Assembly (NCBI GenBank): GCA_021791445.1
Contig: JAJYWO010000010.1
Span: forward strand, 1,304 to 65,303
Reading direction: 5' to 3'
Origin: a bacterium
GTDB taxonomy: Bacteria > Patescibacteriota > Minisyncoccia > UBA6257 > UBA9933
Length of the DNA: 64,000 nucleotides
In this document: positions 1-64,000 of the stretch, one piece after another
How the letters are laid out: the number at the start of each line of letters is the position of its first letter
Position numbering within the stretch: the first letter of the stretch is position 1
Made by a program: the position numbers and the translations under genes
The notes under the pieces: generated by a model
Databases searched by the model: none
The model's input: only the letters and a program-made list of their open reading frames with translations
What the model was told of the DNA's origin: nothing

Positions 1-2287
1 CCACTGAAACATCGCCCGAAGTGGTAATCGTGTGCTTTACCGTGTAACCGCTATTAGCAGCCGTACCCTGCAAGGTCGCGCTGTTTCCGTCTTTGTCAGT
101 CGCGGTAATGTTAGACGAGTTCACCGCGGCAACGTAGAAATAATAAACATCGCCGTTAGTGGCATTCGCCGAAATACTGCCTTTCAAGGTCAAAACCTTG
201 GTGCTGCCTTTGGTAATTGTCAAATTCAAATTATCAAAGGTGGTGGTCAAAGCCGTAGCATCCAACGATTTAACGTCAGAAATCTTGGTTGAACCGTCAT
301 ACAAAGCCAAGCTCTGAACCTCGCCTGAAGTCAAAGTTCCGGAAGTGGAAGAAGCCGTCACTTTGACCGAGCTCAATTTAATATCGCTGGCAATCGCTCG
401 GAAGCTGAAGCCGATAAGGTTTTTATCGCTGGCTCCCTGAACATAGGTCTGAGAGCTCGGGCTGGCTGCCAACTGAACATCAAGAGTCGGGACTTTGACA
501 GTTTGCTGGTTTCCGGCAATCGCGCTGTTAGGCACGATGTTGGAAGTGGCAACAAACTGGTTGTTGTCCAAGTTCTTGATATCGCTGGATTCAAACGCAG
601 ATAATGTGACAGTGATTGTGTCATTAGTGTCATTATCAGAATCAACGTCAGCCGTTATCTTAAAGGTCTTGGAAGTGCCCGCGCTAATGTTAATAACATC
701 AGTGAAGGTTTGCGTTGTGGTTGTTGAAATATCCACAGCGCTGGTCACAACCGAATTATTGGAAGTGTCCCAGACCTTGAAATCATTGAATCCTTCGCCC
801 GATTCCATACCAGTTGTAGTAATGCTGGTTCTCAAGTTGCGGATTTCAATGTTATTCTTGGCGGCAATGGTGAAGTTATACAACGCCACGTCTTGTCCGC
901 GCAAAGCGATATCGCCGACAACCGGACCGTTAAAGGTAATGGTCACGTCGCCTCCGGAAAGCGTAATTGCGTGCGCTTCCGAAGAAGTGTCAAGACCGGT
1001 AATGGTCGGGTCAACCGGATAGCCATAGGTTTTGCCAGTGGCTTGAACATCGCCTTTGCTGTCAAAGTAGAGCTTGATTGTGTCGCTCGATTTGGCAGCG
1101 CCGGAAATGTCAACGTAAACCTTTAAGGTTTTTTCCTGTCCTTTTTCAATGACATACGGAGTGTCAAAGGTAAAGGTGACCAGGTCTTTGGCGCCAACTG
1201 CGCTGGCTTTCGCCAAAACAGCGCCAACTGCATCCTTCAAAACAAAATTGGAAAGATTGCTGTTGGAAATGGTGCCGCCTTGAGTCATGGCAAGTTGCGT
1301 AACCGAAACGTCTTCGGTTGAACCGGCCGTTAATTTGAATTCCGAAACCTGGGCATTAAGTTGGCCAACATAAGGATTGGAAATCGAGCCGGTTGAAGTA
1401 GCAGTAATGCTTCCAACCGCCTGACCGCCAATGGTCATTGTGTTGCTAACTAAAGAGCCTGTTGGTGTCGGATTGCCGGCAACGCTCACTAATTCAAAAT
1501 AGTGATTGTTGTTAGCGGTAGCTGAAGATGAAACATCAGCTTTCAAACTCAATGTCTTAACTCCGTCAACAGCAATGCTTAAATTGACGAAAGTGATTTC
1601 ATGAGTCGTTGAATTGATGCTGCGGCCGCTGGTCAAACGGCTGTTTCCATCGTAAAGATAGAAGCCGGTTGAAGCGAAATCCGCGGTCGCGCCAATTCCT
1701 TTTCTCTTAAATGTAAGAGAAGTAACTGTTCCCTTTCCGGAAACTGTGAATTTCAACATTTCAACGCCAGCCGCTCCTTTCGGAATGGTGGCGCCTGACG
1801 GATTACCCGAAGCCAAAGCGATAGCTAAACCGCTTGTCGGAACTGTCGGGATTGCCGGGATTGCCGGAGTCGCCGGAGCAGCGGCCAAAGAATTGACATA
1901 AGCTCTGCTCTTCGGACCGAAATATCCGGCGGCCGGAGAAATTCCAACCGAGGCCTGATATTTAGCCAAAGAGGTTTTAGTCAAGTTTCCAAAGTAACCC
2001 TTAGCAACGCCAGCAGGCATTGTCAAAACTCCTTTGGATTCCAAAAAGCTCTGCAAATCCGTAACAGCGCTTCCTTTTGAACCAATTGTTAAATCAGTCG
2101 TAAAGTTATACGCAGCCGGAGCAGCAGTGCTCTGACCCAATTGGGTTTGCAACGCAGTAATCTGCGCCAACAAAGCCGCAATTTGAGCTTGCAATTCTTC
2201 CACGGTCGCAGCTTGAACGCTGGAACCAGCAACTGTCACTGCCAAAGCGGCAGCAACGAATATTGTGGAAAATTTTTTAATACTCAT
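1..2287 (-). CDS. Large secreted surface protein, C-terminus off the window edge. It has an N-terminal signal peptide (MSIKKFSTIFVAAALAVTVAGSSVQA), a coiled-coil, a putative peptidoglycan-binding domain (DLTIGSKGSAVTDLQSFLESKGV...), then Thr/Ser/Gly-rich Ig-like repeats
   Basis: Manual reverse-strand translation from ATG at 2287 stays open to position 1. The ORF track appears to omit edge-truncated ORFs. Only short spurious ORFs lie on other frames here. The region is visibly more GC-rich than its surroundings. Confidence 0.7.
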   Translation of the reverse strand, partial: MSIKKFSTIFVAAALAVTVAGSSVQAATVEELQAQIAALLAQITALQTQLGQSTAAPAAYNFTTDLTIGSKGSAVTDLQSFLESKGVLTMPAGVAKGYFGNLTKTSLAKYQASVGISPAAGYFGPKSRAYVNSLAAAPATPAIPAIPTVPTSGLAIALASGNPSGATIPKGAAGVEMLKFTVSGKGTVTSLTFKRKGIGATADFASTGFYLYDGNSRLTSGRSINSTTHEITFVNLSIAVDGVKTLSLKADVSSSATANNNHYFELVSVAGNPTPTGSLVSNTMTIGGQAVGSITATSTGSISNPYVGQLNAQVSEFKLTAGSTEDVSVTQLAMTQGGTISNSNLSNFVLKDAVGAVLAKASAVGAKDLVTFTFDTPYVIEKGQEKTLKVYVDISGAAKSSDTIKLYFDSKGDVQATGKTYGYPVDPTITGLDTSSEAHAITLSGGDVTITFNGPVVGDIALRGQDVALYNFTIAAKNNIEIRNLRTSITTTGMESGEGFNDFKVWDTSNNSVVTSAVDISTTTTQTFTDVINISAGTSKTFKITADVDSDNDTNDTITVTLSAFESSDIKNLDNNQFVATSNIVPNSAIAGNQQTVKVPTLDVQLAASPSSQTYVQGASDKNLIGFSFRAIASDIKLSSVKVTASSTSGTLTSGEVQSLALYDGSTKISDVKSLDATALTTTFDNLNLTITKGSTKVLTLKGSISANATNGDVYYFYVAAVNSSNITATDKDGNSATLQGTAANSGYTVKHTITTSGDVSV

Positions 2288-2687
2288 TTATTTTTGTAAG
2301 TTTTTGTTTGCTGAATGAAACAGTGAGGTCGTTACAATTCAGACATAAATTAAGTTTATTTCTGGAAGATTGTCTCCGCAAACCATCGACCGCCGAAACG
2401 GCGATTTACAGAACAACCGTGGTATCTTTTAAAAATTAAAAATCTCACAAAAGTGAGACTCTGTCTTGGTTTTTAAGCGTCAGGTTTTAAGTGTTAGTAA
2501 AAACACTACTCCACAGTTAAAAACTGTGGACTAAAAACCATAATCTTAAAACCCAGATTCGGCCTCACTCCAAATCTTGATTTTTAATTGTAATTTTATT
2601 ATACGGTTATCCCGAACAGCGTCAATGGTTCTGCTGTGGATAACCTGTATACAATATATAACGATAAAAACGCTAAAATGTTACATC

Positions 2688-3488
2688 CTACGGTTGCCAT
2701 TTGGATGCTATAAAAACAATGACGCTGAAAAGCAGAATAATCGTCGCGTTTTTCAAGATAACTTGCCTGTTAAGGTCTCCCCGCAAATGGGAAACGGTCA
2801 AATCTTTCAAAACCAAAACCGCTGCCAGAGAAATGGCGGCGGAATTCAAAAACCCCACCGGCAAATAAGAAACCGCCAAAACAAACTGGGAAACCAGAGC
2901 CGCCAAACTGGCTGAAAAAAGATTAATATCGCGTCCCGGACGCGATATGATTGATTCGCGAAAAAGCAGAAAAAAAGACAAAACAGCCGAGGTATATCCC
3001 CAAAAAATCCATCCCGATGACTTATCGGCCATAAAAAAAATAATAAAAACCAAAAAGAAAACAAAATTATTCAGAAATTCATAAACAGAAGCGCGGTGAA
3101 TAAAAATCAGATTTTTTATCCCTAAAAAAGCGAAAAATGCCAAGCCGAAAACCGCGGCGACGACAAAATTCCACTTAACCGATTCTGCTGGCAAACGGCT
3201 GATTGTCAAAAGCGCGGCAATCAAAAAAATCAAAAAAGAAAAAAAATATTTTTTCGCTTCGAAAAAAGGCCTCAAATAAAAATAAAAAGCGAGCGCGATA
3301 AAAAGAAAAAACGCGCCGAAACTTCGGCTGTTGCCGAAAAACGCCAAAGCCAGCGAAAAAACAATCGCTTTACCCCCCGCGCTAAACAAGTTGCAATGAG
3401 AAAAAAATAAATTTTTAAAAAGCATAACAATAATAAGCAACCGCAAAATTATTTCTGAAACCTTAACGGAAGCGCAGCCCCGCTGCAA
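2688..3488 (-). CDS. Polytopic Phe-rich integral membrane protein of unknown function. The real start is probably the internal Met at 3425, because the upstream 60 nt belong to a repeat element
   Basis: Long hydrophobic ORF with at least 7 predicted TM segments. The N-terminal 21 codons (MQRGCASVKVSEII...) are also found translated from the repeat copy at 27541-27625. Confidence 0.55.
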   Translation of the reverse strand: MQRGCASVKVSEIILRLLIIVMLFKNLFFSHCNLFSAGGKAIVFSLALAFFGNSRSFGAFFLFIALAFYFYLRPFFEAKKYFFSFLIFLIAALLTISRLPAESVKWNFVVAAVFGLAFFAFLGIKNLIFIHRASVYEFLNNFVFFLVFIIFFMADKSSGWIFWGYTSAVLSFFLLFRESIISRPGRDINLFSASLAALVSQFVLAVSYLPVGFLNSAAISLAAVLVLKDLTVSHLRGDLNRQVILKNATIILLFSVIVFIASKWQP

Positions 3489-3528
3489 GCGGGGTGTGAG
3501 CGGGTTGAAGAAATAATTTTGCGGTTGC
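3437..3528. repeat. GC-rich hairpin element, copy 1. A 19-bp outer inverted repeat (gcaaccgcaaaattatttc / gaaataattttgcggttgc) encloses an inner GC hairpin (ccccgctgcaagcgggg). It sits immediately downstream of the clpB stop and is terminator-like
   Basis: Perfect inverted repeats read directly. About 85% identical over ~85 nt to the reverse complement of 27541-27625. Confidence 0.7.
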
Positions 3529-3538
3529 GCCCAGAACC

Positions 3539-6178
3539 TTAAACGCCAATCGTAATGCCGGATTCTTTGAAACCGAGTTTAATTTTTTTAGCATCTTTAA
3601 GTTCGCCTTTGATTATTTTATTCGCCAATTCGTCAAGAATCAATTTTTGAATCGCTCTTTTAATGGGCCGGGCGCCGTATTCCGAATCAAAACCGACATC
3701 AATAATGCGCTCTTTAAGGGAATTGTCCACGCTGATTTTAAACCCGCGCCCCGCCAATCTCTCTTTAAGTTCATCCAGTTGAAGGTCAACTATTTTGCCG
3801 ATTTCCGCTTTGGTAAGAGGATTGAAAATAATTATTTCATCCAGCCGATTGAGAAATTCCGGACGAAAAGTTTCTTGCAAAGCTTCCTGCGCGCGCTGTT
3901 TGAAACGCTCAAGCGCCTTATTGGTCCCATCCGCCTCGCCGCCGACATCAAATCCAAAACCCGCTTTTGAAGCTTCTTTGAAATATTCGCTGCCGACATT
4001 GGAAGTCAAAACAATTATGGAGTTTTTGAAATTGACGGTTTTGCCCTTGCCATCGGTGAGCCGGCCGTTATCCAAAACCTGAAGCAAAAGATTAAAAACT
4101 TCGGGATGCGCTTTTTCTATTTCATCAAAAAGAATCAGACTGTACGGCCGATGCCTTACGATTTCGGTCAATTGGCCGCCTTCTTCGTGTCCCACATAGC
4201 CGGGAGGAGAACCGATAAGCCGGCTTACGCTGTGCCGCTCCATATATTCAGACATATCAATCCGCACCAGCGCTTTTTCGTCATTAAACATAAATTCCGC
4301 CAAAGCCCGCACCAATTCGGTTTTGCCGACTCCGGTCGGACCTAAAAACATAAAACTGCCCAAGGGCCGATCTTCCGGCGCGAGTCCGGCGCGCTGGCGA
4401 CGCAAAGCGTGGGCAATGGCTTTAATCGCGTCCGTTTGGCCGATTACTCTTTGAGAAAGAACTTCTTCTATTTTGGAAAGTTTTTCCATTTCGGTTTGCA
4501 GCATCTTGTCAGTCGGCACGCCGGTCCAACGCGAAACAACCGCGGCAATATCTTCCTCGTCAACCACTTCCTTAATAAAACTATCGGACTTATTGGCCTT
4601 ATAAGTCTTATTTTCATACGCCTTAAATTCTTTCTCCGCTTGCGGCAATTCGCCGTAAAGTATTCGGGCTGTTTTTTCCAGATTGCCTTCGCGTTCCGCC
4701 ATCTCGGCGTCGCGCTTCAAATCTTCCACGCGCTTGCGCAAATTCCTGAAATTCTCAAAAGTTATTTTTTCTCCTTGCCATTTACCGGAGAGCCCGTCAT
4801 TTTTTTCTTTTAATTTCGCCAATTCCTTCTCAACTTCTTTTAATCGTGTTTTTGTTTTAGTCCCATTTCTATTTGATTCATTCAAAAGCGCGGATTTTTC
4901 TATTTCCAAACGGGTAATTTCCCTTCTGATTTTATCTATTTCCCGCGGAATGCTTTCGCTTTCCAATCTTCTGCCGGCTCCGGCTTCGTCAATCAAATCA
5001 ATCGCCTTATCCGGTAAAAACCTGTCGCTGATATAGCGACTGGAAAGATTCACCGCCGCCACAATCGCTTCGTCGCTGATGCGCAAACCATGATGCGATT
5101 CGTATTTTTCTTTCAAGCCGCGCAAAATGGCAACACTGTCTTCAATGGACGGCTCATCAACCATAATAGGCGCGAAGCGGCGTTCCAAAGCTGAATCTTT
5201 TTCAATATAACGCTGGTATTCTCTTATTGTGGTGGCGCCGATGGCCCGAAGTTCGCCGCGCGCCAAAGCCGGCTTCAATAAATTGGAAGCGTCAACCGTT
5301 CCTTCGGCCGCGCCCGCTCCCACAATCATATGAATTTCGTCTATAAATAGAATAATCTTGCCGCCGGACTGCTGGATTTCTTTCATAAACGCTTTTAATC
5401 TGTCTTCAAACTCGCCGCGGAATTTCGTACCCGCGATAAGCGCGCCCAAATCAAGCATCACGATTTCTTTGCCCTTCAACGGTTCCGGCACGTCTCCAGA
5501 AACAATTCTCTGCGCCAAACCTTCCACCACCGCGGTTTTGCCGACTCCGGGTTCGCCGATTAAAACCGGATTATTTTTCGTGCGACGGCTCAAAACCTGA
5601 ATAAGCCGACGAAGCTCTTCTTCGCGGCCGATAACCGGGTCAAGCTCGCCTTTCTTGGCGCGCTCCGTAAGATTGATGGCGTATTTTTCCAAAACCTGGA
5701 ATTTGCTTTCCGGCGCTTCATCGGTAATTCTTGCGGAACCGCGCAGCTGCGCCAAAATCCGGACCGCGGTTTCCTTGCGCAATCCGAAATTTTCCATGAT
5801 CGCGGCGGAAACAGAATTGCTTTCCAGAATCGCCAAAAGCATATGCTCGCAGGAAATAAATTCATCTTTTTGAATTGAAGCGATTTTCGCGGCCCTGTCC
5901 AAAACCCGCATTAATTCCTGCGCCAGATAAAGCTGAGCCGCGCCTCCGCCGCCGAAAATTTTCGGCTGTTTTTTCAATTCCTCATGAAGAATCTGGCTTA
6001 AATTTTCCAGATTAATTCCCGCCTTGATTATCAGCGGCCTGATTAAAGAACTTTCGTCCGAAAGCAAAGAAATCAATAAGTGGATAATTTTAAGCTCCCC
6101 GTGGTTTTCGCGAGCCGCTATGTCCTGGGCGTTTTGCAGCGCCTCCTGGGCCTTGATTGTAAAACGATGCATTTGCAT
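3539..6178 (-). CDS. clpB: ClpB / Hsp104-type AAA+ disaggregase. The track ORF extends to 6283; the start is probably [14 protein letters not shown] at 6178
   Basis: Two AAA+ modules with Walker A motifs [10 protein letters not shown] and [10 protein letters not shown], a Clp N-domain, and a long coiled-coil M-domain between NBD1 and NBD2. Total length ~880 aa. Confidence 0.93.
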
Positions 6179-6211
6179 ATTTATTAATATTAATCTTTTT
6201 TTGCGATTTTC

Positions 6212-6259
6212 AAAAGTATAACATTTTATCGCCGATCGGCAACGATTTGTTATACTTTT
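6212..6259. repeat. 48-bp imperfect palindromic intergenic repeat, copy 1: AAAAGTATAACA...GCCGATCGGC...TGTTATACTTTT
   Basis: Sequence read directly. Related copies at 7633-7680 (exact reverse complement), 9359-9406 and 46169-46216. Confidence 0.8.
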
Positions 6260-6322
6260 ATCGATACGGCATATTATAATCAATGCTAAACAATTTTCAA
6301 GTTTTATGCTTAAATCTCTATT

Positions 6323-7642
6323 ATGAATAGAATCTATTTTGATTATGCGGCAACAACGCCTATGGACCCGCTAGTGAAAAAAGCGATGGCGCCTTATTTC
6401 TCCGATCGATTTGGAAATCCCGGCTCGCTTCACTCTTTCGGCCAAGAAGCCATGGCGATGGTTGACGAATCGCGCGAAAAAATCGCCAAAGCTGTTAATG
6501 CGGATTTTCGGGAAATAATTTTTACGGGATCGGCCACTGAAGCGAACAACTTGGCGCTGCGCGGCATTGTAAGGGCGGCTCGGCTATTTTCTGACGGAAC
6601 CGGGCGTTCGCTCGCTCCAGCGGCGAGCGCCGCCCTTGACCTCTCGGCGGCGCGCCTGCCTTCGGTAGACCAAGCGCGCGCCGCCTCCGAGACATTCCGC
6701 ACGAAAACAGCCGAGCCACCCTACAGAATTATAATTAGTAAAATAGAACACGATTCAATTTTGGAAACCGCGCGCGACCTTGAACGCGACGGCATTGAAG
6801 TAATCTATCTACCCGTCAATAAAAATGGGCTTATTGATTTAGAAAAACTGAAAAAATCGCTCAATGAGCGGACGATTTTGGTTTCCATAATGCACGCAAA
6901 TAATGAAATAGGGACTATCCAACCAATCGCGGAAATTGCGAAAATTATAAAACAATTCAAAAACAACAAAGAAAAATTTTTTTCGACCTATCCACTTTTT
7001 CACACTGACGCTGTCCAAGCTTTTCAATTCCTGAATTGCGACGTCAATAAACTCGGCGTTGATTTAATGACTTTATCCGCGCATAAAATTTACGGCCCAA
7101 AAGGAATCGGATGTTTATATGTAAAATCCCAAAATTCTAAATTCAATCCGCCAGCTGGCGGACTAAATCCAATTATCACCGGCGGCGGGCAAGAATTCGG
7201 CTTGCGCTCCGGCACGGAAAATGTTCCGGCAATCGCCGGATTCGCCAAAGCCATTGAACTCGTCTCTAATTCGCGCGAATTAGAGAATAAACGCGTTAAA
7301 CAACTTGCCGATTATTTTTGGGAAGAAATTAAAAAAATAGAGCCGAAAGCGGAAATAAATGGAATGTTAAATGCCAATAAATTGCCGAATATTTTAAACA
7401 TTTGTTTCCCCGGTCAGAATGCGCAAGATTTGCTGATAAAACTTGATTTGAACGGCGTGGCGGTTTCCAGCGGCTCGGCTTGTTCGGCGCGCGCCACCAA
7501 ACCGTCGCATGTTCTCAAAGCCATCGGCTTAAGCGACAAAAAAATTAAAAGCAGTTTGCGTTTTAGTTTGGGAAAATTCATGACCAAAAACGAATTAAAC
7601 CGCGCGCTCAAAATAATAAACAGGATATTAAAAAAAGTATAA
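6323..7642 (+). CDS. iscS: Cysteine desulfurase (NifS/IscS family, PLP-dependent) carrying a 47-codon GC-rich in-frame insertion
   Basis: PLP-lysine motif [12 protein letters not shown] and active-site Cys loop SSGSACSA. N-terminal region shows the aminotransferase class V pattern. Confidence 0.88.
6577..6717. repeat. 141-bp GC-rich palindromic element inserted in-frame within iscS. Its 15-bp terminal inverted repeats are ggctcggctattttc / gaaaacagccgagcc
   Basis: Sharp local GC jump. Length is divisible by 3. It encodes a low-complexity Ala/Ser/Arg stretch ([48 protein letters not shown]) where IscS homologues have a short loop. Shares the cgttcgctcgc motif with the element at 40504-40643. 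Confidence 0.65.
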
Positions 7643-7680
7643 CAAATCGTTGCCGATCGGCGATAAAATGTTATACTTTT
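7633..7680. repeat. 48-bp palindromic intergenic repeat, copy 2. It is the reverse complement of copy 1, so iscS is flanked by inverted copies
   Basis: Direct sequence comparison. Confidence 0.8.
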
Positions 7681-7686
7681 AAAATA

Positions 7687-8091
7687 ATGAACATAAATAA
7701 AAAAATTGACGCTAAAATTTTTAAAGCCTATGATATTCGCGGCATTTATCCGGACGAAATAAACGAAGAAATTGTTTCGGAAATAATTGCGGCGGTCGTT
7801 AAAAATTTCAAACCGAAAAAAATTATTATCGGCCACGACGCCCGCCTAAGTTCGCCAAAACTTTATCAGGCGCTAATAAAGCAATTTAAAATTTTAAATT
7901 TAAAATTTAAAATTATACCCACCGGCTTAATAACAACTCCCATGCTTTATTTTTTGACAAACTATTCCAATGCCGACCTCGGCATAATGATTACCGCTTC
8001 ACACAATCCCAAACAATATAACGGCTTAAAAATCGTCGGCAAAAACGCCGTTCCTATAAGCGGAAAACAAATATGGAAAATAATTTCATAA
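7687..8091 (+). CDS. Phosphomannomutase/phosphoglucomutase, N-terminal domain I fragment carrying the active-site Ser in TASHNP
   Basis: TASHNP phosphoserine motif. The frame ends at 8091 while domains II-IV continue in another frame from 8073. Confidence 0.75.
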   Translation: MNINKKIDAKIFKAYDIRGIYPDEINEEIVSEIIAAVVKNFKPKKIIIGHDARLSSPKLYQALIKQFKILNLKFKIIPTGLITTPMLYFLTNYSNADLGIMITASHNPKQYNGLKIVGKNAVPISGKQIWKIIS

Positions 8092-9008
8092 AAATTTACG
8101 CCAATTTTCTTAAAAAAAGAATCCAGCCACAGAAAAAATTAAAGGTGGTTTTTGATTGTTCTAATGGCGCTGTGGGACCAACTATTAAAAAATTACAAAT
8201 TACAAATCCCAAATTACAAATTTATCTTATTAACGAAAAACCGGACGGCAATTTCCCCGGACACGGACCCGACCCCTGGGCAAAAGGCGCGATGGAACAG
8301 CTTCAAAAAGAAGTTTTGCGGCAAAAAGCGGATTTGGGAGTTATTTTTGACGCTGACGGCGATAGAGTTTTTTTTATTGATAATCTTGGCTGTCCTGTTG
8401 AGCCGGATATTATCGCGCGTTTATTGATTTGGCATTTAAAGCCGCGCAAGGCGGTTTATGATATTCGCGCCGGCTGGCTCATTAAAAAATTAAAAATTGA
8501 AAACTTAAAATTGAAAACTTCGCGGGTGGGGCATTTTTACATTAAAAAACTAATGCGGAAAATCGGCGCGGATTTGGGCGTGGAAAAATCCGGACATTAT
8601 TATTTTGCCATCCGAAACTTTGACAAAGGAGAATTATATTACGACTCCGGAATTTTGGCGGCAATTGAAATTATAAACGCGGTTTCGAAATTGCCTTACT
8701 CTTTGGCGAATTTCATTGATTTGCTGCCACAATATTATAGAAGCGGAGAAATCAACATAAAATCTCAAATCTTAAATCTCAAATCTCAAAAATTATTTAA
8801 AGAGATTGAAAGAAAACTTAAAATTCAAAATTTAAAATTTAAAATTAATGTTTCTCATCTCGACGGCCTAACAATGGAATTTTTGGATTATTGGTTTAAC
8901 ATTCGGCCGTCAAACACCGAACCTTTAATAAGATTAAACATGGAAGCTGAAGACAAAAAAATTTTAGAAAAAAAGAAAAAAGAGTTAATAAAACTTTTAA
9001 AGAATTAA
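8073..9008 (+). CDS. Phosphomannomutase/phosphoglucomutase domains II-IV (DADGDR metal-binding loop). Together with 7687..8091 this is one gene broken by a frameshift near 8060-8095
   Basis: FDADGDRVFF Mg-binding loop and C-terminal domain IV. Overlaps the preceding fragment by 19 nt in a different frame. Confidence 0.75.
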   Translation: MENNFIKIYANFLKKRIQPQKKLKVVFDCSNGAVGPTIKKLQITNPKLQIYLINEKPDGNFPGHGPDPWAKGAMEQLQKEVLRQKADLGVIFDADGDRVFFIDNLGCPVEPDIIARLLIWHLKPRKAVYDIRAGWLIKKLKIENLKLKTSRVGHFYIKKLMRKIGADLGVEKSGHYYFAIRNFDKGELYYDSGILAAIEIINAVSKLPYSLANFIDLLPQYYRSGEINIKSQILNLKSQKLFKEIERKLKIQNLKFKINVSHLDGLTMEFLDYWFNIRPSNTEPLIRLNMEAEDKKILEKKKKELIKLLKN

Positions 9009-9352
9009 AAAATATGCGGCCAAAAAACGATTAAGCCGATAACCATTGCGCCCAAACTCGCCAACAAAACTATGGCCGCCATTAAATCTTTGATAATTCT
9101 CACCTTGTCGCTGTATTCCGGTTGAAGAAAATCCAAAAGTCGCTCAATCGCGATATTTATCAACTCCAAAGTTAAAACCGCAAAAATGGCGGTGGTGATA
9201 ACGGCTTTTTCCGTTCGGCTGGTCGGAAAATAAAACATTAAAAACACGGCCAATAAAGCGAAAAACAGCATTATTTTGAAATTCCTTTCAAAAATAAGGG
9301 TTTCTTTTAAGCCGTTTACGGCGTATTTTAAGCTGTCGCGAAGTTTTTTCAT
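9005..9352 (-). CDS. dgkA: Diacylglycerol kinase / undecaprenol kinase (DgkA family), a small 3-TM protein
   Basis: Size ~115 aa with three TM segments. Family-like motifs ELINIAIERLLD and KDLMAAIVLLASL. Confidence 0.65.
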   Translation of the reverse strand: MKKLRDSLKYAVNGLKETLIFERNFKIMLFFALLAVFLMFYFPTSRTEKAVITTAIFAVLTLELINIAIERLLDFLQPEYSDKVRIIKDLMAAIVLLASLGAMVIGLIVFWPHIF

Positions 9353-9358
9353 CTTTAA

Positions 9359-9406
9359 TAAAGTATAACATTTTACTGCCGATCGGCAATGGAATGTTAT
9401 ACTTTT
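9359..9406. repeat. 48-bp palindromic intergenic repeat, copy 3
   Basis: AAAGTATAACATTTTACTGCCGATCGGCAATGGAATGTTATACTTTTT. Confidence 0.8.
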
Positions 9407-10239
9407 TCTTTCTTAAATTGTGTCAGTTTATAAAAATTCTCAAAAATTTTTGCCACTAAAATCGAACCGGTGCCGCCCGGAGTAGGAGTGTAAAAATTCA
9501 GTTTATTAGTTTGTAAGTTTGTAAGTTTGTAAGTTTCAAAATCGCCGGAAATTTCCCCCTCTTTGTTAAAACTATAACCGAAATCAATCACGCCGGCGCC
9601 GTTTTTCAGCATTTCCGGCTTTATTAAGCCGGCTTGGCCGACTCCGGAAATTATCAAATCGTAATTTTTCAAATCATTCAAATTACTGCCGCTTCTAAAA
9701 ATTTTCAATTCTTTAATTTTTTGATTCATCAACCAAACACTAATTGGCTTGCCGATTAAGAAGCCGGCGCCCACTATGGCAATTTTAACATCTGACAATT
9801 GACGCTTAACAACTGACAAAATTTCTTTTGTTGTTTCGACTGCCGGAGGCAATACTGGATTTCTGCCATTATAAAACGCGCCCAAAGCGCGCTCACCCAA
9901 AACATCAACATCTTTTTCTCGCGGAATGACATTTAAAATATAATGGCGGTTAATATGTTCCGGCAAAGGCAACTGAATAATCACTCCGCCGACTCTTTTC
10001 AATAAAGCGATTTTGCCGACTTCTTTTCGCAAGTCGTCGTTTTTCAATTTTGCCGGAAATTCATACATCCGAAAATCAATGCCGAGCTCCTTGGCGACCT
10101 TTTCTTTTTGTTTTAAAAAACTTTTTGATTGCGGATTGTCGCCGACCAAAACAGCCGCGAAAATTTTCTCCGGCTTCGGCTGTTTTTTCAATTCGTCAAT
10201 AATTTTTTGCGCGATTTTTTTCCCGTCAATAATTTGCAT
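9397..10239 (-). CDS. folD: Bifunctional methylenetetrahydrofolate dehydrogenase / methenyl-THF cyclohydrolase
   Basis: N-terminal MQIIDGKKIAQKI...AAVLVGDNPQS and a Rossmann GxGxxG-like VGAGFLIGKP. Carries an in-frame (gtttgtaa)x3 repeat at 9508-9536. Confidence 0.85.
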   Translation of the reverse strand: MQIIDGKKIAQKIIDELKKQPKPEKIFAAVLVGDNPQSKSFLKQKEKVAKELGIDFRMYEFPAKLKNDDLRKEVGKIALLKRVGGVIIQLPLPEHINRHYILNVIPREKDVDVLGERALGAFYNGRNPVLPPAVETTKEILSVVKRQLSDVKIAIVGAGFLIGKPISVWLMNQKIKELKIFRSGSNLNDLKNYDLIISGVGQAGLIKPEMLKNGAGVIDFGYSFNKEGEISGDFETYKLTNLQTNKLNFYTPTPGGTGSILVAKIFENFYKLTQFKKEKV

Positions 10240-10328
10240 TTCAATATTTTAACACAAAAATATCTTAAATAAAAAATGTTTAAAATAAAAAACGGCGTTC
10301 CGGATAGGCAACGCCATTTAAAAAAATA

Positions 10329-10646
10329 CTACTTGGGAATAAATTTTTCTACCCCCACAATCTCAATGTCAAATCCAAGCCGCAAATCGTGAAGCATTTG
10401 CGCTATCTTATCTGCTTCTTGAATATTTGTGTCGTAGATACGTAGAAATGGCTGAGATGTATGTTCTACATCAATACAAAAGGAATCAAACGCTGTTATA
10501 ACTACTTTGTCCTTAAATTCTGATGCAAAAATAACGTCTTTTATTTTTTTTACTGTATTTAACAGCGCTTGATGTTGCAATCGAAATAATAGTGTATCCT
10601 CAACCTCAAAAATACTTCCCATTCCGTGAATCTCGATATTCGGCAT
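10329..10646 (-). CDS. Hypothetical 105-aa protein
   Basis: ORF only. No motif recognised. Confidence 0.4.
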   Translation of the reverse strand: MPNIEIHGMGSIFEVEDTLLFRLQHQALLNTVKKIKDVIFASEFKDKVVITAFDSFCIDVEHTSQPFLRIYDTNIQEADKIAQMLHDLRLGFDIEIVGVEKFIPK

Positions 10647-10977
10647 AACGCCTCCTTTTAAATTTTAAAATAACTTTAAGCCAAAGGCTTTATTATTAAA
10701 ATATAAACATATTTTATTTATCTTGTCAATGATTTTCTCCAAAACTTTTCATAGCGAACATCGCGCAAGGTTAAGAATAAATCAATGAGCGGAATGAAGG
10801 ATTTTTTGACTATAAATTTAATGGTCGGAAAACTCCTGACATAATTTTACGAAGTAAAATTATGGCGGATGGTAAACGGGCACCGTTAAATTTATTCAAA
10901 AAATCAGATTGGAGCGATTTGATTTATTTAACCTGAGCGTCGTGAGCGAGAAAAGTTTTGGAGAAAATTAATGTATA

Positions 10978-11367
10978 TTAAATATTTTTATAATGTTTTA
11001 TTACATAATGATTATCTAAAAGTGTCAAGGCGATTAAGTCTATGCGCCAGCCTTTTTTGTCATCAACCAAATCTTGATTATGGCCGGCGTACAAAGACGC
11101 GGTTCTTTGGAGTTTTTGGAGTTTAGCGGCCGTAAGCTGGTCTTCGGCGGAAATGTGTTTATCATCGTTTTCCGTGTGTAATTTTTCCACTCCGCGAACG
11201 GTTTTTACTTCCACAAATACTAGGGTTCTATCCGGCGCTTTAACGATTATGTCTATCTCGCCCCACTTTTGCCGGAAATTCCGCTCAATCACCTTATATT
11301 TGTTTTTCACAAGATATCCACAGGCGATATTTTCGCCAAGTTGACCGGCGTAAGACCTCTGATTCAT
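10978..11367 (-). CDS. yraN: YraN family (UPF0102) endonuclease. The track start at 11472 is probably an artefact; the likely start is MNQRSYAGQLGEN at 11367
   Basis: GE.IA..YL...Y.V..RN.R...GEIDII....TLVFVEVK pattern typical of UPF0102. Confidence 0.7.
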   Translation of the reverse strand: MNQRSYAGQLGENIACGYLVKNKYKVIERNFRQKWGEIDIIVKAPDRTLVFVEVKTVRGVEKLHTENDDKHISAEDQLTAAKLQKLQRTASLYAGHNQDLVDDKKGWRIDLIALTLLDNHYVIKHYKNI

Positions 11368-11385
11368 ATAAGTTATGGTAAACCA

Positions 11386-11680
11386 TGTGTAATTTTTATA
11401 CAAGTAAAACGAGAAAGTGTTAAACAAAATAATGTTTAACAGTAACTTTTGTGTAATTTTTACACAAAACAAACGGCAAAAGCGTTAAACACTTAAATGT
11501 TTAACGCTAAGTTTGTGTAATTTTTACACACGTTTTTTGCCACCATTTAAAAACCCACATAAAATGCGTGTTTTTGAAAATGACCGTTTTTGATGTTTAA
11601 CACTTAAAAGTGTTAAACAAATATTTTGCGACAGATAAAGTGTTTAACACTTAGGCGTTAAACACTTTTTGTTTAACAGT
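11386..11680. repeat. Tandem array of ~64-bp units (11386, 11450, 11514, then degenerate). Each unit contains the palindrome TGTGTAAtttttTACACA, and the array also carries multiple GTTAAACA / TGTTTAAC inverted pairs
   Basis: Three TGTGTAATTTTTA(C/T)ACA sites exactly 64 bp apart. Units 1 and 2 align at ~75% identity. More than 10 GTTTAAC-type half-sites continue to 11680. Confidence 0.75.
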
Positions 11681-11687
11681 TTAATGA

Positions 11688-11710
11688 AGGCCTCCGCAAG
11701 GCCTTCAAAT
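11688..11710 (-). terminator. Rho-independent terminator hairpin GAAGGCCTCCGCAAGGCCTTC downstream of the receiver gene. An identical 25-nt sequence recurs at 41586-41612
   Basis: Perfect 8-bp GC stem followed by an A/T run. Duplicate copy elsewhere in the window. Confidence 0.7.
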
Positions 11711-11723
11711 AAAAAACGGCGCC

Positions 11724-12095
11724 CTAATCAAGCAGCGCCGTAAACTTCTTAAGTTTCGTCAATAGGTGATGAGGATGGAACGGTTTATGAATAAAATCAT
11801 CAGCCCCAGCTTCAATGGCTTCTTTTTTTATATCCTCGCTGCTCATCAGGATAATCCCAATATCCGAATCCGGATAAGAACTTTTTATTTTCTTTATCAG
11901 TTCTATCCCCGACATTCCCGGCATTTGCCAATCCGTAATAACAACATCCGGAATCTTCTCTGAAATTTTTTTCAAAGCCTCGCAACCATTTTCGGCCAAT
12001 CTAACCTCAAAGCCGAAAAGATGAAGAATGTCCTGCAACAGTGTCCTCATAGAAGAATTGTCATCTACAACCAAAATATTGAGCATTTTTTCCAT
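11724..12095 (-). CDS. Stand-alone CheY-like response-regulator receiver domain (123 aa, no output domain)
   Basis: VVDDNSSMR...DVVITDWQMPGMSG with the phospho-acceptor Asp, and ILMSSED. Confidence 0.85.
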   Translation of the reverse strand: MEKMLNILVVDDNSSMRTLLQDILHLFGFEVRLAENGCEALKKISEKIPDVVITDWQMPGMSGIELIKKIKSSYPDSDIGIILMSSEDIKKEAIEAGADDFIHKPFHPHHLLTKLKKFTALLD

Positions 12096-12187
12096 GCGCG
12101 CACCCCTTTACGAATTTAAGAATTTAAATTTTACCGTTAAAAACGGTCAAAGAACTTATTATAAGATAGACTAATTTCTATATTTTG

Positions 12188-12763
12188 TCAATAGTTAAAA
12201 TTTTGCCACAAATTAAAATCAAGCTCCAATTTTATTTCTTCTTTGCCGCCTTTTTGAGGAATCATTAAATATCCTTGTTTCTTCGCAAGTTCATATAATT
12301 CTTTGGTGATCTTTACGTCGTTCAAACAATAATTTTTCAGTTCTTCAATTTTGCCTTCGCGATATAAAATACCGGCGTCCAAACTATGGCCGTTTTTGCC
12401 ATAACCGAGATTGGTTTTTGCCAAAATATCCAAACCCACCCGCTTGCCGAGATTAAATTCAATTTCATCTAAAATATCCAAGTGTGGGATGGAAAAAATA
12501 TCTCCGCCAGAAGTATTACTGAAATGCTTTTGCAAAACCGGCAAGTCAAAACGGCTTATGCTAAATCCGATTATCATTCCGGCGTTTTTTATCATCTCCA
12601 TCGCCGCCGCGAATTCATTTTCGTCAAACGCGAAAAACTTATCCCGATTATGGGAATAAAGTCCGATTAAAGAAACTTCCAAGGCGTCGAAATTATTTTC
12701 GCCGACCTCCTGAAAAGTGTTTTTTGTCTCAATGTCTAAAACAAGAGTGTCTTTTTCTTCCAA
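12188..12763 (-). CDS. DEDDh-type 3'-5' exonuclease (DnaQ/RNase T-like)
   Basis: Exo I motif LVLDIETKN and Exo III motif HSLDAGILY. Confidence 0.65.
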   Translation of the reverse strand: MEEKDTLVLDIETKNTFQEVGENNFDALEVSLIGLYSHNRDKFFAFDENEFAAAMEMIKNAGMIIGFSISRFDLPVLQKHFSNTSGGDIFSIPHLDILDEIEFNLGKRVGLDILAKTNLGYGKNGHSLDAGILYREGKIEELKNYCLNDVKITKELYELAKKQGYLMIPQKGGKEEIKLELDFNLWQNFNY

Positions 12764-12781
12764 AATTCAAAAACTAGAAAA

Positions 12782-13770
12782 TTATTTACTCTGCAGCGAT
12801 TTTTTGATTTTATTCAAAAGCTGTTTGTCTTCTTTGAGTTTTTCCCGCGCCGCTTCCACGCCCACGCCAAGTTTTTCGCCCTCAAAAGAATATGTGTTTC
12901 CTGATTTGGAAACAACGCCCGCTTTAATTCCGGCGTTCAAAATATCGCCGGCGTATGATATGCCCTCGCCGTACATAATGTCAAATTCCGCGATTTTAAA
13001 CGGCGCTGCCACTTTGTTTTTCACCACTTTCGCCTTAACGCGGTTGCCGACAACGTCTTCGCCTTTTTAATCTGGGCGATGCGGCGAATATCAATACGCA
13101 CCGAAGCGTAAAATTTCAAAGCCCGACCGCCCGGGGTGGTAGTCGGTTCGCCGTAACCCATCATCCCGATTTTTTCGCGGAGCTGATTGATAAAAATAAT
13201 CAAAGTGTTTGATTTGGCGGAAATCGCCGTCAATTTGCGAAGCGCCTGGGACATCATTCTCGCCTGAAGCCCGATGTATTGCGCGCCCATTTCGCCCTCA
13301 ATTTCCGTTTTTGGAGTCAAAGCGGCAACCGAATCAACCACAATCACGTCAATGATTCCCGAACGCACCAGGCTTTCCAGAATATTCAGCGCTTCCTCGC
13401 CGCTGTCCGGCTGAGAGATAATCAGGTCGTTAATTTTTACCCCTAATTTTTTGGCGTATTCCGGGTCCATAGCGTGTTCCGCGTCAATAAAAGCCGCCTT
13501 GCCCCCGCCTTTTTGGGCTTCGGCAATGGCGTGAAGCGCCAAAGTGGTCTTGCCGGAACTTTCCGGCCCGAAAATTTCAATAATTCTTCCCTTGGGGAAT
13601 CCGCCGACTCCCAAAGCGATGTCCAGCGAAAAAGAACCGGTCGGTATCGCCGCCACATCGACTTTTTTAATATCGCCCAATTTCATTATCGCGCCCTCGC
13701 CGAATTTTTCTTGAAGAGATTCTAAAAGACTATCCAGTTCGTTGGTTTTTTTATTTTTGTCGTCCTTCAT
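12782..13770 (-). pseudogene. recA: RecA recombinase interrupted by a -1 frameshift in an A5 run (plus-strand T-run 13063-13067). The two ORFs 13021..13770 and 12782..13027 together give a full RecA
   Basis: Walker [11 protein letters not shown]2 loop, and [12 protein letters not shown] then, in the other frame, [27 protein letters not shown]...GEGIS. Adding one A restores the canonical sequence. May be an assembly error. Confidence 0.85.
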
Positions 13771-13772
13771 AA

Positions 13773-14411
13773 TTAAAAATTTTGTTGATATATTATTTCT
13801 CTTTCGACTTTTATTTCCTTGCCGAGAAATCTTTTAACTTTGAATTCTATTTTATTGATTCCCGGCTGGAGTTGGTATTCTTTTTCAAAATTTCCGTTTT
13901 TTTCAACCGGAACTTCTTCGTTGTTTATCGTGAGTTTGTCAAAAAAATTATTGAGATTGCCGCTTAATTTTATAAACTGTTCGTTTACAATTTCGCCGTT
14001 ATTCGCCGGCCGGATTATTTCCATTTTGGGAATGCCGATTATGTCGTCAATCCTGAAGGCCAAATAAATTATAACAAAAAACGCGGCAATTAGCATTATG
14101 GCCTTTTTTCTGCTTTTTCTTTGGGGAGCAAAACGGTTGACGGGGAGTTTGTCGCTTCCTTTTATTTCCGGAGTGATTTCTTTTTTGTAAATGTTCCACA
14201 AATAATCCGCGTCAATTCCCAAAGCCGCGGAAACTTTCATCAAATAGCCGCGGACATAAGGTGGTGGCGGCAATTTTTTAAAATCTCCGGAAACAAACGC
14301 CGCTAAATAATTTTTCGGCACGCCGGTTATTTCCGCCAGCCTTTCAATATCCATCCCCTTAAAGCTGATGGCGTCTTTTAACGCTTCTTGAAAAGATTTA
14401 TTGTCATTCAT
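13773..14411 (-). CDS. rodZ: RodZ-like cytoskeleton protein (XRE-type HTH, then a single TM, then a periplasmic domain)
   Basis: N-terminal HTH ([36 protein letters not shown]), central [17 protein letters not shown]. Confidence 0.6.
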
Positions 14412-16536
14412 AATATACTTCTCTCGGCTTGGCGCCTTCGCCGGGGCCGATAATTCCTTTTTCTTCCATTACATCCAAAAGCCGGGCGGCGCGGGCATAA
14501 CCAACTTTTAATCTGCGCTGTAAAAGAGAAGCTGAAGCTTTTTTCGCCGCTTTCACAACTTCAACCGCTTCTTCATATAACTCGTCATCATCGCCTCCAT
14601 CTCCATTAAAATTATCAAAAACATCACTGCTGCTTTCCTCGCCGTTTCCATCATTGCCGTTCTTCCCGTTTTCAAAAGTCACTTCCTCGCTTTTAACGCC
14701 GGAATTATTATCTTTGATAAAATCCGCCACTTTTTTGATTTCCTCTTCGGAAACATAGGCGCCCTGGATGCGTTTCGGCTTGGAAAGTTCCGATGAAACA
14801 AAAAGCATATCTCCGCCGCCGAGCAATTTTTCCGCTCCGGCCGTATCCAAAATAGTCCGGGAATCAACCTGCGAAGCAACCTGCAAAGCGATGCGTGAAG
14901 TGATATTCGCTTTGATTAAGCCCGTAATGACTTCCACAGACGGCCGCTGAGTGGAAACAACCAAATGAATACCCGTTGCCCGAGCCATTTGCGCCAGCCG
15001 CACAATCGCGCCTTCAACTTCACGGCCGTAAGTCGCCATCAAATCAGCCAATTCGTCAATGACTATCAATATATAAGAAAGCCTGTCATCGGGATTTTTT
15101 TTGTTATAACTTTGAACATCCCTGGAACCGGCCGCTTGAAGCATTTCATAGCGCTTGTCCATTTCGCTTAACGCCCAACGGAAAACATTGGCCGCCTTTT
15201 TCGTTTGAGTGACAACCGGAGAAATCAAATGAGGCAATCCGTCATAAACGGAAAGCTCAACCCGCTTCGGGTCAATCATCACCATCTTCAGCGTTTCCGG
15301 AGAATTTTTATAAAGCAAAGAAAGTATAAGCGAATGCAAGGCGATGGATTTGCCGCTGCCCGTGCTCCCGGCAATCAGAAGATGGGGCATTTTTTCAATA
15401 TTGGCGAATATCGGCTCGCCGCTCACATCTCTGCCCAAGACCATTCCAATAAGGCCGGTTGCCGCGAATTCCGGATAATGTATCAAGCTGCCCAAACGAA
15501 CAACGGCCGCAGCCTTGTTCGGCACTTCAATGCCAACCAAAGATTTTCCCGGGATCGGCGCTTCTATTCTGATGGGGTGGGCCGCCAAAGCCAAAGCCAA
15601 ATCGGAATTCAACGCCGTAATGCGCGAAATTTTAACGCCTTCCGCCGGCTTCAAAGTATAACGCGTCACTTTGGGACCGATGTTTATCTCGCCCATTTCC
15701 ACCGGAATGCCGAAACTTTCCAAGGTTCTTTTGATTATATTAGCGCTGGTGCGCAAATCGCCGGCCGTGGGTTTTTCCACCGAAGACCGAAGCAAATCAA
15801 GCGGCGGAAAAACGTAATTGCCGAAAGATTGGGATTTAAAACTGGAAATTTTTTTCAGTTTGGCCGGTTTGTGTTCTTTCACTTCTATCACTTCGGCTCC
15901 TTTTTCTTCCGTTGCCGGCGCAACAGCTTCAACTTGCCCCGATTTTTCGGCTTTTTCCACCGCTTTTTTCAAATCCTCATCTTCCCCGTCTTCTTCTTTT
16001 TCTTCTTTCTTTTTTCTTATTTTCAACGGCTTGTTAAAAATAATCAGAACGGAAATAATTAAACCGGCGATAACAATTACCAACGCTCCGGCATAACCAA
16101 AAAGATTTTCCAAAGAGCCGACTCCGGCGCCGATTATTCCTCCTTTATCCGGAAAAACAATATCTATCAGCCCGAGGCCGGATAAAACGAACAAACCCGC
16201 CCCGATAAAAGCAATAATGTAAACTTTGCGCTGTTCCAATAAAAGGAATGACGCAGCCATCATTAAAAAAATCAAGGGCAAAAGATAATAACCCACGCCG
16301 AACAGCGCTTCAAAAACATCGTAAAAAAAATTCCCCGCCGGACCCGCGCCCTTAAATCTCGCCAAAAGCAAAATCGCGGCAATGCCGCCGAAAATTATCG
16401 CCCAAACGCTCTTTTTGGTTTCGTGATGGAGCCGAAATTCTTCCGTTTTTATAAATTCGCCTTTCGAGCCGATTAAAACTTTTTTTGACTTATCGCGCTT
16501 TTTGCTTTTCTTAGCCATATTAATTATAAAATTCAC
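14404..16536 (-). CDS. ftsK: DNA translocase FtsK/SpoIIIE
   Basis: N-terminal TM segments, acidic linker, Walker A GSTGSGKS, Walker B VIDELADL, and a C-terminal gamma winged-helix (LLQRRLKVGYARAARLLDVMEEKGIIGP). Confidence 0.92.
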   Translation of the reverse strand: MNFIINMAKKSKKRDKSKKVLIGSKGEFIKTEEFRLHHETKKSVWAIIFGGIAAILLLARFKGAGPAGNFFYDVFEALFGVGYYLLPLIFLMMAASFLLLEQRKVYIIAFIGAGLFVLSGLGLIDIVFPDKGGIIGAGVGSLENLFGYAGALVIVIAGLIISVLIIFNKPLKIRKKKEEKEEDGEDEDLKKAVEKAEKSGQVEAVAPATEEKGAEVIEVKEHKPAKLKKISSFKSQSFGNYVFPPLDLLRSSVEKPTAGDLRTSANIIKRTLESFGIPVEMGEINIGPKVTRYTLKPAEGVKISRITALNSDLALALAAHPIRIEAPIPGKSLVGIEVPNKAAAVVRLGSLIHYPEFAATGLIGMVLGRDVSGEPIFANIEKMPHLLIAGSTGSGKSIALHSLILSLLYKNSPETLKMVMIDPKRVELSVYDGLPHLISPVVTQTKKAANVFRWALSEMDKRYEMLQAAGSRDVQSYNKKNPDDRLSYILIVIDELADLMATYGREVEGAIVRLAQMARATGIHLVVSTQRPSVEVITGLIKANITSRIALQVASQVDSRTILDTAGAEKLLGGGDMLFVSSELSKPKRIQGAYVSEEEIKKVADFIKDNNSGVKSEEVTFENGKNGNDGNGEESSSDVFDNFNGDGGDDDELYEEAVEVVKAAKKASASLLQRRLKVGYARAARLLDVMEEKGIIGPGEGAKPREVYYE

Positions 16537-16596
16537 AATTCACAGATATTGAATTTTAAAACATTTTTTTTCGTTAAACAATAGCGCTTGCTTCCG

Positions 16597-16633
16597 CATA
16601 ATTCGCATTGATTTTCGCATAATTCGCATTATA
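16597..16633. promoter_or_regulatory. Two 15-bp direct repeats, cgcataattcgcatt, 22 bp apart, immediately upstream of ruvC
   Basis: Exact direct repeat read from the sequence. Confidence 0.35.
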
Positions 16634-16642
16634 TTATACAAT

Positions 16643-17107
16643 ATGTTAATTCTCGGCATTGACCCGGGTTCCACGCGCGTGGGCTACGGATTAATCAAAA
16701 AAAACAAAAATGATTTGTCTTTGATTAAATGCGGTTTGCTGAAAATAAAAAGCAAGGACAAAGCGCAGCGGCTTCTGGAAATTGAAAAAGATTTTTCTTC
16801 TTTAATCGCGAGAACAAAACCCGACTTGGTCATTTTGGAAAAATTATTTTTTATGAAAAACATGAAAACCGCCCTGGAAGTCGCCCAGTCCCGCGGGGTC
16901 TTGACATTATTGGCAACCAAAAGCAAAATACCCCTATTGGAATTTTCGCCGTCGGAAATAAAAATCGGCGTTACCGGCTACGGCCGCGCCGACAAAAAAG
17001 CGATTGCGAAAATGGCCGCCAAAATTTTGAAAGTTCCGGAATTTAAAGAAATAGACGATGTTACTGACGCGATTGCCGCGGCAATAACCGGAGCGCATTA
17101 TAAATAA
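16643..17107 (+). CDS. ruvC: Holliday junction resolvase RuvC
   Basis: MLILGIDPGSTRVGYGLI N-terminus, ~154 aa. Confidence 0.9.
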   Translation: MLILGIDPGSTRVGYGLIKKNKNDLSLIKCGLLKIKSKDKAQRLLEIEKDFSSLIARTKPDLVILEKLFFMKNMKTALEVAQSRGVLTLLATKSKIPLLEFSPSEIKIGVTGYGRADKKAIAKMAAKILKVPEFKEIDDVTDAIAAAITGAHYK

Positions 17108-17143
17108 TTCAAATAAAAGGTCGTAAAAAATTCTCAATTAAAA

Positions 17144-17329
17144 ATGGTTACATCAGAATTAAAAACAGCCACCGTCGTCAACCAAGACGATGATAATTTG
17201 GATGAAAGCGATGATGTTTGTTCGGGATGCGGCTCGGAACTGGAAGAAGGAGTTTGCCCGGAATGCGACGCGATAGACGACTTGGAAAAATCTCCGCTGG
17301 AAAGCGACGACGAAGACTGGGTTAAGTAA
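17144..17329 (+). CDS. Small, highly acidic zinc-ribbon protein (CxxC...CxxC), 61 aa
   Basis: CSGCGSELEEGVCPECD motif. Followed by a strong terminator. Confidence 0.55.
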   Translation: MVTSELKTATVVNQDDDNLDESDDVCSGCGSELEEGVCPECDAIDDLEKSPLESDDEDWVK

Positions 17330-17336
17330 AAAAATA

Positions 17337-17366
17337 AAACCGTTCCGCTCTCCGCGGAACGGTTTT
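17337..17366 (+). terminator. Rho-independent terminator AAACCGTTCCGC-tctcc-GCGGAACGGTTT
   Basis: 12-bp perfect stem then T-rich tail. Confidence 0.75.
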
Positions 17367-17415
17367 AAATTAAACTCATTGGACTTATTTGTCCCATTGG
17401 TCTTATAATTTAACG

Positions 17416-19512
17416 ATGAAGAAAAAATTTTTATTAAAAACATCCGCCGTTTTTTTGCTGATTTTTTTAACAGCGGCTTTTTGGGGACTTTTAAAAATTT
17501 CCCAAATCGCGCGGGAGTTGCCGGACCCGAAACAATTCAGCAGCCGCCAGGTCGCCCAATCAAGTAAAATTTATGACCGCACCGGCGAAGTTTTGCTTTA
17601 TGAAATTTACAATGAAGAAAAAAGAACAGTGGTTCCTTTTGAGGAAATTCCCGATTATGTAAGAAAAGCTACAATTTCAATTGAAGATAAAAATTTTTAC
17701 AGCCACAAAGGATTCAGCATCGCTTCCATAATCAAAGGCGCGATTATCGAACCGCTCATCGGCCGGCGCGACCGCGCCCGCGGCGGCTCAACCATTACCC
17801 AGCAATTGGCGAAAAACGCTTTTCTCAGCTCGGAAAGAACCGTCATCAGAAAAGTCAAAGAATTGATTTTGGCTTATTGGATTGAACAGCGGTATTCCAA
17901 AGACGAAATTCTGGAACTTTATCTTAACCAAATCCCTTACGGTTCAAACGCTTACGGCATTGAAGCCGCCAGCCAGATGTATTTAAGCAAATCCGCCAAA
18001 GACCTTAATTTGGCCGAAGCCGCGCTTTTAGCCAGTCTGCCAAAGGCGCCGACTTATTATTCTCCCTGGGGAATCCATAAAGAAGAATTACTGCAGCGCA
18101 AAGATTACACTTTGAAACAGATGCTTGATTTGGGATTTATTGACGACGAAGAATTTGAGCGCGCCGAAAAATTCCCCGTTAAATTCGCCGACCCCTCGCT
18201 CGGCGCCATTAAAGCGCCTCACTTCGTGATGATGGTTAAAGATTACTTGGCGAACAAATACGGCGAGGATTTTTTGGAAAAAGGCGGATTGAAAATCACC
18301 ACCACCCTTGATTATGAAATACAGCAAATCGCCGAACGGGTGGTTAAAGAAGGCGCCGAGCGCAACGAAGAATTGTATAAGGGCAAAAACGCCGCTTTGG
18401 TCGCCCAAGACCCGAAATCCGGAGAAATTATCGCCTTGGTCGGTTCACGAGATTGGTTTGATAAACAAAACGAAGGAAATTTTAACGTGGCGGTTCAAGG
18501 GTTGCGGCAACCGGGTTCGGCTTTTAAGCCGTTCGCTTATTTAACCGCTTTCAGCAAAGGATATTTCCCGGAAACTGTTGTTTTTGACGCGCCCACGGAA
18601 TTTGTGCCGAATAATCCCAATTGTCCGATAATTGTGGATTTTTCCAATGAAAACGACCAATGCTATCATCCGGAAAATTTTGACCATTACTTCCGCGGAC
18701 CGATAAATCTCCGCAACGCGCTCAGCCAATCAATAAACGTTCCGGCGGTAAAAATGCTTTATTTGGCCGGACTTGATAACACCATAAAAACCGCCAAAGA
18801 TTTCGGCATCACCACCTTAAAAGATTCCAATTTTTACGGCTTATCTTTGGTTTTGGGCGGAGGAGAAGTTAAACTAATCGACTTGATTAACGCTTATTCG
18901 GTTTTCAGCCAAGAAGGAGTGCGGCATAATCAAAAAATTGTTTTAAAAATAGAAGATGCCAAAGGCAAAGAAATAGAATCTTCATCCGACCAAGCGGTAC
19001 AGGTTTTTGAGCCGCGATACGTCAAAATGCTCAATGACGTTCTTTCCGACCCCGAAGCTCGCCGGCCGCTTTATTCCGGAAGTTTTGATTTGACTGTTTT
19101 TGACGACCGGCAAGTGGCCCTGAAAACAGGAACCACCAACGACTATCGCGACGCCTGGACAATCGGCTACACGCCTTATTTGGTTGCCGGAGTTTGGGCC
19201 GGCAACAACCACCAGGAACCGATGCAAAAAAACGCCGGCAGTATTTTGGCGGCTTTGCCGATTTGGAACGCTTTTATGAAAGAAGTTTTATTGAAATATC
19301 CGGCTGAACCGTTCAATAAGCCGGATGAAATAAATTTGGCGGAAATCCAAAAACCGATGCTTGACGGCTCTTACACTTACGACATTCACGATATTCTTTA
19401 TTATGTGGATAAAAACGATCCGCTTGGACCGATTCCCCAAAACCCATCCCGCGACCCCCAATTCATAAATTGGGAAACTTCTTCGCAAATTTGGTGGCAG
19501 AGGAGTAGTTAA
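17416..19512 (+). CDS. mrcA: Class A penicillin-binding protein (glycosyltransferase plus transpeptidase), PBP1A-like. The track start is 17389; the likely start is MKKKFLLK at 17416
   Basis: GT51 motifs EDKNFYSHKGF and GGSTITQQLAKN. Transpeptidase motifs SAFKPF, SQSIN and KTGTT. Confidence 0.92.
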   Translation: MKKKFLLKTSAVFLLIFLTAAFWGLLKISQIARELPDPKQFSSRQVAQSSKIYDRTGEVLLYEIYNEEKRTVVPFEEIPDYVRKATISIEDKNFYSHKGFSIASIIKGAIIEPLIGRRDRARGGSTITQQLAKNAFLSSERTVIRKVKELILAYWIEQRYSKDEILELYLNQIPYGSNAYGIEAASQMYLSKSAKDLNLAEAALLASLPKAPTYYSPWGIHKEELLQRKDYTLKQMLDLGFIDDEEFERAEKFPVKFADPSLGAIKAPHFVMMVKDYLANKYGEDFLEKGGLKITTTLDYEIQQIAERVVKEGAERNEELYKGKNAALVAQDPKSGEIIALVGSRDWFDKQNEGNFNVAVQGLRQPGSAFKPFAYLTAFSKGYFPETVVFDAPTEFVPNNPNCPIIVDFSNENDQCYHPENFDHYFRGPINLRNALSQSINVPAVKMLYLAGLDNTIKTAKDFGITTLKDSNFYGLSLVLGGGEVKLIDLINAYSVFSQEGVRHNQKIVLKIEDAKGKEIESSSDQAVQVFEPRYVKMLNDVLSDPEARRPLYSGSFDLTVFDDRQVALKTGTTNDYRDAWTIGYTPYLVAGVWAGNNHQEPMQKNAGSILAALPIWNAFMKEVLLKYPAEPFNKPDEINLAEIQKPMLDGSYTYDIHDILYYVDKNDPLGPIPQNPSRDPQFINWETSSQIWWQRSS

Positions 19513-19538
19513 TATTTAAATATTTAAACGTTTAAATA

Positions 19539-20660
19539 TCACGATTTAATAGGCATTAAAATATAAATCCAAGATTCGTCTTGCGGCGATTTTATGAGCG
19601 CGGGCTTGCTCAAATCATTCAAACCCAAAAAAATATTTTCCGATTTTATATTTTTCAATCCGTCCAAAAGAAAACGCCAATTGAAAGAAATTTCCATTTG
19701 GTTTTCCGCCATTTTTTGAATTTTCGCCGGCACCAAATATTTATTTTCTCCGACACTTTGGCTGGCGGAAAAAATTTCAACATTTTTCGCGTCTTTATTG
19801 ATGATAATTTTTATTTCATTGAATTTGTCGCTGAAAACGCTGCTTAATTTCACGGCGTTAATCAATTCTTCGGCGTTTAAAATTATTTCATTGGCGATGT
19901 TTTTCGGAATAATTTGCTGATAATCGGGAAATTCACCGTTAATCAGCCGGGAAATTATTTCCGTATTTTCCGTTTTAAACAAAACTTGGTTTTGGTCGAT
20001 GTAAATTTTCGTTTCTTGGCTTTCATTTGATTGAATTTCTTTAATAACTTCTTGAATGGTTTTTAGGGGAATGATTACTTTGAAATTACCGTCAAAATTG
20101 GATTCAAAATGATTATTGGCGATTGTTTTTTCCGAAAGCCGAAATGTGTCGGTGGCCGCCAATTTTAATATTGTTATTTGAAAATCAAACAATATTCCGC
20201 TTAATTCCGGCCGATTGTCGGCTGTGGCGGAATTTACCGCGGAAATCAACGCGTTTTTTAATAAAGAATTTTTAATTTTAATAAATTGCTTTATATTTCC
20301 TATTTGGGGAATTATCGGGAATTCCTCTTTTTTAATCCCTTGAATCTCCGCCTGATAATTGTCGGTTTTAATTATTAATTTATCTTTTTTTAATTCCAGA
20401 TTTATTTTTTCAACTTGAAGATTATTAATAATGGAATTAAAAATATTCAACGGAATCGTAACGCTTCCATTCTCGATAATTTTACCGGAAATAAAAGTAG
20501 TGATTCCTAATTCCAGATTGGTCGCCGCCAATTTTATTTTATTATCAATGGTTTCTATTAGAAAATTTTTAAGAATCGGCAAAGATGGATTTTCCGCGCA
20601 AATTCTTTCAATCGACCGCAATCCGTCTTTTAGATTTTTTTTAAGAATAATCAGTTTCAT
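19539..20660 (-). CDS. dnaN: DNA polymerase III beta sliding clamp
   Basis: ~373 aa, three-domain clamp pattern. Lies downstream of dnaA. Confidence 0.88.
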   Translation of the reverse strand: MKLIILKKNLKDGLRSIERICAENPSLPILKNFLIETIDNKIKLAATNLELGITTFISGKIIENGSVTIPLNIFNSIINNLQVEKINLELKKDKLIIKTDNYQAEIQGIKKEEFPIIPQIGNIKQFIKIKNSLLKNALISAVNSATADNRPELSGILFDFQITILKLAATDTFRLSEKTIANNHFESNFDGNFKVIIPLKTIQEVIKEIQSNESQETKIYIDQNQVLFKTENTEIISRLINGEFPDYQQIIPKNIANEIILNAEELINAVKLSSVFSDKFNEIKIIINKDAKNVEIFSASQSVGENKYLVPAKIQKMAENQMEISFNWRFLLDGLKNIKSENIFLGLNDLSKPALIKSPQDESWIYILMPIKS

Positions 20661-20809
20661 AATAGTAATTAATATATTTAAATTAGTTGTTTTAGTAGTA
20701 TAAGCGCAATTTGGGGAAAAGTAAAAATAGTTTATATTTTTCCTTTAAATCTTTAAATATTTAAATATTTTTTATTGTTTATTATTTGTGGAAAGTCGGG
20801 GAAAACTTT

Positions 20810-22171
20810 TTAGGAATTTTCATTGATTATTTCCTTTAATAATATTATTTTTTGGTTTAATGAATGATTTTTGTTTATTTCTTTGGATATTTTTTCATAA
20901 GAATGAATTATTGTAGTGTGGTCTCTTTTTCCCAACTTTTCCCCAATGTCGGGATAAGACATCCCCAACATTTCCCTTAAAAGAAAAATCACTATTTGCC
21001 TCGGCTCCATGGCGGACTTTCTTCTTGATTGGCCGGAAATGTCGCTTATTGGAATTTCAAAATACACAGCAACGGAATTGATTATTTGGTTTGGGGTTAT
21101 TTTTCTGCCCGACTGCTGGATTACATTATTGATTATTTCTTCGGCGGTTTTGGGGTCCAGGTCGACATTTTTTACTTCTTTGTAAAAAAGTATTTTATTT
21201 AAAATACCTTCTATTTCCCTGATGTTCCTTTGGACTTTTAAGGCGATTATTTCGCAGATATTATCCGGCAAGTCGCCTTTTATTTCCGCCAATTTGGTTT
21301 TAATAATCGCCAGCCGCATTTCATAATCCGGATAGGTGATATCCGCCGCCATTCCGCCTTCAAAACGCGAACGCAATCTTTCGTGAAGCGTCGGAATCGC
21401 CGCCGGCGCCCGGTCCGAAGAAATTATTATTTGTTTGTTGTTTTCGTACAAAACATTAAAGGTATGGAAAAATTCTTCTTCGCTCCTTTCTTTGCCGCCG
21501 ATAAATTGGATATCGTCAATGATTAAAACGTCGATATTTCTGTATTTATTTTTAAGGTCCTCCATTCTTTTATTGCGGATGGCGGTTACCACTTCATTGA
21601 CGAATTTTTCCGAGTGGACGTATTTTACTTTAATTTTATTTTTATAAGTTTTTTTAATTTCATTTCCTACTCCTTGGATCATATGAGTTTTTCCCAAACC
21701 CGTGCCGCCGTAAATAAAAAACGGGTTGTATTTTTTTCCGATGTTTTTAATCACCGCCAAACTGGCGGCGTAAGCCAATTCATTGGACGAACCGACGATG
21801 AAAGAATCTAATTTATATCGCGGATGCAGTCCGGACTCCGGATCAATTTTTAATTCGGGGATGGTCGGCTGCTTGATTTCAAAACCGTCGGCGACATTAT
21901 TAAACAGCGACACTTTGTTTTCAATAACCGTGTATTCTATTTTTTTAATGGTGTCATCGTAATTTTTTAAAATTTCAAAAATAACCTTGTGGTATTTGTT
22001 TTTTACCCATTCTTTGGAAAAATTATTGGCCAAGCCGATGATTATTTCGCCATCTTTCTTTTTTTCAACTAAAGAACTGTTTTTAAACCAGGTTAGAAAA
22101 TTAGGCCTTGAAATTTGAAGTTCTATTTCCGATAAAGTTGTTTGCCAAAGTTGATTGAGGTCCATTATCAA
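20810..22171 (-). CDS. dnaA: Chromosomal replication initiator DnaA
   Basis: Walker A GGTGLGKTHM, AAA+ core, C-terminal DnaA signature helix (LREMLGMSYPDIGEKLGKRDHTTIIHSYEKI). Confidence 0.95.
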   Translation of the reverse strand: MIMDLNQLWQTTLSEIELQISRPNFLTWFKNSSLVEKKKDGEIIIGLANNFSKEWVKNKYHKVIFEILKNYDDTIKKIEYTVIENKVSLFNNVADGFEIKQPTIPELKIDPESGLHPRYKLDSFIVGSSNELAYAASLAVIKNIGKKYNPFFIYGGTGLGKTHMIQGVGNEIKKTYKNKIKVKYVHSEKFVNEVVTAIRNKRMEDLKNKYRNIDVLIIDDIQFIGGKERSEEEFFHTFNVLYENNKQIIISSDRAPAAIPTLHERLRSRFEGGMAADITYPDYEMRLAIIKTKLAEIKGDLPDNICEIIALKVQRNIREIEGILNKILFYKEVKNVDLDPKTAEEIINNVIQQSGRKITPNQIINSVAVYFEIPISDISGQSRRKSAMEPRQIVIFLLREMLGMSYPDIGEKLGKRDHTTIIHSYEKISKEINKNHSLNQKIILLKEIINENS

Positions 22172-22179
22172 CTTATTTT

Positions 22180-23979
22180 ATGGAGGGTTGTTTTAATGTC
22201 AAACAGCGAATTTTTAACATTATGTGGATTGCCTGTGGAAAACTATTTCTATATAATAAGAGTGTGAAAACATTAGCCGACATAAAAAGTCAGTTGACCA
22301 AAGCGCGGCGCGAGGCCGAAGAGCGCGACGCCAAGCGCGTGGCGGAAAAAAACAATCTTCCTTACGCGGATATGTCCGCGAAGCCGGTGAGCGTTGAAGC
22401 GCTTAATTTGATTCCTGAAGAAATCGCGAAAAAAAACAAAATCGCGGTCATTGAGGCTCTTAAAGGTAAAGCGGCGATAGTTGTTTGCGATCCTAACAGC
22501 GAGGGCGTGAAACAAATTCTCAAAGAAATTGAATTAAAAGGTTATAAGCCGGCGATTTTTGTGGTTTCAGAATATAGTTTCAATCGCGTTTTGAATTTTT
22601 ATAAATTTGTTTCCCAAAAACAGGAAAAAATATCCGGAAAAATTGAAACAGGAAAAGAAATGGGTTTAAATTCTTTGAAAAAAATCGAAGAAGCGCTGAA
22701 AACAATTCCTTTTAACACTTTAAATGTCGGAAAAATTTTTGAAATTGTTTTAAACGGCGCGCTGGCGAACAGGGCGTCGGATATTCACTTTGAACCTGAA
22801 GAAAAAATTGTGAAATTAAGATTAAGAATTGACGGAGCGCTTCATGATGTTTTGAACGACATTAACAAAGAATTTTATTCAGCCTTGCTTTCGCGGATAA
22901 AATTGCTGTCCAATTTAAAAATCAATGTCCGCGATGAAGCTCAAGACGGCAGGTTCACAATAAAATCAGTCAGTAAGGAAATAGAAGTGAGAGTGGCGAT
23001 CGCGCCTTCGGAGTTTGGCGAAGTGGCGGTTATGAGAATTCTTGATCCGGATGCCATCAGTTTGTCTTTATCCGATTTGGGGCTGCGCGACGACGATTTA
23101 AAAATAATCGAAGCGGAGTTGAAAAGGCCCAACGGAATGATTCTCAATACCGGTCCGACCGGCTCCGGAAAAACGACAACGCTTTACGCTTTTTTAAAAC
23201 ACAAGAAAAATCCGGAAATAAAAATAATCACCATTGAAGACCCGATTGAATATCATTTAGAGGGCATTGAACAGACGCAAGTTGACGAGGAGGCGGGTTA
23301 TACTTTTGCCAACGGGCTGCGTTCATTGATGCGGCAGGACCCGGATATTATTCTGGTCGGTGAAATGCGCGACAAGGAAACTTCGGAAATCGGCATTCAA
23401 GCGGCTTTAACCGGCCATTTGGTTTTTTCCACGATTCACGCCAATTCCGCGGCCGCGGCCATCCCCCGGCTTTTGGACTTGGGAGTAAAGCCGACCAGCA
23501 TCGGTCCGGCGTTAAATCTGGTGATTGCCCAAAGGCTGGTGCGCCGGCTTTGCCAAAATTGCAAAGCTTCGGCGGAAATTTCCGGAGATTTGCGGATAAA
23601 AATAGAAAAGTTTTTAAGCGATTTGCCGACAAGAGTTAATAAAGGGAATTATAAAGATATTAAAATTTTCAGTCCGTCGGAGAACGGCTGCGAAAAATGC
23701 AACAACTCTAAATATAAGGGCAGGGTGGCGATTTACGAACTGCTTTTAAACGACCCGGAATACGAAAAAATTATGGCTGGCGAAAAAGCGGAAGAATTGT
23801 CCTCGCATAAAGAATTGGAAGAATTGATTTTACAGCAAGCCGGCGAAACCGCCATTAAAAAATTCAGCCAAGAACAAGGAATGGTGACTATGCAAGAGGA
23901 CGGAATTTTAAAAGTGATTTCCGGGATGACGACATTTGAGGAAGTGGAATCAATGACAGGATCAATAATTTGGAAATAA
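22180..23979 (+). CDS. pilB: Type IV pilus / type II secretion assembly ATPase (PilB/GspE family). The real start is probably downstream, for example GTG 22261 giving MKTLADIKSQL, which would leave a dnaA-pilB intergenic region
   Basis: GspE N-domain (LPYADMS...VVCDP), Walker A GPTGSGKTTT, Asp/His boxes, tetracysteine CQNCK...CEKCNNS. Confidence 0.9.
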   Translation: MEGCFNVKQRIFNIMWIACGKLFLYNKSVKTLADIKSQLTKARREAEERDAKRVAEKNNLPYADMSAKPVSVEALNLIPEEIAKKNKIAVIEALKGKAAIVVCDPNSEGVKQILKEIELKGYKPAIFVVSEYSFNRVLNFYKFVSQKQEKISGKIETGKEMGLNSLKKIEEALKTIPFNTLNVGKIFEIVLNGALANRASDIHFEPEEKIVKLRLRIDGALHDVLNDINKEFYSALLSRIKLLSNLKINVRDEAQDGRFTIKSVSKEIEVRVAIAPSEFGEVAVMRILDPDAISLSLSDLGLRDDDLKIIEAELKRPNGMILNTGPTGSGKTTTLYAFLKHKKNPEIKIITIEDPIEYHLEGIEQTQVDEEAGYTFANGLRSLMRQDPDIILVGEMRDKETSEIGIQAALTGHLVFSTIHANSAAAAIPRLLDLGVKPTSIGPALNLVIAQRLVRRLCQNCKASAEISGDLRIKIEKFLSDLPTRVNKGNYKDIKIFSPSENGCEKCNNSKYKGRVAIYELLLNDPEYEKIMAGEKAEELSSHKELEELILQQAGETAIKKFSQEQGMVTMQEDGILKVISGMTTFEEVESMTGSIIWK

Positions 23980-24147
23980 AAAAACCGCTTGGTTCTGTGG
24001 GCACTATTTAAAACTCATACCGAAGGTAAAGAGATTAGAATTGTTTCGAGGATGGGTTCAGCCGAAACCGAACCGTCCGAAACTAAAAACAATTCCTTCT
24101 TTGCCCACAGGACCAAACGGCCTTAATTTAAAATCAACATAGCATAT

Positions 24148-25137
24148 ATGCCAAAAAAAGTCAAGACTTCTAAAAATATTATCAAGGATGACCAGTTTAT
24201 TGATTCTTTTTTGCGTCCGAAGACGTTCAACGATTATATTGGACAGGGAAAAATAAAAAAAGGGCTGGAAATAATCCTGAAAGCCGCTCAAAAAAGGAGG
24301 GAATCCATAGACCATCTGCTTTTTTACGGCCAACCCGGATTGGGTAAAACAACCTTGGCAACGCTTGTTGCCGGCGAAACAGGCGCGAATTTAAGGATTG
24401 TTTCCGCGCCGAGCTTAAATCGGACGGGCGATTTGGCCGCTCTACTTACCAATCTTGAAGAACGCGATGTCCTTTTTATTGACGAAGCGCATCGGCTTAA
24501 TCCGGCGGTGGAAGAGGTTTTCTATTCCGCCATGGACAGCGGCAGATTAAATATAACAATCGGCAAAGGTCCGTCAAGTCGGATTATCCCCATAGATTTG
24601 CCGCCGTTCACTTTAATCGCCGCCACCACCAGAATCAATCTGATTTCTTCGCCTTTGCGCTCCCGTTTTGGCGCGATTTTCCGATTGGATTATTATAATA
24701 ATGAAGAAATTAACACAATCATAGAGCGGTCGGCGGATATTTTGAAAATCAAAATCGCTTTGGATGCGGTTTCAACAATCGCCAAAGCGTCGCGCTTCAC
24801 TCCGCGCTTGGCGAACAGATTGCTTAAGCGCTCAAGAGATATCGCCGAAGTCAATGATATAAGAGTTATTAAAAGGGAAATCGTTTTGGAGGCGTTTGAT
24901 ATGTTGGGAATTGACGAAATGGGATTGGAAATTCACGACCGCCGTTTATTGGAAATTATGATTGAAAAATTCGGCAACCGGCCCGTCGGCATAAATTCTT
25001 TAGCAGCCAGTTTGGGCGAAGATAAAGACACGATCGAAGAAATTTACGAGCCGTATCTTTTAAAAATCGGATTCATTCAGCGCACTCCGTCAGGCAGAAT
25101 CGCCACTTCCGAGGCCAAAAAATGGTTGGGGTATTAA
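24148..25137 (+). CDS. ruvB: Holliday junction branch-migration helicase RuvB
   Basis: Walker A GQPGLGKTTLA, LFIDEAHRL, C-terminal winged helix. Confidence 0.93.
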   Translation: MPKKVKTSKNIIKDDQFIDSFLRPKTFNDYIGQGKIKKGLEIILKAAQKRRESIDHLLFYGQPGLGKTTLATLVAGETGANLRIVSAPSLNRTGDLAALLTNLEERDVLFIDEAHRLNPAVEEVFYSAMDSGRLNITIGKGPSSRIIPIDLPPFTLIAATTRINLISSPLRSRFGAIFRLDYYNNEEINTIIERSADILKIKIALDAVSTIAKASRFTPRLANRLLKRSRDIAEVNDIRVIKREIVLEAFDMLGIDEMGLEIHDRRLLEIMIEKFGNRPVGINSLAASLGEDKDTIEEIYEPYLLKIGFIQRTPSGRIATSEAKKWLGY

Positions 25138-25217
25138 ATTTATTTAAAAATAAAAAACGCGGGTGGCGTTTTTTATTTTTTGCTTTTCTGCGGAGAATTG
25201 TGATAAAATGTTTTTAA

Positions 25218-25556
25218 ATGGAAAATAATTCTCAAAAACCGGATATTGAAATTAGGACAATGAAATCTGACATTGAGGCGATGAAAGCCGGCGGCGGAGA
25301 CGCGACCGGAACGCAATTCGTGAAATTGGCGGAAGACAAAATTCCGAAAACTCCGGAAGAAATAAAAATCAGCATCAAAGCGCCGGGATACGCCGGAGAA
25401 GAAAAAGGAATTTTTTCAGCGTCCGGAGAAATAAAAGCCGTACAAGCCGCGTCCTCAAAAATTCCTTTTAAAACAATCGCCATTGTTTTGATTTCCATTT
25501 TAGCGGTTGCGGGCCTGGGATATTTGGCGTATAATGTAGCATTAAAATTATTATGA
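25218..25556 (+). CDS. Hypothetical protein with a C-terminal TM anchor
   Basis: 112-aa ORF. The only hydrophobic segment, IAIVLISILAVAGLGYLAYNVAL, is at the C-terminus. Confidence 0.45.
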   Translation: MENNSQKPDIEIRTMKSDIEAMKAGGGDATGTQFVKLAEDKIPKTPEEIKISIKAPGYAGEEKGIFSASGEIKAVQAASSKIPFKTIAIVLISILAVAGLGYLAYNVALKLL

Positions 25557-25870
25557 ATAAATTCCAACATCAACTTGAAAAAGAAAAAAAGGAAATTCTG
25601 GAAGAATTGAAAAAACACGAAGGAATCACGGATTTCGGCAGCGATGTTGACCCGGATGAGGAAACCAGCGAATCGGAAGAATATGAAAATGAAATGTCCG
25701 TAAAGCAGGCGCTAAAAGAACGTTTGTCCGACATTGAGACCGCCTTGAAAAAAATCAATAATGGGAATTACGGAATTTGCGAGAATTGCAAAGGGGAAAT
25801 ATCCGAAAATGTTCTTGAAATAAATCCGGAATCAAGATTGTGCAAGAAATGTAAAGCGACAGTAAAATAA
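25553..25870 (+). CDS. DksA/TraR-family C4 zinc-finger transcription factor
   Basis: Acidic coiled-coil N-terminus, then CENCKGEI...CKKCK. Confidence 0.7.
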   Translation: MNKFQHQLEKEKKEILEELKKHEGITDFGSDVDPDEETSESEEYENEMSVKQALKERLSDIETALKKINNGNYGICENCKGEISENVLEINPESRLCKKCKATVK

Positions 25871-25971
25871 TTTCAAATTTTGAATTTTAATTAAATTTTA
25901 ATTGATTGAATTTTAAATTAAAATTAAGTCATTAAGTCATTTATTTAAAATTAGAAATTTAAAATTTTATT

Positions 25972-27528
25972 ATGGCTAAAAATTTCTCCAAAGTTTTTTC
26001 CGCGGAACTTGAAGGGATTGACGCCAAGCTTATTGAAGTGGAAACCGACATTAACGTCGGTCTTCATTCGTTTAACATCGTCGGCTTGGCGGATAAAGCG
26101 CTGAAAGAAGCCAAAGAGCGGGTGAGCTCGGCTTTGAAAAATTCCGGAATTAAGCCGCCGACGAAAGAAAACAGGAAAATTACCGTCAATCTCGCGCCCG
26201 CGGATATTAAAAAAACCGGTTCGCAATACGATTTGGCGATTGCCGCCGGTTATTTGTTGGCGACCAAACAAATCAAGCCGTTTGAAACCAAAGATAAAAT
26301 TTTCGTGGGCGAACTTTCTTTGGACGGAGAATTGCGGCCGATTTCCGGGAGTTTGAGCATTAGCCGTTTGGCGAAAAAGTTGGGATTCAAATTTTTATTT
26401 TTGCCGAAAGAAAACGCGGCCGAAGCCGCGATTATCAAGGGGGTGGGCGCGGTTCCGGTTTCAAATTTAACTGAACTTATCGATTATCTTGAAGGCAGGA
26501 AAGAAATAGTTTCCCAAAAGCCATTGAAAATCGGATTAGGGCGAGAAGAAAAATCAACGATAAATATCAGCGACATTAAAGGCCAAGAAAGCGCCAAACG
26601 CGCTTTAGCGGTTGCCGCGGCCGGAGGCCATAATATTTTAATGTTCGGGCCGCCCGGAGCCGGCAAAACAATGCTCGCCCAGGCTTTGGTTTCCATATTG
26701 CCGGAACCGTCGCTTGATGAAATTATTGAAACAACGCAGATTTACAGCGCCGCCGGCGCTTTGGCCAATCTGCCGTTTGTGAATTTCCGGCCATTTCGGG
26801 CGCCGCATCATTCAGCTTCAATGGTTTCAGTTATTGGCGGCGGCACGAATCTTAAACCCGGGGAAATAAGCTTGGCGCATCGCGGTGTTTTGTTTCTTGA
26901 TGAAATTCCGGAATTTCGGCGCGATCTTTTGGAATCTTTGCGCCAACCATTGGAAAGCGGCAGCGTTTGTATTTCCCGCGCCAAAGGTTCGTTGGATTTT
27001 CCCGCAAGGTTTTCTTTAGTGGCGGCGATGAATCCCTGCCCTTGCGGATATTTCGGAGTGGAAACTCCGGAAAAAGAATGCCGTTGCACCGCCAACGAAG
27101 TTTTTCGTTACCAGAAAAAAATTTCCGGTCCGCTTTTGGACAGAATTGACATTCAAATTGAAGTGCCGCGTTTGAAAATAGAAGAATTAAGAAGTGAAGT
27201 TTCGGCCAAAGAAAGCGATAAAAGCGAAAAAATAAAAGAAGCGGTTTTAAAAGCGCGCGAAATTCAAAAAGAGCGTTTTGCGAAAATCAGGCCGAAAATT
27301 TATTTGAATTCCGAAATGAGTTCAAAAATGGTTGACGCAATGATTGATATCGCCGCCGACGCGGAATCTTTTTTGAAAAATATGATGGAAAAGTCTTTTA
27401 TTTCCGCCAGAGGGTATTATCGGGTTTTGAAAATCGCCAGAACAATCGCGGACTTGGAAAATTTTAAAAATGTTCGCAGCCATCATTTGGCGGAAGCGTT
27501 TCAATACAGAGTAAGAGAGAAAGAGTAG
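25972..27528 (+). CDS. comM: YifB/ComM family Mg-chelatase-like AAA+ ATPase
   Basis: Lon-like N-domain, Walker A MFGPPGAGKTMLA, C-terminal ChlI-like region. Confidence 0.88.
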   Translation: MAKNFSKVFSAELEGIDAKLIEVETDINVGLHSFNIVGLADKALKEAKERVSSALKNSGIKPPTKENRKITVNLAPADIKKTGSQYDLAIAAGYLLATKQIKPFETKDKIFVGELSLDGELRPISGSLSISRLAKKLGFKFLFLPKENAAEAAIIKGVGAVPVSNLTELIDYLEGRKEIVSQKPLKIGLGREEKSTINISDIKGQESAKRALAVAAAGGHNILMFGPPGAGKTMLAQALVSILPEPSLDEIIETTQIYSAAGALANLPFVNFRPFRAPHHSASMVSVIGGGTNLKPGEISLAHRGVLFLDEIPEFRRDLLESLRQPLESGSVCISRAKGSLDFPARFSLVAAMNPCPCGYFGVETPEKECRCTANEVFRYQKKISGPLLDRIDIQIEVPRLKIEELRSEVSAKESDKSEKIKEAVLKAREIQKERFAKIRPKIYLNSEMSSKMVDAMIDIAADAESFLKNMMEKSFISARGYYRVLKIARTIADLENFKNVRSHHLAEAFQYRVREKE

Positions 27529-27540
27529 GTTGGCGATTGA

Positions 27541-27625
27541 AAAATTATTTCTTTAACCCGCTCACGCTTCGCCTACGGCGGGACTGCGCTTCCGTTAAGG
27601 TTTCAGAAATAATTTTTCAATCGCT
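27541..27625. repeat. GC-rich hairpin element, copy 2 (reverse complement orientation of 3437-3528), between the convergent comM and M23-peptidase genes
   Basis: Shared string aaaattatttctgaaaccttaacggaagcgcag(c/t)cccgc ... gtgagcgggtt(g/a)aagaaataatttt. The central hairpin differs with compensating changes. Confidence 0.7.
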
Positions 27626-27629
27626 TTAT

Positions 27630-28316
27630 TTAGTTGGCCAAAGGGTTTTCCGCGCCGTGGATTTCAAAATGGAGGTGGCAGCCGGTCGGGCCGTAGGTGT
27701 TGCCGGTGCTGCCCATATAGCCGATAAGTTCTTTTTCTTTGACGTACTGGCCGATTTGCGCTTCGGCTTTTTCAAGGTGCGCGTAAAGGGTTTCAATACT
27801 GTTGGGATGTTCTATGGTAATGGAATTGCCATAGCCATTATTCCAGCTGTCATCATTTACAGCTTCAATGATTATGCCTTCTCTTGCCGCGTAAATCGGC
27901 GTGCCGCAGCGGTTGGCGATGTCAACAGCATTGAAAGCGTGCAGTTGTCCCCAATTCCAGCCGATGGTTGGCGGGGAAATCCTAAATTGACTCGGTTTTT
28001 TCTTTGATTTTTGGCTGATTGGGGAGTTGGCGGGATTAAGGCTGTCGGAAAGGATGTTTTGCGCCGGCTCTTCCGGAATTTCTTGGGCCATGGCGGCTGT
28101 TGCCAAAAGAGAATCCTGGCGAAGGCGCTGGTATTCCTCGCTCGGTCCGCCAAGGGTGTTTTGAGGGCTGGAAAAGGCTAAATCGCCTTTATTTAAAGCG
28201 AAATTTCCAATAATAACCGCTAAAATTAAAACTCCCCACCAGGCAGTGAGGCAGTGAATTTTGCGGAAAACTTGTTCGCCGACTGGCGAATTTGACCAAT
28301 ATTTGATTTTATCCAA
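27630..28316 (-). CDS. M23 (LytM-type) peptidoglycan endopeptidase with an N-terminal signal anchor. The track ORF runs to 28589 and overlaps uvrD on the other strand; the true start is uncertain (TTG 28316 is suggested)
   Basis: C-terminal LytM catalytic motif PTGCHLHFEIHGAENP plus the upstream NDDSWNNGYGNSITIEH. Confidence 0.8.
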   Translation of the reverse strand: MDKIKYWSNSPVGEQVFRKIHCLTAWWGVLILAVIIGNFALNKGDLAFSSPQNTLGGPSEEYQRLRQDSLLATAAMAQEIPEEPAQNILSDSLNPANSPISQKSKKKPSQFRISPPTIGWNWGQLHAFNAVDIANRCGTPIYAAREGIIIEAVNDDSWNNGYGNSITIEHPNSIETLYAHLEKAEAQIGQYVKEKELIGYMGSTGNTYGPTGCHLHFEIHGAENPLAN

Positions 28317-28324
28317 TACTGTAC

Positions 28325-30168
28325 TAATGCGTTCATTATATACAAACCTCAATGAAAAGCAACAGCGGGCTGTGGAAAACTTGGAAGGCCCGATTTTGAT
28401 AGTTGCCGGCGCCGGAAGCGGTAAAACTCGGACTTTAACCAGCCGCTTAGGCGCCATTTTAGCGTCCGGAGCGGTTCCGGAAAGCGTGGTGGCTATTACT
28501 TTCACCAATAAAGCGGCGGAAGAGATGAAAAATAGGGTTAGAAATATTGAAAATTGTAAATTGAAAATCGAAAATTTATTCATCGGCACTTTTCATTCCC
28601 TCGGAGCGAGAATTTTGAAAAAAGAAGCGAAATTAGCGGGGAGAACGCCGAATTTTTCCATTTTTGACGGCGATGATTCCCTTCGGCTCATAAAAAATAT
28701 CGTTAAAAATCTGAATTTGCCGGAACATAAAAAACAAAGGGAGGCGAATCCGCTCTTTCTGCGGCGCGAATTTTCAAGAATTAAAAGCGAATTATCAGAT
28801 ATTGAAGATGAAGACGAATTAACCGGAGCATTTTTTAAAGAGTATGAAGAGGCCTTGCGGAAAAACAACGCTTTTGATTTTGACGATTTGATTGAAAAGC
28901 CGATAAGGATTTTTCAAAATCATAAAGATATCCTTGAAAAATACCAAAAGCGGTTCCGTTATATTTTAGTGGACGAGTTTCAAGATACCAACACGGCGCA
29001 GTATGTTTTCGTGAAATTACTGGCGGAAGGGCATCAAAATCTGAGCGTTGTCGGAGACGACCAGCAGTCAATTTATAAATTCCGCGGCTCCAATTTTAAA
29101 ATCTTTCTTAATTTTGAAAACGATTGGCCGAAAACGAAAACCGTTTTTTTGGAGCAAAATTACCGTTCCAGCGGCAATATTATTAAAGCCGCGTCTTCCG
29201 TGATAGCCAACAATAAATTTCAGAAACCGAAAAATCTTTGGACGGAAAATCCGGACGGCGATTTGGTGAGAGTGGCAGAGCATAACGGTGAGGATGAAGA
29301 GGCGGAGTGGGTGACAGACAAGATATTTAAATATTTAAATATTGAAAAATTTAAATATGAAAATAATTCTGTTGCGGTTCTTTATCGCACCAACGCGCAG
29401 TCGCGGGCGATTGAAAGCGCGTTGATTGAGCGCGGTATTGTTTACAAAATTTTCGGCGGCGTGAAATTTTACGAGCGTAAAGAAATCAAAGATATTGTGG
29501 CGGTTTTACGATGGTCTTTTAATCAAAATGATATGGTAAGTTTTGAACGCATAAAAACAGCGTTTTTAAAAAAGCCGTTTTTGGAAATTCAAAATAAAGC
29601 TCCGGCAATGGCGGGAAAGCTGTCACCGGCGGAATTAATTAGCTATATTCTGGAAACCGGCGAGTATCCGGAAAGATTAAAAAGAACCGAAGATAATTTT
29701 CAAGAACGCATTGAAAACATCAATGAGCTTATTTATTTCGCTTCGGAATTTAACAGTCTGACGGAATTTTTGGAAAAAATTTCCTTGTTTCAATCCGGCG
29801 ATAGGGGGAAAACCAATAAATTATCAGATGTTAAAGGTCAGATGTTAGATGTTAACTTAATGACCATCCATATCGCCAAAGGGTTGGAATTCGACGAAGT
29901 TTTTATTATCGGCTGCAATGAAGGATTATTACCGCATCAAATGTCGTATCATAATAATGAGGAAATAGAGGAAGAGCGGCGGCTGATGTATGTGGCGATG
30001 ACCCGCGCCAAGAAAAATCTCTATCTGAATTTTTACAATATCCCGTCGCGCTTTCTTTCCGAAATCGCTCCGGAAACGGTTGAGGTTGTCATTAATAAAA
30101 AAGGAAATAAATATGAAACATTAAGCGATTTTCTGGATGACGAGGAAAGATATATAGAATTTGATTAA
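28325..30168 (+). CDS. uvrD: UvrD/PcrA/Rep-family superfamily-1 DNA helicase. The track start is 28261; the likely start is MRSLYTNLNEKQQ at 28325
   Basis: Walker A AGAGSGKTRTL, motif II VDEFQDTN, and the remaining SF1 motifs. Confidence 0.9.
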
Positions 30169-30646
30169 ATTTATGATTGTAATTCTTCATAATATCAGAA
30201 GTTTATATAATGTGGGCTCTATATTTCGCACTGCCGATGCCGCGGGCATTGAAAAAATTTATTTGTGCGGCATTACGCCGAAGCCAGTTAACGAATTCGG
30301 CAGATTGCGGTCGCAATTAACCAAAGTTTCGCTGGGCGCGGAAAAATATATCGAATGGGAATATTGCAAATCAACAACGCGGTTAATTGATAAACTTCGA
30401 CGCAATGGATATAAAATTTTCAGCATTGAGCAATCAAAAAAATCTATTCCGTATTATTCTCTAAAAGCTAAAAGCTATAAGCTAAAAGCCGTTGCCTTAG
30501 TTTTAGGCAATGAAATAAAGGGTTTACCGCAATCCATTTTGAAACGCAGCGATAAAATTCTGGAAATTCCGATGAAGGGCAAAAAAGAGTCATTAAATGT
30601 GTCAGTGGCGTTTGGAATAGTTGCGTTTCACTTGATAAATTCTTAA
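30161..30646 (+). CDS. trmH: SpoU/TrmH-family RNA 2'-O-methyltransferase
   Basis: IVLHNIRSLYNVGSIFRTADAAG motif, SPOUT fold length. Confidence 0.8.
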   Translation: MIKFMIVILHNIRSLYNVGSIFRTADAAGIEKIYLCGITPKPVNEFGRLRSQLTKVSLGAEKYIEWEYCKSTTRLIDKLRRNGYKIFSIEQSKKSIPYYSLKAKSYKLKAVALVLGNEIKGLPQSILKRSDKILEIPMKGKKESLNVSVAFGIVAFHLINS

Positions 30647-30655
30647 AATAATTAA

Positions 30656-31111
30656 ATGTTGATTTACATCGGGGCGGACCATCAGGGCTTTAAACTGAAA
30701 GACGCCTTGAAAAAATTTTTAAAAGAGCGCGGCTATGAAGTGATTGATATCGGCAATGACAAATACGATGAAAACGACGATTATCCGGATTTTGCGGCAT
30801 TGGTCGCTCGGCAAGTGGCGCAGGACGTTTTTACGCGAAAGGGCGTTTTAATTTGCGGCTCGGGGGCGGGCGTGGACATTACTGCCAATAAATTCAAAGA
30901 TATCCGTTCGGTTTTGGCAACCAATCCGGATCAGGCTTATTTAAGCCGCAAAGACGATGACACTAATGTTTTGTCTTTGGCCGCCGAATTTACAACCGAG
31001 GAAGCCGCCAAGAAAATTTTAAGCGTTTGGCTGTCAACGCCTTTTTCCGGCGGCGAAAGGTATAAGCGGCGGATTGAAAAAATAAGAAACATTGAATATG
31101 GCAATTATTAA
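30656..31111 (+). CDS. rpiB: Ribose-5-phosphate isomerase B (RpiB/LacAB family)
   Basis: MLIYIGADHQGFKLK...GVLICGSGAGVDITANK. Confidence 0.85.
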   Translation: MLIYIGADHQGFKLKDALKKFLKERGYEVIDIGNDKYDENDDYPDFAALVARQVAQDVFTRKGVLICGSGAGVDITANKFKDIRSVLATNPDQAYLSRKDDDTNVLSLAAEFTTEEAAKKILSVWLSTPFSGGERYKRRIEKIRNIEYGNY

Positions 31112-31138
31112 AATATATCGCGTCCCGAAGCGATATTA

Positions 31139-31167
31139 TTGATATTTTTTAAAATAGATTTATAATA
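31139..31167 (+). promoter_or_regulatory. Sigma-70-type promoter upstream of speH: TTGATA - 16 nt - TATAAT. It follows the rpiB terminator hairpin ATATCGCgtcccgaaGCGATAT
   Basis: Near-consensus -35 and perfect -10 with canonical spacing. About 100-nt 5' UTR before the ATG at 31270. Confidence 0.6.
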
Positions 31168-31269
31168 CTCGCATAGTTTAAAAAAATAATTCAAACTCAA
31201 AAATTTGTTTTATCCGGCCTTCGCCCTGTTGGTTCTGATAAGCAAGTTTAAGGAAAACACAAAGAAGAG

Positions 31270-31629
31270 ATGAACAAGACATGGGGCAAGCATCTTATTA
31301 TTGATGCTTACGGAATTGATTACGCAAAATTAAGAAACCAAAAATCAATAAAAAATTTATTAAAGGATTTGCCGAAGAAATTCAAGATGAGGCCCTTGGG
31401 CAAGGAATCGGTAAAAAAAGTTTCTTCGGATTTTTATCCGGATTGGGGAGTGTCGGGATTCGTGATGCTTTATGAAAGCCATATTTCTCTGCACACTTGG
31501 CCGGAAGAAGGATATGTGGCAATGGACCTTTATTCTTGCAAGGATTTTGATGACAAGGCGATTGTGAAATATCTCAGGGAATTTTGGAACGCGAAAAAAA
31601 TGAAAATAAAAGTCGTTATCAGAGGATAG
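31270..31629 (+). CDS. speH: S-adenosylmethionine decarboxylase proenzyme (pyruvoyl-dependent, SpeH type)
   Basis: LYESHISLHTWPEEGYVAMDLYSC contains the ES cleavage site that forms the pyruvoyl group. Confidence 0.88.
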   Translation: MNKTWGKHLIIDAYGIDYAKLRNQKSIKNLLKDLPKKFKMRPLGKESVKKVSSDFYPDWGVSGFVMLYESHISLHTWPEEGYVAMDLYSCKDFDDKAIVKYLREFWNAKKMKIKVVIRG

Positions 31630-31642
31630 AGCAATCGCGAAT

Positions 31643-32635
31643 ATGGCGAATAAAACAAAAATAGCGATAAACGGGTTTGGGAGAATCGGCCGGCTTTTTT
31701 TGCGGCAGATTATCAATGAGCCGAATATAGAAATTGTCGCCATTAACGACTTGGGTGATGTTGAAAATCTGCGTTATTTGTTCAAATACGATTCGGTTTA
31801 CGGCCGTTTTGAGCAAGATATCAGCAATATAAAATTTTTGCAGGAAAAAGACCCGCTGAAATTGCCGTGGAAAGATTTGGGGATAGATATTGTGATTGAA
31901 GCAACCGGCGTTTTTGAAACTTACGAAAAAGCCAAAGCGCATTTGGACGCGGGCGCGAAAAGAGTTGTCTTGACCGCGCCGGCGAAAGATGCGGACGGCG
32001 AATTGGGGAAAACTATATTAATAGGCGTTAATGAAGGCGATTTGAAAACTTGTTCTATTTCTTCCAATGCTTCTTGCACCACCAACGGCATTGCTCCGGT
32101 TTTAGCGGTTTTGAGCGAAAATCCGGGCATTGAAAAAGCGGTTTTAAACACGATACACGCGCTCACCAATACTCAAACAACCGTTGATAGTCCCGTAAAA
32201 GGCAGTGATTTTCGGCGCGGCCGGGCAGCTGGTCAGAACATTATTCCTTCCACCACCGGCGCGGCCATCGCCTCCACCCGCGTTATCAAGAATTTGGAAG
32301 GAAAATTTGACGGCATCGCTTTGCGCGTGCCGATTATCACCGGTTCCGTTGCGGACATTACTTTTATCAGTAAAAGAGAAACATCGGTTGAAGAAATAAA
32401 TAAAATTTTGAAAGACGCGTCGCAATCCGAAAAATGGAAAGGAATTTTGAAAACCGCCGAAGACCAGATCGTTTCTTCGGATATAATCGCCGAACCGTAC
32501 GGAGCGATTATTGATTTGAAATTCACCAAAGTGATTGGCGGGAACTTGGTGAAAATTTTATCATGGTATGACAACGAATGGGGTTATGTGGCGATGCTGA
32601 AAAAACACGTTTTGGAAGTTGCGAAAATTTTATAA
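31643..32635 (+). CDS. gap: Glyceraldehyde-3-phosphate dehydrogenase
   Basis: KIAINGFGRIGR NAD-binding motif and active-site SNASCTTN. Confidence 0.95.
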   Translation: MANKTKIAINGFGRIGRLFLRQIINEPNIEIVAINDLGDVENLRYLFKYDSVYGRFEQDISNIKFLQEKDPLKLPWKDLGIDIVIEATGVFETYEKAKAHLDAGAKRVVLTAPAKDADGELGKTILIGVNEGDLKTCSISSNASCTTNGIAPVLAVLSENPGIEKAVLNTIHALTNTQTTVDSPVKGSDFRRGRAAGQNIIPSTTGAAIASTRVIKNLEGKFDGIALRVPIITGSVADITFISKRETSVEEINKILKDASQSEKWKGILKTAEDQIVSSDIIAEPYGAIIDLKFTKVIGGNLVKILSWYDNEWGYVAMLKKHVLEVAKIL

Positions 32636-32681
32636 TTTTTAATTTTTTGCTTTTTCTCTTAAATCGGCTAAAATATAGCCA

Positions 32682-34445
32682 ATGATCAATTCTCCCGTGC
32701 AGGAAATTAAAGACCGGCTGGACATCGTTGAATTTATCCGTTCTTATGTTCAGCTTTTGCCGGCAGGCAAGAATTTCAGGGCCTGCTGCCCTTTTCATAA
32801 AGAAAAAACTCCTTCTTTTATGGTTTCGCCGGACAGGCAGACATGGCATTGTTTCGGCGCTTGCGCCGAAGGCGGAGATATTTTCAAGTTTGTGATGAAG
32901 CATGATAATCTGGAATTTTACGAAGCTTTGAACTTTCTGGCGGAAAAGGCGGGGGTGGAATTGAGGAAATTTTCTCCGGCTGACCAGCGGCAATTTGGCG
33001 TTTTATACGACATTAACGATTTCGCGAAAAAATTTTTTCAAAAACAGCTGGAATTTTCCAAAGAGGCGAATGAATATCTGGCGAATCGCGGATTGAAAAA
33101 AGAAACTATTGAAGAATTTGAAATCGGATTCGCGCCGCAAAGTTTTGATAATTTGACCGTGCATTTAATAAATTCCGGATACGCTGTGGCTGACATTGAA
33201 CGGGCGGGATTGAATTTTAAAAGCGAACGCGGCGGCTACATTGACAGATTCCGCGGCCGGATAATGTTCCCGATTTACAATCATTTCGGCAAGACCATTG
33301 GTTTTTCTGCCAGAATTCTTCCGCAATACGACAACGGCGAGACCGGAAAGTACATCAACAGTCCGGAGACCGCGATTTTCAACAAGTCAAAAGTTCTTTA
33401 CGGATTCCATAAAAGCAAGAATTTTATTAAAGAAAAAAAGGAAGCGGTTTTAGTGGAAGGACAAATGGATTTTTTGATGGCTTGGCAGGATGGAATGAAA
33501 AACGTTGCCGCGACTTCGGGCACGGCTTTGACGCCGGACCATTTGGCGGTTCTGTGGCGCTTGACGGATAAAGTGATTTTTTGTTTTGACAACGATGAGG
33601 CCGGTTTAAAAGCCGCGGAACGGAGCATTGATTTGGCGCAAAACCGCGATTTTAGCGTAAGATTGCTTATTTTGGAAGATTATAAAGATCCGGCTGACGC
33701 CGTAAAACACAAGCCGGGGATTTTGGAAAAACTGGCGCAAAAAGCCAAGCCGGCGATGGAATTTTATTTCAACCGCTATCTTCAAAGCGCGGACAAGCGC
33801 GGACTTAACGCGGACAAACGCGGAAACATCAGCGATTTAAAGAATAACATAAGAGTAGTTTTGGCGAAAATTAAAAATCTGGCGAGTCCGATTGAGCGGC
33901 AATATTGGCTGCATGAGCTGGCTTTAAAAACACGCGTGAAGGAAGAGGCGTTGAATGAAGAAATGGGACAGCTGAAAATTCCAAATTACAAAACCCAAAT
34001 TACAAACATAAACACCGATAACGCGCAAAATAATAAAATTATTCCGGAGACGAGAATGGAATTGCTGGCGCAGAAATTAATCGGCTTGATGTCTTTGGAT
34101 GAAAATTTGTATTCAATCGCCGGAGATTTTTTGGAATATTTGCCGGAAAATTATTCCATGGTTGCGCGGAGCTTGGTGGAAAAAGTTCCACTGGAAAGCG
34201 AAGAGCATAATAATTTATTGGGCGCCATATCGCTGAAAACATCTTTTGAAATTCAGATTTTCGACCAAGAAAAAATAAACAATGAATTTCAGGAATTGGC
34301 GCGCCAGCTGCGGCTGGAGTATTTAAGAAATAAGAGGCAGGAATTGGTTAATGCCTTGAAAGAAGCGGAAAGCGACGGCGGTGAAAAAGATGTGGAGGCG
34401 CTTTTGCGGGAGTTTGACGAGATTTCAAAGTTGATGCATAATTAA
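32682..34445 (+). CDS. dnaG: DNA primase DnaG
   Basis: Zinc-binding CPFHKEKTPSF...HCFGC, TOPRIM EGQMDFL / DNDEAG. Carries an in-frame (caaattacaaa) repeat at 33981-34008. Confidence 0.92.
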   Translation: MINSPVQEIKDRLDIVEFIRSYVQLLPAGKNFRACCPFHKEKTPSFMVSPDRQTWHCFGACAEGGDIFKFVMKHDNLEFYEALNFLAEKAGVELRKFSPADQRQFGVLYDINDFAKKFFQKQLEFSKEANEYLANRGLKKETIEEFEIGFAPQSFDNLTVHLINSGYAVADIERAGLNFKSERGGYIDRFRGRIMFPIYNHFGKTIGFSARILPQYDNGETGKYINSPETAIFNKSKVLYGFHKSKNFIKEKKEAVLVEGQMDFLMAWQDGMKNVAATSGTALTPDHLAVLWRLTDKVIFCFDNDEAGLKAAERSIDLAQNRDFSVRLLILEDYKDPADAVKHKPGILEKLAQKAKPAMEFYFNRYLQSADKRGLNADKRGNISDLKNNIRVVLAKIKNLASPIERQYWLHELALKTRVKEEALNEEMGQLKIPNYKTQITNINTDNAQNNKIIPETRMELLAQKLIGLMSLDENLYSIAGDFLEYLPENYSMVARSLVEKVPLESEEHNNLLGAISLKTSFEIQIFDQEKINNEFQELARQLRLEYLRNKRQELVNALKEAESDGGEKDVEALLREFDEISKLMHN

Positions 34446-34454
34446 TAAACTAAA

Positions 34455-35699
34455 ATGAAAAATCATAAATTAAAATTAAAAAAGAAAAAGAAAATTATCA
34501 AATCTAAAAAGAAGAAAATTTTAAAGAAAGCTTCTAAAAAATCTGTTAAAAAAGTAAAAAAGCCGGCGAAAAGAATCGCCAAAAAAACGGCGAAAGCGAA
34601 GCCACCGAAAAAGAAATTTAAATTCAACGAGGAAGAACTCAACGAACTTATCAGGCGCGGAAAAACGCGCGGTTTTGTGATTGATTCGGAAATTCTTTAC
34701 ACTTTTCCGGATATTGAAAAAGACATCCGTTTTTTGGAGGAAATTTATGAACGGCTGGAAAGCGCTAATGTAAAAATTATCGAAGCCGGCCATTTAATAG
34801 ACGTTTCCGAAAAAGAAGAAATAAGCAAAAAAGAAATTGAGAAAGCCACGGAAATAGAGTCGGAAATCCGTTTGCCGGACGCGGTTCAGATGTATCTTAA
34901 AGAAATAGGCAAAACCGCGCTTTTGACCGGCGCGCAGGAAAAAGAATTGGCGAAGCGCGCGGAAAAAGGCGATGAAGAAGCGCGACAACATTTGATTCAG
35001 GCGAACTTGCGCTTGGTCGCTTCAATCGCCAAGCGTTATGTTTACCGCAGTCCGAATCTAAGCATTCTTGATTTAATGCAGGAAGGGAACATCGGTCTCT
35101 CCAAAGCGGTGGAAAAATTCGATTATCGCAAGGGATTCAAATTTTCCACTTACGCGACTTGGTGGATAAGGCAGGCGATCACCCGCGCCTTGGCGGACCA
35201 GTCGCGCACCATCAGGATTCCGGTGCATATGATTGAAACCATTTCAAAATACACCCAAACTAAAAGAAAGTTGGCGCAGGAATTAAACCGCGAGCCGCTA
35301 GCCGAGGAAATCGCCATTGAAATGGAAACATCGGTTGAGAAAATCCGGCATCTCCAGAAAATTTCCCAAGAAGTGCTTTCTTTGGAAGCGCCCATCGGCG
35401 AAGACGACGATGATTCAACTTTGTCGGAATTGGTGAAAGACGAAAAAAGTCCGACTTCGTCGCAAATTGTTTCCCGCGTTTTATTAAGGGAAAAACTTGA
35501 TGATATTTTCAATGATTTATCCCCGCGCGAGCAGGAAATTTTAAAATTGCGCTTCGGCTTGGATGACGGCGTAAGCCATACGCTTGAAGAGGTGGGCAAA
35601 AAATTCGGCGTTACCCGCGAAAGAATCAGGCAAATTGAAGCCAAAACTCTGGAAAAGATAAAAAAACACCAGAAAGCCAATGCGCTTGAAGAATACTAA
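34455..35699 (+). CDS. rpoD: Primary sigma factor (sigma-70 / RpoD) with a Lys-rich N-terminal extension
   Basis: Regions 1.2 through 4: ...[50 protein letters not shown]...[14 protein letters not shown]. Confidence 0.93.
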
Positions 35700-35800
35700 A
35701 TCGGCGTGGTATAATAAATAAGTCGAAAATTATGAATTAATGAGTTGTGAGTTAACGAATTAATCCGTTAACTCGTTAATTCGTTAATCAATAATAATTT

Positions 35801-37186
35801 ATGAAAAAAATATTTACCGTATTTTTGTTCGTTTCAATGGTCGCGTTGTCGTCGGTCGCTTTGGCGCAGAATGACCTGTCCGGTCAGGAAATTACCGTCA
35901 AAGATTTGGGCGTGGAAAACCCAGGCATTTTGCCGACCAGCCCGTTTTATTTCTTTAAAAGCATAACCCGCAACATAAAGAGGGTTTTTACGGTTGATCC
36001 GGTGAAAAAAGCAGAGTTGGAATTAAACATTGCCAATCAGCAGGCCGCGGAAATAAAAAAACTTGAAGAAGTGGCGCCGGAGCGCGTTAACGCGATTTCC
36101 AGGGCGACCGCCAATTATCAGGAGAATGTTGAACGTTTAAAAACTCGTTTGGATAATTTGCGGGAGAACAGCCAAAATCCCAATATTGATAAGTTGGTTG
36201 AAAAATTGGCTGACCAGTCAATCAAACATCAGCAGCTTTTTGACGAATTGAAAAGCAAATTTGAGGACAATGACGAATTAAAACAGCGCATTGAATCGGC
36301 TCAGGAAAAAATCAGCGAAACGGCCGCGAAAATTCCGGAAAAATTCGATAATCCGGAAATGTTTCGCGAGAGAATGGAAAAAATTTTAAAAGCTCGGCCG
36401 GAAGGCGTTGTTAATGAATTAAAGCGGATAGAAATCATTGACCGCATTGCTGATAAAATTCCAGTTGAACAAAGAAAAGAAATAGAAGGAATAAAGGAAA
36501 AAATGATGGAAGAATTCGGCGATAAAATTGAAAAATTGCCGGAAATCCAAAAGGGAAAAATTTTGAAGCCGGAATTTTTTGAAATGATTCCGGGCGACGC
36601 CGGACAAAGGGTGAAAATTCTGGAAGAAATAAAAAGCAAAGTCGGTTCTTCGGAAATCAGGGGGAAAATAATGGAAGCCGGAGAGAAGATTTTGGAAAAT
36701 AAAATTGAAAGCCGGGAAATAAAAAAAGAAGATGTTTTAAGGATGATGGAATATGTGAAGGAATTGATTGTTAAAGCGGAGGCCGCGGTAGCGGGGATAG
36801 AAGACGAGGAATTCCGCGCCAAGAGAAAGAGATTATTGGAAGAAATAAGAACGCGTTTCTCCAAGGCGGAAGCGGTTTTAGATGAAGGCAAAATCGGCGA
36901 AGCGTTTGGTATTGTCAATTCAGCTGGCGCGGAAACGAAAAAGTTCTTGATTCAACCGGCGGTTGACGCGGTTAGGCCGATTCAGGAAATCAATATAAAA
37001 CCGTCAATTCGGCCAATAGAATCCGGAACCGCGACATCTGGTCCGCTTACGCCGTCGTCAAATATAATGCCGATTGAGCCGAAAGAAACGGAACAAATTC
37101 AGGAAAAAGTCCAAGAAATAAAACCGGAAATCGCGCCGATGATAAAAAACATTATTCCGGAAATCCCCTTGATGCCGAAATACTAA
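35801..37186 (+). CDS. Secreted Glu/Lys-rich coiled-coil protein of unknown function
   Basis: Signal peptide MKKIFTVFLFVSMVALSSVALAQ, then a long heptad-like charged sequence. Confidence 0.55.
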   Translation: MKKIFTVFLFVSMVALSSVALAQNDLSGQEITVKDLGVENPGILPTSPFYFFKSITRNIKRVFTVDPVKKAELELNIANQQAAEIKKLEEVAPERVNAISRATANYQENVERLKTRLDNLRENSQNPNIDKLVEKLADQSIKHQQLFDELKSKFEDNDELKQRIESAQEKISETAAKIPEKFDNPEMFRERMEKILKARPEGVVNELKRIEIIDRIADKIPVEQRKEIEGIKEKMMEEFGDKIEKLPEIQKGKILKPEFFEMIPGDAGQRVKILEEIKSKVGSSEIRGKIMEAGEKILENKIESREIKKEDVLRMMEYVKELIVKAEAAVAGIEDEEFRAKRKRLLEEIRTRFSKAEAVLDEGKIGEAFGIVNSAGAETKKFLIQPAVDAVRPIQEINIKPSIRPIESGTATSGPLTPSSNIMPIEPKETEQIQEKVQEIKPEIAPMIKNIIPEIPLMPKY

Positions 37187-37189
37187 AAC

Positions 37190-38971
37190 ATGACATCGGA
37201 GCAAATCAGAGAAAAATTTTTGGAGTTTTTTGAAAAGAAGGGACATAAAATTGTCCCTTCTTCTTCTTTAATTCCGGACGACCCGTCCGTGCTTTTGACG
37301 ACCGCCGGAATGCAGCAATTCAAAAGATATTACACTGCAGAGCTTGATGCGACAGCTGATTTCGGTTCGCAGCGGACGGTTTCCGCTCAAAAATGTTTTC
37401 GCACCAGCGATATTGAGGAAACCGGCGATAAAACCCATCTCACTTTTTTTGAAATGCTGGGGAATTTTTCTTTCGGCCCGGTCGGTTCGGATAATCCGGA
37501 AGATTTTAAAACAAGCGGCTATTTTAAGCGCTCTTCCATTTTTTGGTCTTACGAATTTATAACGGAAATTTTAGGCATTGGCGTTGACAGAATAACGGTG
37601 TCGGTTTTCAAGGGTGACGACGCTACGCCTTTTGACGAAGAATCTTATAATATCTGGCACAAAGAACTTGGCATTCCGAAAGACAAAATTATTTTAGGAA
37701 GCCGCGTTGACAATTTTTGGGGGCCGACCGGCGACGAAGGTCCTTGCGGCCCGTGCACGGAAATTTACGTTGACGGAGTGGAAATATGGAACAATGTTTT
37801 CAATGAATATTACAAGGAGAAAAACGGCGGTTTTGTGAAAACGGAAAATCCGGGCGTGGATACCGGCATGGGGTTGGAAAGATTGACGGCAATGATGCAG
37901 GGCGTTGACGATGTTTTTGGAACGGATATTTTCCAGCCGCTGGTCGCAAAAGTCAGGGAATCGGTTTCGTCGGAACACGACAGGGTGGTGAGAATTTTGG
38001 CGGACCATTTGCGCGCTTCCATTTTTTTAATTGGCGACGGTATCAGGCCCTCCAATAAAGAGGCGGGTTATATTTTGCGGAGATTGCTTCGCCGAATTAT
38101 GGCTTATCAAATTAAATACGACATTCACGCTGATTTGTTTCCGGAAAGCGTTGAAATAATAAAAAATAAATTCGGCAAGACTTATCCGGAATTGAACGAA
38201 ACTAAAAAAATTTTGGAAGTTTTGGAAGATGAGAAGCAAAAATTTCAAGAAGCGGTGGGCCGGGGGATGAAAGAAATAGAAAAATTTAAGGAAATCGGCG
38301 GCAAAGAGGCGTTTTATCTTTACGAAACATTCGGCTTGCCTTTTGAATTGATTAAAGAATTGGCGCCGAAAGAAGCGATTGAGAATTTATATAAAGAGGA
38401 TTTTGACAAGGAATTTGAAAAACACCAGGAAATTTCCCGCAGCGGAGCGGAGAAAAAATTCGGCGGCCACGGTTTGCTTTTGGACACCGGCGAATTGAAA
38501 GCCGGCAGCGAGGAAGAAATGAAAAAAGTCATTCGGTTTCACACCGCCACCCATTTGTTGCAATGGGCTCTGCGTGAAGTATTGGGGAAAGACGTGAGGC
38601 AGATGGGCTCGGACATCAATCCCGAACGGATGCGCTTTGATTTTTCTTTTAGCAGAAAAATGACAAGCGAAGAAATTAAAAAAGCCGAAGATTTGGTCAA
38701 TGAAAAAATCAAAGAAAATTTACCGGTTCATTTCAAAGAAATGTTGAAAAACGAAGCTGAGAAAATCGGCGCGTTGAGCTTTTTCAAGGCGAAATATCCG
38801 GAAACGGTGAAAGTGTATTTTATAGGACCAATAAGTCCAATGGGATTTTTGAGCGCGGAATTTTGCGGCGGGCCGCATGTAAACTGGACTTCCGAAATCG
38901 GAAAGTTTAAAATTACGAAAGAAGAAGCATCAAGCGCCGGCATTAGAAGGATAAGGGCAACTGTCTTATAA
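37190..38971 (+). CDS. alaS: Alanine--tRNA ligase, short form (catalytic plus editing domains, lacking the C-terminal C-Ala domain)
   Basis: N-terminal FLEFFEKKGHKIVPSSSLIP...TTAGMQQFK, and editing-site HTATHLL ... FCGGPHV. About 593 aa versus ~870 aa typical. Confidence 0.85.
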   Translation: MTSEQIREKFLEFFEKKGHKIVPSSSLIPDDPSVLLTTAGMQQFKRYYTAELDATADFGSQRTVSAQKCFRTSDIEETGDKTHLTFFEMLGNFSFGPVGSDNPEDFKTSGYFKRSSIFWSYEFITEILGIGVDRITVSVFKGDDATPFDEESYNIWHKELGIPKDKIILGSRVDNFWGPTGDEGPCGPCTEIYVDGVEIWNNVFNEYYKEKNGGFVKTENPGVDTGMGLERLTAMMQGVDDVFGTDIFQPLVAKVRESVSSEHDRVVRILADHLRASIFLIGDGIRPSNKEAGYILRRLLRRIMAYQIKYDIHADLFPESVEIIKNKFGKTYPELNETKKILEVLEDEKQKFQEAVGRGMKEIEKFKEIGGKEAFYLYETFGLPFELIKELAPKEAIENLYKEDFDKEFEKHQEISRSGAEKKFGGHGLLLDTGELKAGSEEEMKKVIRFHTATHLLQWALREVLGKDVRQMGSDINPERMRFDFSFSRKMTSEEIKKAEDLVNEKIKENLPVHFKEMLKNEAEKIGALSFFKAKYPETVKVYFIGPISPMGFLSAEFCGGPHVNWTSEIGKFKITKEEASSAGIRRIRATVL

Positions 38972-39022
38972 GACCAATAAGACCAACAGGGCCAATAGGA
39001 CTTATAGGACCAATAAGACCGA
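38962..39022. repeat. Six imperfect 9-bp tandem repeats (GACCAATAA-like) between alaS and the next gene
   Basis: taagaccaataagaccaacagggccaataggacttataggaccaataagaccgat. Confidence 0.6.
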
Positions 39023-39023
39023 T

Positions 39024-40496
39024 ATGGATAATAAGCCGAAAAATATAAAAGTTATGGATATTATGCCGTCCGCAAAACGGCCTGTTTTGGTTGCGGAAAA
39101 AATTGAAAAAAAAGAAGTTGAAAAAATAGAAATTAAAAAAGCGCAGCCGGAAAAAAAGCCGGAGGAAACGAAGGCGGAGAAAGAATTTCTTTCCAAATGG
39201 TTTTATAAAAAAAGAAAAACCGATATTGAGGAGGAAATTCCGGCGGAATCCGAAGAAAAAGAGGAAATTATTAAAAAAAAAGCGGAAATAAAGCCGGAAA
39301 CAAAGCCGTCTAAGAAAGAAGATTTCTTGACCGAAGAAATCGGTCCGGAGAAAAAAAGAATAAAATTCGGCAAATACGCCATAATCGCTTTGATTTTGGT
39401 TTTTGTCGCGGGCGGCGCTTACGCGGCTTTGGAAATTTTGCCCAAGGCGGAAATTAAAATCGCGGCGAAAAAAACCGCCTGGGCTTTCAACAATAGCGTC
39501 TCGGCTTCAAAAAATTTTGGAGAAATCAGCGCGGCGAACAAGCAAATTCCGGCGAATTTCTTTTCCGAAAAGAAAAACGCAACTCTTTCTTATCCGGCAA
39601 CTGGAAAAGGACATATTAAAAAAAAGGCGAGCGGCGAAATTACGATTTACAACGCTTATGGTTCGCAGGCGCAGGGATTGGTCGCCAATACGCGCTTTGA
39701 ATCTTCGGACGGAAAAATTTTCCGCATAGAAAATAAGATTACGGTTCCGGGAGCGAAAATTGAAAACGGGAAAATAATTCCCGCGACCATAAAAGTGAAA
39801 GTTGTGGCGGATAAAGTTGGAGCCGAATACAATATCGGTCCGGCTAAATTCACCATTCCCGGATTCAAAGGAACTTCGAAATATGACGGCTTTTACGCGA
39901 GGTCCGAGAGCGCGATGACTGGCGGTTTTAGCGGCAATACGGTTTATCCGACGGACGCTGAAATACAATCCGCTAAAGAAAAAACCGAGGCTGCTTTGCG
40001 AGACAGCTCTAATTTGCTTATTTCTTCGCAAATTCCGTCGGATTTCAAAGTATTGGAAGGCGCGCGGCAGTTTAACATCACAAAAACGGAAGTTAACCAA
40101 GAAGTGACTCAAGAGGGTAATTTCTCCGTTTTTATGGAAGGTGAATTAACGGTGGTGGGGTTCAAAGAATCGGATTTGTTTGATTTGATGGCAACTTTGG
40201 CGCAGAAGGAATTGGGCGAGGGAGTTCGGGCGAAAGAATATTCGTTGGAATACGGCGCGGTTCGTCCGGATATTCAGGCCGGGAAAATTGATTTTTCAAT
40301 CAATTACAGCGGCACTTTTTGGCAACCGGTTGATATTGAGCAATTTAAAAATTCCATTTTGGGTAAAAAGGAAACGGACCTAAAGGCTTTTGTTTTTTCT
40401 TTGCCGGGCGTTGAGCGGGCAACGGTTTCTCTTTGGCCGTTTTGGGTAAAGAGCGTGCCGGATAAGGTTGAGAAGGTGAGCGTGATTGTAGAATAA
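39024..40496 (+). CDS. Hypothetical membrane-anchored protein with a Lys/Glu-rich N-terminus, one TM, then a large extracytoplasmic domain
   Basis: ORF plus the TM segment YAIIALILVFVAGGAYAAL. Confidence 0.5.
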   Translation: MDNKPKNIKVMDIMPSAKRPVLVAEKIEKKEVEKIEIKKAQPEKKPEETKAEKEFLSKWFYKKRKTDIEEEIPAESEEKEEIIKKKAEIKPETKPSKKEDFLTEEIGPEKKRIKFGKYAIIALILVFVAGGAYAALEILPKAEIKIAAKKTAWAFNNSVSASKNFGEISAANKQIPANFFSEKKNATLSYPATGKGHIKKKASGEITIYNAYGSQAQGLVANTRFESSDGKIFRIENKITVPGAKIENGKIIPATIKVKVVADKVGAEYNIGPAKFTIPGFKGTSKYDGFYARSESAMTGGFSGNTVYPTDAEIQSAKEKTEAALRDSSNLLISSQIPSDFKVLEGARQFNITKTEVNQEVTQEGNFSVFMEGELTVVGFKESDLFDLMATLAQKELGEGVRAKEYSLEYGAVRPDIQAGKIDFSINYSGTFWQPVDIEQFKNSILGKKETDLKAFVFSLPGVERATVSLWPFWVKSVPDKVEKVSVIVE

Positions 40497-40503
40497 ATTT
40501 TTA

Positions 40504-40643
40504 AAAAAGAGACAAATGTTTTCTTGCTACCGTTCGCTTGCCCAGCGAGCTCGCTCACTGGCGCCGCTCGCTCACTCTCCTCGCTTCGCTCGGAACCATG
40601 CCCGTTCGCTCGCGGAGCCGCGCTGCGAAAATATTTGTCTCTT
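40504..40643. repeat. ~140-bp GC-rich palindromic element immediately upstream of xerC. AT-rich outer inverted repeats (aaaagagacaaat / atttgtctcttt) enclose gctcgctcact repeats
   Basis: Strong local GC jump. No ORF. Shares cgttcgctcgc with the iscS insert. Confidence 0.6.
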
Positions 40644-40663
40644 TATTATATATAATCTAAAAC

Positions 40664-41584
40664 ATGGCCGATATTAAAAATTTATTAAAGAACTATCTTG
40701 ATTATTTGGAGATTGAGAAAAATCGGTCGCCGAAAACGCGGGAAAATTACGAGCGTTATCTTAAAGCGTTTTTTGAATTCAGCGGAATAAAAAGCGAAAA
40801 AGAAATTAACGTTGATAAAGTGAAAGAATTCCGTTTGCGTCTGGCGCGGATGAAAAACGAGAAAGGCGAGTATCTGAAAAAATCAACACAGGCATATTAC
40901 GTTATCGCTTTGCGGAATTTTTTAAAATATTTGATTAAAAACGATTATGAAGTTTTGTCTCCGGATAAAATCGAACTGCCAAAAATTCCGGCGCGCCAGA
41001 TTAAAACCATTGAATACAAAGATATGGAGCGGCTGTTGGACGCGCCGCATCCGCCGGCTGGCGGAAATGATTTAAGAGTGTTGCGCGACAAGGCGATTTT
41101 GGAAACATTGTTTTCAACCGGGCTCCGCATTTCCGAACTTTGTTCGCTTAATCGCTACATTGACATCAATCGCGGCGAAATAACCGTGCGCGGCAAAGGT
41201 GGAAAATTGCGCGTGGTTTTTCTTTCCGACCGCGCTAAAAAAGCGCTGAAAAATTATTTGGACAAGCGCGAAGACGCGGAAGAAACGCTGTTTGTGAGTT
41301 TAACTAAATCAAAAAAACCTAAAGTTATCGGCCGAATTTTGCCGCGCACAGCCCAGAGATTAGTTGATTTCTACAGCCGCAAAGCCGGAATTTTTGAGAA
41401 AATTTCTCCGCACCAATTCCGTCACCAATTCGCCACCGACCTTTTAATCGGCGGAGCGGATTTGCGTTCGGTTCAAGAGCTTTTGGGGCATTCCAATATT
41501 TCCACCACCCAAATTTATACTCATCTAACCAATAAAGAACTTCGCGAAGTTCATAAAACATTTCACGCCCGAAGGAGAAAATAA
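40664..41584 (+). CDS. xerC: Tyrosine site-specific recombinase XerC/XerD family
   Basis: R..H..R..Y catalytic pattern: RHQFATDLL, HSNISTTQIYTHL. Confidence 0.88.
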   Translation: MADIKNLLKNYLDYLEIEKNRSPKTRENYERYLKAFFEFSGIKSEKEINVDKVKEFRLRLARMKNEKGEYLKKSTQAYYVIALRNFLKYLIKNDYEVLSPDKIELPKIPARQIKTIEYKDMERLLDAPHPPAGGNDLRVLRDKAILETLFSTGLRISELCSLNRYIDINRGEITVRGKGGKLRVVFLSDRAKKALKNYLDKREDAEETLFVSLTKSKKPKVIGRILPRTAQRLVDFYSRKAGIFEKISPHQFRHQFATDLLIGGADLRSVQELLGHSNISTTQIYTHLTNKELREVHKTFHARRRK

Positions 41585-41587
41585 TAA

Positions 41588-41612
41588 ATGAAGGCCTCCG
41601 CAAGGCCTTCAT
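41588..41612. terminator. Bidirectional terminator hairpin GAAGGCCTCCGCAAGGCCTTC between the convergent xerC and copA genes. Identical to 11688-11710
   Basis: Perfect hairpin flanked by A/T runs. Confidence 0.7.
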
Positions 41613-43789
41613 TTGTAATATTTCATTGTTAGCGCGCTTAAGACCACACTCACCGAGGAAAACGCCATTGCCGCGGCGGCGATAGCCGGATTAAGCAGCC
41701 AGCCGAAAAACGGGTAAAGGATGCCGGCGGCAATCGGGATGCCGGCGATGTTGTAAAAGAAAGCCCAGAAAAGATTTTGTTTGATTTTTCGCAATGTGTA
41801 AGCGCTTAAATTAATGGCGGAGATGGCGTCGCGTAAATCGTTTTTAACCAGAATAATCTGGCCGCTTTCAATGGCGATGTCCGAACCCGAACCGACTGCA
41901 ATTCCCAAATTGGCTTGCGTTAAGGCCGGCGCGTCGTTGATGCCGTCGCCGACAAAAGCCACGATTTCTCCCTGCGCTTGCAGGTTTTTTATTTCCTGCG
42001 ATTTTTCCTGAGGCAGGACTTCAGCCAATATTTTTTCTATGCCAAGCTGTTTGGCAATGGCTTCAGCGGTTCTTTTATTGTCGCCGGTAATCATCGCCGT
42101 TTTTTTGCCGGCCTCGCGCAGTTTTTTAACGGCTTCAATGGAAGTTTCTTTAAGCGTGTCCGCCGCGGCGATTAAGCCGATTATTTCTTTGTCTGCGGCG
42201 AGAATCATCACGGTTTTCCCTTGTTGTTCCAAATTTGAGATATTTTTTTCAATTTCATCGCTTATATTTATATTGAAACCGGCCATTAAATTTTTATTGC
42301 CGATTAAAATTTTTTGATTTTTAATTTCCCCTTTTGCTCCTTTTCCCGGAATCGCCTCAAAATTTTCAACTTCAAACAATCCCAGATTGTTTTTTTTCGC
42401 CTCGTCAACAATCGCTTGCGCCAAGGGATGTTCGGATTTTTTCTCCAAACTCGCCGCCAGTTTTAAAACATCGTTTTTTGCAATTTCCATAATATCCGTT
42501 ACTGTCGGTTCGCCGCGGGTCAAAGTTCCGGTTTTGTCAAAAACAACCATAGTGATTTTTTTGGCGATTTCCAAAGCGTCGGCGCTTTTGATTAAAATTC
42601 CTTTTTGCGCCGCTAAGCCCGTTCCCATCATTATCGCCGTGGGAGTCGCCAAGCCCAAGGCGCAGGGGCAGGCGATAATCAAAACCGTGACAAAAATCAC
42701 TAAGCTGAATGTGGCGCTTTGTCCAGTTAAAAACCAGATAATGGCGGCCAACACAGCGATAGCAATAACACTGGGCGTGAAATACAGCGAGATTTTATCA
42801 ACCAAAAGCTGAATCGGCGCTTTTGATTCCATAGCTTCCTGAACCACTTTGATGATTTGCGCCAAAATCGTATCTTTGCCAATTCTTTTCGCTTCAATTT
42901 TCAGAAAGCCGGTTTTATTGATGGTCGCGCCGATAACATCGTCTCCAACTTTTTTTTCAACCGGAATGCTTTCGCCGGTAATCATTTTTTCGTCAACTCC
43001 CGAATATCCTTCAATGACTTTGCCGTCAACCGGAATTTTTTCTCCGGGCTTTACCAAAACAATATCGCCGATTTTTATTTCCGCGATGTTGATTTTTATT
43101 TCTTTGCCGTCTCTTATGATAACCGCTTCCTTCGGTTGGAGGCCGATGAGTTTTTTAATCGCCTCGTTAGTTTTGCCTTTGGTTTTGGCTTCAAGATATT
43201 TGCCGAGGGCGATGAAAATCAGAATCAAAGCCGCGCTTTCAAAATACAAATCTCCGGAAACCGATAATACTAAAATAATCAGGCTGTAAAAATAAGCCAC
43301 GGCAGTGCCGATGAAAATCAAAGAATCCATATTGGGCATAAACCGGAGCAAGCTTTTAAATCCCGATTTCCAAATGTCAAAACAAGCGGCGATAATCGCG
43401 GTTGCCAAAACAAGCTGAATAATATCACTTGCTTGTTTTGCCAAGGGCAATTTTGGCAATCCGACAAGCGACGCCATTACAGCGTAAATAATCGGCAAGC
43501 CGAAAATAAGCGAAAAAACAAAGCGGTTTCTCAATTTTTTCGCCGGTTCTTCGGGATGATGGTGCTCGTGGTCTATTTCGTTTTCTTCCATCGCTCCGTA
43601 GCCGAGTTCGCCGATGATTTTTTTAATCGTGTCTTTGCCGATTTTTTTCTCGTCAAATTCAATACTGGCTTTTTCCGAAGCAAAATTCACGCCGGCATTT
43701 TTTATACCCTCGGTTTTTTTCAAAACGTGTTCAATGTTGGCGGCGCACGACGCGCAATCCATATCGGTAATTTTGAGAATTGTTTTCAT
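41609..43789 (-). CDS. copA: Copper-translocating P1B-type ATPase
   Basis: N-terminal HMA motif [14 protein letters not shown] in TM6 ([12 protein letters not shown]), [15 protein letters not shown]. Confidence 0.93.
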
Positions 43790-43795
43790 ATTATT

Positions 43796-44827
43796 TTATA
43801 TTCCGCAGCCGCTTTGTTGCTGAGGAGCCGGAGCGCTGTCAATGCCGCAGCCGCTTCCGCCGGAAGATTTTTGGGTTTTCGCGGTTTGCGAAGAGATTTT
43901 TCTGTATCCGGACGCGCTGGAATAATCAGCTCCGAGAATTTCAATTGGATCAACATTTTCCCATTCAATTCCTTTATTTTTCATATAAGTCGCGATGGTG
44001 AGATAAGTGTCCGGAAACCAGTAGGAATTTACGGCCAAAGCCGCATTCCACATTTCTTGTTCGCTCGCGTTTTGCGAAGCCATCAGCTCCAGAAGTCCAA
44101 GCATCGCCATCCCGTGGTTGCAATCCGGAAAATGCGTTGAATTGCCGCAGCACGGCCGGTAAACGCCTTTGGAAACTTTTTCCACCAGTGCCTGTTGTTC
44201 GTCGGTCAATTCAAGAAGCCGGTGCTTGCTGTAATGTTCCATTGCGTTTCCCTTGGCGATTGTCCATCCAGCGGTTGAGGCGAAATTTTCGGCTCCGCCG
44301 TAGCGCGGGTCCGCCATTTCTCCGTTTTCCAGAATCGGATTTTTGTTTGCCAAGCCGAGCGCCCACAGCAGATTCAGCAGATATCCGGAATTTTCATTTG
44401 TTATTCTGAGTTTGCCGTTGTTTTTCCCGAGGAGCAGATTCTCGTATTCTTTGGCGAACGCGTCGCGCTGTTCGTATATTGATTTGAATTTGTCGGCGTC
44501 AATGGCGCCTGAATTCACGAGTTGAAGTCCGAGATCGCCCCAGACAGCGGGCAAAACAACGCCTTCGGACGGCAGAACTTTTTCTTCAAGTTCGGAAATT
44601 GTTGTTTCGGAGACGGAGGCATTTTGCGTTTTCGGCAGGGTGCCGGATTTCAGTCCTACGGAATACACCCATGTTCCGGAAATCAATATCGCTGAAATAA
44701 GAATGCTTGTGCCGATGCCGATATTGAAGCCCGAGGATTTTTCCGCGCCGGCGTTTTGAATTGTTTCTTCCGCGTTTTGCGCTTGCACATCTTCAATTAT
44801 TTGATTTTGATTTTTTTGTTCTTCCAT
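43796..44827 (-). CDS. Membrane-anchored Cys-containing protein (CCGNSTHFPDCNHG, C-terminal SGCGIDSAPAPQQQSGCGI). Possibly a metal/thiol-redox partner in the copA operon
   Basis: ORF, single N-terminal TM. Position in the operon 46124->41609. Confidence 0.45.
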   Translation of the reverse strand: MEEQKNQNQIIEDVQAQNAEETIQNAGAEKSSGFNIGIGTSILISAILISGTWVYSVGLKSGTLPKTQNASVSETTISELEEKVLPSEGVVLPAVWGDLGLQLVNSGAIDADKFKSIYEQRDAFAKEYENLLLGKNNGKLRITNENSGYLLNLLWALGLANKNPILENGEMADPRYGGAENFASTAGWTIAKGNAMEHYSKHRLLELTDEQQALVEKVSKGVYRPCCGNSTHFPDCNHGMAMLGLLELMASQNASEQEMWNAALAVNSYWFPDTYLTIATYMKNKGIEWENVDPIEILGADYSSASGYRKISSQTAKTQKSSGGSGCGIDSAPAPQQQSGCGI

Positions 44828-44835
44828 AAGTTTAT

Positions 44836-45618
44836 TTAGAAAGCGAAAATGGCGATGCCGAGAATAATCATGGCAATGCCACTGATCGTTTTCATTTGTT
44901 TATTATTGACTCTTTTCCATTCCATCACTTTTTCCGTAAGAGATTTATCGCTGGTTATCAGCAGAATCGCGACAAGCGGAAGAATGAAAATCAGATTGTA
45001 CAGCAGAAGATAGCCGATTCCGGAATAATAAGTGTTCTGGTCATGAAGCAGTCCTAGCACCATCAGATACGGGCCGCCGGTGCAGGGAAATTCGCAGAGC
45101 CCGACAAGGACGCCCAGAAAAAACGCGGCCAATAAGGACGTTTTATCCATAAGTTCCGCCATTTTATTGTGCGCGATTTTCGGAATTTTTATTCTTATCG
45201 GAAACGATGGAAACAGCGCGCTTATGGCGCTTATCGCTCCGACGGCGATTAGAAGGACTGCTCCGACTTTTGCCATAAAATGCGGTGTGTTGAAAAGATG
45301 GAGAACCTGCAGAATTCCGAGCCCAATAAGGACATAAACGGCGAGAATTCCCAAAATGTAAAACCCTCCGATTTTCAAAATATCCGAACGCGTTTTTTCG
45401 ATGGTGAAAAGAAAAGCGATTGTCAGGAGCAGGATTGAAAACGCGCAGGGATTGACGCTGTCAATTATCGCCGCAACGCTTACGAGCGGCAGAAGCCATT
45501 TGCCGTGATCGCTTATATTCCACAAGGCGGCTGTTCCAATATTGCTTTCTTTCAGAAATATTGCCGCGCCGAAAACTAACAATGCGATTGCGGAAATAAA
45601 TATCAGTTTTTTGCTCAT
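44836..45618 (-). CDS. ccdA: Cytochrome c biogenesis / thiol-disulfide transporter CcdA (DsbD transmembrane domain family)
   Basis: Paired Cys in TM segments (SVNPCAFS and CEFPCTGGPY), 6-8 TM topology. Confidence 0.8.
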   Translation of the reverse strand: MSKKLIFISAIALLVFGAAIFLKESNIGTAALWNISDHGKWLLPLVSVAAIIDSVNPCAFSILLLTIAFLFTIEKTRSDILKIGGFYILGILAVYVLIGLGILQVLHLFNTPHFMAKVGAVLLIAVGAISAISALFPSFPIRIKIPKIAHNKMAELMDKTSLLAAFFLGVLVGLCEFPCTGGPYLMVLGLLHDQNTYYSGIGYLLLYNLIFILPLVAILLITSDKSLTEKVMEWKRVNNKQMKTISGIAMIILGIAIFAF

Positions 45619-46124
45619 TATGGAGTTACAACGGCGGTTAATTGAAGTTCAATCGGGTCGCCCGCGTTGTTTTCAATTATTACCGCCCTTTGGATTTTGC
45701 CAACGCCGGCCGGACCATGCGCCGCCGGGTCAAAAACGGCTTCTATTGTCGCTTCTTCGTTGGAATCGATTATCTGATTTATCACCGGAATAACGCCATG
45801 GCCGGGCATTCCGTAAGGCCCCATTTTTTTGCCCTTAATCATAAGTTCGGCGGTTGTGCACATGCACGAAGTGTATATCTTGCTTATAGTCGTTGCTTCA
45901 TTTCCGTTATTTTTAATTTTAAAATCGTATTTTACTTTTCCGGCGGTCATTGAAATTTCGCCGAAATCATAATTATTAACTCCTTCAACAACCAATGTTC
46001 CGTTATTTTGCGCCGGAATCGCGGATTTGTTTTTTCCGCTGCTCTGCTGTTTTGGTTCCGCGAACCAGATGATTCCGCCGAGCAGCGCGGCCGCGACAAC
46101 GGCGCTGATGACAATTTTGTTCAT
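45618..46124 (-). CDS. Secreted DUF1573-family protein
   Basis: YDFGEI...G......F.IKNNGN..L.I..V..SCMCT pattern. Confidence 0.6.
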   Translation of the reverse strand: MNKIVISAVVAAALLGGIIWFAEPKQQSSGKNKSAIPAQNNGTLVVEGVNNYDFGEISMTAGKVKYDFKIKNNGNEATTISKIYTSCMCTTAELMIKGKKMGPYGMPGHGVIPVINQIIDSNEEATIEAVFDPAAHGPAGVGKIQRAVIIENNAGDPIELQLTAVVTP

Positions 46125-46168
46125 AATTTTATTTTATAGTGTTTATTAATTTTTTAATTACTACTCTC

Positions 46169-46216
46169 AAAGTATAACATTTTATTGTCGATCGTCGACG
46201 AAATGTTATACTTTTT
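46169..46216. repeat. 48-bp palindromic intergenic repeat, copy 4
   Basis: AAAGTATAACATTTTATTGTCGATCGTCGACGAAATGTTATACTTTTT. Confidence 0.75.
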
Positions 46217-46279
46217 ATTTTTATTTGTTTATCGATAAAGTTAAACGAGTGTGCGGAAAAAATCCCGCTGCGTTGGGAT

Positions 46280-46732
46280 TTACGCGGTCGAAGGGCTGTT
46301 TTCGCGCAAAGAGAGCCAATGAATGAATTTATGGCGAAAGCGCGGAATAGTTTTTAAATAAACCTGCTGGAGCCGAAAAAGCGAAAAAGCGGTTTTAACG
46401 GGATTTTTTAACAGAATTCGCGCGGCGATTTTCGCAATCGCAAATAATAAAACAGCGGCGAGCAATAGAATCGCGGCATCGTTAAAAATCGCGTTTAATG
46501 TTTTTTTGAAAAAATCGAGGTGAAGAAAAAAATAATCAATCGGATTGTTGTTTCCCATGCAATTTATTCCTTGCGTAACCGCCGCGGCGCAACCGCCGTG
46601 ATTTTTCATTATCGTTTCCATACCGAAAACGCCGAATAAGGCGACGGACGCGAATCCTATTAACAATAGAATGGAGAACGATGTTTCTATTTTCATGATT
46701 TTCAGATTATAGCACGCTTTTTTATTTTTCAA
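46280..46732 (-). CDS. Small membrane protein with two TM segments and a Cys pair. The start is probably an internal Met
   Basis: ORF plus hydrophobic segments. Confidence 0.4.
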   Translation of the reverse strand: MKNKKACYNLKIMKIETSFSILLLIGFASVALFGVFGMETIMKNHGGCAAAVTQGINCMGNNNPIDYFFLHLDFFKKTLNAIFNDAAILLLAAVLLFAIAKIAARILLKNPVKTAFSLFRLQQVYLKTIPRFRHKFIHWLSLRENSPSTA

Positions 46733-46752
46733 CAGAATGTTAAAATAAATAA

Positions 46753-47175
46753 ATGTGGATAATCTACGCTTTTATTTCTTCAATCGCCGCGGCCTTGGTC
46801 GCCGTATTCGCCAAGCTTGGGCTGAAAGAAATTGATTCCACTTTGGCGACGATTGTTCGCTCCATGATAATGGCGCTGTTTTTGGTGGCCACGGGATTTT
46901 TTCTGAAAAAATTTGAGGGGTTTTCTTTGGGTTCTTTCAGTCAAAAAGATTGGATTTTAATTGTCGCGGCCGGCATTGCCGGAGCGATTTCTTGGTTGTT
47001 TTATTTTCTCGCGCTTAAAAGCGGTCCCGCAACCGCCACGGTGGCGATAGACAGATTGAGCATTGTTTTTGTCGTGATTCTCGCCGCCTTATTCTTGGGC
47101 GAGGCGTTCGGCTGGAAATCCGCCCTTGGCGCGCTTTTAATGGTTCTCGGCGCCCTGTTGATTGTTTTGAAGTAG
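46753..47175 (+). CDS. Small 4-TM transporter of the DMT superfamily (EamA-like)
   Basis: 140 aa, four TM helices, EamA-like hydrophobic pattern. Confidence 0.55.
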   Translation: MWIIYAFISSIAAALVAVFAKLGLKEIDSTLATIVRSMIMALFLVATGFFLKKFEGFSLGSFSQKDWILIVAAGIAGAISWLFYFLALKSGPATATVAIDRLSIVFVVILAALFLGEAFGWKSALGALLMVLGALLIVLK

Positions 47176-47257
47176 AAAAAATTTGTTAACATTTTGACAA
47201 GTTAATCGTTATATTATATAGCAAGTTCTTTGGAAAAGCCCGGATGTTAACTTTTTA

Positions 47258-47280
47258 AGCCGAACACTCGGCTTTTTTTA
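47258..47280 (+). terminator. Rho-independent terminator AGCCGA-acac-TCGGCT plus a T7 run
   Basis: Read directly. It is preceded by a TTGACA-type promoter-like sequence at 47194-47220, so a short ~60-80-nt transcript is possible. Confidence 0.55.
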
Positions 47281-47469
47281 AAGAATTAAGAAAAATATGG
47301 AACCTAAAATAAATTTTTGGGAATTTTGCGCGCGTGTATACGAAATTTACAAGTATATAATAATTACCGGGTTTAGTTAGTTTAGTTATGGACTTATTCC
47401 CGCCAGAGGCGGACAGGCGCGCGAATAGTGGAATAATAAGAAATAAAATAAAAAATTTGTAAAATGAAT

Positions 47470-47600
47470 CGCGGGCTTGACTTTTGGGGTGAGATATGCT
47501 TATATAAATATAGTTTAAACACGGGATTGAACTTTGAAAAACATTCGTCATAGACGGATAAAATGATAGATAGAAAATTTTAGATAAGGAGGATAAGGAG
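47470..47600 (+). promoter_or_regulatory. Conserved promoter + 5' leader element, copy 1 of 3: cgcgggcTTGACTtttggggtgagatatgcTTATATAaat, a leader hairpin (cgtc-ata-gacg), ggataaaatgatagatagaaaa, then the SD ggaggataaggag
   Basis: Near-identical ~45-nt promoter core in all three copies. The leader hairpin shows compensatory changes between copies (cgtc/gacg vs ccgcc/ggcgg vs cagcgg/ccgctg). Confidence 0.75.
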
Positions 47601-48641
47601 ATGAATGAAATTTCCACGATAAAATTAATGTGGTTAACTGTTAATCGCGAATGTAATTTCCGTTGTAATTGGTGTTATGCGGCAGGAAGCGAATATCAGG
47701 CAAAAGATGAAATGTCTTTGCCGTTCGCTCTTGATCTTCTTGAAATTGCAAAACAACTTGGGATTGGCAAGTTATTTCTAATCGGGGGAGAGCCAACCCT
47801 TTGGCCTTATTTGTTTGATTTTAATGACGCGATGATATCCGCTAAAATAAAATCTACGCTTGTAACTAATGCGTATAGATTTTCTAGCGATAGGTTTTGG
47901 AGGAAATACATTGAGCATCCAAATACCCATATAGGCGCTTCATTTAAAGCTTTTAATCCGAAAAGTTTGATTGAGAATACAAAGGCCACTGCATTCGCCG
48001 ATGTTACAAAAGGTCTTCAAAGAGTTTTTGAATATCAACCAAATAGTATAGCCAGTTTTGTGTATTCACGGCCATATGTGTCTCATTTCCTGGATATGAT
48101 GAAATATGCCGTTGACTGCGGAGCATTTGGTGTGTCTGTGAATTTTTGTTCTCCGGCTATACACAAAGACCGCATAGATGATAAATTCTTAATTGATATT
48201 GACGTATTAGTTAAGGAAATAATATCTACTTATGAAGAAGCGCATGCGATTACGGGCGGTCGTCTTGTGTTTGTTATGAAACACCCTCTTTGTATTTGGC
48301 CTAAAGATTTTATTCAAATTTTGAAAGACAGGGGGCAGATTTCAACCACATGTCACCTCCAACATCAATCAGGGGGCATTATTGATACAGACGGTTCATT
48401 GTTAATTTGCAACAGCATGTTTGGCTTCCCCGTTGGCAGATACGGACAGGATTTTAAATCTGCCGAGTCGCTGGCAACTTTTTTTGGATCAAAGCAAATG
48501 AGAAATTACTTTGCTCAAGTAAGGGCGTATCCTTCCAAGAAGTGCATTGATTGTGAAGTCTTTGAAGACTGTTCAGGGGGTTGTCCATTGTTGTGGACAG
48601 TGTATTCGCCTGACAGCGTAATTACAGGGTGGTCAAAGTAG
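47601..48641 (+). CDS. Radical SAM enzyme with a C-terminal SPASM domain (peptide-modifying maturase type)
   Basis: CNFRCNWC (Cx3Cx2C) near the N-terminus and C-terminal CIDCEVFEDCSGGC (Cx2Cx5Cx3C), plus upstream CHLQH...ICNS auxiliary Cys. Confidence 0.85.
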   Translation: MNEISTIKLMWLTVNRECNFRCNWCYAAGSEYQAKDEMSLPFALDLLEIAKQLGIGKLFLIGGEPTLWPYLFDFNDAMISAKIKSTLVTNAYRFSSDRFWRKYIEHPNTHIGASFKAFNPKSLIENTKATAFADVTKGLQRVFEYQPNSIASFVYSRPYVSHFLDMMKYAVDCGAFGVSVNFCSPAIHKDRIDDKFLIDIDVLVKEIISTYEEAHAITGGRLVFVMKHPLCIWPKDFIQILKDRGQISTTCHLQHQSGGIIDTDGSLLICNSMFGFPVGRYGQDFKSAESLATFFGSKQMRNYFAQVRAYPSKKCIDCEVFEDCSGGCPLLWTVYSPDSVITGWSK

Positions 48642-48642
48642 A

Positions 48643-49365
48643 TTGACCATAACGAATCCTCTGGCGCATCGTAACGCGTCAGAGGATTTTTTTGCTAAAT
48701 CGAAAATTATAAGTTATATTAATAAAATCATGCTTGTTATACCCATAAAATTTCAATTTAATATTGAATCCGAGGTGCGCAGAGTAAGGGAGACTCTTGA
48801 TAATTTTAAATGGCTTACCAAAAATAATTACAGGTTTCTTTTGCCGAACGGCATAAAGGATTCTAAAGACATAAAAATAGAAATGATTAGAAAGTTAGTG
48901 GAAGATGAGTATGACTTGAATATTTATCAGATTGCCGAGAGCGCCATTTTAAAATCATGGGAAGGGAACAGTGGTTTAATGAGAAAAATTAACCAAAAGA
49001 TGAATGGTTCGTATATGTTGGATGAGGTCACTGTAATTTTAACCAGATATGGCACTCAGGGAAGCTATATGACACCTAATTCAGCGATTATAAATATTTC
49101 TAATATTCCTTCCGAGTTTCTAATTAAAACTGTTATACACGAGTCCTTGCATTTAATGATTGAACATTTAATCAAAAAATATTCAGTTGAGCATTGGGTT
49201 AAGGAACGTATAGTAGATTTAATAATGGATTTTGAATATAAATCTCGTTTTAAAATGCAGTCTGCGCCTAATTGGGTTTTTATTACAGATGAGATATTTA
49301 AAGGGTATTATCCGGATATGAATTTAATAATAGAAGGGGCAGCTAAAATTTTTCCTGATAAGTAA
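48643..49365 (+). CDS. HExxH-motif protein (putative zinc metallopeptidase), paralog 1 of 3
   Basis: TVIHESLHLMIEH. Translationally coupled to the rSAM gene, with a 1-nt gap. Confidence 0.6.
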   Translation: MTITNPLAHRNASEDFFAKSKIISYINKIMLVIPIKFQFNIESEVRRVRETLDNFKWLTKNNYRFLLPNGIKDSKDIKIEMIRKLVEDEYDLNIYQIAESAILKSWEGNSGLMRKINQKMNGSYMLDEVTVILTRYGTQGSYMTPNSAIINISNIPSEFLIKTVIHESLHLMIEHLIKKYSVEHWVKERIVDLIMDFEYKSRFKMQSAPNWVFITDEIFKGYYPDMNLIIEGAAKIFPDK

Positions 49366-49383
49366 TTTGCTGTGTATAAAAAA

Positions 49384-49420
49384 AGCCCTCAGCACATTTA
49401 ATTAAAAAATGTGCCGAGGG
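49384..49420. terminator. Bidirectional terminator gccctcagcacattt-aattaaa-aaatgtgccgaggg
   Basis: 14-15-bp stem with a T-run on the minus strand and A/T on the plus strand. Sits between convergent genes. Confidence 0.75.
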
Positions 49421-49445
49421 TTGTCGTTTCGGATGGAGATATTCT

Positions 49446-49607
49446 CTCACTCGTCTGCACAGTCGCAATTGCATTCGCATGCTCCCCAGCCGCCATCACA
49501 ATTACTGGTTATACAGTCACAATCACCGCGGATTTGAGGGGAAAAGCCTTTGACGCTTCTCGTGCATGGTATTTCCGTTGTCTTAAGGAATCTAACGAAT
49601 TTATCCA
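49446..49607 (-). CDS. Unannotated 53-aa Cys/Asp-rich precursor-like peptide (SCIFF/ranthipeptide-like): VDKFVRFLKTTEIPCTRSVKGFSPQIRGDCDCITSNCDGGWGACECNCDCADE
   Basis: Minus strand: SD AAAGGAGGTGA, 7 nt, GTG start, 8 Cys concentrated in the C-terminal 24 residues, stop followed by a strong terminator. A TTGTAT-17-TAATAT promoter lies upstream. The plus-strand ORF 49411..49692 on the opposite strand is judged spurious. Confidence 0.7.
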
Positions 49608-49681
49608 CTATTTCTCACCTCCTTTCTATTTGAATTTTCTAATAAAAATATTAACATTATTTTTTGATTTATACAATAACC

Positions 49682-49906
49682 CTATTTTTTAAGATCTTCA
49701 AATAATTTAGTATTTTTTGGATTATTCAGATAATGTTTAAAATGTTTTATTTCGTCGACTAAAATCTTTTCAAATTTACTTATCCAGATTTTATTAAAAC
49801 GCGGTTGAAATATTTCAAAAATTTTTTTAAATTCGTCTTTTTTGACAAGTCCTTCCAATTCGTTCCAAGCTTCTTTTTCCGGATATGTAAAAAATATCTG
49901 TCCCAA
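49682..49906 (-). CDS. Small hypothetical Lys/Glu-rich protein (74 aa), upstream of the precursor peptide. It overlaps the 5' end of 49842..50618 on the other strand, so one of the two starts is wrong
   Basis: ORF with plausible composition. No motif recognised. Confidence 0.35.
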   Translation of the reverse strand: MGQIFFTYPEKEAWNELEGLVKKDEFKKIFEIFQPRFNKIWISKFEKILVDEIKHFKHYLNNPKNTKLFEDLKK

Positions 49907-50618
49907 ATATTTTGACTATTGTGATGATGGCAGGAATTTGGAATGGGCGATTTTGAGAAAATATCCGGAATTTAAAAAATATAAAAGAAATAAATTAGAT
50001 GTCAATGAAAAGCAAATTTCAATATTTGTAAATTCTATTTATCAAAAGAACAATAAAATAATCAGAAAAAATCTTGATTTATATAAAAAAAGTTGGGCGA
50101 AACTGGGGAAAGACTATTTTGTTTTAGTTAGCCAGATTTTCGGCGATTATAAATGGCCATTAGGAAAATATATTGTTTATCTGACAATTTGGGGGATGCA
50201 CCCGCGTTTTTTAGAAGATAAAACTTTTCAAATCCCTTTTCGCCATAAGAATGAAAAATATATAAATGTGATTATTGCCCACGAAATGCTTCATTTTATA
50301 TTTTATGATTATTTTTATAATAAATTTCCCCAATATAAATCAAACAAATACAATTTTTTCGTATGGAACATATCGGAAATTTTTAACAATATAGCGCAGG
50401 ATTCTCCGCAATGGATTAAAATTTTTAAAGCTAAATCTATGCCTTATCCGGAACATAAAAAAATAGTGAATAAATTAAAGAAAAAATTTTATAAAAAAAG
50501 CGTTATTATAGCTAAAGATTTAATAAAAGAAATTATAAAAAATAAAGATTTTTTACCAATTTTCGCGGGCTTGACTTTTGGGGTGAGATATGCTTATATA
50601 AATATAATTAAGGGATAG
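49842..50618 (+). CDS. HExxH-motif protein, paralog 2 of 3. The TTG start from the track is uncertain. Its C-terminus is translated through the conserved promoter element of the next operon
   Basis: NVIIAHEMLHFIFYDY. The C-terminus FAGLTFGVRYAYINI is encoded by the cgcgggcttgacttttgggg... promoter repeat. Confidence 0.55.
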   Translation: MTSPSNSFQASFSGYVKNICPKYFDYCDDGRNLEWAILRKYPEFKKYKRNKLDVNEKQISIFVNSIYQKNNKIIRKNLDLYKKSWAKLGKDYFVLVSQIFGDYKWPLGKYIVYLTIWGMHPRFLEDKTFQIPFRHKNEKYINVIIAHEMLHFIFYDYFYNKFPQYKSNKYNFFVWNISEIFNNIAQDSPQWIKIFKAKSMPYPEHKKIVNKLKKKFYKKSVIIAKDLIKEIIKNKDFLPIFAGLTFGVRYAYINIIKG

Positions 50619-50691
50619 TTCTTAAAAACAAACAGCGGTTTTCAGCCGCTGAAAAATAAGATAGAAAAATTTAGAAATGAGGAGGTAAATC
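50561..50691 (+). promoter_or_regulatory. Conserved promoter + leader element, copy 2 (TTGACT at 50571-50576). Leader hairpin cagcgg-ttttcag-ccgctg, then aaaataagatagaaaa, then SD gaggaggtaa
   Basis: See copy 1. Confidence 0.75.
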
Positions 50692-51999
50692 ATGTTATAT
50701 CAGACACTTTCGGCACCAATAAATTGCCAGATAGAGCTTACGACTTCTTGTAGTCATAATTGTTCTCATTGCTATAATTTCTGGCGGAAGGATATTGAAA
50801 GAGTCAATAATTTTCTTAAAGAAACAGATGTTAGTAAAATTATACGGAAAATAGCGGACGCAAAAGTATTTGATATCATAATTACCGGCGGTGAGCCGTT
50901 AATAAAATATGATATTCTCATACATTGTATTAAGGAGGCGCGAAGCGCAGGATTGGGCATTTCTTTGAATTCAAATTTAGTTTCGTTAACCAGGGCTCGC
51001 GCGCGCGAATTGCGTTCTTTGGGTATAAAACAAATACTCACGTCTTTAATGGGTCCATCAGCGGAAATACATGATAAAATTGCCCAATCAAAAGGGTCAT
51101 TTGAAAGAGTTGTGAGAAATATACAATTAGCCAATGAAGAAAAGATTAATATTGTCGCCAATATGGTAGTTTCAAAAATTAATCTTTCTTTTGTTAGGGA
51201 CACGGCAAAGTTTGTTTCTTCTATTGGAATTAAGAAGTTTGCGGCTACCAAAGCGGGATGTCCGGGAAATTGTTTCGATTTCTCGCAATTCTCATTATCA
51301 AAAGAAGAATTTAAGAAATATTTACAAGATTTACAAGAAGTTGGCGAAGAGCTCGGTATTGCAATTGATGCGCTTGAGGGATATCCATTGTGTGGAATCG
51401 GCGACCTTAATCGTTATTATTCATTTATTGGAAGGAAATGTTATGCTGGCGTAACTACGATAACTATTGCCAGCGATGGCGAAGTTAGACCATGTTCCCA
51501 TCTTGATGTTTCGTATGGAAATTTACTTACAAAAGATTTGGCGGAGATTTGGACACGCATGGCTCCATGGAGAAATGGCGCATACTTACCAAATACTTGT
51601 AAAAGTTGTAAAATTTTACATGTGTGCGGTGGCGGTTGTCGTATGGAGGCGAAGATGCGCAGCGGGAATATTTCAGGAATGGATCCGTACAGTATGCCCA
51701 ACGATATTGAAAAGAGTTTATATTCACTTCAAGAACATCAGAAAAATATGTTTTATAAGGCGCCATTGAAAAATTTTGAAATAAGGCCTTATCGCTATCG
51801 ACATGAATCTTTTGGAGCCGTTGTTCTTGTGGGGAAATCTCGAGCATTTCTAAGTGCAACCGGTCTTAAACTCTTTAAGCAGTTTGAAATATCGTCTACG
51901 TATTCATTACAAGACGAAAGAATTCAGTGGGGCGCTTTGAATCCGGTCGATTTTATTCGCGGCCTTATTCAAAGAGGAATCGCTGTTGGAAAACAGTGA
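50692..51999 (+). CDS. Radical SAM enzyme with a SPASM domain, second maturase
   Basis: CSHNCSHC (Cx3Cx2C) and C-terminal CKSCKILHVCGGGC (Cx2Cx5Cx3C), plus CGIGD...C auxiliary cluster residues. Confidence 0.85.
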   Translation: MLYQTLSAPINCQIELTTSCSHNCSHCYNFWRKDIERVNNFLKETDVSKIIRKIADAKVFDIIITGGEPLIKYDILIHCIKEARSAGLGISLNSNLVSLTRARARELRSLGIKQILTSLMGPSAEIHDKIAQSKGSFERVVRNIQLANEEKINIVANMVVSKINLSFVRDTAKFVSSIGIKKFAATKAGCPGNCFDFSQFSLSKEEFKKYLQDLQEVGEELGIAIDALEGYPLCGIGDLNRYYSFIGRKCYAGVTTITIASDGEVRPCSHLDVSYGNLLTKDLAEIWTRMAPWRNGAYLPNTCKSCKILHVCGGGCRMEAKMRSGNISGMDPYSMPNDIEKSLYSLQEHQKNMFYKAPLKNFEIRPYRYRHESFGAVVLVGKSRAFLSATGLKLFKQFEISSTYSLQDERIQWGALNPVDFIRGLIQRGIAVGKQ

Positions 52000-52033
52000 T
52001 TATGTAAAAATATCTCAAAAGGAGGTAATCGCT

Positions 52034-52162
52034 ATGCCAAAAGATGACGGTTTTGTTTCATTCGTTCAAATAGAAAAAAACCAAACAGAAAATCTTACGG
52101 CTGTTCAAAACTGCGACTGTTATGATTGCGACTACAACTGCGAAGAGTGCGATAGCAAATGA
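52034..52162 (+). CDS. Unannotated 42-aa Cys/Asp-rich precursor-like peptide: MPKDDGFVSFVQIEKNQTENLTAVQNCDCYDCDYNCEECDSK
   Basis: SD AAAGGAGGTAA 7 nt before the ATG, directly downstream of the rSAM stop. Five Cys in the last 16 residues, with a CDC motif shared with peptide A. A terminator follows. Confidence 0.75.
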   Translation: MPKDDGFVSFVQIEKNQTENLTAVQNCDCYDCDYNCEECDSK

Positions 52163-52184
52163 TCATAGATCATTTGTTGATCTC

Positions 52185-52214
52185 AAAGAGATAAAGGATT
52201 TCCTTTATCTCTTT
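52185..52214. terminator. Bidirectional terminator aaagagataaagga-ttt-cctttatctcttt plus a T run
   Basis: 13-14-bp stem. Sits between precursor B (+) and the HExxH paralog 3 (-). Confidence 0.75.
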
Positions 52215-53080
52215 TTTATTTGGATCGGTTTTTGATATTTAAGTAGAATATGCGGTTTTTTATATAATTGATTTCCATAGCGGTTCCAAACGGCGCGTTT
52301 TTTTGAAAAATCTTTATTAATTGGCAAAAGAATATTTAATATTTCTTGCAGGAAAGTTTTAAAAGTTTTTTTATTTTTTATTTTTATAATTTGATAATAT
52401 TCATTAATAAATTCAGTAAAAGAAATAATTACGCCATCGGACTTTTTAATTTGCAGGTCGCGAATTTCCGGATTGCCTTGATAATTTTTTAATTTAAGAA
52501 TTTTATTAAGAGGTTTTTGGTTAAGCAATACGGCGGTCAAAGTTTCTTTAAAATAGTTTTTAAAATCTTCTGGGACTTTTTTTCGTTTCAATTTTTTAAG
52601 AAAATTAAAAAGAATGAAATGCGATATTTCATGGATAGCAATAAAAAGAATATCTCTGCCACCTTTTCTTTTTATCTGTTCAAGAATTGAAAAATAAAAA
52701 ACATTGTTGCCAAAAGGAGAAAATGGAAGAATTGTCGGCATGGCTGTGTAGTCGGGGTGATTTTTTGGCCATTGATAATCCATTAATTTCGCCAATTTGA
52801 TGAGCGCTTTTTTTTCTTTTTCTTTTAATATTTTTTTCGATTGAACAATAATTTTTTTGATTTTTTTATCGTTTTTTTTATAAAAATCTTTAATGAATTC
52901 TTTTATAATAGTTTTTTCTTTATTTTTATTTTTCTCTGTTTTTAACAAAATTTCCAATTCGGGAAAGGATTTAAAAATAATAAATTTATGTTGAGGATAA
53001 TAATGATGGTGTAAAAATTTTAAAAATAGATCAACTTCTTTATTTAAGTCATATGTAATTTTAATAGAAGGAATTTTCAT
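52205..53080 (-). CDS. HExxH-motif protein, paralog 3 of 3
   Basis: LFIAIHEISHFILFNF, Lys-rich, 291 aa. SD aaaggaaa lies upstream of the ATG at 53080. Confidence 0.55.
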   Translation of the reverse strand: MKIPSIKITYDLNKEVDLFLKFLHHHYYPQHKFIIFKSFPELEILLKTEKNKNKEKTIIKEFIKDFYKKNDKKIKKIIVQSKKILKEKEKKALIKLAKLMDYQWPKNHPDYTAMPTILPFSPFGNNVFYFSILEQIKRKGGRDILFIAIHEISHFILFNFLKKLKRKKVPEDFKNYFKETLTAVLLNQKPLNKILKLKNYQGNPEIRDLQIKKSDGVIISFTEFINEYYQIIKIKNKKTFKTFLQEILNILLPINKDFSKKRAVWNRYGNQLYKKPHILLKYQKPIQIKKR

Positions 53081-53120
53081 GTTAAAATTTTATCAAATTT
53101 CCTTTATTTTATCCAATTTT

Positions 53121-53255
53121 CGCGGACTTGACTTTTGGGGCGAGATATGCTTATATAAATACAATTTAAGCAAGGGGTTGGACTTTGAAAAACATCCGCC
53201 ATGGGCGGATAAAATGATAGATAGAAAAAATTCAGAAAAATAGGAGGATAAGGAG
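53121..53255 (+). promoter_or_regulatory. Conserved promoter + leader element, copy 3 (TTGACT at 53128-53133). Leader hairpin ccgcc-atg-ggcgg, ggataaaatgatagatagaaaa, SD ggaggataaggag
   Basis: See copy 1. Confidence 0.75.
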
Positions 53256-53747
53256 ATGACGAAGAATATTATAGGATTTCTGTTAGTTTTCTGCATTTTC
53301 GCCATTGGCGCAAATTTAATGGCGGAAGAGGATTATGGTAATGTTGGCCCGACGTTAAAGGATTTCATTATTGCTAAAGAAGGAGATAATTTGAGGCTCA
53401 GCTTCTCTTTCTTTAACGTCAAAGGCGGGTTGGCTGCAGCCACTTTCACAGTTGGTTATGTTATTGAAAGGGGTGAGTCGACCATAGAGTCAAATGTGAT
53501 GACCAATCTCGGAATTGCTCCGGATTTGGCGAAGGTGTCTAAATTAAAGTCAAAAATAGACATTTTCCAAATTGAAACCGGTGAATTTCAAGTTGTCATT
53601 CCGTGGCTCCGGGCCCAGAGTATCAAAGATTTGGAGTTAAAATCAGGCGATAAGATTAAATATCTTATCTACTTGACGGATAAGAACGGCAGAAAATCAA
53701 ACACCGTCTTCTGTGAATATTTATTCATAGAAGAATGGAACATTTAA
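53256..53747 (+). CDS. Secreted hypothetical protein (signal peptide)
   Basis: MTKNIIGFLLVFCIFAIGANLMA signal. Confidence 0.5.
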   Translation: MTKNIIGFLLVFCIFAIGANLMAEEDYGNVGPTLKDFIIAKEGDNLRLSFSFFNVKGGLAAATFTVGYVIERGESTIESNVMTNLGIAPDLAKVSKLKSKIDIFQIETGEFQVVIPWLRAQSIKDLELKSGDKIKYLIYLTDKNGRKSNTVFCEYLFIEEWNI

Positions 53748-53769
53748 CCAAAAAAACAGGAGAATTGAA

Positions 53770-54297
53770 ATGAGAAAGATAATGATGGTAGGAATGCTGC
53801 TGGTATTTGCAATGCTGGCAGTGGGATGCGCGGGGATGATGGGGGAAAGCGGCATAAGGAATAAAATGATAAATATCACTAACGTTGATAGTGCCAATAA
53901 TAATGTGATATACTACTCACCAATTCTCTATGATAATGGTTTTACTCGTTGGAACGTTGTTACCAATGAACGCCTTAAAAACCCGGGTAAATATCATTTA
54001 GAGTTTAAAAAAATTCTTGTAAAAGAGATAGAAAGGGTTTTTAAAGAAAGGGGGTATGCTCTGGTTGAAAAAAATCCTCCCTCAAATTCTAATTCAATCT
54101 ATATTGAATTAAGAATCTCTTTATGGGGGAAAGAATCTCATCCCAGAGGAGTTAGTGGCACAAGATGGTTAGTCTATCAAGGAGACAAGCTCGCTTTTGA
54201 AATTTATTACTGGACATTCGGCACCTACGATGAAATGGCAAAAATTCTTGCAAATAAAGCGACGGACAGTCTTCTCGATGAAATAAAGAGAAAATAA
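53770..54297 (+). CDS. Hypothetical lipoprotein (lipobox LAVGC)
   Basis: MRKIMMVGMLLVFAMLAVGCAG. Confidence 0.55.
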   Translation: MRKIMMVGMLLVFAMLAVGCAGMMGESGIRNKMINITNVDSANNNVIYYSPILYDNGFTRWNVVTNERLKNPGKYHLEFKKILVKEIERVFKERGYALVEKNPPSNSNSIYIELRISLWGKESHPRGVSGTRWLVYQGDKLAFEIYYWTFGTYDEMAKILANKATDSLLDEIKRK

Positions 54298-54407
54298 TTA
54301 TCTTGTTCAGGCCCCATTAAATATCAAAGATTGGGGCCTGTTTTATTATTTTAGTTATCCACAGGCATTGTCTTGTAATAAATTTTTAATTTGTTAAAAT
54401 TATAATA

Positions 54408-55607
54408 ATGAAATTTTTTAATAATAAATTCTTTATTTCTTTTTTGATTTTAATGGTCTTGTTTTATAGTTTTTCAGTTAAAACTGCCGAGGCAAAAGGT
54501 GTAGCTACGTTTGTTGGTATTATTTTAATAGTTGTTGCTATTGTGGTATTCCCAGTTATAGCGGTTGGACTTTCACAGGGATTAGCTTTATCAACTGCTG
54601 GTATAATAACCGCAAGTGTTATTGGGGGTGGACTTATACTTGGTCAAATTGCTTGTCTTGCGGGCACAGACAATCCTGCATTTACTGGTTGTAGTGGCGA
54701 TAATTCCAACTGGCAAGGCGCCGCCGGCTCCCCAACTCTTCAAAACCAATCAGCAACTCCAATAATGAGTTCGGACGGAAACTGCATAACGGGATATACT
54801 CTTTCATATAGCGTCACAGACGCCTATCAATACGGAATATATAGAGACGGCAATCTGATAAAACAAGGAACATTGAATACCATTGTCCAACCATCTCCGT
54901 ATAACACCAGTTTTTCATACACGGATAATAATCTTACTCCAAATAAGGATATAAAATATAAACTCATCTTAATCGACAAAAACGGTAAACAATATCAGTA
55001 TCCGGAAATGAGTGTGTATACCGAATGCATCAAGCTGGATTTGAAAATGGATAACAAAGACGGAGCAAGAAATTATTTTTATCCTAACAATAATGCCGCT
55101 CTCCAATGGGAAACAATCGCCGCCACATCCTGTACGGCTTCCGGAGATTGGAGCGGAAGCAGGGGTCCGGCTTCGGGTTCGGAAGATTTGGGCTATCTTC
55201 CCAGAGGAACATCTAATCCCGGCCAAGGAAAAACATACAATTATTCCCTCACTTGCCAATACCCAAAGGATAAAACCCTTTCTGACAGCGTTTCCGTAAC
55301 CATATTCAAATATCCTGATTGTACTTTTACGGCCAACCCGGATGTCATAGAAATCTTGCCCGCCACATCCACTTTATCCTGGAATTGCCGGTATTTGGGC
55401 GCTCCCACTCAATCTTCGGTTAATTCTTGTTCCATAGACCAAGGCATAGGTAATCTGACTCAGCTTCCCGATGGCTCAATGGATGTCCGTCCCTCCCAGG
55501 AAACCACTTACACCATGACTTGCGATTCCATTGATAAAATCACAGATTATCAGGCTTCCGTAAAAGTGGGTTTCAGGCCCAGAGTGAGGGAGATTATTCC
55601 GAGATAA
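54408..55607 (+). CDS. Hypothetical protein with N-terminal TM helices and a Cys-containing extracytoplasmic beta-rich domain
   Basis: ORF plus hydrophobic N-terminus. Confidence 0.45.
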   Translation: MKFFNNKFFISFLILMVLFYSFSVKTAEAKGVATFVGIILIVVAIVVFPVIAVGLSQGLALSTAGIITASVIGGGLILGQIACLAGTDNPAFTGCSGDNSNWQGAAGSPTLQNQSATPIMSSDGNCITGYTLSYSVTDAYQYGIYRDGNLIKQGTLNTIVQPSPYNTSFSYTDNNLTPNKDIKYKLILIDKNGKQYQYPEMSVYTECIKLDLKMDNKDGARNYFYPNNNAALQWETIAATSCTASGDWSGSRGPASGSEDLGYLPRGTSNPGQGKTYNYSLTCQYPKDKTLSDSVSVTIFKYPDCTFTANPDVIEILPATSTLSWNCRYLGAPTQSSVNSCSIDQGIGNLTQLPDGSMDVRPSQETTYTMTCDSIDKITDYQASVKVGFRPRVREIIPR

Positions 55608-55632
55608 AAGGTCGTAATTTTCAGATAAATTT

Positions 55633-55953
55633 ATGGATAATATGACAAACAATCAAATAGATATGGTTTGCCCTGACAAATTCAAACTCGGCAAGAAGTG
55701 GTTTTGGATCGGAATTATAATTTCCATTTTCAACATTGTTGGCGGTTTAGTTTACGGCATTGTTCTGCTTTTGGAAAAAAACCACAGAAAAGAGGGGATT
55801 ATCATCATCGCTTGGGCTATTATTTGGACCTTGTTCAGTTTTTTTGTAATCGGTCCTTATTTGGTCAAATCCGGCTTATTGCCTCAATTTCAAATAGCCC
55901 AACCCGCTCCTTCCATCCAGCAAGTTGAGCTTCCTCAGCAGATTTCGCAATAA
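55633..55953 (+). CDS. Small 2-TM membrane protein
   Basis: ORF plus two hydrophobic helices. Confidence 0.4.
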   Translation: MDNMTNNQIDMVCPDKFKLGKKWFWIGIIISIFNIVGGLVYGIVLLLEKNHRKEGIIIIAWAIIWTLFSFFVIGPYLVKSGLLPQFQIAQPAPSIQQVELPQQISQ

Positions 55954-57599
55954 TGTTTTTCATCAATCTTTCTGTTTTATTGAGCGCGGCTGCCGCCATT
56001 TCCTTTGAGATAATCGGCGGCAGCGTTTTGACGGTGCTTTTGGGCTCGTCAATTTATTATTTCTCGCTGGTTATCGGCGTTTTTTTGGCGGCTTTGGGAA
56101 TAGGCGGCTGGCTGTCCGCGAAACTGGAAAATAAGCTTGAAGAAAAATCAGCGCTCATTGCCGGATTTTTGTCTTTAATCGGCGGTAGCGCGGCTTTTGT
56201 TATTTTCGGCGGCTATGTTCTGGTTTTTGAAATTTTAAGGGGAATGGATTTTAATAATATATTCGGGTTTTTGGTTGGAGTAAGTTTTGGGCAATTATTT
56301 TTCAGTTTTTTCGCCTTGGCTTTCCTTTTTATTATCGGCGTTTTGGCGGGGCTTCTTTTGCCGCTTTTTTCTCGCACTGTTGCCGCGCGAACGGCGCTGA
56401 AAGACGCGCTGGGGAAAGTTTTTTTCTGGGATTACGTCGGCGCTTTGTTTGTTTCCGTGCTTTTGCCAATTTTATTTTTCCCCGCTCTCGGATTAATTAG
56501 AACTTCTTTTTTAATGGGATTGATGAGCGTGCTGGCCGCTTTGGCAATGGCAGTTTTTATGCGAAGAGAAAAAATAAAGTTGAGGCCAATTTTATTTTTG
56601 GTCTTAATTGCGGCTTTTATTGTGAATTTTGTCGGTTTTTTCAACGCCAATAAGATTGAAAATTTCTTGGAGAAAAAACAATATGGCGACCGCCAGATTC
56701 TTTATCGCGGCCAGTCGCCTTATCAAAAATTCGTTTTTCTTAAAGACGATAAAAGCGGAAAAATCAGCTTATACATCAATGGTCAGCGGCAATTTGAATC
56801 CGGCGAATGGGACGAGACTTATCATAAAACATTCGTCCGTCCGGCAATGGCGCTGAAACAATCAGCGCCAAATTTAAATGTTTTGGTTTTGGGCGGCGGC
56901 GACGGCTTGGCTTTGCGGGAAATTTTTAAATACGAAAATGTTTCAAAAGCGACTTTGGTGGATATTGATTCTTCGCTGGTGACGGCAGCAAAAAATCTGG
57001 AAGAAATGAAAGCGCTGAATGAAAATGCTTTCATTGATTCGCGGGTTGAAGTTGTTTTTAATGATGCTTTTAAATTCATTGAGGAAGATGCGGCAAAGTA
57101 TGATGTTGTTTTTATTGATTTTCCGGATCCCACGGACGACGGCTTGGCGAGATTGTATTCAAAAGAATTTTATTTGAATTTGAAAAAAGTTTTACAACCG
57201 GACGGAATCGTTGTTGTTCAAAGCGGCGGCTATATGATTGCGAGCCATAAAACAATTTTGCTGACAATGGAGGCGGTTGGGTTTAATGTTTTGGCTTTTC
57301 ATCCGATCAAATATGACATTCTTGACCAGAATTTCGGTTTTACTTTGGCGAGTAACGGCATTGTTTCGCCGAATGATTTGCCGCTTGGATTGAGAGATAT
57401 TTTTGCGGCCGCGCCGGTTCCCAAACAGAAATCGCCGGAAGAAATTAATTCCATTTTTCGGCCCGTAATCGTAAAAAACGTGGAAGGTGGGTTTATTGAA
57501 AACTATCTTCAATCTTTGCCAATGGAAAAAATCTTGGCGCAAATCAATCTCCCGCCCGAAAAAATCCGCGAAGAGTTCAAGAGAATGTTTTACGAGTAG
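55953..57599 (+). CDS. Membrane-fused spermidine-synthase-like aminopropyltransferase/methyltransferase-fold protein (multi-TM N-terminal domain plus SpeE-like C-domain)
   Basis: VLVLGGGDGLALREI (GGGDG), DVVFIDFPDPTDD, and at least 7 N-terminal TM segments. Confidence 0.7.
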   Translation: MFFINLSVLLSAAAAISFEIIGGSVLTVLLGSSIYYFSLVIGVFLAALGIGGWLSAKLENKLEEKSALIAGFLSLIGGSAAFVIFGGYVLVFEILRGMDFNNIFGFLVGVSFGQLFFSFFALAFLFIIGVLAGLLLPLFSRTVAARTALKDALGKVFFWDYVGALFVSVLLPILFFPALGLIRTSFLMGLMSVLAALAMAVFMRREKIKLRPILFLVLIAAFIVNFVGFFNANKIENFLEKKQYGDRQILYRGQSPYQKFVFLKDDKSGKISLYINGQRQFESGEWDETYHKTFVRPAMALKQSAPNLNVLVLGGGDGLALREIFKYENVSKATLVDIDSSLVTAAKNLEEMKALNENAFIDSRVEVVFNDAFKFIEEDAAKYDVVFIDFPDPTDDGLARLYSKEFYLNLKKVLQPDGIVVVQSGGYMIASHKTILLTMEAVGFNVLAFHPIKYDILDQNFGFTLASNGIVSPNDLPLGLRDIFAAAPVPKQKSPEEINSIFRPVIVKNVEGGFIENYLQSLPMEKILAQINLPPEKIREEFKRMFYE

Positions 57600-57601
57600 T
57601 T

Positions 57602-57637
57602 TTGCGACACTTCGTGCGGCCGCACGAAGTGTCGCAA
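57602..57637. terminator. Perfect 16-bp palindromic hairpin TTGCGACACTTCGTGC-ggcc-GCACGAAGTGTCGCAA between convergent genes
   Basis: Read directly. Confidence 0.75.
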
Positions 57638-57641
57638 TTTA

Positions 57642-59153
57642 CTAATATCTTATTTTATTAATGAGAATATTGTAATTTTTTCCGTTGGTTTCAAAATCTG
57701 CAAACTGTATTTTGCCGTCTGGAGTGATGATGCCGGATTTTTCCATTTTGCCGTTGAAAACAATCGGCGTTTTCAGCCATACGGATTCAATTTTTCGCAA
57801 GTTTTCTGTTAAAGACAGATAATTTTTCAGGCCATATGTTATCCAGGCATTGCTGGTGGTGTGGAGAATAAAATTAGCGCCAATTTTTTTGAATTTTTGA
57901 ACATCGTAAGGGTAGTGGATTTCCAGGCAAATCAATGAGGCAAAGGTAAAATTTTCCGTTGCAAGGTTTTTTCGTTCGCCTTTGTTGTATAAATATTCTT
58001 TATTAAAAAGCGCGCTGTTGTCGGCAATGTTCGGCTGGATTTTTTTCGCCCATTTGTAATAAAACGGCTGCCAGTCGCCAAATGGCCAATATTCGCTGGC
58101 GATGGTAAGTCGGGATTTATTGCGGATATCCAAAATTTCGCCGTTTTGATTGAATAAAATCGCGGTATTGTATCTTTTTCCGTTTTGATAAGTCGTAAAA
58201 GTCGTTGTTAAATTGGTGTTCAATTCTTTTGCCAAATCGCGGTAGGATTGGATTAAAATTTTATCGTTTTCAACATTAAATTTATTTTTCGCTTCTTCAT
58301 CCGCGTTGCCCCAATCTTCAATATCAATCATATCTTCGGGTAAGGCCAAAAGATCTATTTCTTTACCTTTCAATTCTTTTTTAATTGGCGATAAAATTTC
58401 AGAGATTTCAGTTTTGATTTTTTCACGCTCAGCTTCATTGAGGGTATTATTAAAATTGGCGAATTTTTTATCAATTTCGGTGTTGATTGAAATCAGTGTC
58501 ACGGCCAGTTCATTTTTTTTATTTTGATAATCAAGGGAATTTTTTTGAAGCTGGGATTGTGAAATTCGCCAGCTCCCAAACAGGGCGATTATTATTAAAA
58601 TAACTAGAATGATAATCGTTATTTTTTTGTTTTTTTTAAAATTCTTACTGCTCTCATTAATGAGAGCAGTAAGAAAAGCGATTGCAGCGTTGATTGAAGT
58701 TGCGAATACGGTTAAAAAGATTAAACCGCCGAAGTTAGCGAGTCCCAAAAACGGCGAAGCGCCGAGGGTATTGCCTATAGAGAAAGCATTGAGTGGTAAA
58801 AATGAGAAGTGGTCTGCGAAAAGGTCAGCGAACGCGTAAAAAATCGGCAAAAAAACAAATTGTCCAATTCGTCCGACGTCCGACGTCGTACGATTTAAAA
58901 AAAATAAAGGAATCATTAAGGCTGTAAAAAGCAGAGCATGCAAGCCGAAGATAATCGGGTCAAAAGCGAAATAAAGAACTGCGGTCATTAAAATAATCCG
59001 GAAAACAAAAATTCCCGCGATAAACCGCCCAAAACTTTTCTCTTTGGCGATAAAAATAAAAAGCGGAATCAAAAAAACAAATCCCAGTGGCCAGAGATTA
59101 AGCGGTGGGAATGCAAAAATTCCTAAAATTGCGGAAAGGATTGATAATAGCAT
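57642..59153 (-). CDS. Membrane protein with a C-terminal carbon-nitrogen hydrolase domain (apolipoprotein N-acyltransferase / Lnt-like)
   Basis: N-terminal 6-8 TM helices. CN-hydrolase-like region with an ICLE Cys motif. Confidence 0.5.
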   Translation of the reverse strand: MLLSILSAILGIFAFPPLNLWPLGFVFLIPLFIFIAKEKSFGRFIAGIFVFRIILMTAVLYFAFDPIIFGLHALLFTALMIPLFFLNRTTSDVGRIGQFVFLPIFYAFADLFADHFSFLPLNAFSIGNTLGASPFLGLANFGGLIFLTVFATSINAAIAFLTALINESSKNFKKNKKITIIILVILIIIALFGSWRISQSQLQKNSLDYQNKKNELAVTLISINTEIDKKFANFNNTLNEAEREKIKTEISEILSPIKKELKGKEIDLLALPEDMIDIEDWGNADEEAKNKFNVENDKILIQSYRDLAKELNTNLTTTFTTYQNGKRYNTAILFNQNGEILDIRNKSRLTIASEYWPFGDWQPFYYKWAKKIQPNIADNSALFNKEYLYNKGERKNLATENFTFASLICLEIHYPYDVQKFKKIGANFILHTTSNAWITYGLKNYLSLTENLRKIESVWLKTPIVFNGKMEKSGIITPDGKIQFADFETNGKNYNILINKIRY

Positions 59154-59639
59154 TTGTAAATTATAACATATAATATAACAAACAATTTTTATAAATTATA
59201 ATAAATGAAAATCAAGTTAGATAAATTTTTCTTTTTGGGGATATATGTTTTATTAAGCGTTGTTGTTAATCAATAGATGAATTTTGCAGTATTTCCAGGT
59301 TTTCAAGAAAATAGTTCGGGAATATTGTGGTTTTGCGATTTTACGGGAATAATTATTGGCATCGGACTGATTTTAAGAAGCATGAAATTGGCAACTCTTA
59401 CTTTTACAATGTCTTTTTTTGCTCAATAAAATCGATTTTAATCTATGAATTTTTATTACTTACATCCTCTTTTTTTCTTACTTCGCCTGATGACAATATT
59501 AATTGTGTTTTTTATGGTTGTGACGACAAAAATCCGGGTGAAGGGTATTTGGGATATTTTATCTTACATTCTTTGATTTTTGGGCGGTAGTTTTTATTAT
59601 TAGTTTTATTTATTTAGAATAATTTTCTAAAAATTAAAT

Positions 59640-60010
59640 TGTTTTAGGTACCACACTTGGCGAGTTTGTTAATTGATATTCGGCCCAAAATTCATTTGGT
59701 GTTTTCCCTTTTAACCGCAATGTTCCAGGTTATTATAATATATATTTTATCTTTCCAATTTCGTTTTCAAGTCTGATAAATTCCTAAATCTGTTTTTCTG
59801 GTAGAATTTTTCCTCATCTTTATTGTGGCTCCGCTCGACGGTTTCGTTTTTGGCCGGCTTTCCTGGGTCAATCAGATAATGTTCAATGTTGTTTTTTGGC
59901 GCAAAACATATTCAGTGCGTGAAGCCGTCTCGGCGACAAATCTTTAAGAAGCATCCTATGAATTAACAGATGTTGCGCTTCAAAGTTGAATGTGCCCCAA
60001 ATAATCTTGA
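59640..60010 (-). pseudogene. Decayed DDE transposase fragment (IS3/IS481-type integrase core C-terminus) with frameshifts and stops
   Basis: Reverse-strand translation gives ...GKPAKNETVERSHNKDEEKFYQKNRFRNLSDLKTKLE...YYNNLEH..KGKTPNEFWAEYQ, matching the G.P.DNAKVERFNRTLKEE...YN..RPH..L.GKTP.E motif. Broken by stops, with no intact ORF. Confidence 0.6.
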
Positions 60011-60068
60011 CAAACAATATTAATAATGCTTAACTTTATAAATCAAATTTGAAAGGAGGGGTAAAATA

Positions 60069-60686
60069 ATGTTCTTTAAAAAAGATAAAAATTCAGTAAA
60101 TTTTATTGGAAGAATTTATTATTTTTTGCTTAAAAAAATATTTGTTGTTATTGAGAAAATTTGGCTTAAAGAAGTTGTGGGGGAATTCCCCTTAAATGGG
60201 GCGTTTATAATTGCAGCTAATCACGTCAGTTTTTTGGATTTTATGTTGCTTATGCGCGTGGCGGAACCACAGTTGCATTTTTTTATTAAAGGAAAATATT
60301 TCAATAAGTTTTATTGGAAATATTTTCTTAAAAAAATGGGACAGATTAATATTGAAAACGGCAACAATTTTTTAAAAAACACACTTAAAATAATAAAAAA
60401 CGGCGGCATAGTGGCTGTTTTTCCGGAAGGCACGCGGACGCGAACCGGAGAATTGGGTGAATTCTTGCCAGGGGTGGCAGCTATATCAATAACAACTCAC
60501 ACTCCCATTGTTCCAGTTGCTATAAAAAATATTTTTAATATTTGGCCATATTATCAAAAATGGCCGAAAATTAAAAAAGAAGCAGTTGTTGTTATTGGAG
60601 AACCGATTTTCCCCCCCAGAGACGCATTAATGTTAACGGGGAAAATAAAAGAAGAAATAGAAAAACTAATAGCTGCCGATGAATAA
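60069..60686 (+). CDS. plsC: 1-acyl-sn-glycerol-3-phosphate acyltransferase
   Basis: HxxxxD motif (AANHVSFLD) and FPEGTRT. Confidence 0.85.
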   Translation: MFFKKDKNSVNFIGRIYYFLLKKIFVVIEKIWLKEVVGEFPLNGAFIIAANHVSFLDFMLLMRVAEPQLHFFIKGKYFNKFYWKYFLKKMGQINIENGNNFLKNTLKIIKNGGIVAVFPEGTRTRTGELGEFLPGVAAISITTHTPIVPVAIKNIFNIWPYYQKWPKIKKEAVVVIGEPIFPPRDALMLTGKIKEEIEKLIAADE

Positions 60687-60744
60687 TCGGCAGCTATTAT
60701 TTGTTTTAAATAAAATTTTTAGTTAGAATAAGATATTATTACTT

Positions 60745-62112
60745 ATGAGTATGAAACTTACATTCTATGGCGGGGCGGGGATGGTAACCGGCTCTAATTA
60801 TCTATTAGAAAACGAAGCGGGGAAAATATTAATTGACTGCGGGCTTTTTCAGGGTTCGTCTTTTTGCGAAAATCTTAATTTTGAAAAATTTCCGTACAAG
60901 CCGGAAGAAATTGACGCGGTTTTCATAACCCACGCGCACATTGACCATATCGGCCGCTTGCCCAAACTTTATAAAAACGGATTTCGCGGCAAGATTTTTT
61001 CCACCGAACCGACGAAAAATTTCAGCGAAATTTCATTGATTGATTCTGAGGGGATTTTAAGCAAAGAAGCCGCTCAAAAAAACCATAGTCCGATTTATAC
61101 GACAGAAGATGTCAATGAAATGATGAGATTGTGGGAGGGCGTTAAGTATCATCAAAAAATTCACATTAAAGATTTTGAAATTGAATTTTTTGACGCCGGC
61201 CATATTCTCGGTTCGGCTTTTATTCTTATTAAAGACAAAAATACCGAAAAGAAAGTCGTTTTTTCCGGCGACCTCGGTAATGTTGCCACGCCAATTGTGA
61301 AAGATACCGAACCGTTGCCGGAAACGGATTATGTTTTGATTGAATCAACTTACGGTAATCGTTTGCACGAGGATTTGGAAATCAGAAAAGATATTCTTGA
61401 AGATGTGATTGAGGAAACAATGAAATTCGGCGGCACATTGATGATTCCGGCATTTGCCATGGAACGCACTCAAGACCTTTTGTATGAAATGAACGAACTT
61501 GTGGAGAACGGCCGCGTTCCGATTGCTCCGGTTTTCATTGACAGCCCGCTGGCAATCAAACTCACCGCTGTTTATAAAAAATATTCTCAGAACCCCGAAT
61601 ATTTTGACGGCGAAGCGCTGGCGTTGATGCGCAAGGGAGATTCCATTTTCGATTTTCCGAATCTGCGGCTGAGTTTAACAACCGAGCAGTCAAAAAAAAT
61701 AAACGAAATTAGGGGGCCGAAAGTGATTATCGCCGGCAGCGGAATGTCGCAGGGTGGCAGGATTTTACATCATGAAATGCGCTATTTATCCGACCCGAAA
61801 AGCGCGATTTTATTCATCGGCTATCAGACGCAGGGCTCTTTGGGCAGGCAGATTCTGGATGGAGCGAAAAGCGTGAAAATTTTCGGCGAGGACGTGGCAG
61901 TAAACTGCCGGGTTAAATCAATCAGCGGATATTCGGCGCACGCCGACCGGAAAAAATTAATGGAATGGCTCAGGCCGCAGAATGGAATTCTGAAAAAAGT
62001 TTTTGTGATGCAGGGCGAAGAAGACCAAGCCAAGCCGTTTGCCGATAAAGTAAGAGATGATATGGCGGTGGACACCGAGGTGCCTTTGATGAATGGGAGC
62101 GTTATGCTATAA
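60745..62112 (+). CDS. Metallo-beta-lactamase / beta-CASP family ribonuclease (RNase J-like)
   Basis: HAHIDHIG motif, beta-CASP-length C-terminus. Confidence 0.65.
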   Translation: MSMKLTFYGGAGMVTGSNYLLENEAGKILIDCGLFQGSSFCENLNFEKFPYKPEEIDAVFITHAHIDHIGRLPKLYKNGFRGKIFSTEPTKNFSEISLIDSEGILSKEAAQKNHSPIYTTEDVNEMMRLWEGVKYHQKIHIKDFEIEFFDAGHILGSAFILIKDKNTEKKVVFSGDLGNVATPIVKDTEPLPETDYVLIESTYGNRLHEDLEIRKDILEDVIEETMKFGGTLMIPAFAMERTQDLLYEMNELVENGRVPIAPVFIDSPLAIKLTAVYKKYSQNPEYFDGEALALMRKGDSIFDFPNLRLSLTTEQSKKINEIRGPKVIIAGSGMSQGGRILHHEMRYLSDPKSAILFIGYQTQGSLGRQILDGAKSVKIFGEDVAVNCRVKSISGYSAHADRKKLMEWLRPQNGILKKVFVMQGEEDQAKPFADKVRDDMAVDTEVPLMNGSVML

Positions 62113-62120
62113 TTTTTAAA

Positions 62121-62720
62121 ATGAATACCAATATTTGCCATATCGATTATAAATATAAAATTTGCGTTTCCGGAGCTGCGGAAACCGGCCATTGCGGAGC
62201 GGATGCGTTTGCGTCAGCCGAAGAATTAGGCAGAGAAATTGTGCGGCATGATGCGGTTTTGGTTGATGGCGCCACCACCGGTTTTCCGTTTTGGACCGCC
62301 AAAGGCGTGAAAGAAGAGGGCGGGATTGTTATCGGCCTTTCGCCAGCGGCTACGGAAAAAGAGCATCTTAATTATTATCAATTGCCCACGGAATATCATG
62401 ATATGATAATTTATACCGGATTCAATTATTCCGGCCGCAATCTGCTTTTGGTGCGTTCGTCCGACGCCGTTATTTTCGGCTGCGGCAGAATGGGAACGCT
62501 GAATGAATTTACCATTACTTTTGAAGATAAAAAGCCGATTGGCATTTTACAGGGCGAATGGGAAACCGACGAACTGTTTAAAGAGTTGATTGAAAAATCT
62601 CATCGCGCCAAGGAAATGGAAGGGAAAATAGTTTTTGAATCTGACCCGAAAAAATTACTGGATAAATTGGTGGAAATAATCAAAAAAGAAAAAGAAAAAA
62701 ATGGATATAAACACCTCTGA
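62121..62720 (+). CDS. Rossmann-fold nucleotide-binding protein of the LOG/TIGR00725-like family
   Basis: KICVSGAAETGHCG..., GIVIGLSP, CGRMGTLNE pattern. Confidence 0.45.
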   Translation: MNTNICHIDYKYKICVSGAAETGHCGADAFASAEELGREIVRHDAVLVDGATTGFPFWTAKGVKEEGGIVIGLSPAATEKEHLNYYQLPTEYHDMIIYTGFNYSGRNLLLVRSSDAVIFGCGRMGTLNEFTITFEDKKPIGILQGEWETDELFKELIEKSHRAKEMEGKIVFESDPKKLLDKLVEIIKKEKEKNGYKHL

Positions 62721-63135
62721 AATATTTTTAAGGCTGATTTTGGCGGTTTTCCTTGGCGGTTTAATCGGCTTGGAAAGGCAAATAGCGCATAAAACAGCCG
62801 GGTTGAGAACATTTTCTTTAATCAGTTTGAGCTCAGCGCTTTTGACGGTAGTGTCTCATTTATTGGGCGAGCAGTATGGGGCAAATTTTAATGTTGCTAT
62901 TTTGCCGACGCAGATTATTAGCGGTATCGGCTTTATCGGCGCCGGAATCATTATTTTCCACGGCCTTCAGCCAAAAGGCATTACTACGGCGGCCGGTTTG
63001 ATTGTTTCAGCGACTGTCGGAATCGCCGTTGGTTTCGGTTTTTACAGCATAGCGGTTTTCACCACATTGCTCACGCTTTTGATTTTCACGATAATGTGGT
63101 TTTTTGAAGTGAAATTTATCAGTAAAATAAAGTAG
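62701..63135 (+). CDS. mgtC: MgtC/SapB family membrane protein
   Basis: FLRLILAVFLGGLIGLERQIAHKTAGLRTFSLISLSSAL. Confidence 0.8.
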   Translation: MDINTSEIFLRLILAVFLGGLIGLERQIAHKTAGLRTFSLISLSSALLTVVSHLLGEQYGANFNVAILPTQIISGIGFIGAGIIIFHGLQPKGITTAAGLIVSATVGIAVGFGFYSIAVFTTLLTLLIFTIMWFFEVKFISKIK

Positions 63136-63215
63136 GCAATGGGAAAAATTTTCAGCCAATTTATTTATCCGGCATCGCTTGACAGATAAAAATTTGTATT
63201 ATTCGCGAATGCTAT

Positions 63216-63719
63216 ATGGAAAAGCGCAAACAATACGACAATAAAATAATTCTGCCGAGGACGGAAGAGCATGAATTGCCCAAAGGCAAGTTGGGATTGG
63301 TTTTTTGCGGCGATTGCAACGCGGTTTATTATAAAAAATCCTGGCATAACAATCTCCGCGATTATAAAAATTTTCGCGAAGATTTGCCGGTGAAATTTTC
63401 CGTTTGTCCGGCTTGCGCGATGATAAAAAATAAGCAATTTGAAGGAGAAATTATTATCAGCAATATTCCCGCAAATATCGAAGAAAGCTTAATTCATTTA
63501 ATTGAAACGTTCGGCCGGCGAGCTGAACAGAATGACGGCCAACACCGTGTTATTGCCGTTAAAAAAATTAAATCAGGATTGATTGTGACGACTACTGAAA
63601 ATCAGCTTGCCGTGAAAATCGCCAAAAAAATCAAAGATACTTTCAAGAAAGTGGAAATGAAAATTTCTTATTCTCCTAAACCCAGCGATGTGGTTTACGT
63701 CAAAATGGGTTTCAAATAA
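63216..63719 (+). CDS. Hypothetical zinc-ribbon protein (CGDC...CPAC)
   Basis: ORF with two CxxC pairs. Confidence 0.4.
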   Translation: MEKRKQYDNKIILPRTEEHELPKGKLGLVFCGDCNAVYYKKSWHNNLRDYKNFREDLPVKFSVCPACAMIKNKQFEGEIIISNIPANIEESLIHLIETFGRRAEQNDGQHRVIAVKKIKSGLIVTTTENQLAVKIAKKIKDTFKKVEMKISYSPKPSDVVYVKMGFK

Positions 63720-63720
63720 C

Positions 63721-63795
63721 GTCCTCGTAGTTGAATGGATACAATGCTTCCCTCCGAAGGAGGCGGTACAGGTTCGATTCCTGTCGAGGACACCA
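63721..63795 (+). tRNA. tRNA-Arg (anticodon CCG), with encoded CCA
   Basis: Hand-folded cloverleaf. Acceptor GTCCTCG/CGAGGAC, D-stem GTTG/CAAT, anticodon stem CTTCC/GGAGG with loop CTCCGAA, T-arm ACAGG-TTCGATT-CCTGT, discriminator A plus CCA. Confidence 0.8.
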
Positions 63796-63800
63796 TCTTA

Positions 63801-63826
63801 TTGAACAATTCTATGGAATTGTTCAA
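63801..63826 (+). terminator. Hairpin TTGAACAATTC-tatg-GAATTGTTCAA after the tRNA
   Basis: 11-bp perfect stem. Confidence 0.6.
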
Positions 63827-63892
63827 TGACGTTAAGATTTATTATGGGGCTTGTTTTTTATTTTAACCTGTGTTAAATTTTATGAATTAAAT

Positions 63893-64000
63893 ATGGCTTT
63901 AACAGTCCGACAAAAACAGAATATCGCGAAAGAATACGGGCTTCACGAAACCGACACCGGTTCGGTTGAGATTCAAATCGCGTTCTTAACCAAGCAGATT
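63893..64000 (+). CDS. rpsO: Ribosomal protein S15, N-terminal part (runs off the window)
   Basis: [36 protein letters not shown]. Confidence 0.85.

What the first reader, a model, noticed from the sequence alone, without database searches (positions are those of the whole stretch)
6212..7680. Family of ~48-bp palindromic intergenic repeats; two copies bracket iscS in inverted orientation
AAAGTATAACAtttta..GCCGATCGGC..aaaTGTTATACTTT occurs at 6212-6259, 7633-7680, 9359-9406 and 46169-46216. The first two are exact reverse complements of each other and flank the cysteine desulfurase gene (6323..7642), giving a cassette-like arrangement. The copies sit in promoter-side and terminator-side intergenic spaces alike, so they act more like REP/MITE-type elements or a global operator than a gene-specific site. 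Only the conserved arms AAAGTATAACA / TGTTATACTTT are constant.
Basis: seen in the sequence. Interest (0 to 1): 0.55.

Follow-up and report, generated by a model that had tools for sequence, protein, structure and literature searches.

The report
Palindromic promoter-operator of a PaaX-like repressor
The four 48-bp palindromes are most likely combined promoter and repressor-binding sites for a small PaaX-like regulator found across the ultra-small Patescibacteria (CPR) bacteria, where the same site also precedes the chaperone and protease genes grpE-dnaK, clpB and htrA, so they point to an undescribed stress regulon rather than to a mobile repeat.

Summary
There are four copies of AAAGTATAACA-N24-TGTTATACTTT, each with a central CGATCG. 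Copies 1 and 2 are exact 48-nt reverse complements around iscS.

The REP/MITE and "iscS cassette" readings are not supported:
- There are no target-site duplications.
- Whole MAGs hold only 1-4 exact copies.
- The gene order clpB<>iscS-pgm-dagK-folD is kept in relatives that lack copy 1, or copies 1 and 2.

Each window copy carries TTGCCG (TCGACG in copy 4)-16 nt-TGtTATACT, a sigma-70 -35 plus extended -10. This promoter faces clpB, pgm, dagK or a metal-ATPase operon. In two cases the -10 sits 9 nt before the ATG, as in other leaderless genes of this genome.

The same 38-40 bp palindrome occurs in many Patescibacteria. Its commonest neighbour is a roughly 200-aa protein with a winged helix and a PaaX Cas2-like domain. 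Starting from seven homologues of that protein, chosen without reference to the motif, 7/7 have a CGATCG-centred palindrome just upstream and 6/7 a second one just downstream. These often precede grpE-dnaK-dnaJ or clpB. E. coli PaaX binds TGATTC-N27-GAATCA, which spans about the same length.

Best reading: a promoter-embedded operator of a PaaX-like repressor that controls a proteostasis-type regulon. Binding and heat induction are inferred, not shown.

The parts
6212..6259 (-). Copy 1. A 48-bp palindromic promoter-operator module between the divergent genes clpB and iscS. The better promoter faces clpB: -35 TTGCCG at 6242-6237, a 16-nt spacer, then TG + TATACT at 6220-6215 on the minus strand.
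   Evidence: Sequence. The promoter scan picks TTGCCG-16-TATACT with an upstream TG on the minus strand. The site is absent from the syntenic relatives L006 and L052 as a clean 80-nt indel.
7633..7680 (+). Copy 2. The exact reverse complement of copy 1. -35 TTGCCG at 7650-7655 and TG + TATACT at 7672-7677. The pgm ATG (7687) lies 9 nt after the -10. The iscS stop codon (7640-7642) lies inside the distal arm.
   Evidence: A degenerate copy sits at the same iscS-pgm junction in L052 and is absent in L006.
9359..9406 (-). Copy 3. -35 TTGCCG at 9389-9384 and TG + TATACT at 9367-9362 on the minus strand. The dagK ATG (9352) lies 9 nt after the -10. The folD stop codon (9397-9399) lies inside the distal arm.
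   Evidence: The motif is conserved at the orthologous dagK-folD gap in L006, L042 and L052, where DagK is 89% and FolD 77% identical.
46169..46216 (-). Copy 4. It lies upstream of a minus-strand operon: DUF1573 (45618-46124), an SfLAP-like membrane protein, a 343-aa protein, and a heavy-metal P-type ATPase (41609-43789). Its centre is GTCGATCGTCGAC. The -35-like hexamers are TCGACG on the minus strand and TTGTCG on the plus strand.
3539..6178 (-). clpB, a disaggregase chaperone and the putative target of copy 1.
   Evidence: Pfam hits to Clp_N, AAA, AAA_2 and ClpB_D2-small. The protein is 84% identical to L006 ClpB and 78% to L077 ClpB. In L077, clpB follows the regulator gene plus a palindrome.
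6323..7642 (+). iscS-like cysteine desulfurase, bracketed by copies 1 and 2. Probably a bystander. It has its own TATAAT at 6275-6280, which is conserved in relatives that lack the palindrome.
   Evidence: Pfam Aminotran_5. Intergenic comparison.
7687..9008 (+). Phosphoglucomutase/phosphomannomutase, read as two overlapping ORFs (7687-8091 and 8073-9008). Putative target of copy 2.
   Evidence: Pfam PGM_PMM_I to IV.
9005..9352 (-). Diacylglycerol kinase (dagK), putative target of copy 3.
   Evidence: Pfam DAGK_prokar.
41609..46124 (-). Four-gene operon (DUF1573 through a heavy-metal P-type ATPase), putative target of copy 4.
   Evidence: Pfam hits. The ORFs are tightly packed.

Best explanation
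Each 46-48 bp palindrome is a self-contained promoter plus operator.

The outer arms (TGTTATACT on either strand) match the extended -10 element this organism uses. The central palindrome (TTGCCGATCGGCAA) supplies a -35-like hexamer 16 bp upstream of each -10. The inner asymmetry, a better -35 and TAAAATG on one side, gives each copy a preferred direction. In the window that direction points at clpB, pgm, dagK and a metal-ATPase operon. pgm and dagK would be made as leaderless or near-leaderless mRNAs.

The dyad symmetry exists because the site is bound by a dimeric PaaX-like repressor of about 200 aa. This protein has a winged helix-turn-helix and a Cas2-like dimerisation domain, and lacks the PaaX effector domain. 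Its gene lies elsewhere in this genome. By analogy with PaaX, its two DNA-binding heads would contact half-sites about three helical turns apart. That would cover the -10 and -35 elements and block RNA polymerase.

Across Patescibacteria the regulator gene is itself flanked by two such sites, which implies autoregulation. The sites also precede grpE-dnaK-dnaJ, clpB and htrA. The system therefore most likely works as a stress or proteostasis repressor-operator pair, functionally like HrcA/CIRCE or HspR/HAIR, with lineage-specific extra targets.

Shown: the sequence anatomy, the conservation, the gene association and the protein family. Inferred: physical binding, repression, the inducing signal, and which bases the protein contacts.
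For: 1. Promoter anatomy. A consensus scan picks TTGCCG-16-TATACT with an upstream TG at copies 1, 2 and 3, each time on the strand that faces the downstream gene.

2. House promoter style. Other genes in the window have TGnTAnAAT 6-9 nt before the ATG. Examples are lnt with TGTTATAAT, folD with TGTTAAAAT, and dnaG and xerC with TAAAAT or TATAAT. The arm therefore matches the organism's own -10, and the 9-nt gap to the pgm and dagK ATGs fits leaderless starts.

3. Conservation. The same architecture, GTATAACA-N8/9-CGATCG-N8/9-TGTTATAC, occurs in 9 loci from 4 Patescibacteria MAGs and in 42 metagenome loci with 35-56% GC.

4. Regulator association. The commonest neighbour is a protein with a wHTH and a PaaX_M domain. 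It accounts for 15 of 110 flanking ORFs and 9 of 36 distinct sites. It is flanked by two copies in L037, L055, L070 and H52-bin056.

5. Reverse test. All 7 have a 38-42 bp CGATCG-centred palindrome 10-90 bp upstream, and 6 of 7 have another just downstream. In about 144 kb of sequence, every such palindrome lies within about 1.1 kb of that gene.

6. Co-variation with the protein. The arms change with the regulator lineage (GTATAACA, GTGTAATA, TATAGCAC, TTTCATCAT, TTAGCAAGA) together with the putative recognition helix.

7. Targets. These are grpE-dnaK(-dnaJ) in L005, L022, L031, L037, L041, L076 and L082; clpB in the window and L077; and htrA in L011/L075.

8. Family and geometry. Pfam PaaX_M scores E 1e-16 to 1e-24. 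The best PDB hit by profile and by fold is E. coli PaaX 8A39. The published PaaX site is TGATTC-N27-GAATCA, spanning 39 bp, against 38-40 bp here (PMC9493321).

9. Constraint on the centre. GATC is five-fold depleted in the window, yet all four copies keep it at their centre.
Against: - No homologue of the regulator is encoded in the 64-kb window, and the rest of this genome could not be retrieved. Its presence is inferred from the syntenic relative H52-bin056.
- About 5 of 31 classifiable distinct sites lie between convergent genes (L001, L045, L053, L059, L064), where there is nothing to promote.
- Very different regulator subfamilies (L055 type and L045 type, about 25% identity) pair with the same GTATAACA arms. 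This fits the arms being -10 elements better than TF-specific half-sites.
- The whole 40-48 bp, including spacer positions, co-varies to stay palindromic. This is more than most operators show and would also fit a hairpin.
- Many targets are not chaperones: pgm, dagK, ksgA, a NUDIX gene and a DNA glycosylase gene.
- Most sites come from pattern searches that fixed the arms and the centre, so the consensus is partly circular. Only the reverse test is unbiased.
- No binding or expression data exist.
Confidence: 0.6

Rival explanations
1. The element acts mainly as an RNA hairpin. It would be a bidirectional intrinsic terminator, or an mRNA 3'-end stabiliser, placed between genes. The promoter-like hexamers would then be incidental.
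For: - The RNAs fold into 12-22 bp hairpins of -17 to -30 kcal/mol, with z-scores of -5 to -11, flanked by an A-run and a U-run.
- The iscS and folD stop codons lie inside the distal arm, so the hairpin would sit at the 3' end of those mRNAs.
- Some copies lie exactly between convergent stop codons, for example L001, L035 and L048 at 2 and 5 nt from the stops.
- Compensatory changes occur at 20 of 22 pairs. 85% of cells are paired, against 67.5% when shuffled.
Against: - Terminators do not keep a specific sequence (arms plus CGATCG loop) across a phylum and across 35-56% GC.
- Copy 1 and several other sites (L020, L060, L011, L075, L056) lie between divergent gene starts, where no transcript ends.
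- The U-tract on the side that would terminate the upstream gene is only 3-4 U in copies 2-4. High-GC lineages have no U-tract at all.
- The terminator scan did not flag the copies.
- This reading does not explain the tight link to the regulator gene.
- Quasi-palindromes can become perfect palindromes through template-switch mutation without any selection for a hairpin (established knowledge, not tested here).
Confidence: 0.15
2. It is a REP/MITE-like mobile palindrome. The gene flanked by two copies would be its mobilising protein, through a Cas2-like nuclease fold, analogous to REP elements around RAYT genes.
For: - The regulator gene is bracketed by two copies in nearly every lineage, as RAYT genes are bracketed by REPs.
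- Copies are gained and lost between close relatives. Copy 1 is a clean 80-nt indel, and copy 2 is present in L052 but absent in L006.
- Copies 1 and 2 are 48/48 identical, even at positions that otherwise vary.
- Some copies lie in convergent gaps.
Against: - There are no target-site duplications, and the 80-nt insert has no terminal inverted repeats.
- Whole MAGs hold only 1-4 exact copies.
- Sites and the flanked gene are syntenic across distant lineages: cysS-dnaB<>regulator-grpE-dnaK.
- The protein's best matches are the repressor PaaX, not a transposase. No HUH or DDE domain is present.
- There were no viral-contig hits.
Confidence: 0.08
3. It is simply a strong symmetric (bidirectional) sigma-70 promoter with no dedicated regulator. 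It would be palindromic because two back-to-back promoters share overlapping -35 boxes.
For: - Both strands carry an extended -10, and in many copies a TTGACG, TTCACG or TTGCCG hexamer 15-16 nt upstream.
- The arms equal the house -10.
- The same arms occur with very different regulator subfamilies.
Against: - Most copies have a gene on one side only, so the second promoter would drive antisense RNA into iscS, folD or the regulator gene.
- In high-GC lineages the centre (GCCACGATCGTGGC) is not -35-like, yet it is conserved.
- Only 4 of roughly 30 transcription units in the window use it, and none of them is a ribosomal or other typically highly expressed gene.
- This reading does not explain the near-exclusive placement around one regulator gene in the reverse test.
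Confidence: 0.12

Closest known systems
PaaX repressor and its operator (E. coli, Pseudomonas; phenylacetate catabolon)
   Same: The associated protein has the winged-helix and PaaX central Cas2-like domain architecture (Pfam PF20803). Its best match in the PDB is E. coli PaaX 8A39, by both sequence profile and fold. The operator type also matches: two inverted half-sites roughly three helical turns apart, spanning about 39 bp (TGATTC-N27-GAATCA, PMC9493321), overlapping promoters, and the regulator gene sitting behind its own site.
   Different: The protein lacks the PaaX C-terminal effector domain, at about 200 aa against 316 aa. It carries a roughly 60-aa N-terminal extension of low predicted confidence. 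It is not next to paa genes. The half-site sequences differ. There is a strongly conserved central CGATCG that has not been described for PaaX. The targets are chaperones and proteases, not aromatic catabolism genes.
HrcA/CIRCE and HspR/HAIR heat-shock repressor-operator systems
   Same: The regulator gene sits directly upstream of grpE-dnaK(-dnaJ), the position hrcA holds in Firmicutes. The operator is an inverted repeat that overlaps the promoter and is repeated before dnaK-operon, clpB and protease genes. It can also form a hairpin in the mRNA, as CIRCE does.
   Different: The proteins are unrelated (not HrcA, not MerR-type HspR). The sequence is unrelated, and no CIRCE was found in the window even with 3 mismatches. 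The palindrome is much longer (38-48 bp) and contains the -10 and -35 elements themselves. Heat induction is untested.
REP/BIME elements with RAYT transposases, and MITEs
   Same: Short extragenic palindromes in several copies. One gene is bracketed by two copies. Copies turn over between relatives.
   Different: There are few copies per genome, no HUH or DDE enzyme, no target-site duplications, conserved orthologous positions, and promoter geometry.
Bidirectional promoters and propagated ("mobile") promoters in bacteria (from memory: Warman et al. 2021; Matus-Garcia et al. 2012)
   Same: A symmetric promoter sequence readable on both strands. Identical promoter copies (48/48 nt) sit upstream of unrelated genes (clpB and pgm).
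   Different: In the described bidirectional promoters the two -10 elements overlap. Here the two -35-like hexamers overlap and the -10 elements lie 32 bp apart. In addition, a dedicated regulator gene is linked to the site.

Membership tests
PaaX-family repressor/operator pair | The cognate protein has an N-terminal winged HTH plus the PaaX central Cas2-like domain. | tested here: met
   PF20803 scores E 3e-16 to 9e-24, above the gathering cut-off. A profile search of the PDB gives PaaX 8A39 as the best hit. The Foldseek top hit is also 8A39 (E 3.7e-4, probability 0.99), followed by Rv0674 and Cas2 proteins. The wHTH itself matches Pfam only weakly.
PaaX-family repressor/operator pair | The operator consists of two inverted half-sites separated by about 27 bp, for a total span of about 39 bp. 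| tested here: met
   The sites are 8-nt arms separated by 22-24 nt, spanning 38-40 bp, in 58 instances. The published PaaX site is TGATTC-N27-GAATCA (PMC9493321).
PaaX-family repressor/operator pair | A C-terminal effector domain that binds phenylacetyl-CoA, with linkage to paa catabolic genes. | tested here: not met
   The proteins are 176-223 aa and end after the Cas2-like domain. TIGR02277 scores 27-47 bits against a cut-off of 264. The neighbouring genes are grpE-dnaK, clpB and ksgA, not paa genes.
PaaX-family repressor/operator pair | The protein physically binds the site and represses transcription. | not testable with these tools
   Only positional and co-variation evidence is available.
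REP/BIME (RAYT-associated) | Tens to hundreds of copies per genome. | tested here: not met
   The exact-arm scan of one genome per species found 4, 3, 1 and 1 copies in the four Patescibacteria MAGs that have any. These are lower bounds, because exact arms were required and the MAGs are incomplete.
REP/BIME (RAYT-associated) | An associated HUH (Y1) transposase gene flanked by the repeats. | tested here: not met
   The flanked gene is the PaaX-like protein, which has no HUH domain.
MITE | Terminal inverted repeats with target-site duplications, and a related autonomous element. | tested here: not met
   The flanks of the four copies share no duplication. The 80-nt indel that carries copy 1 has no TIRs and at most a trivial AT microhomology.
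HrcA/CIRCE | The operator TTAGCACTC-N9-GAGTGCTAA. | tested here: not met
   There were 0 matches in the window with up to 3 mismatches, and the motif sequence is unrelated.
Sigma-70 extended -10 promoter | A TGnTATAAT-like -10, with or without a TTGACA-like -35 at 16-18 nt, at a suitable distance from the gene start. | tested here: met
   TTGCCG-16-TATACT with TG is found at copies 1-3 on the gene-facing strand. Other genes in the window show the same -10 style and spacing to the ATG. Transcription start sites were not measured.
Rho-independent terminator | A stable GC-rich hairpin followed directly by a U-tract at a gene's 3' end. | tested here: inconclusive
   The hairpins are -17 to -22 kcal/mol, but the outer stem is AU-rich and only 3-5 U follow. 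The terminator scan did not report them. Copy 1 lies between two gene starts.
Known structured RNA (Rfam) | A match to a curated covariance model. | tested here: not met
   Only tRNA-Arg reached the gathering score in the window.

The most novel reading that the evidence does not exclude
The short PaaX-like protein and its 38-48 bp CGATCG-centred palindrome could be the main proteostasis or heat-shock repressor-operator system of the Patescibacteria (CPR). It would be a non-orthologous replacement of HrcA/CIRCE. The operator is built out of the promoter's own -35 and -10 elements, so the whole promoter-plus-operator can be copied as a 48-bp unit to recruit new genes into the regulon. Here that would apply to clpB and pgm, whose copies are 48/48 identical. 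Paralogous regulators with altered arms (the ksgA/T4SS-linked type) would form a family of such modules.
Probability: 0.35. Interest if true: 0.72.

Novelty: new variant of a known kind. Interest (0 to 1): 0.56.

Why it matters
Gene regulation in the Patescibacteria/CPR is almost uncharted. In the library searched, the only comparative regulon work that surfaced was on LexA, and no paper linked PaaX-like proteins, this motif or a heat-shock regulator to the group.

If the reading holds, three things follow:
- It gives a concrete and testable regulator-operator pair for chaperone and protease control in a huge, mostly uncultivated radiation.
- It re-annotates a family of more than 870 proteins that are currently unnamed or mislabelled (several named entries are called Cas2).
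- It offers a compact example of an operator fused with its promoter that can be duplicated to rewire a regulon.

It also provides a sequence handle for predicting promoters and leaderless transcripts in these genomes.

Tried and rejected
- Rfam scan of the whole window: only tRNA-Arg was found, so this is no known RNA family.
- CIRCE search with 3 mismatches: no match.
- Target-site duplications or TIRs around the four copies and around the 80-nt indel: none.
- Regulator gene, grpE or dnaK in the window: absent by tblastn and by profile HMM on six-frame ORFs.
- Retrieving the rest of this genome: one end protein is not on record. The other is found only on fragmented contigs under 9 kb from two NCBI assemblies (GCA_023474725.1 and GCA_027339105.1), which carry no copy of the motif.
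- Viral contigs: 0 matches.
- Of the 33 genome hits to the bare arm pattern, 24 come from Firmicutes, Bacteroidota and other phyla. They lack the CGATCG centre and were set aside as unrelated hairpins.
- Testing hairpin against protein-site symmetry by covariation: the covariation is strong but does not discriminate between the two. The wobble-pair fraction among non-Watson-Crick cells, about one third by my own tally, is not clearly above expectation.
- Literature: nothing on this motif or on PaaX-like regulators in CPR. The del Peso-Santos 2006 paper could not be opened.
- The AF2 model is poor for residues 1-61 (pLDDT below 50). No conclusion was drawn about the N-terminal extension.
Full report
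**1. Observation**

- The arm AAAGTATAACA occurs exactly eight times, as four palindromic pairs. With one mismatch allowed there are 14 hits against 1.3 expected, and no shuffle reached that number.
- A relaxed version of the whole pattern was never found in 20 shuffles of the window.
- Copies 1 and 2 are exact reverse complements over 48 nt.
- Beyond the arms, all four copies share a central CGATCG. One inner flank is always ATTTTA, so the element is not fully symmetric and has a direction.

The window has 40.6% GC. It carries dnaA/dnaN, rpoD, ftsK and other housekeeping genes, and its relatives are Patescibacteria MAGs.

**2. Anatomy in the window**

Gene context (for the ATPase):
- Copy 1 lies between the divergent starts of clpB (3539-6178, minus strand) and iscS (6323-7642).
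- Copy 2 lies between iscS and a phosphoglucomutase-type gene (ATG at 7687).
- Copy 3 lies between folD (9397-10239, minus) and dagK (9005-9352, minus).
- Copy 4 lies upstream of a minus-strand operon running from a DUF1573 gene (45618-46124) to a heavy-metal P-type ATPase (41609-43789).

Promoter features:
- In all four copies the TAAAATGTTATACTTT side faces a gene start.
- A consensus scan reports TTGCCG-16 nt-TATACT with an upstream TG at copies 1, 2 and 3, each time on the gene-facing strand.
- At pgm and dagK the ATG follows the -10 by 9 nt.
- Other genes of this genome have the same layout: TGTTATAAT 6 nt before the lnt-like gene, TGTTAAAAT before folD, and TAAAAT or TATAAT 7 nt before dnaG and xerC. 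The arm is therefore the organism's own extended -10, and leaderless mRNAs appear common.
- The iscS and folD stop codons lie inside the distal arm.

As RNA, the copies fold into hairpins of -17 to -22 kcal/mol, with z-scores of -5 to -8, followed by 3-5 U.

**3. The family outside the window**

Genome scan. An exact-arm scan of one genome per species gave 33 loci.
- Nine of them, from four Patescibacteria MAGs, share the CGATCG centre and the same spacing.
- The other 24, from other phyla, do not, and are unrelated hairpins.
- Copies per MAG were 4, 3, 1 and 1.

Metagenome scan. A scan with GTATAACA-N8-10-CGATCG-N8-10-TGTTATAC gave 42 loci with 35-56% GC, in two main spacing classes of 38 and 40 nt. 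After removing duplicates there are 36 distinct sites.

The neighbour gene. The commonest neighbouring gene encodes a 176-223 aa protein. It accounts for 15 of 110 flanking ORFs and 9 of 36 distinct sites.
- It has a winged helix and the PaaX central Cas2-like domain (PF20803, E 1e-16 to 1e-24).
- It is only a weak match to full-length PaaX.
- This gene is flanked by two copies in L037, L055, L070 and H52-bin056. It is often followed by grpE-dnaK.
- The family has at least 871 members. All named members in the listing are annotated as Patescibacteria lineages apart from one "Spirochaetota" MAG. The few source names are "hypothetical protein", "PaaX", "PadR family regulator" or "Cas2".

**4. 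Reverse test**

To avoid circularity I took seven homologues of that protein, chosen only for lying on long contigs, and read their surroundings.
- All seven have a 38-42 bp palindrome with a central (C)GATCG 10-90 bp upstream of the start codon.
- Six of the seven have another palindrome just downstream.
- In about 144 kb of sequence, every CGATCG-centred palindrome found lies within about 1.1 kb of this gene.
- The arms differ by lineage: GTATAACA, TGTAACA, GTGTAATA, TATAGCAC, CATAACA, TTTCATCAT and TTAGCAAGA. They always stay complementary, and they keep a TGnTAnnnT-like shape.
- The putative recognition helix is NSARTILWRLQKKGLV in the (G/A/C)TATAACA and TGTAACA types, with only K-to-E (CATAACA type) and K-to-R (L060) changes in the ...LQKKGLV segment. 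It is altered in the others.

Three conserved gene contexts appear:
- cysS-dnaB<>regulator-grpE-dnaK-x-dnaJ.
- regulator-ksgA followed by a type IV secretion-like cluster.
- iscS<>regulator-clpB, in L077, whose ClpB is 78% identical to the window's.

An HtrA-type protease (Trypsin_2 + PDZ) follows the site in L011/L075.

**5. What the protein is**

- A profile of 31 family members finds E. coli PaaX (8A39) as the best solved relative (E 1.2e-3).
- An AlphaFold2 model (mean pLDDT 62, Cas2-like part 84-89) has 8A39 as its top Foldseek hit (E 3.7e-4, probability 0.99). Rv0674 and Cas2 proteins follow.
- A review states that E. coli PaaX binds TGATTC(N27)GAATCA, competes with RNA polymerase at the Px and Pz promoters, and represses its own promoter (PMC9493321).
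- That operator has two inverted half-sites spanning 39 bp. The sites here span 38-40 bp.
- The CPR proteins lack the PaaX effector domain and are not near paa genes. They are a short, distinct branch of the family rather than PaaX orthologues.

**6. Mechanism proposed**

The palindrome is a promoter whose -10 (arms) and -35-like (centre) elements are also the binding site of a dimeric PaaX-like repressor.
- Occupancy would exclude RNA polymerase.
- Two half-sites are needed for binding. This explains why the palindrome is kept even where only one side has a gene.
- The regulator sits between two sites, which implies autoregulation.
- The recurring targets grpE-dnaK-dnaJ, clpB and htrA make a proteostasis or heat-shock role the most likely. 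This is analogous to HrcA/CIRCE and HspR/HAIR, but with unrelated parts. No CIRCE is present in the window.

Which bases are contacted is open. The centre is the most conserved part across lineages, and the arms vary with lineage. However, two very divergent subfamilies keep GTATAACA arms, which may simply reflect -10 conservation.

**7. What argues against, and the rivals**

Points against the proposed mechanism:
- No regulator gene lies in the window, and the rest of the genome was not retrievable.
- About five of 31 classifiable distinct sites lie between convergent genes.
- The whole element, spacers included, co-varies to stay palindromic. 85% of cells are paired, against 67.5% when shuffled and 35-46% when slid, and 20 of 22 pairs show double changes. 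This would also fit selection for a hairpin, or template-switch "correction" of quasi-palindromes.

Terminator or stabiliser role. This may coexist with the operator role, but as the main function it fails for three reasons:
- Some sites lie between divergent gene starts, where no transcript ends.
- A specific sequence is conserved across the phylum.
- High-GC lineages have no U-tract.

REP/MITE reading. This fails on several counts:
- Copy number is low.
- There are no TSDs or TIRs.
- No transposase is associated.
- The sites are syntenic across lineages.
- There were no viral hits.

Plain bidirectional promoter. This reading does not explain the exclusive link to one regulator gene.

**8. 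The iscS "cassette"**

Relatives L006/L042 (ClpB 84% identical) and L052 keep the order orf266-clpB<>iscS-pgm-dagK-folD.
- Copy 3 is conserved in all of them.
- Copy 2 is present in degenerate form in L052 and absent in L006.
- Copy 1 is absent in both, as a clean 80-nt indel next to a conserved older TATAAT promoter.

So iscS did not move. Promoter-operator modules were gained or lost around it. The 48/48 identity of copies 1 and 2 points to a recent duplication or to gene conversion. In L077 the regulator gene sits exactly between iscS and clpB, flanked by two sites. Loss of that gene by recombination between its flanking palindromes would leave the single site seen at copy 1. This scenario is speculative.

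**9. Novelty and verdict**

Nothing in the searched literature describes this motif, a PaaX-like regulator in CPR, or a CPR heat-shock regulator.

The thing itself, a repressor operator overlapping a promoter, is a known kind. New here are:
- the protein branch;
- the promoter-in-operator design with a conserved CGATCG centre;
- the phylum-wide link to chaperone genes;
- its apparent spread as a unit.

I rate it a new variant of a known kind, of moderate to good interest. Confidence is 0.6 in the operator reading and lower in the heat-shock assignment.

Noticed in passing
window, whole; cluster at 52161-52226: GATC is five-fold depleted in the window: 42 sites against 210 +/- 13 in dinucleotide-preserving shuffles. 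This suggests a GATC-targeting restriction system or some other counter-selection. Even so, all four palindromes keep GATC at their centre, and they account for 4 of the 7 CGATCG sites in the window. Four GATC sites cluster within 65 nt at 52161-52226.
   Followed up: partly
window 7687-8091 and 8073-9008; L006 5104-5532 and 5525-6475: The phosphoglucomutase/phosphomannomutase gene is read as two overlapping ORFs in different frames (domain I, then domains II-IV). The same split occurs in the relative H52-bin056. It is therefore a conserved split gene or a programmed frameshift, not a sequencing error.
   Followed up: partly
window 7876-7915, 8184-8223, 8481-8520, 8754-8793, 33970-34009: A roughly 40-nt A/T-rich repeat family (ATTAAAAAATTACAAATTACAAAT...) lies inside coding sequence, four times in the PGM ORFs and once in dnaG. 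It appears to encode K/F/Q/I/L/N-rich low-complexity inserts. A similar 'NSKFQIP' repeat is seen in a Mur-ligase-like ORF of L038.
   Followed up: no
window 57602-57637; L080 3703-3742: A perfect 36-bp GC-rich palindrome (TTGCGACACTTCGTGCGGCCGCACGAAGTGTCGCAA) lies between the convergent spermidine-synthase-like and Lnt-like genes. A related palindrome occupies the same position in a contig from another assembly (L080). It may be a bidirectional terminator or the operator of a different regulator.
   Followed up: no
window 11419-11668: Three or four copies of an inverted repeat, GTTAAACA-N6-TGTTTAAC, lie in the 250-bp gap upstream of the minus-strand ORF 10978-11472. This looks like a separate operator array.
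   Followed up: no
window 35752-35787: A 36-bp palindrome, TTAACGAATTAATCCGTTAACTCGTTAATTCGTTAA, lies in the 101-nt gap between rpoD (34455-35699) and the DUF5667 gene (35801-37186).
   Followed up: no
window 47469-47577, 50563-50671, 53120-53228; 3426-3520 versus 27541-27635: A 109-nt direct repeat occurs in three copies (89% identity between the first and third), near two radical-SAM genes. Separately, a 95-nt inverted repeat (83% complementary) links the 3' end of orf266 with the ORF after the ComM-like gene. Neither was examined.
   Followed up: no
window gene starts, e.g. 10239, 32682, 40664, 59153: Many genes have a TGnTAnAAT-type -10 element ending 6-9 nt before the ATG and no Shine-Dalgarno sequence, which suggests widespread leaderless mRNAs. 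Other genes (10646, 50692, 53256, 60069) have a clear GGAGG.
   Followed up: partly
L076 16920-16957 and 16983-17020; L083 496-533 and 855-892: Other 38-bp palindromes with different centres (CACAATTGTG, CACTAGTG, GCTATCGC) sit in intergenic gaps of Patescibacteria contigs. Roughly 38-40 bp palindromic sites may be a general regulatory format in this group.
   Followed up: no
L078, L079, L083, L084 (10001 onward): A paralogous branch of the PaaX-like regulator, with altered palindrome arms, is always followed by ksgA (RrnaAD) and then a type IV secretion-like cluster (TrbL, PrgI, TraC-like, VirB4-like). L079 has extra copies of its palindrome inside ksgA, at 10871 and 11165.
   Followed up: partly

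Follow-up and report, generated by a model that had tools for sequence, protein, structure and literature searches.

A GC-rich palindrome in frame within a patescibacterial nifS gene, probably one copy of a dispersed, structure-defined repeat family

How does a strongly GC-rich palindrome come to lie, in frame, inside a cysteine desulfurase gene of AT-rich DNA? The question arises from a 64,000-nt stretch of Patescibacteriota DNA (contig JAJYWO010000010.1, referred to below as the window), in which the initial annotation had described such a palindrome at 6577-6717. The sequence at this position reads as described. The GC content of the segment is 0.69-0.75 over 100 nt and reaches a maximum of 0.775 over 80 nt, compared to 0.406 for the whole window. 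The complete palindrome, at ~75% GC, is the strongest GC peak of the 64 kb. From the evidence given below, the segment very probably belongs to a family of non-autonomous repeats that are defined by their structure and dispersed in Wolfebacteria-like Patescibacteria, with behaviour similar to that of the Rickettsia palindromic elements (RPEs). We infer that the repeat is selfish rather than useful. The features of the locus are collected in Table 1.

Table 1. Features of the nifS palindrome and of its relative in the window (positions of the window)
Feature	Position	Strand	Basis
Host gene, NifS/IscS-type cysteine desulfurase (class V aminotransferase), 439 aa	6323..7642	+	ORF list, PDB matches
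Whole palindrome, arms and core, 151 nt	6572..6722	.	Inverted repeat I1, fold z-scores, covariance model R1
Conserved core, ~115 nt, TCTGACGGAACC ... TCCGAGACATTCCGCACGA, folding as a three-way junction	6590..6704	+	Flank table of 32 copies
Hairpin A, covarying stems, constant loop motif CTCCAGCGG at 6615-6623	6602..6635	+	
Hairpin B, variable apical hairpin, conserved bulge GACCAAGC at 6668-6675	6642..6692	+	
5' arm, inverted copy of host 6703-6717, came in with the core	6577..6591	+	Absent from empty orthologue L080
3' arm, ancestral host coding sequence (K-T-A-E-P), not inserted DNA	6703..6717	+	Present in empty orthologues
Type 2 relative, intergenic, upstream of xerC-like ORF	40504..40646	+	Locus-specific arms AAAGAGACAAATGTTTTC / GAAAATATTTGTCTCTTT, GC-rich core

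The PDB matches of the host ORF are cysteine desulfurases (E = 1e-85), aligned in two blocks that skip residues ~87-134, and its nearest homologues are NifS proteins of Wolfebacteria/Patescibacteria. An AF2 model of the protein (pTM 0.83) has a confident fold outside the insert. The pLDDT is <50 at residues 90-130 and 36-41 over the insert, which is positioned between the helix 71-90 and the strand 135-139. The insert is therefore predicted to be a low-confidence loop between helix and strand that is tolerated by the fold, and both the PDB alignments and the model agree with its suggested location in a loop of IscS. Only one of the three forward reading frames across the insert is stop-free, and it is the frame used by the nifS ORF. 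Because the net insertion is 120 nt and has no stop in the frame used, translation most likely continues across it, as judged from frame conservation.

The 15-nt terminal inverted repeats reported earlier, GGCTCGGCTATTTTC and GAAAACAGCCGAGCC, pair with one mismatch. The inverted repeat I1 is longer than first described, with 28-nt arms at 6572-6599 and 6695-6722 and 82% complementarity, and the nested palindromes are present between these arms. The calculated single-strand fold energy is -92 kcal/mol for the plus strand (z = -7.6) and -105 kcal/mol for the minus strand (z = -8.5), and none of 200 shuffled sequences folds as well. The covariance model R1 matches the palindrome with 140 bits (E = 7e-33). 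Among the copies described below, the stem of hairpin A occurs as CGCTCGC/GCGAGCG, GCCGAC/GTCGGC, GCTTGC/GCAAGC, TTTTTTC/GAAAAAA and AATTTTGC/GCAAAATT, and helices 5 and 6 of hairpin B show both-sided changes in 17/17 pairs.

Copies elsewhere were searched for with R1 and with one DNA-pattern scan built from core motifs only. The two together recovered ~40 relatives of the element on contigs of Patescibacteria (Wolfebacteria-like), which shows that the repeat is dispersed. The pattern alone recovered 35 metagenome loci, where R1 confirmed 39 matches and found further copies. In 32 copies the family-wide conservation is strong over the core, with only subfamily-level similarity in the 6-8 bp beyond it. 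Homologues of the core are present in 8 or more unrelated gene families as well as in intergenic DNA. In-frame copies were found in Pfam-confirmed genes for RF2 (prfB), ParB, LepA, MnmA, a class I/II aminotransferase and a GT39/PMT_2 glycosyltransferase, the last carrying two copies. The nifS copies among the pattern loci are L063 and L065, with the truncated L077 probably a third; several lineages have nifS copies at the codon used in the window, and a second nifS site is also occupied. In 9/9 independent intragenic events, the host frame is open and stop-free and the insert length is divisible by three. At five of the other sites the flanking ORFs are distinct genes by Pfam, several of them complete to the last domain, and the copies at these sites are therefore not gene disruptions. 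Intergenic copies often lie 1-7 nt downstream of stop codons. The cores occur in three reading frames and in both orientations, with LepA and ParB using other frames or the other strand; what is conserved is thus the DNA and not the peptide. The dispersed cores in all these settings bear out the earlier suggestion of a selfish, RPE-like palindromic repeat able to persist within proteins by keeping the reading frame.

One genome carries two copies (QZGF01000001 and QZGF01000008). As just a single type-1 and a single type-2 copy are present in the 64 kb of the window, a genome may carry few copies. Type-1 and type-2 motifs were not found in viral contigs. A protein-guided scan of GTDB genomes found class a or class b inserts in 0/34 nifS loci, the same loop in these 34 loci having only short AT-rich palindromes or tandem repeats. 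In the literature on CPR, Patescibacteria and Parcubacteria, we found no relevant description of such a repeat.

The window's second copy (40504-40646) belongs to a distant subfamily, as judged by alignment. The initial annotation had proposed a related element at 40504-40643 from the motif CGTTCGCTCGC, which is indeed present in both places, and the connection is made through intermediate copies. The segment aligns well with L001:14350, with L040:4812 and with intermediate copies, in which CCATGCCCGCTCGGGCTCCGAGACA occurs as it does in the nifS type. It has a fold energy of -52.9 kcal/mol (z = -4.8) and scores only 14 bits with R1 (E about 0.3-1). In an nhmmer search with a profile from alignment A4, the type-1 copies were touched weakly; the match of 40504-40646 itself is by construction, as A4 includes it.

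Comparison with orthologues that have no insert defines what was added to nifS. The empty orthologue L080 reads RAA-A-KTAKPPY where the window NifS reads RAA-(41 aa)-KTAEPPY, and its DNA, AGA GCA GCC/GCG AAA ACA GCT AAG CCA, is without the 5' arm. P0019/L080, P0041 and P0030, all of them empty, have (A/T)KT(A/T)KPP as the counterpart of the 3' arm. The segment had been described as 47 inserted codons replacing a loop. The in-frame insertion is upheld by this comparison, but not its size: the net gain relative to L080 is 40 codons (120 nt), because the right arm (KTAEP) is pre-existing host sequence. The same arrangement, an ancestral 3' arm and a 5' arm that is its inverted copy, was found in 3/3 comparisons of empty with filled sites (nifS, LepA and GT39 site 2). 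The outer arms are palindromic, yet locus-specific. Between copies in different genes the core identity is 0.60-0.89, with most pairs at least 0.65, whereas the identity of the outermost arms (10+10 nt) is mostly 0.15-0.6 and exceeds this only where two copies occupy one and the same site of a gene. No direct target-site duplication appears in the flank table (32 copies); the duplication seen in the empty/filled comparisons is inverted. At the insertion sites in RF2, MnmA and ParB, the orthologous loops are variable or have other palindromic inserts, and the position in L003 syntenic to the intergenic copy L042:9840 has a different palindrome.

The pairing of the element has been maintained through extensive substitution. 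Compensatory changes were found at 32/53 pairs in 7 sequences. With 29 distinct copies, 93% of the cells are paired and 46/53 pairs have changed on both sides; 0/500 shuffles reach the observed values of pairing and covariation. Watson-Crick pairs account for 1318/1434 cells, with only 20 G.U compared to 52 A.C. This nearly pure Watson-Crick pairing fits better with a DNA palindrome symmetrised by arm-to-arm copying than with an RNA helix. The core loops are 79-89% identical among the class-a nifS copies, compared to only 35-54% at fourfold-degenerate sites of the same genes, and in the NifS insert the nucleotide loops are more conserved than the residues they encode. Conservation of the core far above the neutral level is unexpected for pure junk unless movement or gene conversion homogenises the copies, so that some sequence-specific function of the core, serving either the element or its host, appears to be implied.

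The occupation of the nifS site in related organisms raises the possibility that NifS of the CPR gained a lineage-specific domain or functional loop long ago and has retained it for the sake of the protein. It had been stated beforehand that the same insert in distantly related lineages would indicate an ancient domain. The insert does occur at the same nifS codon in many orthologues of 58-75% identity, always in frame, but the conclusion of a protein domain does not follow. In the orthologue L003/P0034 the insert at this codon is reverse-complemented, with the nucleotide motifs kept and an unrelated peptide encoded, and the same nucleotide core is read in other frames in LepA and ParB. Many orthologues have lost most of the insert, with deletion remnants left in nifS, and the low pLDDT as well as the stronger conservation of nucleotide loops than of residues also oppose retention for the protein, which we consider extremely improbable. 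As far as sequence comparison can tell, the shared position shows a site that is old or repeatedly used, not a protein domain, because one lineage has the inverted insert and the same core is present in other genes. The occupied lineages are scattered over a crude neighbour-joining tree of 121 NifS cores, which is weak, and the closest pair by host gene, L005 and L040, have different element subfamilies, a pattern compatible both with vertical descent followed by loss and with repeated insertion. The strong covariation of the three-way junction, together with loop and bulge sequences (CUCCAGCGG, GACCAAGC and UCCGAGACAUUCCGCACG) conserved beyond the neutral rate and the terminator-like position of intergenic copies just after stops, could instead be the mark of a functional structured RNA in the mRNA (a cis-regulatory element, small RNA or ribozyme), its conservation being due to RNA function and not to selfish spread. 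However, copies lie inside unrelated housekeeping coding regions in both orientations relative to the genes, the pairing is nearly pure Watson-Crick, and the outer stem is made from host sequence. There is also no Rfam family: with Rfam 15, the window has no gathering-score match except for one tRNA, and 6500-6800, scanned permissively up to E = 10, has only two chance-level matches (E at least 1). A structured RNA is thus unlikely.

Removal of the segment after transcription or translation, as an intron-like sequence, by translational bypass or as a mini-intein, is very unlikely. Some yeast mitochondria bypass GC-rich hairpin elements that lie in genes of their AT-rich genomes, which provides a precedent, and a stable structure would obstruct ribosomes. 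On the other hand, all nine genic insertions are divisible by three and stop-free, which would be needless if the segment were removed, and no intron family was matched. Inteins have an N-terminal Cys/Ser/Thr, a C-terminal His-Asn followed by Cys/Ser/Thr, and a length of at least ~130 aa. The insert cannot be an intein because it has 40-47 aa (RLFSDGT...FRT), is followed by K or Y and has no Cys/Ser/Thr junction residues. The abrupt GC spike within an AT-rich gene might also come from a chimeric assembly, or the palindrome could be a local one without relatives elsewhere. The orthologous insert is found in independent JGI, ENA, NCBI and Logan assemblies, which excludes an assembly artefact, and homologous cores at ~30 other loci contradict a local palindrome; the probability left to these two readings is negligible.

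For the dispersed repeat family, the observations are consistent with the following course of events. A core of ~115 nt, formed by a closing stem and two hairpins, would have been inserted directly 5' of A-rich host sequence (.../GAAAACAGCC...), and the adjoining 12-17 nt of host sequence would have been added with it as an inverted copy, leading to a locus-specific perfect outer stem. The arm was presumably generated by fold-back or template switching. The resulting NifS would have ~40 extra residues as a disordered loop, with its PLP fold unaffected. In essential genes, only in-frame insertions located in loops would survive. After insertion, template switching or recombination between the arms could homogenise the arms and flip the core, and internal deletions would erode the core to leave the short palindromic 'footprints' seen in orthologues. 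Template switching between inverted repeats is described to homogenise and lengthen arms and to invert spacers (PMC8604942; PMC13100816). We tentatively raise the possibility of a previously undescribed insertion mode, in which a hairpin/three-way-junction core joins an A-rich target with a 12-17 nt inverted, not direct, duplication produced by fold-back synthesis or by a hairpin-handling enzyme. Lineage-specific loop insertions of CPR/Patescibacteria proteins might then stem in large part from this mode and its decay products (short in-frame palindromes).

We have compared the element to known systems. It shares with MITEs and REP/BIME-type repeats that it is small, non-coding, structured and repeated, and that in-frame fusion with host ORFs is possible. 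What defines a MITE is terminal inverted repeats that are conserved, a direct duplication of the target site and a parent IS element. The earlier label of MITE-like does not hold strictly, as the outermost arms differ between loci and direct target-site duplication was not seen; without terminal inverted repeats conserved among the copies, the element falls outside MITEs proper. Beside the copies whose surroundings were inspected, no parent IS element is obvious. REPs are extragenic, 20-40 nt in length and linked to RAYT transposases; the present element, ~150 nt and often intragenic, is not a REP. The likeness to RPEs is closer. According to the work of Ogata et al. as summarised in PMC10969869, RPEs show in-frame behaviour in genes, and RPE-1 and related families have in common with the present element a palindromic repeat of ~150 bp with a stable predicted fold. 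The same account also gives, as for the element here, copies both in intergenic DNA and in frame in unrelated housekeeping genes with addition of a fold-compatible peptide, copies kept at orthologous sites across species, and a mobilising enzyme that is known for neither (PMC10969869). The hosts differ, being Alphaproteobacteria for RPEs and Patescibacteria/CPR here, and the present element is GC-rich in an AT-rich genome, with a three-way-junction core that has sequence-constant loops. Locus-specific inverted host copies as outermost arms are a further difference, and these are not mentioned in the RPE account consulted (PMC10969869). By this analogy the element is filed as RPE-like by behaviour, not as a member of an RPE family; Rfam has no RPE family.

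The mobile GC clusters of yeast mitochondria (for instance GC42, PMC4478555) and the Allomyces mitochondrial double-hairpin elements (Paquin et al. 2000, cited in PMC4478555) are likewise GC-rich hairpin repeats of AT-rich genomes, with apparently constrained structure and occasional copies in coding regions. Both are organellar and shorter (~40-80 nt). GC42 has a short direct AG target duplication and stems more conserved than loops (PMC4478555), while here the loops are conserved and the duplication is inverted. Template switching by the Ripley model (PMC8604942; PMC13100816) would explain the Watson-Crick 'covariation' of the arms, their growth from host sequence and the flipped core of L003. 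The events described there are few-base substitutions in existing repeats, whereas here a foreign core of 115 nt is also delivered (PMC8604942; PMC13100816). Template switching within one locus would be insufficient, because it cannot supply this core. A core with inverted, target-copied arms is unlike the products of cut-and-paste transposons, and a hairpin- or replication-based route of insertion is thereby indicated.

To our knowledge, most documented cases of selfish palindromic DNA lying in frame within genes are from Rickettsia. A comparable family in CPR essential genes (nifS, prfB, lepA, parB and mnmA) would mean that the phenomenon recurs in another group with reduced genomes. The many odd loop insertions of CPR proteins, which make these longer and disturb their alignment and annotation, could be explained in this way. 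With the covariance model and the core motifs, closed genomes can be searched directly for copies and for any gene that mobilises them.

The segment at 6577-6717, whose sequence in the initial annotation matched exactly on re-reading the window, is the highest GC peak of the 64 kb (0.69-0.75 in 100-nt windows, with a maximum of 0.775 in 80 nt, compared to 0.406 overall). The 15-nt terminal inverted repeats reported for it are present with one mismatch. The palindrome extends beyond these ends into 28-nt arms (6572-6599 and 6695-6722) that are 82% complementary, and the nested palindromes also reported lie inside it. Both strands fold far more stably than shuffled controls, at -92 kcal/mol on the + strand (z = -7.6) and -105 kcal/mol on the - strand (z = -8.5). 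Of the segment's three forward frames, the one that the host gene uses (Table) is the only one without a stop codon. The top solved-structure relatives of the host ORF are cysteine desulfurases (E = 1e-85), whose alignments fall into two blocks and skip query residues about 87-134. Its nearest protein matches, from Candidatus Wolfebacteria and other Patescibacteria, are NifS (55-74% identity, 377 to 493 aa long).

An alignment of 121 NifS sequences shows the insert-bearing loop, between a helix marked by (I/V)VK and the strand RIIxSxIEH, to be a hotspot with 0 to about 50 extra residues in recognisable classes. The AF2 model of NifS, for which 37 homologues were used, has high overall confidence (pTM 0.83), with a low-confidence stretch at residues 90-130 (pLDDT 36-41) and reduced confidence at 271-280 and 283-291, which lie at another variable loop. 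The insert is modelled between helix 71-90 and strand 135-139; a surface loop as the insertion point, as initially expected, is consistent with this model and with the PDB alignments. In other Patescibacteria, three more NifS loops (at about residues 216-219, 273-279 and 350 of the window ORF) are likewise insertion hotspots, with in-frame palindromes that are GC-rich or AT-rich. A member of the same superfamily occupies a second nifS hotspot in opposite orientation (L005:2347-2507; 36 bits with R1, the covariance model of the element).

Table. Features of the palindromic element family, its insertion sites and its host genes (^, insertion point; square brackets, inserted DNA)
Feature	Position	Description
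Host gene	6323..7642	class V aminotransferase, 439 aa; segment in frame
Conserved core	6590-6704	about 115 nt; TC-TGACGGAACC to TTCCGCAC-GA
Intermediate zone	beyond core	6-8 bp, subfamily-specific; TATTTTC/GAAAACA, TACTGCC/GGCAGCA, CCTGTC/GACAGG, CCGTC/GACGG
Outer zone		8-14 bp; different at every locus, yet near-perfect inverted repeats
Type-2 element	40504-40646	own locus-specific arms, GC-rich core; fold z = -4.8
Class a loop insert		window type; peptide ...SETFRTKT...
Class b loop insert		peptide ...FQKQNNFAPAAKFSSPSAR...APAGCSSKQ...
Further loop-insert class		short AT-rich palindromic peptides
Remnant loop inserts	P0020, P0040	obvious remnants; LFSDGTS-RTKT and LFS-ETFRAKKTEP
Host genes other than nifS (Pfam)		RF2 (PCRF + RF-1 domains), ParB, LepA, MnmA, class I/II aminotransferase
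Host gene (Pfam)	L073	PMT_2/GT39-type glycosyltransferase; two copies in one gene
Intergenic copies	L058:3451-3616, L061:1644-1790, L068:1460-1616, L052:4336-4485, L047:9853-10174	1-7 nt after stop of complete gene, or between convergent genes
nifS, empty	L080	AGA GCA GCC^GCG AAA ACA GCT AAG CCA CCT
nifS, filled	L001	AGG GCG GC[T TGG CAA TTT TC-core-...CGC A]CG AAA ACA GCC AAG CCG CCA
LepA, empty	L078	...CCG TCA^GAA ATG CAG GCG GCG
LepA, filled	L079, L062	...[CCT GTA TTT C-core-CAC] GAA ACA CAG GCG GCG
GT39 site 2, empty	L074, L071	...AT(T)/GTA^AAA AC(T)...
GT39 site 2, filled	L073	...ATC [CGC CGC CTA TTT TC-core-ACG] AAA ACA GGC GGC GGA TT
Split phosphoglucomutase	7687-8091, 8073-9008	window ORFs, 19-nt overlap
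Split phosphoglucomutase	L001:11319-12759, L003:18290-19646, L042:19418-20757	split kept in several lineages

For comparison of the inserts as DNA, the genes of six NifS orthologues were retrieved (P0001, P0034, P0012, P0029, P0075 and P0056). The orthologous inserts are clearly homologous as nucleotides, and the P0034 loop peptide (...GRFRQKTTEPP) is the translated reverse complement of the window element. Gene order in locus L001 follows that of the window: ClpB, nifS and a split phosphoglucomutase. In this phosphoglucomutase/phosphomannomutase gene, domain I (an ORF of about 130 aa) and domains II-IV are encoded separately. The motifs TTTTCTGACGGAACCG, CTCCAGCGG, CCTTGAC(T)CTC, GACCAAGC and TCCGAGACATTCCGCACGAAAAC are common to all class-a copies, including the inverted copy in L003, and it is therefore the nucleic acid, not the peptide, that is conserved. 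Stems vary from copy to copy with complementarity kept; class b shares this architecture, its stems being AT-rich and its closing stem longer. RNAalifold analysis of seven sequences yielded a three-way junction of 53 pairs, 32 of them with compensatory double changes. Over 29 distinct copies, 93% of paired cells form pairs, both sides have changed in 46 of the 53 pairs, and no shuffled or slid control came near the observed pairing. An Rfam search returned nothing resembling the element.

Among the loci already fetched, R1 matched a copy in intergenic DNA of L042, directly upstream of nifS (54 bits), and, more weakly, other sites including the type-2 element of the window (14 bits). A DNA pattern of the core motifs only retrieved 35 metagenome loci, just three of them in nifS (L063, L065 and probably the truncated L077); R1 confirmed the 35 loci with a total of 39 matches and added two more copies. 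One GT39-type glycosyltransferase copy shares a genome with the L003 nifS copy. The nine independent intragenic events represent three frame/orientation combinations, the host frame being open in every case. The type-2 core is nearly identical to those at L001:14350 and L040:4812, and the intermediate copies L042:9840 and L005:2347 have CCATGCCCGCTCGGGCTCCGAGACA in common with the nifS type; through them the previously proposed relationship of the two window elements is borne out, as that of a distant subfamily.

About a dozen of the sites are intergenic, and one of them directly precedes a pilin-like gene. These copies do not resemble interrupted genes: where Pfam was used to check the flanking ORFs, at five sites, they belong to different genes (GlmS, P-type ATPase, ComM/YifB, RNase J and others), and several run through to the last domain. 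Copies often start 1-7 nt past a stop codon, and the intergenic ones listed in the Table appear, from sequence, to occupy a terminator-like position. In L047, two copies face opposite ways with 18 nt between them. On the 649-kb contig Ga0209542_10000011, a 219-nt stretch comprising one element copy and about 50 nt of flank occurs twice, inverted, with 93.6% identity (L044:5523-5740 and L076:4965-5182).

Alignment of 32 copies with their flanks defined the three zones of the element. Core identity between copies in different genes is 0.60-0.89, with most pairs at least 0.65. The RF2 and aminotransferase copies have identities of 0.89 in the core vs 0.19 in the outer arms, and GT39 site 2 and the ParB copy 0.87 vs 0.33; the outer-arm values are random-like. 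Neither conserved terminal repeats nor direct target duplications were found among the 32 aligned copies, and a classical MITE is therefore excluded. The origin of the arms is revealed by comparison of empty and filled sites. In all three comparisons the 3' arm, beginning (G)AAA, is host sequence that predates the insertion, and the 5' arm came in with the core as an inverted copy of this 3' arm. Of the element region, several further empty LepA orthologues have nothing but E(T/I/M/K)QA(A/S), the peptide specified by the right arm. Window positions 6703-6717 (K-T-A-E-P) are therefore host sequence; the insertion is in frame as first described, and the net gain is 40 codons instead of 47.

As the arms of orthologous copies diverged, compensation was strictly Watson-Crick (1318 of 1434 cells, with only 20 G.U), an outcome that would be expected of arm-to-arm copying in a DNA palindrome. 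In A3, the alignment of 29 copies, A.C/C.A cells (52) outnumber G.U/U.G cells (20) among the non-Watson-Crick ones; the A.C/C.A cells would be wobble pairs if read on the complementary strand, which in the window copy has the more stable fold. One lineage (L003) carries the core in inverted orientation, and many orthologues keep arms or fragments only, as in L008, where GAAATTTTTTAATAATCAAAAAATTTC is the class-b closing stem without its core. In published work, polymerase template switching between inverted repeats makes arms homogeneous, can lengthen them (5 to 16 bp) and inverts spacers, coding DNA included (PMC8604942, PMC13100816). From these observations together, we infer that the arms are shaped, and the core was flipped, by such switching or by fold-back synthesis at the junction base. 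Short in-frame palindromes or tandem 7-8-mers occur in surface loops of many CPR orthologues, both in the nifS loop (L006, L007, L008, L012, L015) and in MnmA (L003:13439-14665), with examples such as GIRNQELGI...NSKFKIP, AAATCTCA four times in repeat, and SAKDIFVDSDKFVVS; these could be what lost elements left behind, or could have arisen by template switching.

In the nifS genes compared, fourfold-degenerate sites are close to saturated (identity 0.35-0.54 among class-a hosts); in the core, identity is 0.79-0.89 at unpaired and 0.56-0.79 at paired positions. The core stands above the nearly saturated sites, so either its sequence is specifically constrained, for instance through being recognised by whatever moves it, or movement or conversion keeps refreshing it. 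L005 and L040, the most similar two host genes (74% aa identity, 0.60 at fourfold sites), have different subfamilies (class a and class b) at the same codon, a hint of replacement, or of re-insertion through repeated use of a preferred target, ...^GAAAAC. Full, remnant and empty states are scattered over a crude NifS tree.

The selfish-repeat interpretation made at the outset is supported, with corrections to the net gain and to the MITE comparison. The family behaves like the Rickettsia palindromic elements, which are repeated sequences about 150 bp long that sit in frame in unrelated metabolic genes, where protein folds tolerate them (PMC10969869), and it is reminiscent of the GC-rich hairpin elements in mitochondria of fungi (PMC4478555). 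It differs from these systems in host phylum and GC content, in its three-way-junction core with constant loops, and in its inverted, target-derived arms. A search of the open-access literature for such elements in CPR, Patescibacteria or Parcubacteria found none described. The interest of the element family lies in its distinctive insertion signature, and it is a likely source of CPR-specific protein loops.

Follow-up and report, generated by a model that had tools for sequence, protein, structure and literature searches.

Putative RiPP-type modules combining radical-SAM/SPASM enzymes, Cys-rich peptides and zincin-like HExxH proteins in CPR bacteria

Gene Content of the Locus

The locus (Table 1) lies within a 64-kb window, the whole stretch of DNA that was analyzed. 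It encodes two radical-SAM/SPASM enzymes, two small ORFs rich in Cys and Asp, and three proteins with an HExxH motif, all of them present as a first-pass annotation had listed them, and it contains two modules, each consisting of a radical-SAM/SPASM enzyme, a short Cys-rich peptide and an HExxH protein resembling zinc proteases. That annotation had also described the host as CPR-like, which is borne out by an AlaRS 78–84% identical to Wolfebacteria/Patescibacteria proteins in sequence comparison, and the locus as duplicated. The latter does not hold: rSAM1 and rSAM2 are just 23% identical in a pairwise protein comparison, so the modules do not stem from a recent duplication, and they represent two distinct types that are each separately conserved and also adjoin each other in one further genome (L019). 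Our best reading of the locus is two independent, self-contained RiPP-type modules of three genes each, previously unannotated. A copper-ATPase/thiol-disulfide cluster is adjacent to them (positions 41609–46124).

Table 1. Features of the locus, with positions in the window.
Feature	Position	Strand	Remarks
Promoter/5'UTR cassette, copy 1	47469..47577	+	Core 47477-47510, TTGACT-17-TTATAT; upstream of rSAM1
rSAM1, radical-SAM/SPASM enzyme	47601..48641	+	346 aa; Pfam Radical_SAM, TIGR04085 above cut-off
Intrinsic terminator/attenuator hairpin, rSAM1-HEx1 gap	48654..48689	+	14-bp stem, T-run
HEx1, zincin-like HExxH protein	48730..49365	+	211 aa; HESLH, invariant Glu of WVKER
Bidirectional terminator, common to HEx1 and pepA	49386..49420	.	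14-bp stem, T-runs
pepA, precursor	49447..49608	-	53 aa; conserved ORF; GTG start 7 nt downstream of Shine-Dalgarno AAGGAGGTG
HEx2, HExxH protein, divergent HEx3-family paralog	49842..50618	+	HEMLH; start TTG 49842 or 49953
Promoter/5'UTR cassette, copy 2	50563..50671	+	Core 50571-50604; upstream of rSAM2
rSAM2, radical-SAM/SPASM enzyme	50692..51999	+	435 aa; Pfam Radical_SAM, Fer4_12, SPASM
pepB, precursor	52034..52162	+	42 aa; ATG start 7 nt downstream of Shine-Dalgarno AAGGAGGT
Bidirectional terminator, common to pepB and HEx3	52185..52214	.	13-bp stem, T-run
HEx3, zincin-like HExxH protein	52205..53080	-	291 aa; HEISH, invariant E179; convergent to rSAM2-pepB
Promoter/5'UTR cassette, copy 3	53120..53228	+	Core 53128-53161; 89% identical to copy 1
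Unit behind copy 3, putatively co-regulated	53256..55607	+	163-aa secreted protein, 175-aa lipoprotein, 399-aa protein

Radical-SAM/SPASM Enzymes

rSAM1 carries the radical-SAM motif CNFRCNWC (Cx3Cx2C) and the SPASM signature C251-x13-G-x4-C270 ... C315-x2-C-x5-C-x3-C328, and it scores 57.9 bits against Pfam Radical_SAM and 29.8 bits against the SPASM model TIGR04085 (cut-off 27). The corresponding scores of rSAM2 are 79.4 bits for Radical_SAM and 34.1 bits for SPASM PF13186 (cut-off 21.5), and both SPASM assignments are therefore above threshold. Among 12 homologs of rSAM1 (69–93% identical), Cys 18, 22, 25, 183, 231, 251, 270, 315, 318, 324, and 328 are invariant, as are the Cys of rSAM2 among six homologs, and these include all auxiliary-cluster Cys in both families. 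rSAM2 shares 69% identity with a Ca. Kaiserbacteria protein. No N-terminal RRE domain was found in rSAM1; rSAM2 has a C-terminal extension of 80–100 aa that is possibly RRE-like and that gave no match to PqqD/RRE sequence models.

The nearest solved relatives by sequence, CteB for rSAM1 and SkfB, PqqE (second-best) and SuiB for rSAM2, are every one of them RiPP maturases. None of the curated NCBIfam equivalog models, including those for the SCIFF maturase and PapB, reaches its cut-off with either enzyme (top models: PapB for rSAM1, 52 bits against 340; AhbD for rSAM2, 121 bits against 500), and the cross-link chemistry thus cannot be read from homology. The earlier RiPP-like reading withstands the refutations that were named along with it: the small ORFs are conserved in fixed synteny, and the anSME model scores far under its cut-off, with no sulfatase gene in the vicinity. 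The thioether cross-links that it proposed for pepA and pepB are suggested by residue composition.

Precursor Peptides and Module Conservation

The pepA leader has conserved residues F4, L8, K9, T11, and G21-x-S23-P24, and the core contains six invariant Cys (DC…NC.GG.GACECNCDC). Purifying selection acts on the gene (pN/pS 0.28 across 15 distinct nucleotide variants); synonymous sites are saturated (pS 0.78), and the core is near-invariant. In a database of 5.8 billion proteins, pepA is represented by 22 clusters, all unnamed, and it is convergent to HEx1 in >20 loci. At least 10 complete loci from metagenomes share the gene order of module 1 (rSAM1, HEx1 and convergent pepA), and 7 further contigs are truncated yet consistent; identities are 69–93% for rSAM1, 56–86% for HEx1 and 57–80% for pepA. 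Two loci (L007 and L020) retain intact HEx1 and pepA with rSAM1 reduced to a 30-codon relic, which, together with three HEx1 homologs that stand alone, indicates that rSAM1 is not always required in cis.

pepB has the leader motif DGF(V/E)(S/T) and the core …DCYDCDYNCEECD, and its core pattern DCYDCD(Y/F)NCEECD recurs in six loci. Module 2 (rSAM2, pepB and convergent HEx3) was found in 7 other loci, one of them in a Ca. Kaiserbacteria genome: pepB homologs lie immediately downstream of rSAM2-type genes in L005, L010, L011, L044, L045, and L047, and a pepB-like ORF adjoins HEx3 in L019. The Ca. Kaiserbacteria genome also contains a second rSAM2-type gene with a Cys-rich peptide. Behind these lies a gene for a true Peptidase_MA_2 protein with the motif HELCH…WLNEG (37.3 bits against a cut-off of 32.4), a non-orthologous zincin occupying the same position. 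The small ORFs are therefore conserved as ORFs on many CPR contigs, in fixed synteny with radical-SAM/SPASM and HExxH partners, and both module types are widespread in the ultra-small bacteria of the Parcubacteria/Paceibacteria (CPR). Comparison of module neighborhoods across loci found no further conserved genes, and no exporter, immunity gene or C39 peptidase conserved with the modules.

HExxH Proteins

HEx1 was assigned to the ATG at 48730 (211 aa, matching 47 homologs), which replaces a TTG start at 48643, and its invariant Glu (WVKER) lies 17 residues beyond the second His of HESLH. HExxH and a downstream (W/Y)xxE are invariant in the HEx1 and HEx3 families, and signal peptides are absent from the HEx sequences. 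The three proteins had been taken for paralogs forming a private family. HEx2 does belong with the HEx3 family (HEx3-family HMM: 30.4 bits, E 5e-11, residues 36–160; 25–27% identity to HEx3 homologs by tblastn), whereas sequence and HMM comparison revealed no significant relationship of HEx1 to HEx2 or HEx3, with which it has fold class and architecture alone in common. Instead of one private family there are two CPR-wide ones, HEx1 (at least 47 clusters among the best 120 matches) and HEx3 (408 clusters at 50% identity), and HEx2 is a species-specific HEx3 paralog, with no orthologs beyond its own species found in homolog and tblastn searches. The nearest structural neighbors of the HEx1 and HEx3 models are M1 catalytic domains, and the models look more like gluzincin peptidases than αKG-HExxH enzymes. 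The HEx proteins are best read as putative cytoplasmic zincin leader peptidases.

Regulatory Elements

The 34-nt promoter-like core with its 5'UTR occurs exactly three times in the window, with 0 copies expected by chance. In copy 1, a small predicted 5'UTR hairpin follows the core; copy 2 overlaps the 3' end of HEx2. The hairpin between rSAM1 and HEx1 is preserved by compensatory changes across 15 loci and is followed by a promoter-like site, TTGCTA-17-TATATT, at 48692–48720. Strong hairpin terminators lie at the 3' ends of both pepA and pepB. In module 1, rSAM1 would thus be transcribed from the locus-specific promoter, HEx1 is placed behind the conserved terminator and the second promoter-like site, and pepA would be transcribed convergently. 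A separate promoter for pepA, as previously proposed, is plausible but weak (8/12 matches at 49676–49648), and a stronger minus-strand site is present at 50005–49978. In module 2, pepB is co-transcribed with rSAM2, the single transcript presumably arising from the second copy of the rSAM1 promoter, with HEx3 convergent and HEx2 as an additional, diverged HEx3 paralog. The unit behind copy 3 has the same promoter/5'UTR as rSAM1 and rSAM2; its proteins gave no Pfam match, it was not found adjoining the modules in other loci, and its membership in the RiPP system is uncertain.

Comparison With Known Systems

SCIFF (ScfA/CteA with ScfB/CteB; TIGR03973, TIGR03974), a ranthipeptide system that had been named for comparison, also combines a SPASM radical-SAM partner with a short peptide (45–53 aa) that has six conserved Cys in its C-terminal half, a core conserved lineage-wide and an unknown function, and there too no transporter is linked. 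However, neither pepA nor pepB matches TIGR03973, the enzymes reach 32 bits where the TIGR03974 cut-off is 425, and CteB has the N-terminal RRE domain that rSAM1 lacks. Furthermore, the present modules include a dedicated zincin gene and occur in CPR rather than Clostridia. PapB/freyrasin (PapA; NF047865) aligns with rSAM1 end to end (residues 9–329 to model 4–317/330), has a repetitive core rich in Cys and Asp in common with the present peptides and provides a precedent for Cys-to-Asp thioethers, but the scores (52 and 64 bits) are far from the cut-off of 340, and a regular Cys-x3-Asp repeat is absent here, where the motifs are CxC and CxxC. The pepA/rSAM1 and pepB/rSAM2 systems fall outside the SCIFF and PapB families.

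The streptosactin-type core is CxCxCx4GxGxG (PMC10288494). pepA similarly has CxC runs beside a Gly-rich stretch (…NCDGGWGACECNCDC), and StsB (NF045574) is among the better matches of rSAM2; however, its 84.7 bits are far under the cut-off of 625, the Gly and Cys stretches of pepA are in reverse order, and StsB-type enzymes have an N-terminal RRE. PQQ and mycofactocin synthesis (PqqA/D/E/F; MftA/B/C/E) likewise involve a SPASM enzyme, a short conserved peptide with an invariant core, a peptidase and an intracellular product. Here, PqqE (105 bits against 381) and MftC (82 bits against 265) remain below cut-off, PqqB/C- or MftD/F-type follow-up enzymes are missing, and the core is rich in Cys instead of carrying Glu/Tyr or Val-Tyr.

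For the HExxH component, class III lanthipeptide leader peptidases (AplP/EryP) are a precedent for a gluzincin (HExxH…E) in this role. EryP (PDB 7v9p), a zinc peptidase of the M1 type with lanthipeptide leaders as substrates, was among the weak Foldseek matches; these enzymes have ~850 aa in four domains, in contrast to the minimal single-domain zincins of 211–291 aa here, which have a private N-terminal helical region. A pairing of HExxH and radical-SAM proteins has already been described for αKG-HExxH hydroxylases (ChlBH/FxsB-type; IPR026337), proteins with a zincin-like fold that are genetically coupled to SPASM enzymes in RiPP clusters and have Asp, His, Gln, and Pro as target residues (PMC12636437, PMC13060819). 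The HEx proteins are unfused to the radical-SAM enzymes and are accompanied by Cys-rich substrates rather than aromatic cyclophane motifs, and they appear to lie outside the αKG-HExxH family.

Proposed Pathway and Alternative Explanations

The data show gene content, motifs, synteny, purifying selection, fold class and the CPR host; the following scheme, with its pairing of enzymes and substrates, its cross-linking chemistry, its peptidase step and its biological role, is inferred. In each module, the SPASM enzyme, which carries one radical-SAM and two auxiliary Fe-S clusters, would bind the conserved N-terminal leader of its peptide and cross-link residues within the core, which is rich in Cys, Asp, Asn, Glu and Gly. 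These links would most likely be thioethers formed from Cys, either of the sactipeptide (Cα) or of the ranthipeptide (Cβ/γ) type. The leader would then be cleaved off by the cytoplasmic HExxH protein, acting as a minimal gluzincin-like metallopeptidase. The modules most likely produce ribosomal peptides with cross-links, and the scheme as a whole, with zincin leader peptidases and a conserved physiological product, is to us the probable explanation.

A non-RiPP identity of the enzymes (anaerobic sulfatase maturases, AhbD/NirJ-type heme or cofactor maturases, or viperin-like defence enzymes), with the small ORFs incidental, is highly improbable and effectively refuted. rSAM2 does score best with AhbD and NirJ2 (115 bits), and both enzymes match pVip models weakly within the radical-SAM core, but these scores are far under the cut-offs (AhbD 500, viperin 180), as is that of the anSME model (35 bits against 349.45), viperins lack SPASM domains, and no sulfatase, heme or nucleotide-kinase genes were found within ±10 kb. 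Fixed synteny and purifying selection of the peptides also argue against it. CPR are largely anaerobic fermenters, which fits poorly with O2-dependent αKG-HExxH enzymes. The idea that the HExxH proteins are such Fe(II)/α-ketoglutarate-dependent tailoring oxygenases, hydroxylating or oxidatively cleaving at Asp/Asn of the modified core like ChlH, PflC, and PesO, draws on the described partnership with radical-SAM/SPASM enzymes and on the Asp- and Asn-rich cores of pepA and pepB. We regard it as quite unlikely: HEx1, HEx2, and HEx3 match no NCBIfam model at E 0.1 or better, that for αKG-HExxH included, ChlH is not among the PDB sequence matches even at E up to 10, and hydrolytic gluzincins (M1, M4, M30, M36) outrank it for the HEx1 and HEx3 models. 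In addition, (W/Y)xxE on the next helix parallels the third zinc ligand of M1 "WLNEG," and the sister module of Ca. Kaiserbacteria has a true Peptidase_MA_2 at the equivalent position.

Rather than a secreted antimicrobial, the product could be a peptide that binds metal or serves in redox reactions inside the cell, or a cofactor derived from a peptide, with a housekeeping role; the radical-SAM and zincin steps would still occur, and the Cys would serve as metal ligands in a metallothionein- or Fe-S-like manner, or the product would resemble PQQ/mycofactocin. The near-invariant pepA core at saturated synonymous sites, the recurrent pepB core, CxC and CxxC spacings typical of metal sites, the missing exporter, immunity gene and C39 peptidase, HEx proteins that lack signal peptides, the loci that keep pepA and HEx1 without rSAM1, and the retention of the modules in very small genomes all favor this. 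Nevertheless, we consider it unlikely, as thioether formation would use up the thiols, the copper-ATPase/thiol-disulfide cluster is unlinked to the modules in other genomes, and their patchy occurrence in CPR (22 pepA and 408 HEx3 clusters) is more in keeping with an accessory trait than with an essential cofactor. For a typical bacteriocin, the core conservation would be unusual, and the lack of a linked transporter and the loss of rSAM1 in some genomes also speak against one. Given near-invariant cores and no linked exporter or immunity gene, the product resembles a peptide with a conserved physiological role, which has also been proposed for SCIFF, more than it does a bacteriocin evolving rapidly.

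Conservation of the two modules

All the genes named in the first-pass annotation are present at the locus in the ORF listing. They form two modules, one made up of rSAM1, HEx1 and the convergent pepA (module 1) and the other of rSAM2, pepB and the convergent HEx3 (module 2), where rSAM1 and rSAM2 are radical-SAM/SPASM enzymes, pepA and pepB are short Cys/Asp-rich peptides, and HEx1, HEx2 and HEx3 are zincin-like HExxH proteins. Searching metagenomes with the HEx1 family yielded 32 loci. By tblastn, the order rSAM1, HEx1, convergent pepA holds in all contigs that are long enough (10 distinct loci including the window), and seven shorter contigs agree with it. Relative to the window, rSAM1 is 69-93% identical, HEx1 56-86% and pepA 57-80%.

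Module 2 was also recovered in a Ca. Kaiserbacteria contig (L005), found by a genome scan with rSAM2. This contig encodes an rSAM2-type enzyme 69% identical to that of the window, directly followed by a 45-aa ORF (MQKSNDGFVSFVQ…CDNSCHDCNVNCEECDNN) and then by a convergent HEx3 homolog, an arrangement that is also seen at L010, L011, L019, L044, L045 and L047. In one other genome (L019) the two modules adjoin. All-against-all ORF clustering across the loci identified no conserved transporter, immunity gene or regulator near the modules. Thus, the first-pass reading, which hinged on the small ORFs being conserved in related genomes, is upheld on this point, with pepA at more than 20 loci, pepB at 7 other loci and a fixed synteny.

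Features of the locus and of the comparison loci
Feature	Sequence	Coordinates	Strand	Length	Remarks
Cassette copy 1	window	47469-47577			promoter/5'UTR cassette
rSAM1	window	47601-48641		346 aa	Radical_SAM + TIGR04085 SPASM
rSAM1-HEx1 hairpin and promoter-like site	window	48654-48720			terminator
HEx1	window	48730-49365	+		HESLH; ATG start at 48730 fixed by HEx1-family alignment
pepA	window	49447-49608	-	53 aa	GTG start 7 nt past AAGGAGGTG
ORF74	window	49682-49906	-	74 aa	between pepA and HEx2
HEx2	window	49842-50618	+		HEMLH
Promoter-like site	window	49978-50005	-		TTGACA-16-TATATT
Cassette copy 2	window	50563-50671			promoter/5'UTR cassette
rSAM2	window	50692-51999		435 aa	Radical_SAM + PF13186 SPASM
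pepB	window	52034-52162	+	42 aa	ATG start 7 nt past AAGGAGGT
HEx3	window	52205-53080	-		HEISH
Cassette copy 3	window	53120-53228			promoter/5'UTR cassette
Unit behind third copy	window	53256-55607			163-aa signal-peptide protein, 175-aa lipoprotein (LAVGC lipobox), 399-aa protein
Upstream region	window	40664-46124			integrase and copper-ATPase genes
rSAM1 relic	L007	6814-6900			last ~30 codons
rSAM1 relic	L020	662-751			last ~30 codons
First flank pair	L005	7706-7882 vs 12846-13021			non-coding
Second flank pair	L005	10454-10496 vs 15384-15426			non-coding
Variant context	L046	4001-7800			HEx3-family protein
Cys-rich small ORF	L015	835-1035			…NCSACQAACQSDPCQADPTCDFD

Several loci depart from these layouts. 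At L007/L008 and L020/L021, rSAM1 is reduced to its last ~30 codons, and HEx1 and pepA are intact despite the relic; at these loci the maturase has been deleted and the presumed substrate and peptidase retained. HEx1 lacks its N-terminal part at L037-L041 and stands alone at L015, L029 and L035; at L015 a different Cys-rich small ORF lies ~2 kb upstream of the stand-alone HEx1 homolog. A ninth HEx3 context (L046) combines a HEx3-family protein, a Peptidase_S66 protein, a different and shorter (357-aa) rSAM/SPASM enzyme and a stand-alone C39 peptidase domain, and no pepB-like ORF was detected there. It may represent a module variant in which processing is coupled to export.

The radical-SAM enzymes

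Both enzymes score above the PF04055 Radical_SAM cut-off of 29.5 bits (57.9 for rSAM1, 79.4 for rSAM2). The SPASM domains proposed in the first-pass annotation were likewise recovered, in rSAM1 by TIGR04085 (29.8 bits, cut-off 27) and in rSAM2 by PF13186 (34.1 bits, cut-off 21.5), the latter model having no match to rSAM1 in the Pfam scan. The pattern characteristic of SPASM domains is Cx9-15Gx4C … Cx2Cx5Cx3C. The Cx3Cx2C triad does not vary among the 12 rSAM1 and 6 rSAM2 homologs that were aligned; nor do 8 further Cys in rSAM1 and 9 in rSAM2, a number sufficient for two auxiliary clusters. The two enzymes had been described as duplicated; they share only 23% identity, and thus a recent duplication is rejected.

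The nearest solved relatives by sequence, CteB, SuiB, SkfB and PqqE, are all peptide maturases. The top NCBIfam match of rSAM1 is PapB, and StsB is among the matches of rSAM2, both far under cut-off. The comparison with SCIFF systems offered in the first pass does not extend to family membership: the SCIFF maturase model TIGR03974 gives rSAM1 32 bits against a cut-off of 425, and pepA and pepB have no match at E <=0.1 in NCBIfam, the SCIFF peptide model TIGR03973 included. Assignment to the PapB-family ranthipeptide maturases (NF047865) was also rejected, at 52 bits for rSAM1 and 64.1 bits for rSAM2 against a cut-off of 340. Anaerobic sulfatase maturation, named in the first pass as an outcome that would refute the RiPP reading, would call for sulfatase genes nearby; none of the flanking ORFs scanned across the window has a sulfatase domain, rSAM1 reaches 35.2 bits on TIGR03942 (cut-off 349), and this model is not among the 25 rSAM2 matches listed. 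Since all scores are far under the family cut-offs, membership in the SCIFF, PapB, StsB, PqqE, MftC and anSME families is rejected. A defence system was rejected, as the likeness to viperins reported by PADLOC is confined to the generic rSAM core. No RiPP recognition element (PqqD-like) was found in rSAM1; the C-terminal 80 aa of rSAM2 show an RRE-like hydrophobic pattern, with no match to this C-terminus in the Pfam scan or the PDB profile search.

The peptides pepA and pepB

Among 15 distinct nucleotide variants of pepA, pS is 0.78 and pN 0.22 (pN/pS 0.28). F4, T11, G21 and S23-P24 are invariant, as is the core D-C…N-C-x-G-G-x-G-A-C-E-C-N-C-D-C. Together, this ratio and the invariant positions indicate that pepA is a translated gene under purifying selection. 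Peptides of the pepB type have a recurrent core, DCYDCD(Y/F)NCEECD, and a leader motif, GFE(T/S)(I/L)L. Both CxC and CxxC spacings occur in the peptide cores. The 3' end of pepA is a 14-bp bidirectional terminator, and that of pepB a 13-bp terminator in common with the convergent HEx3 gene.

ORF74 was treated as unsupported: its homologs are restricted to L001/L002, which carry the same sequence as the window, it matches no family, and neither its start nor an RBS is clear. A near-consensus minus-strand promoter-like site that could be the true pepA promoter lies upstream of ORF74, within the HEx2 frame.

The HExxH proteins

None of the three HExxH proteins matches a Pfam or NCBIfam model above cut-off, and profiles of HEx1 and HEx3 retrieved only noise from PDB sequences. 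A profile search of 5.8 billion proteins returned 134 HExxH relatives with no Pfam domain among them; the few that are named are all "hypothetical protein". The relatives split into a HEx3 family of ~290 aa and a HEx1 family of ~211 aa. By exhaustive profile search, the HEx3 family comprises 408 clusters at 50% identity among 1.84 billion representatives. A Pfam scan of ten selected HEx3-search matches (six longer proteins and four remote members of ~255-265 aa) revealed no bridging domain. Viral contigs contain no relatives of HEx1 or HEx3, and thus the modules are not phage-borne.

The first-pass description of three HExxH paralogs stands for two of them. HEx2, for which the comparison loci hold no ortholog, matches the HEx3 HMM (30.4 bits, E 5e-11) and is thus a diverged HEx3 paralog. 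HEx1 is rejected as a member of one paralogous family, since no significant sequence link between it and HEx3 emerged from BLAST, from hhalign (probability 5%) or from HMM searches. Invariant residues are H137, E138, H141 and E159 in HEx1 and H150, E151, H154 and E179 in HEx3.

AlphaFold models of HEx1 (pLDDT 92.2, pTM 0.89) and HEx3 (pLDDT 95.4, pTM 0.92) have one layout: the chain begins with a strand and helices, continues with a long helix and a small β-sheet, and then reaches the HExxH helix and a Glu-bearing helix, so that the HExxH motif and the invariant putative third-ligand Glu lie on consecutive helices. Judged from these models, HEx1 and HEx3 are predicted to have the zincin catalytic fold. 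Foldseek returned no significant match, the weak ones being to M1/M61 enzymes and the lanthipeptide peptidase EryP. A closest relationship to ChlH was considered and set aside, as the modelled fold appears nearer to hydrolytic zincins; profiles of HEx1 and HEx3 also did not retrieve ChlH (8s5f) from PDB sequences, with E values as high as 10 allowed. The αKG-HExxH β-hydroxylases (IPR026337) were rejected by sequence, with no NCBIfam match at E <=0.1 for HEx1, HEx2 or HEx3. P0404, the single sigma-70-region-4 repeat protein among the scanned HEx3-search matches, aligns with the Lys/Glu-rich helical part only, at ~12 bits per repeat, and this similarity was judged compositional. For a peptidase function, the most informative context is again the Kaiserbacteria contig L005. 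It encodes a second rSAM2 paralog (45% identity) that has a Cys-rich peptide of its own (…DQCDCESCQNCDGTSCNCHCHST), and the next gene product, of 222 aa, scores above the Pfam Peptidase_MA_2 cut-off and contains HELCH…WLNEG, an M1-type motif. The (W/Y)xxE counterpart of WLNEG is kept in 4/4 HExxH proteins compared. We infer by analogy that HEx1 and HEx3 would act as peptidases, the best argument being this true gluzincin at the equivalent position.

Transcription signals

The promoter/5'UTR cassette is locus-specific and has a 34-nt core, TTGACTTTTGGGG(T/C)GAGATATGCTTATATAAATA, with exactly three copies in 64 kb vs 0 expected by chance; these lie upstream of rSAM1, of rSAM2 and of the ORF that opens the unit behind the third copy. 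After each core copy there is a 5'UTR hairpin (7-8 bp) in the same position and with a different sequence. A known riboswitch was rejected, as an Rfam gathering scan of the whole window yields one tRNA only. Given the third core copy, the unit behind it may be co-regulated with the modules, and the cassette copies suggest a small regulon that would include envelope-type proteins. This unit has no synteny with the modules in other loci.

Between rSAM1 and HEx1, the stem of the terminator hairpin is kept by compensatory changes in 15 loci (the window, L007, L009, L013, L017-L020, L022, L025-L027, L030, L031 and L036). Downstream of it is a promoter-like site whose end lies 9 nt short of the HEx1 ATG, which lacks a Shine-Dalgarno sequence. 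The HEx1 mRNA may be leaderless or nearly so.

Proposed mechanism and role

In the mechanism that we propose, each SPASM enzyme would cross-link its cognate Cys-rich peptide, and the zincin would then remove the leader. The Cys/Asp/Asn/Glu/Gly composition makes thioethers the most likely cross-links. As a general scheme, the combination of a SPASM radical-SAM enzyme, a Cys-rich precursor and a metalloprotease is already well known. What is new here are two recurrent compact module types, two precursor families and two HExxH families, HEx1 and HEx3, which are covered by no Pfam or NCBIfam model. The literature search and the curated libraries gave no description of the modules, the peptide families or the HExxH families, and source records that name the module proteins call them "hypothetical" or, generically, "radical SAM protein". 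To our knowledge, descriptions of RiPP biosynthesis in CPR/Patescibacteria are very few. In one survey, the Patescibacteria MAGs yielded no biosynthetic clusters (PMC11613949); graspetides have been reported as a first in Patescibacteria (PMC8939145). Overall, the system is real, conserved and compact, and its lineage is one in which RiPPs have received little study. Its chemistry is putative, and it does not amount to a categorically new kind of system. With three genes in <2.5 kb, the modules are directly suited to heterologous expression and would supply new leader-peptidase/maturase pairs for peptide engineering.

The near-invariant cores, the cytoplasmic peptidases, the absence of a linked export or immunity gene and the persistence of pepA and HEx1 after the loss of rSAM1 are unusual traits, by which the modules resemble SCIFF or cofactor-type systems more closely than bacteriocins. 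The near-invariant cores and absent export genes suggest a physiological role in these minimal-genome organisms, in parallel with the SCIFF peptides, which are still unexplained. A metal-binding or cofactor role is kept open on account of the CxC and CxxC spacings. A more specific and, in our estimation, improbable extension is that pepA and pepB give rise to a lineage-wide intracellular metal-binding or redox factor of Parcubacteria. Its minimal pathway would have two enzymes, the SPASM radical-SAM protein and a private minimal zincin, and would be turned on, along with a set of envelope proteins, by the dedicated promoter/5'UTR cassette. If true, the product would represent a novel class of physiological cofactor or metallopeptide in ultra-small symbionts rather than an antibiotic.

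Host and genomic surroundings

The CPR-like affiliation proposed for the genome is confirmed by the AlaRS of the window, which is 84% identical to a protein of "Patescibacteria group" and 78% identical to one of Ca. Wolfebacteria. All named HExxH homologs belong to Parcubacteria-type taxa (Niyogibacteria, Colwellbacteria, Paceibacterota and Minisyncoccia), and the link to Kaiserbacteria rests on L005. A 4-kb contig carrying the same locus (L002; GCA_023475715.1, JAMCVO010000664.1) belongs to a MAG labelled Actinobacteria/Actinomycetota at NCBI; the housekeeping genes of the window are Wolfebacteria/Patescibacteria-like, and erroneous binning of that contig is the probable explanation.

The region upstream of the locus encodes a tyrosine integrase, a copper-type P-type ATPase with an HMA domain, a DUF1573 protein, a 343-aa protein with several Cys and no Pfam match, and a 260-aa membrane protein, possibly DsbD-like, with a weak sub-threshold SfLAP match. 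It may be a metal/thiol-handling islet beside the Cys-rich peptide genes. The copper-ATPase cluster was dropped as a part of the system because its synteny with the modules is not kept in other genomes.

In L005, the two rSAM2-type modules have non-coding flanks with 84-94% identity, whereas their enzymes share just 45%. This better conservation of the regulatory DNA than of the genes beside it is a sign of concerted evolution or of a swapped cassette. The two modules are separated by transposases of the IS30 and IS3 types.
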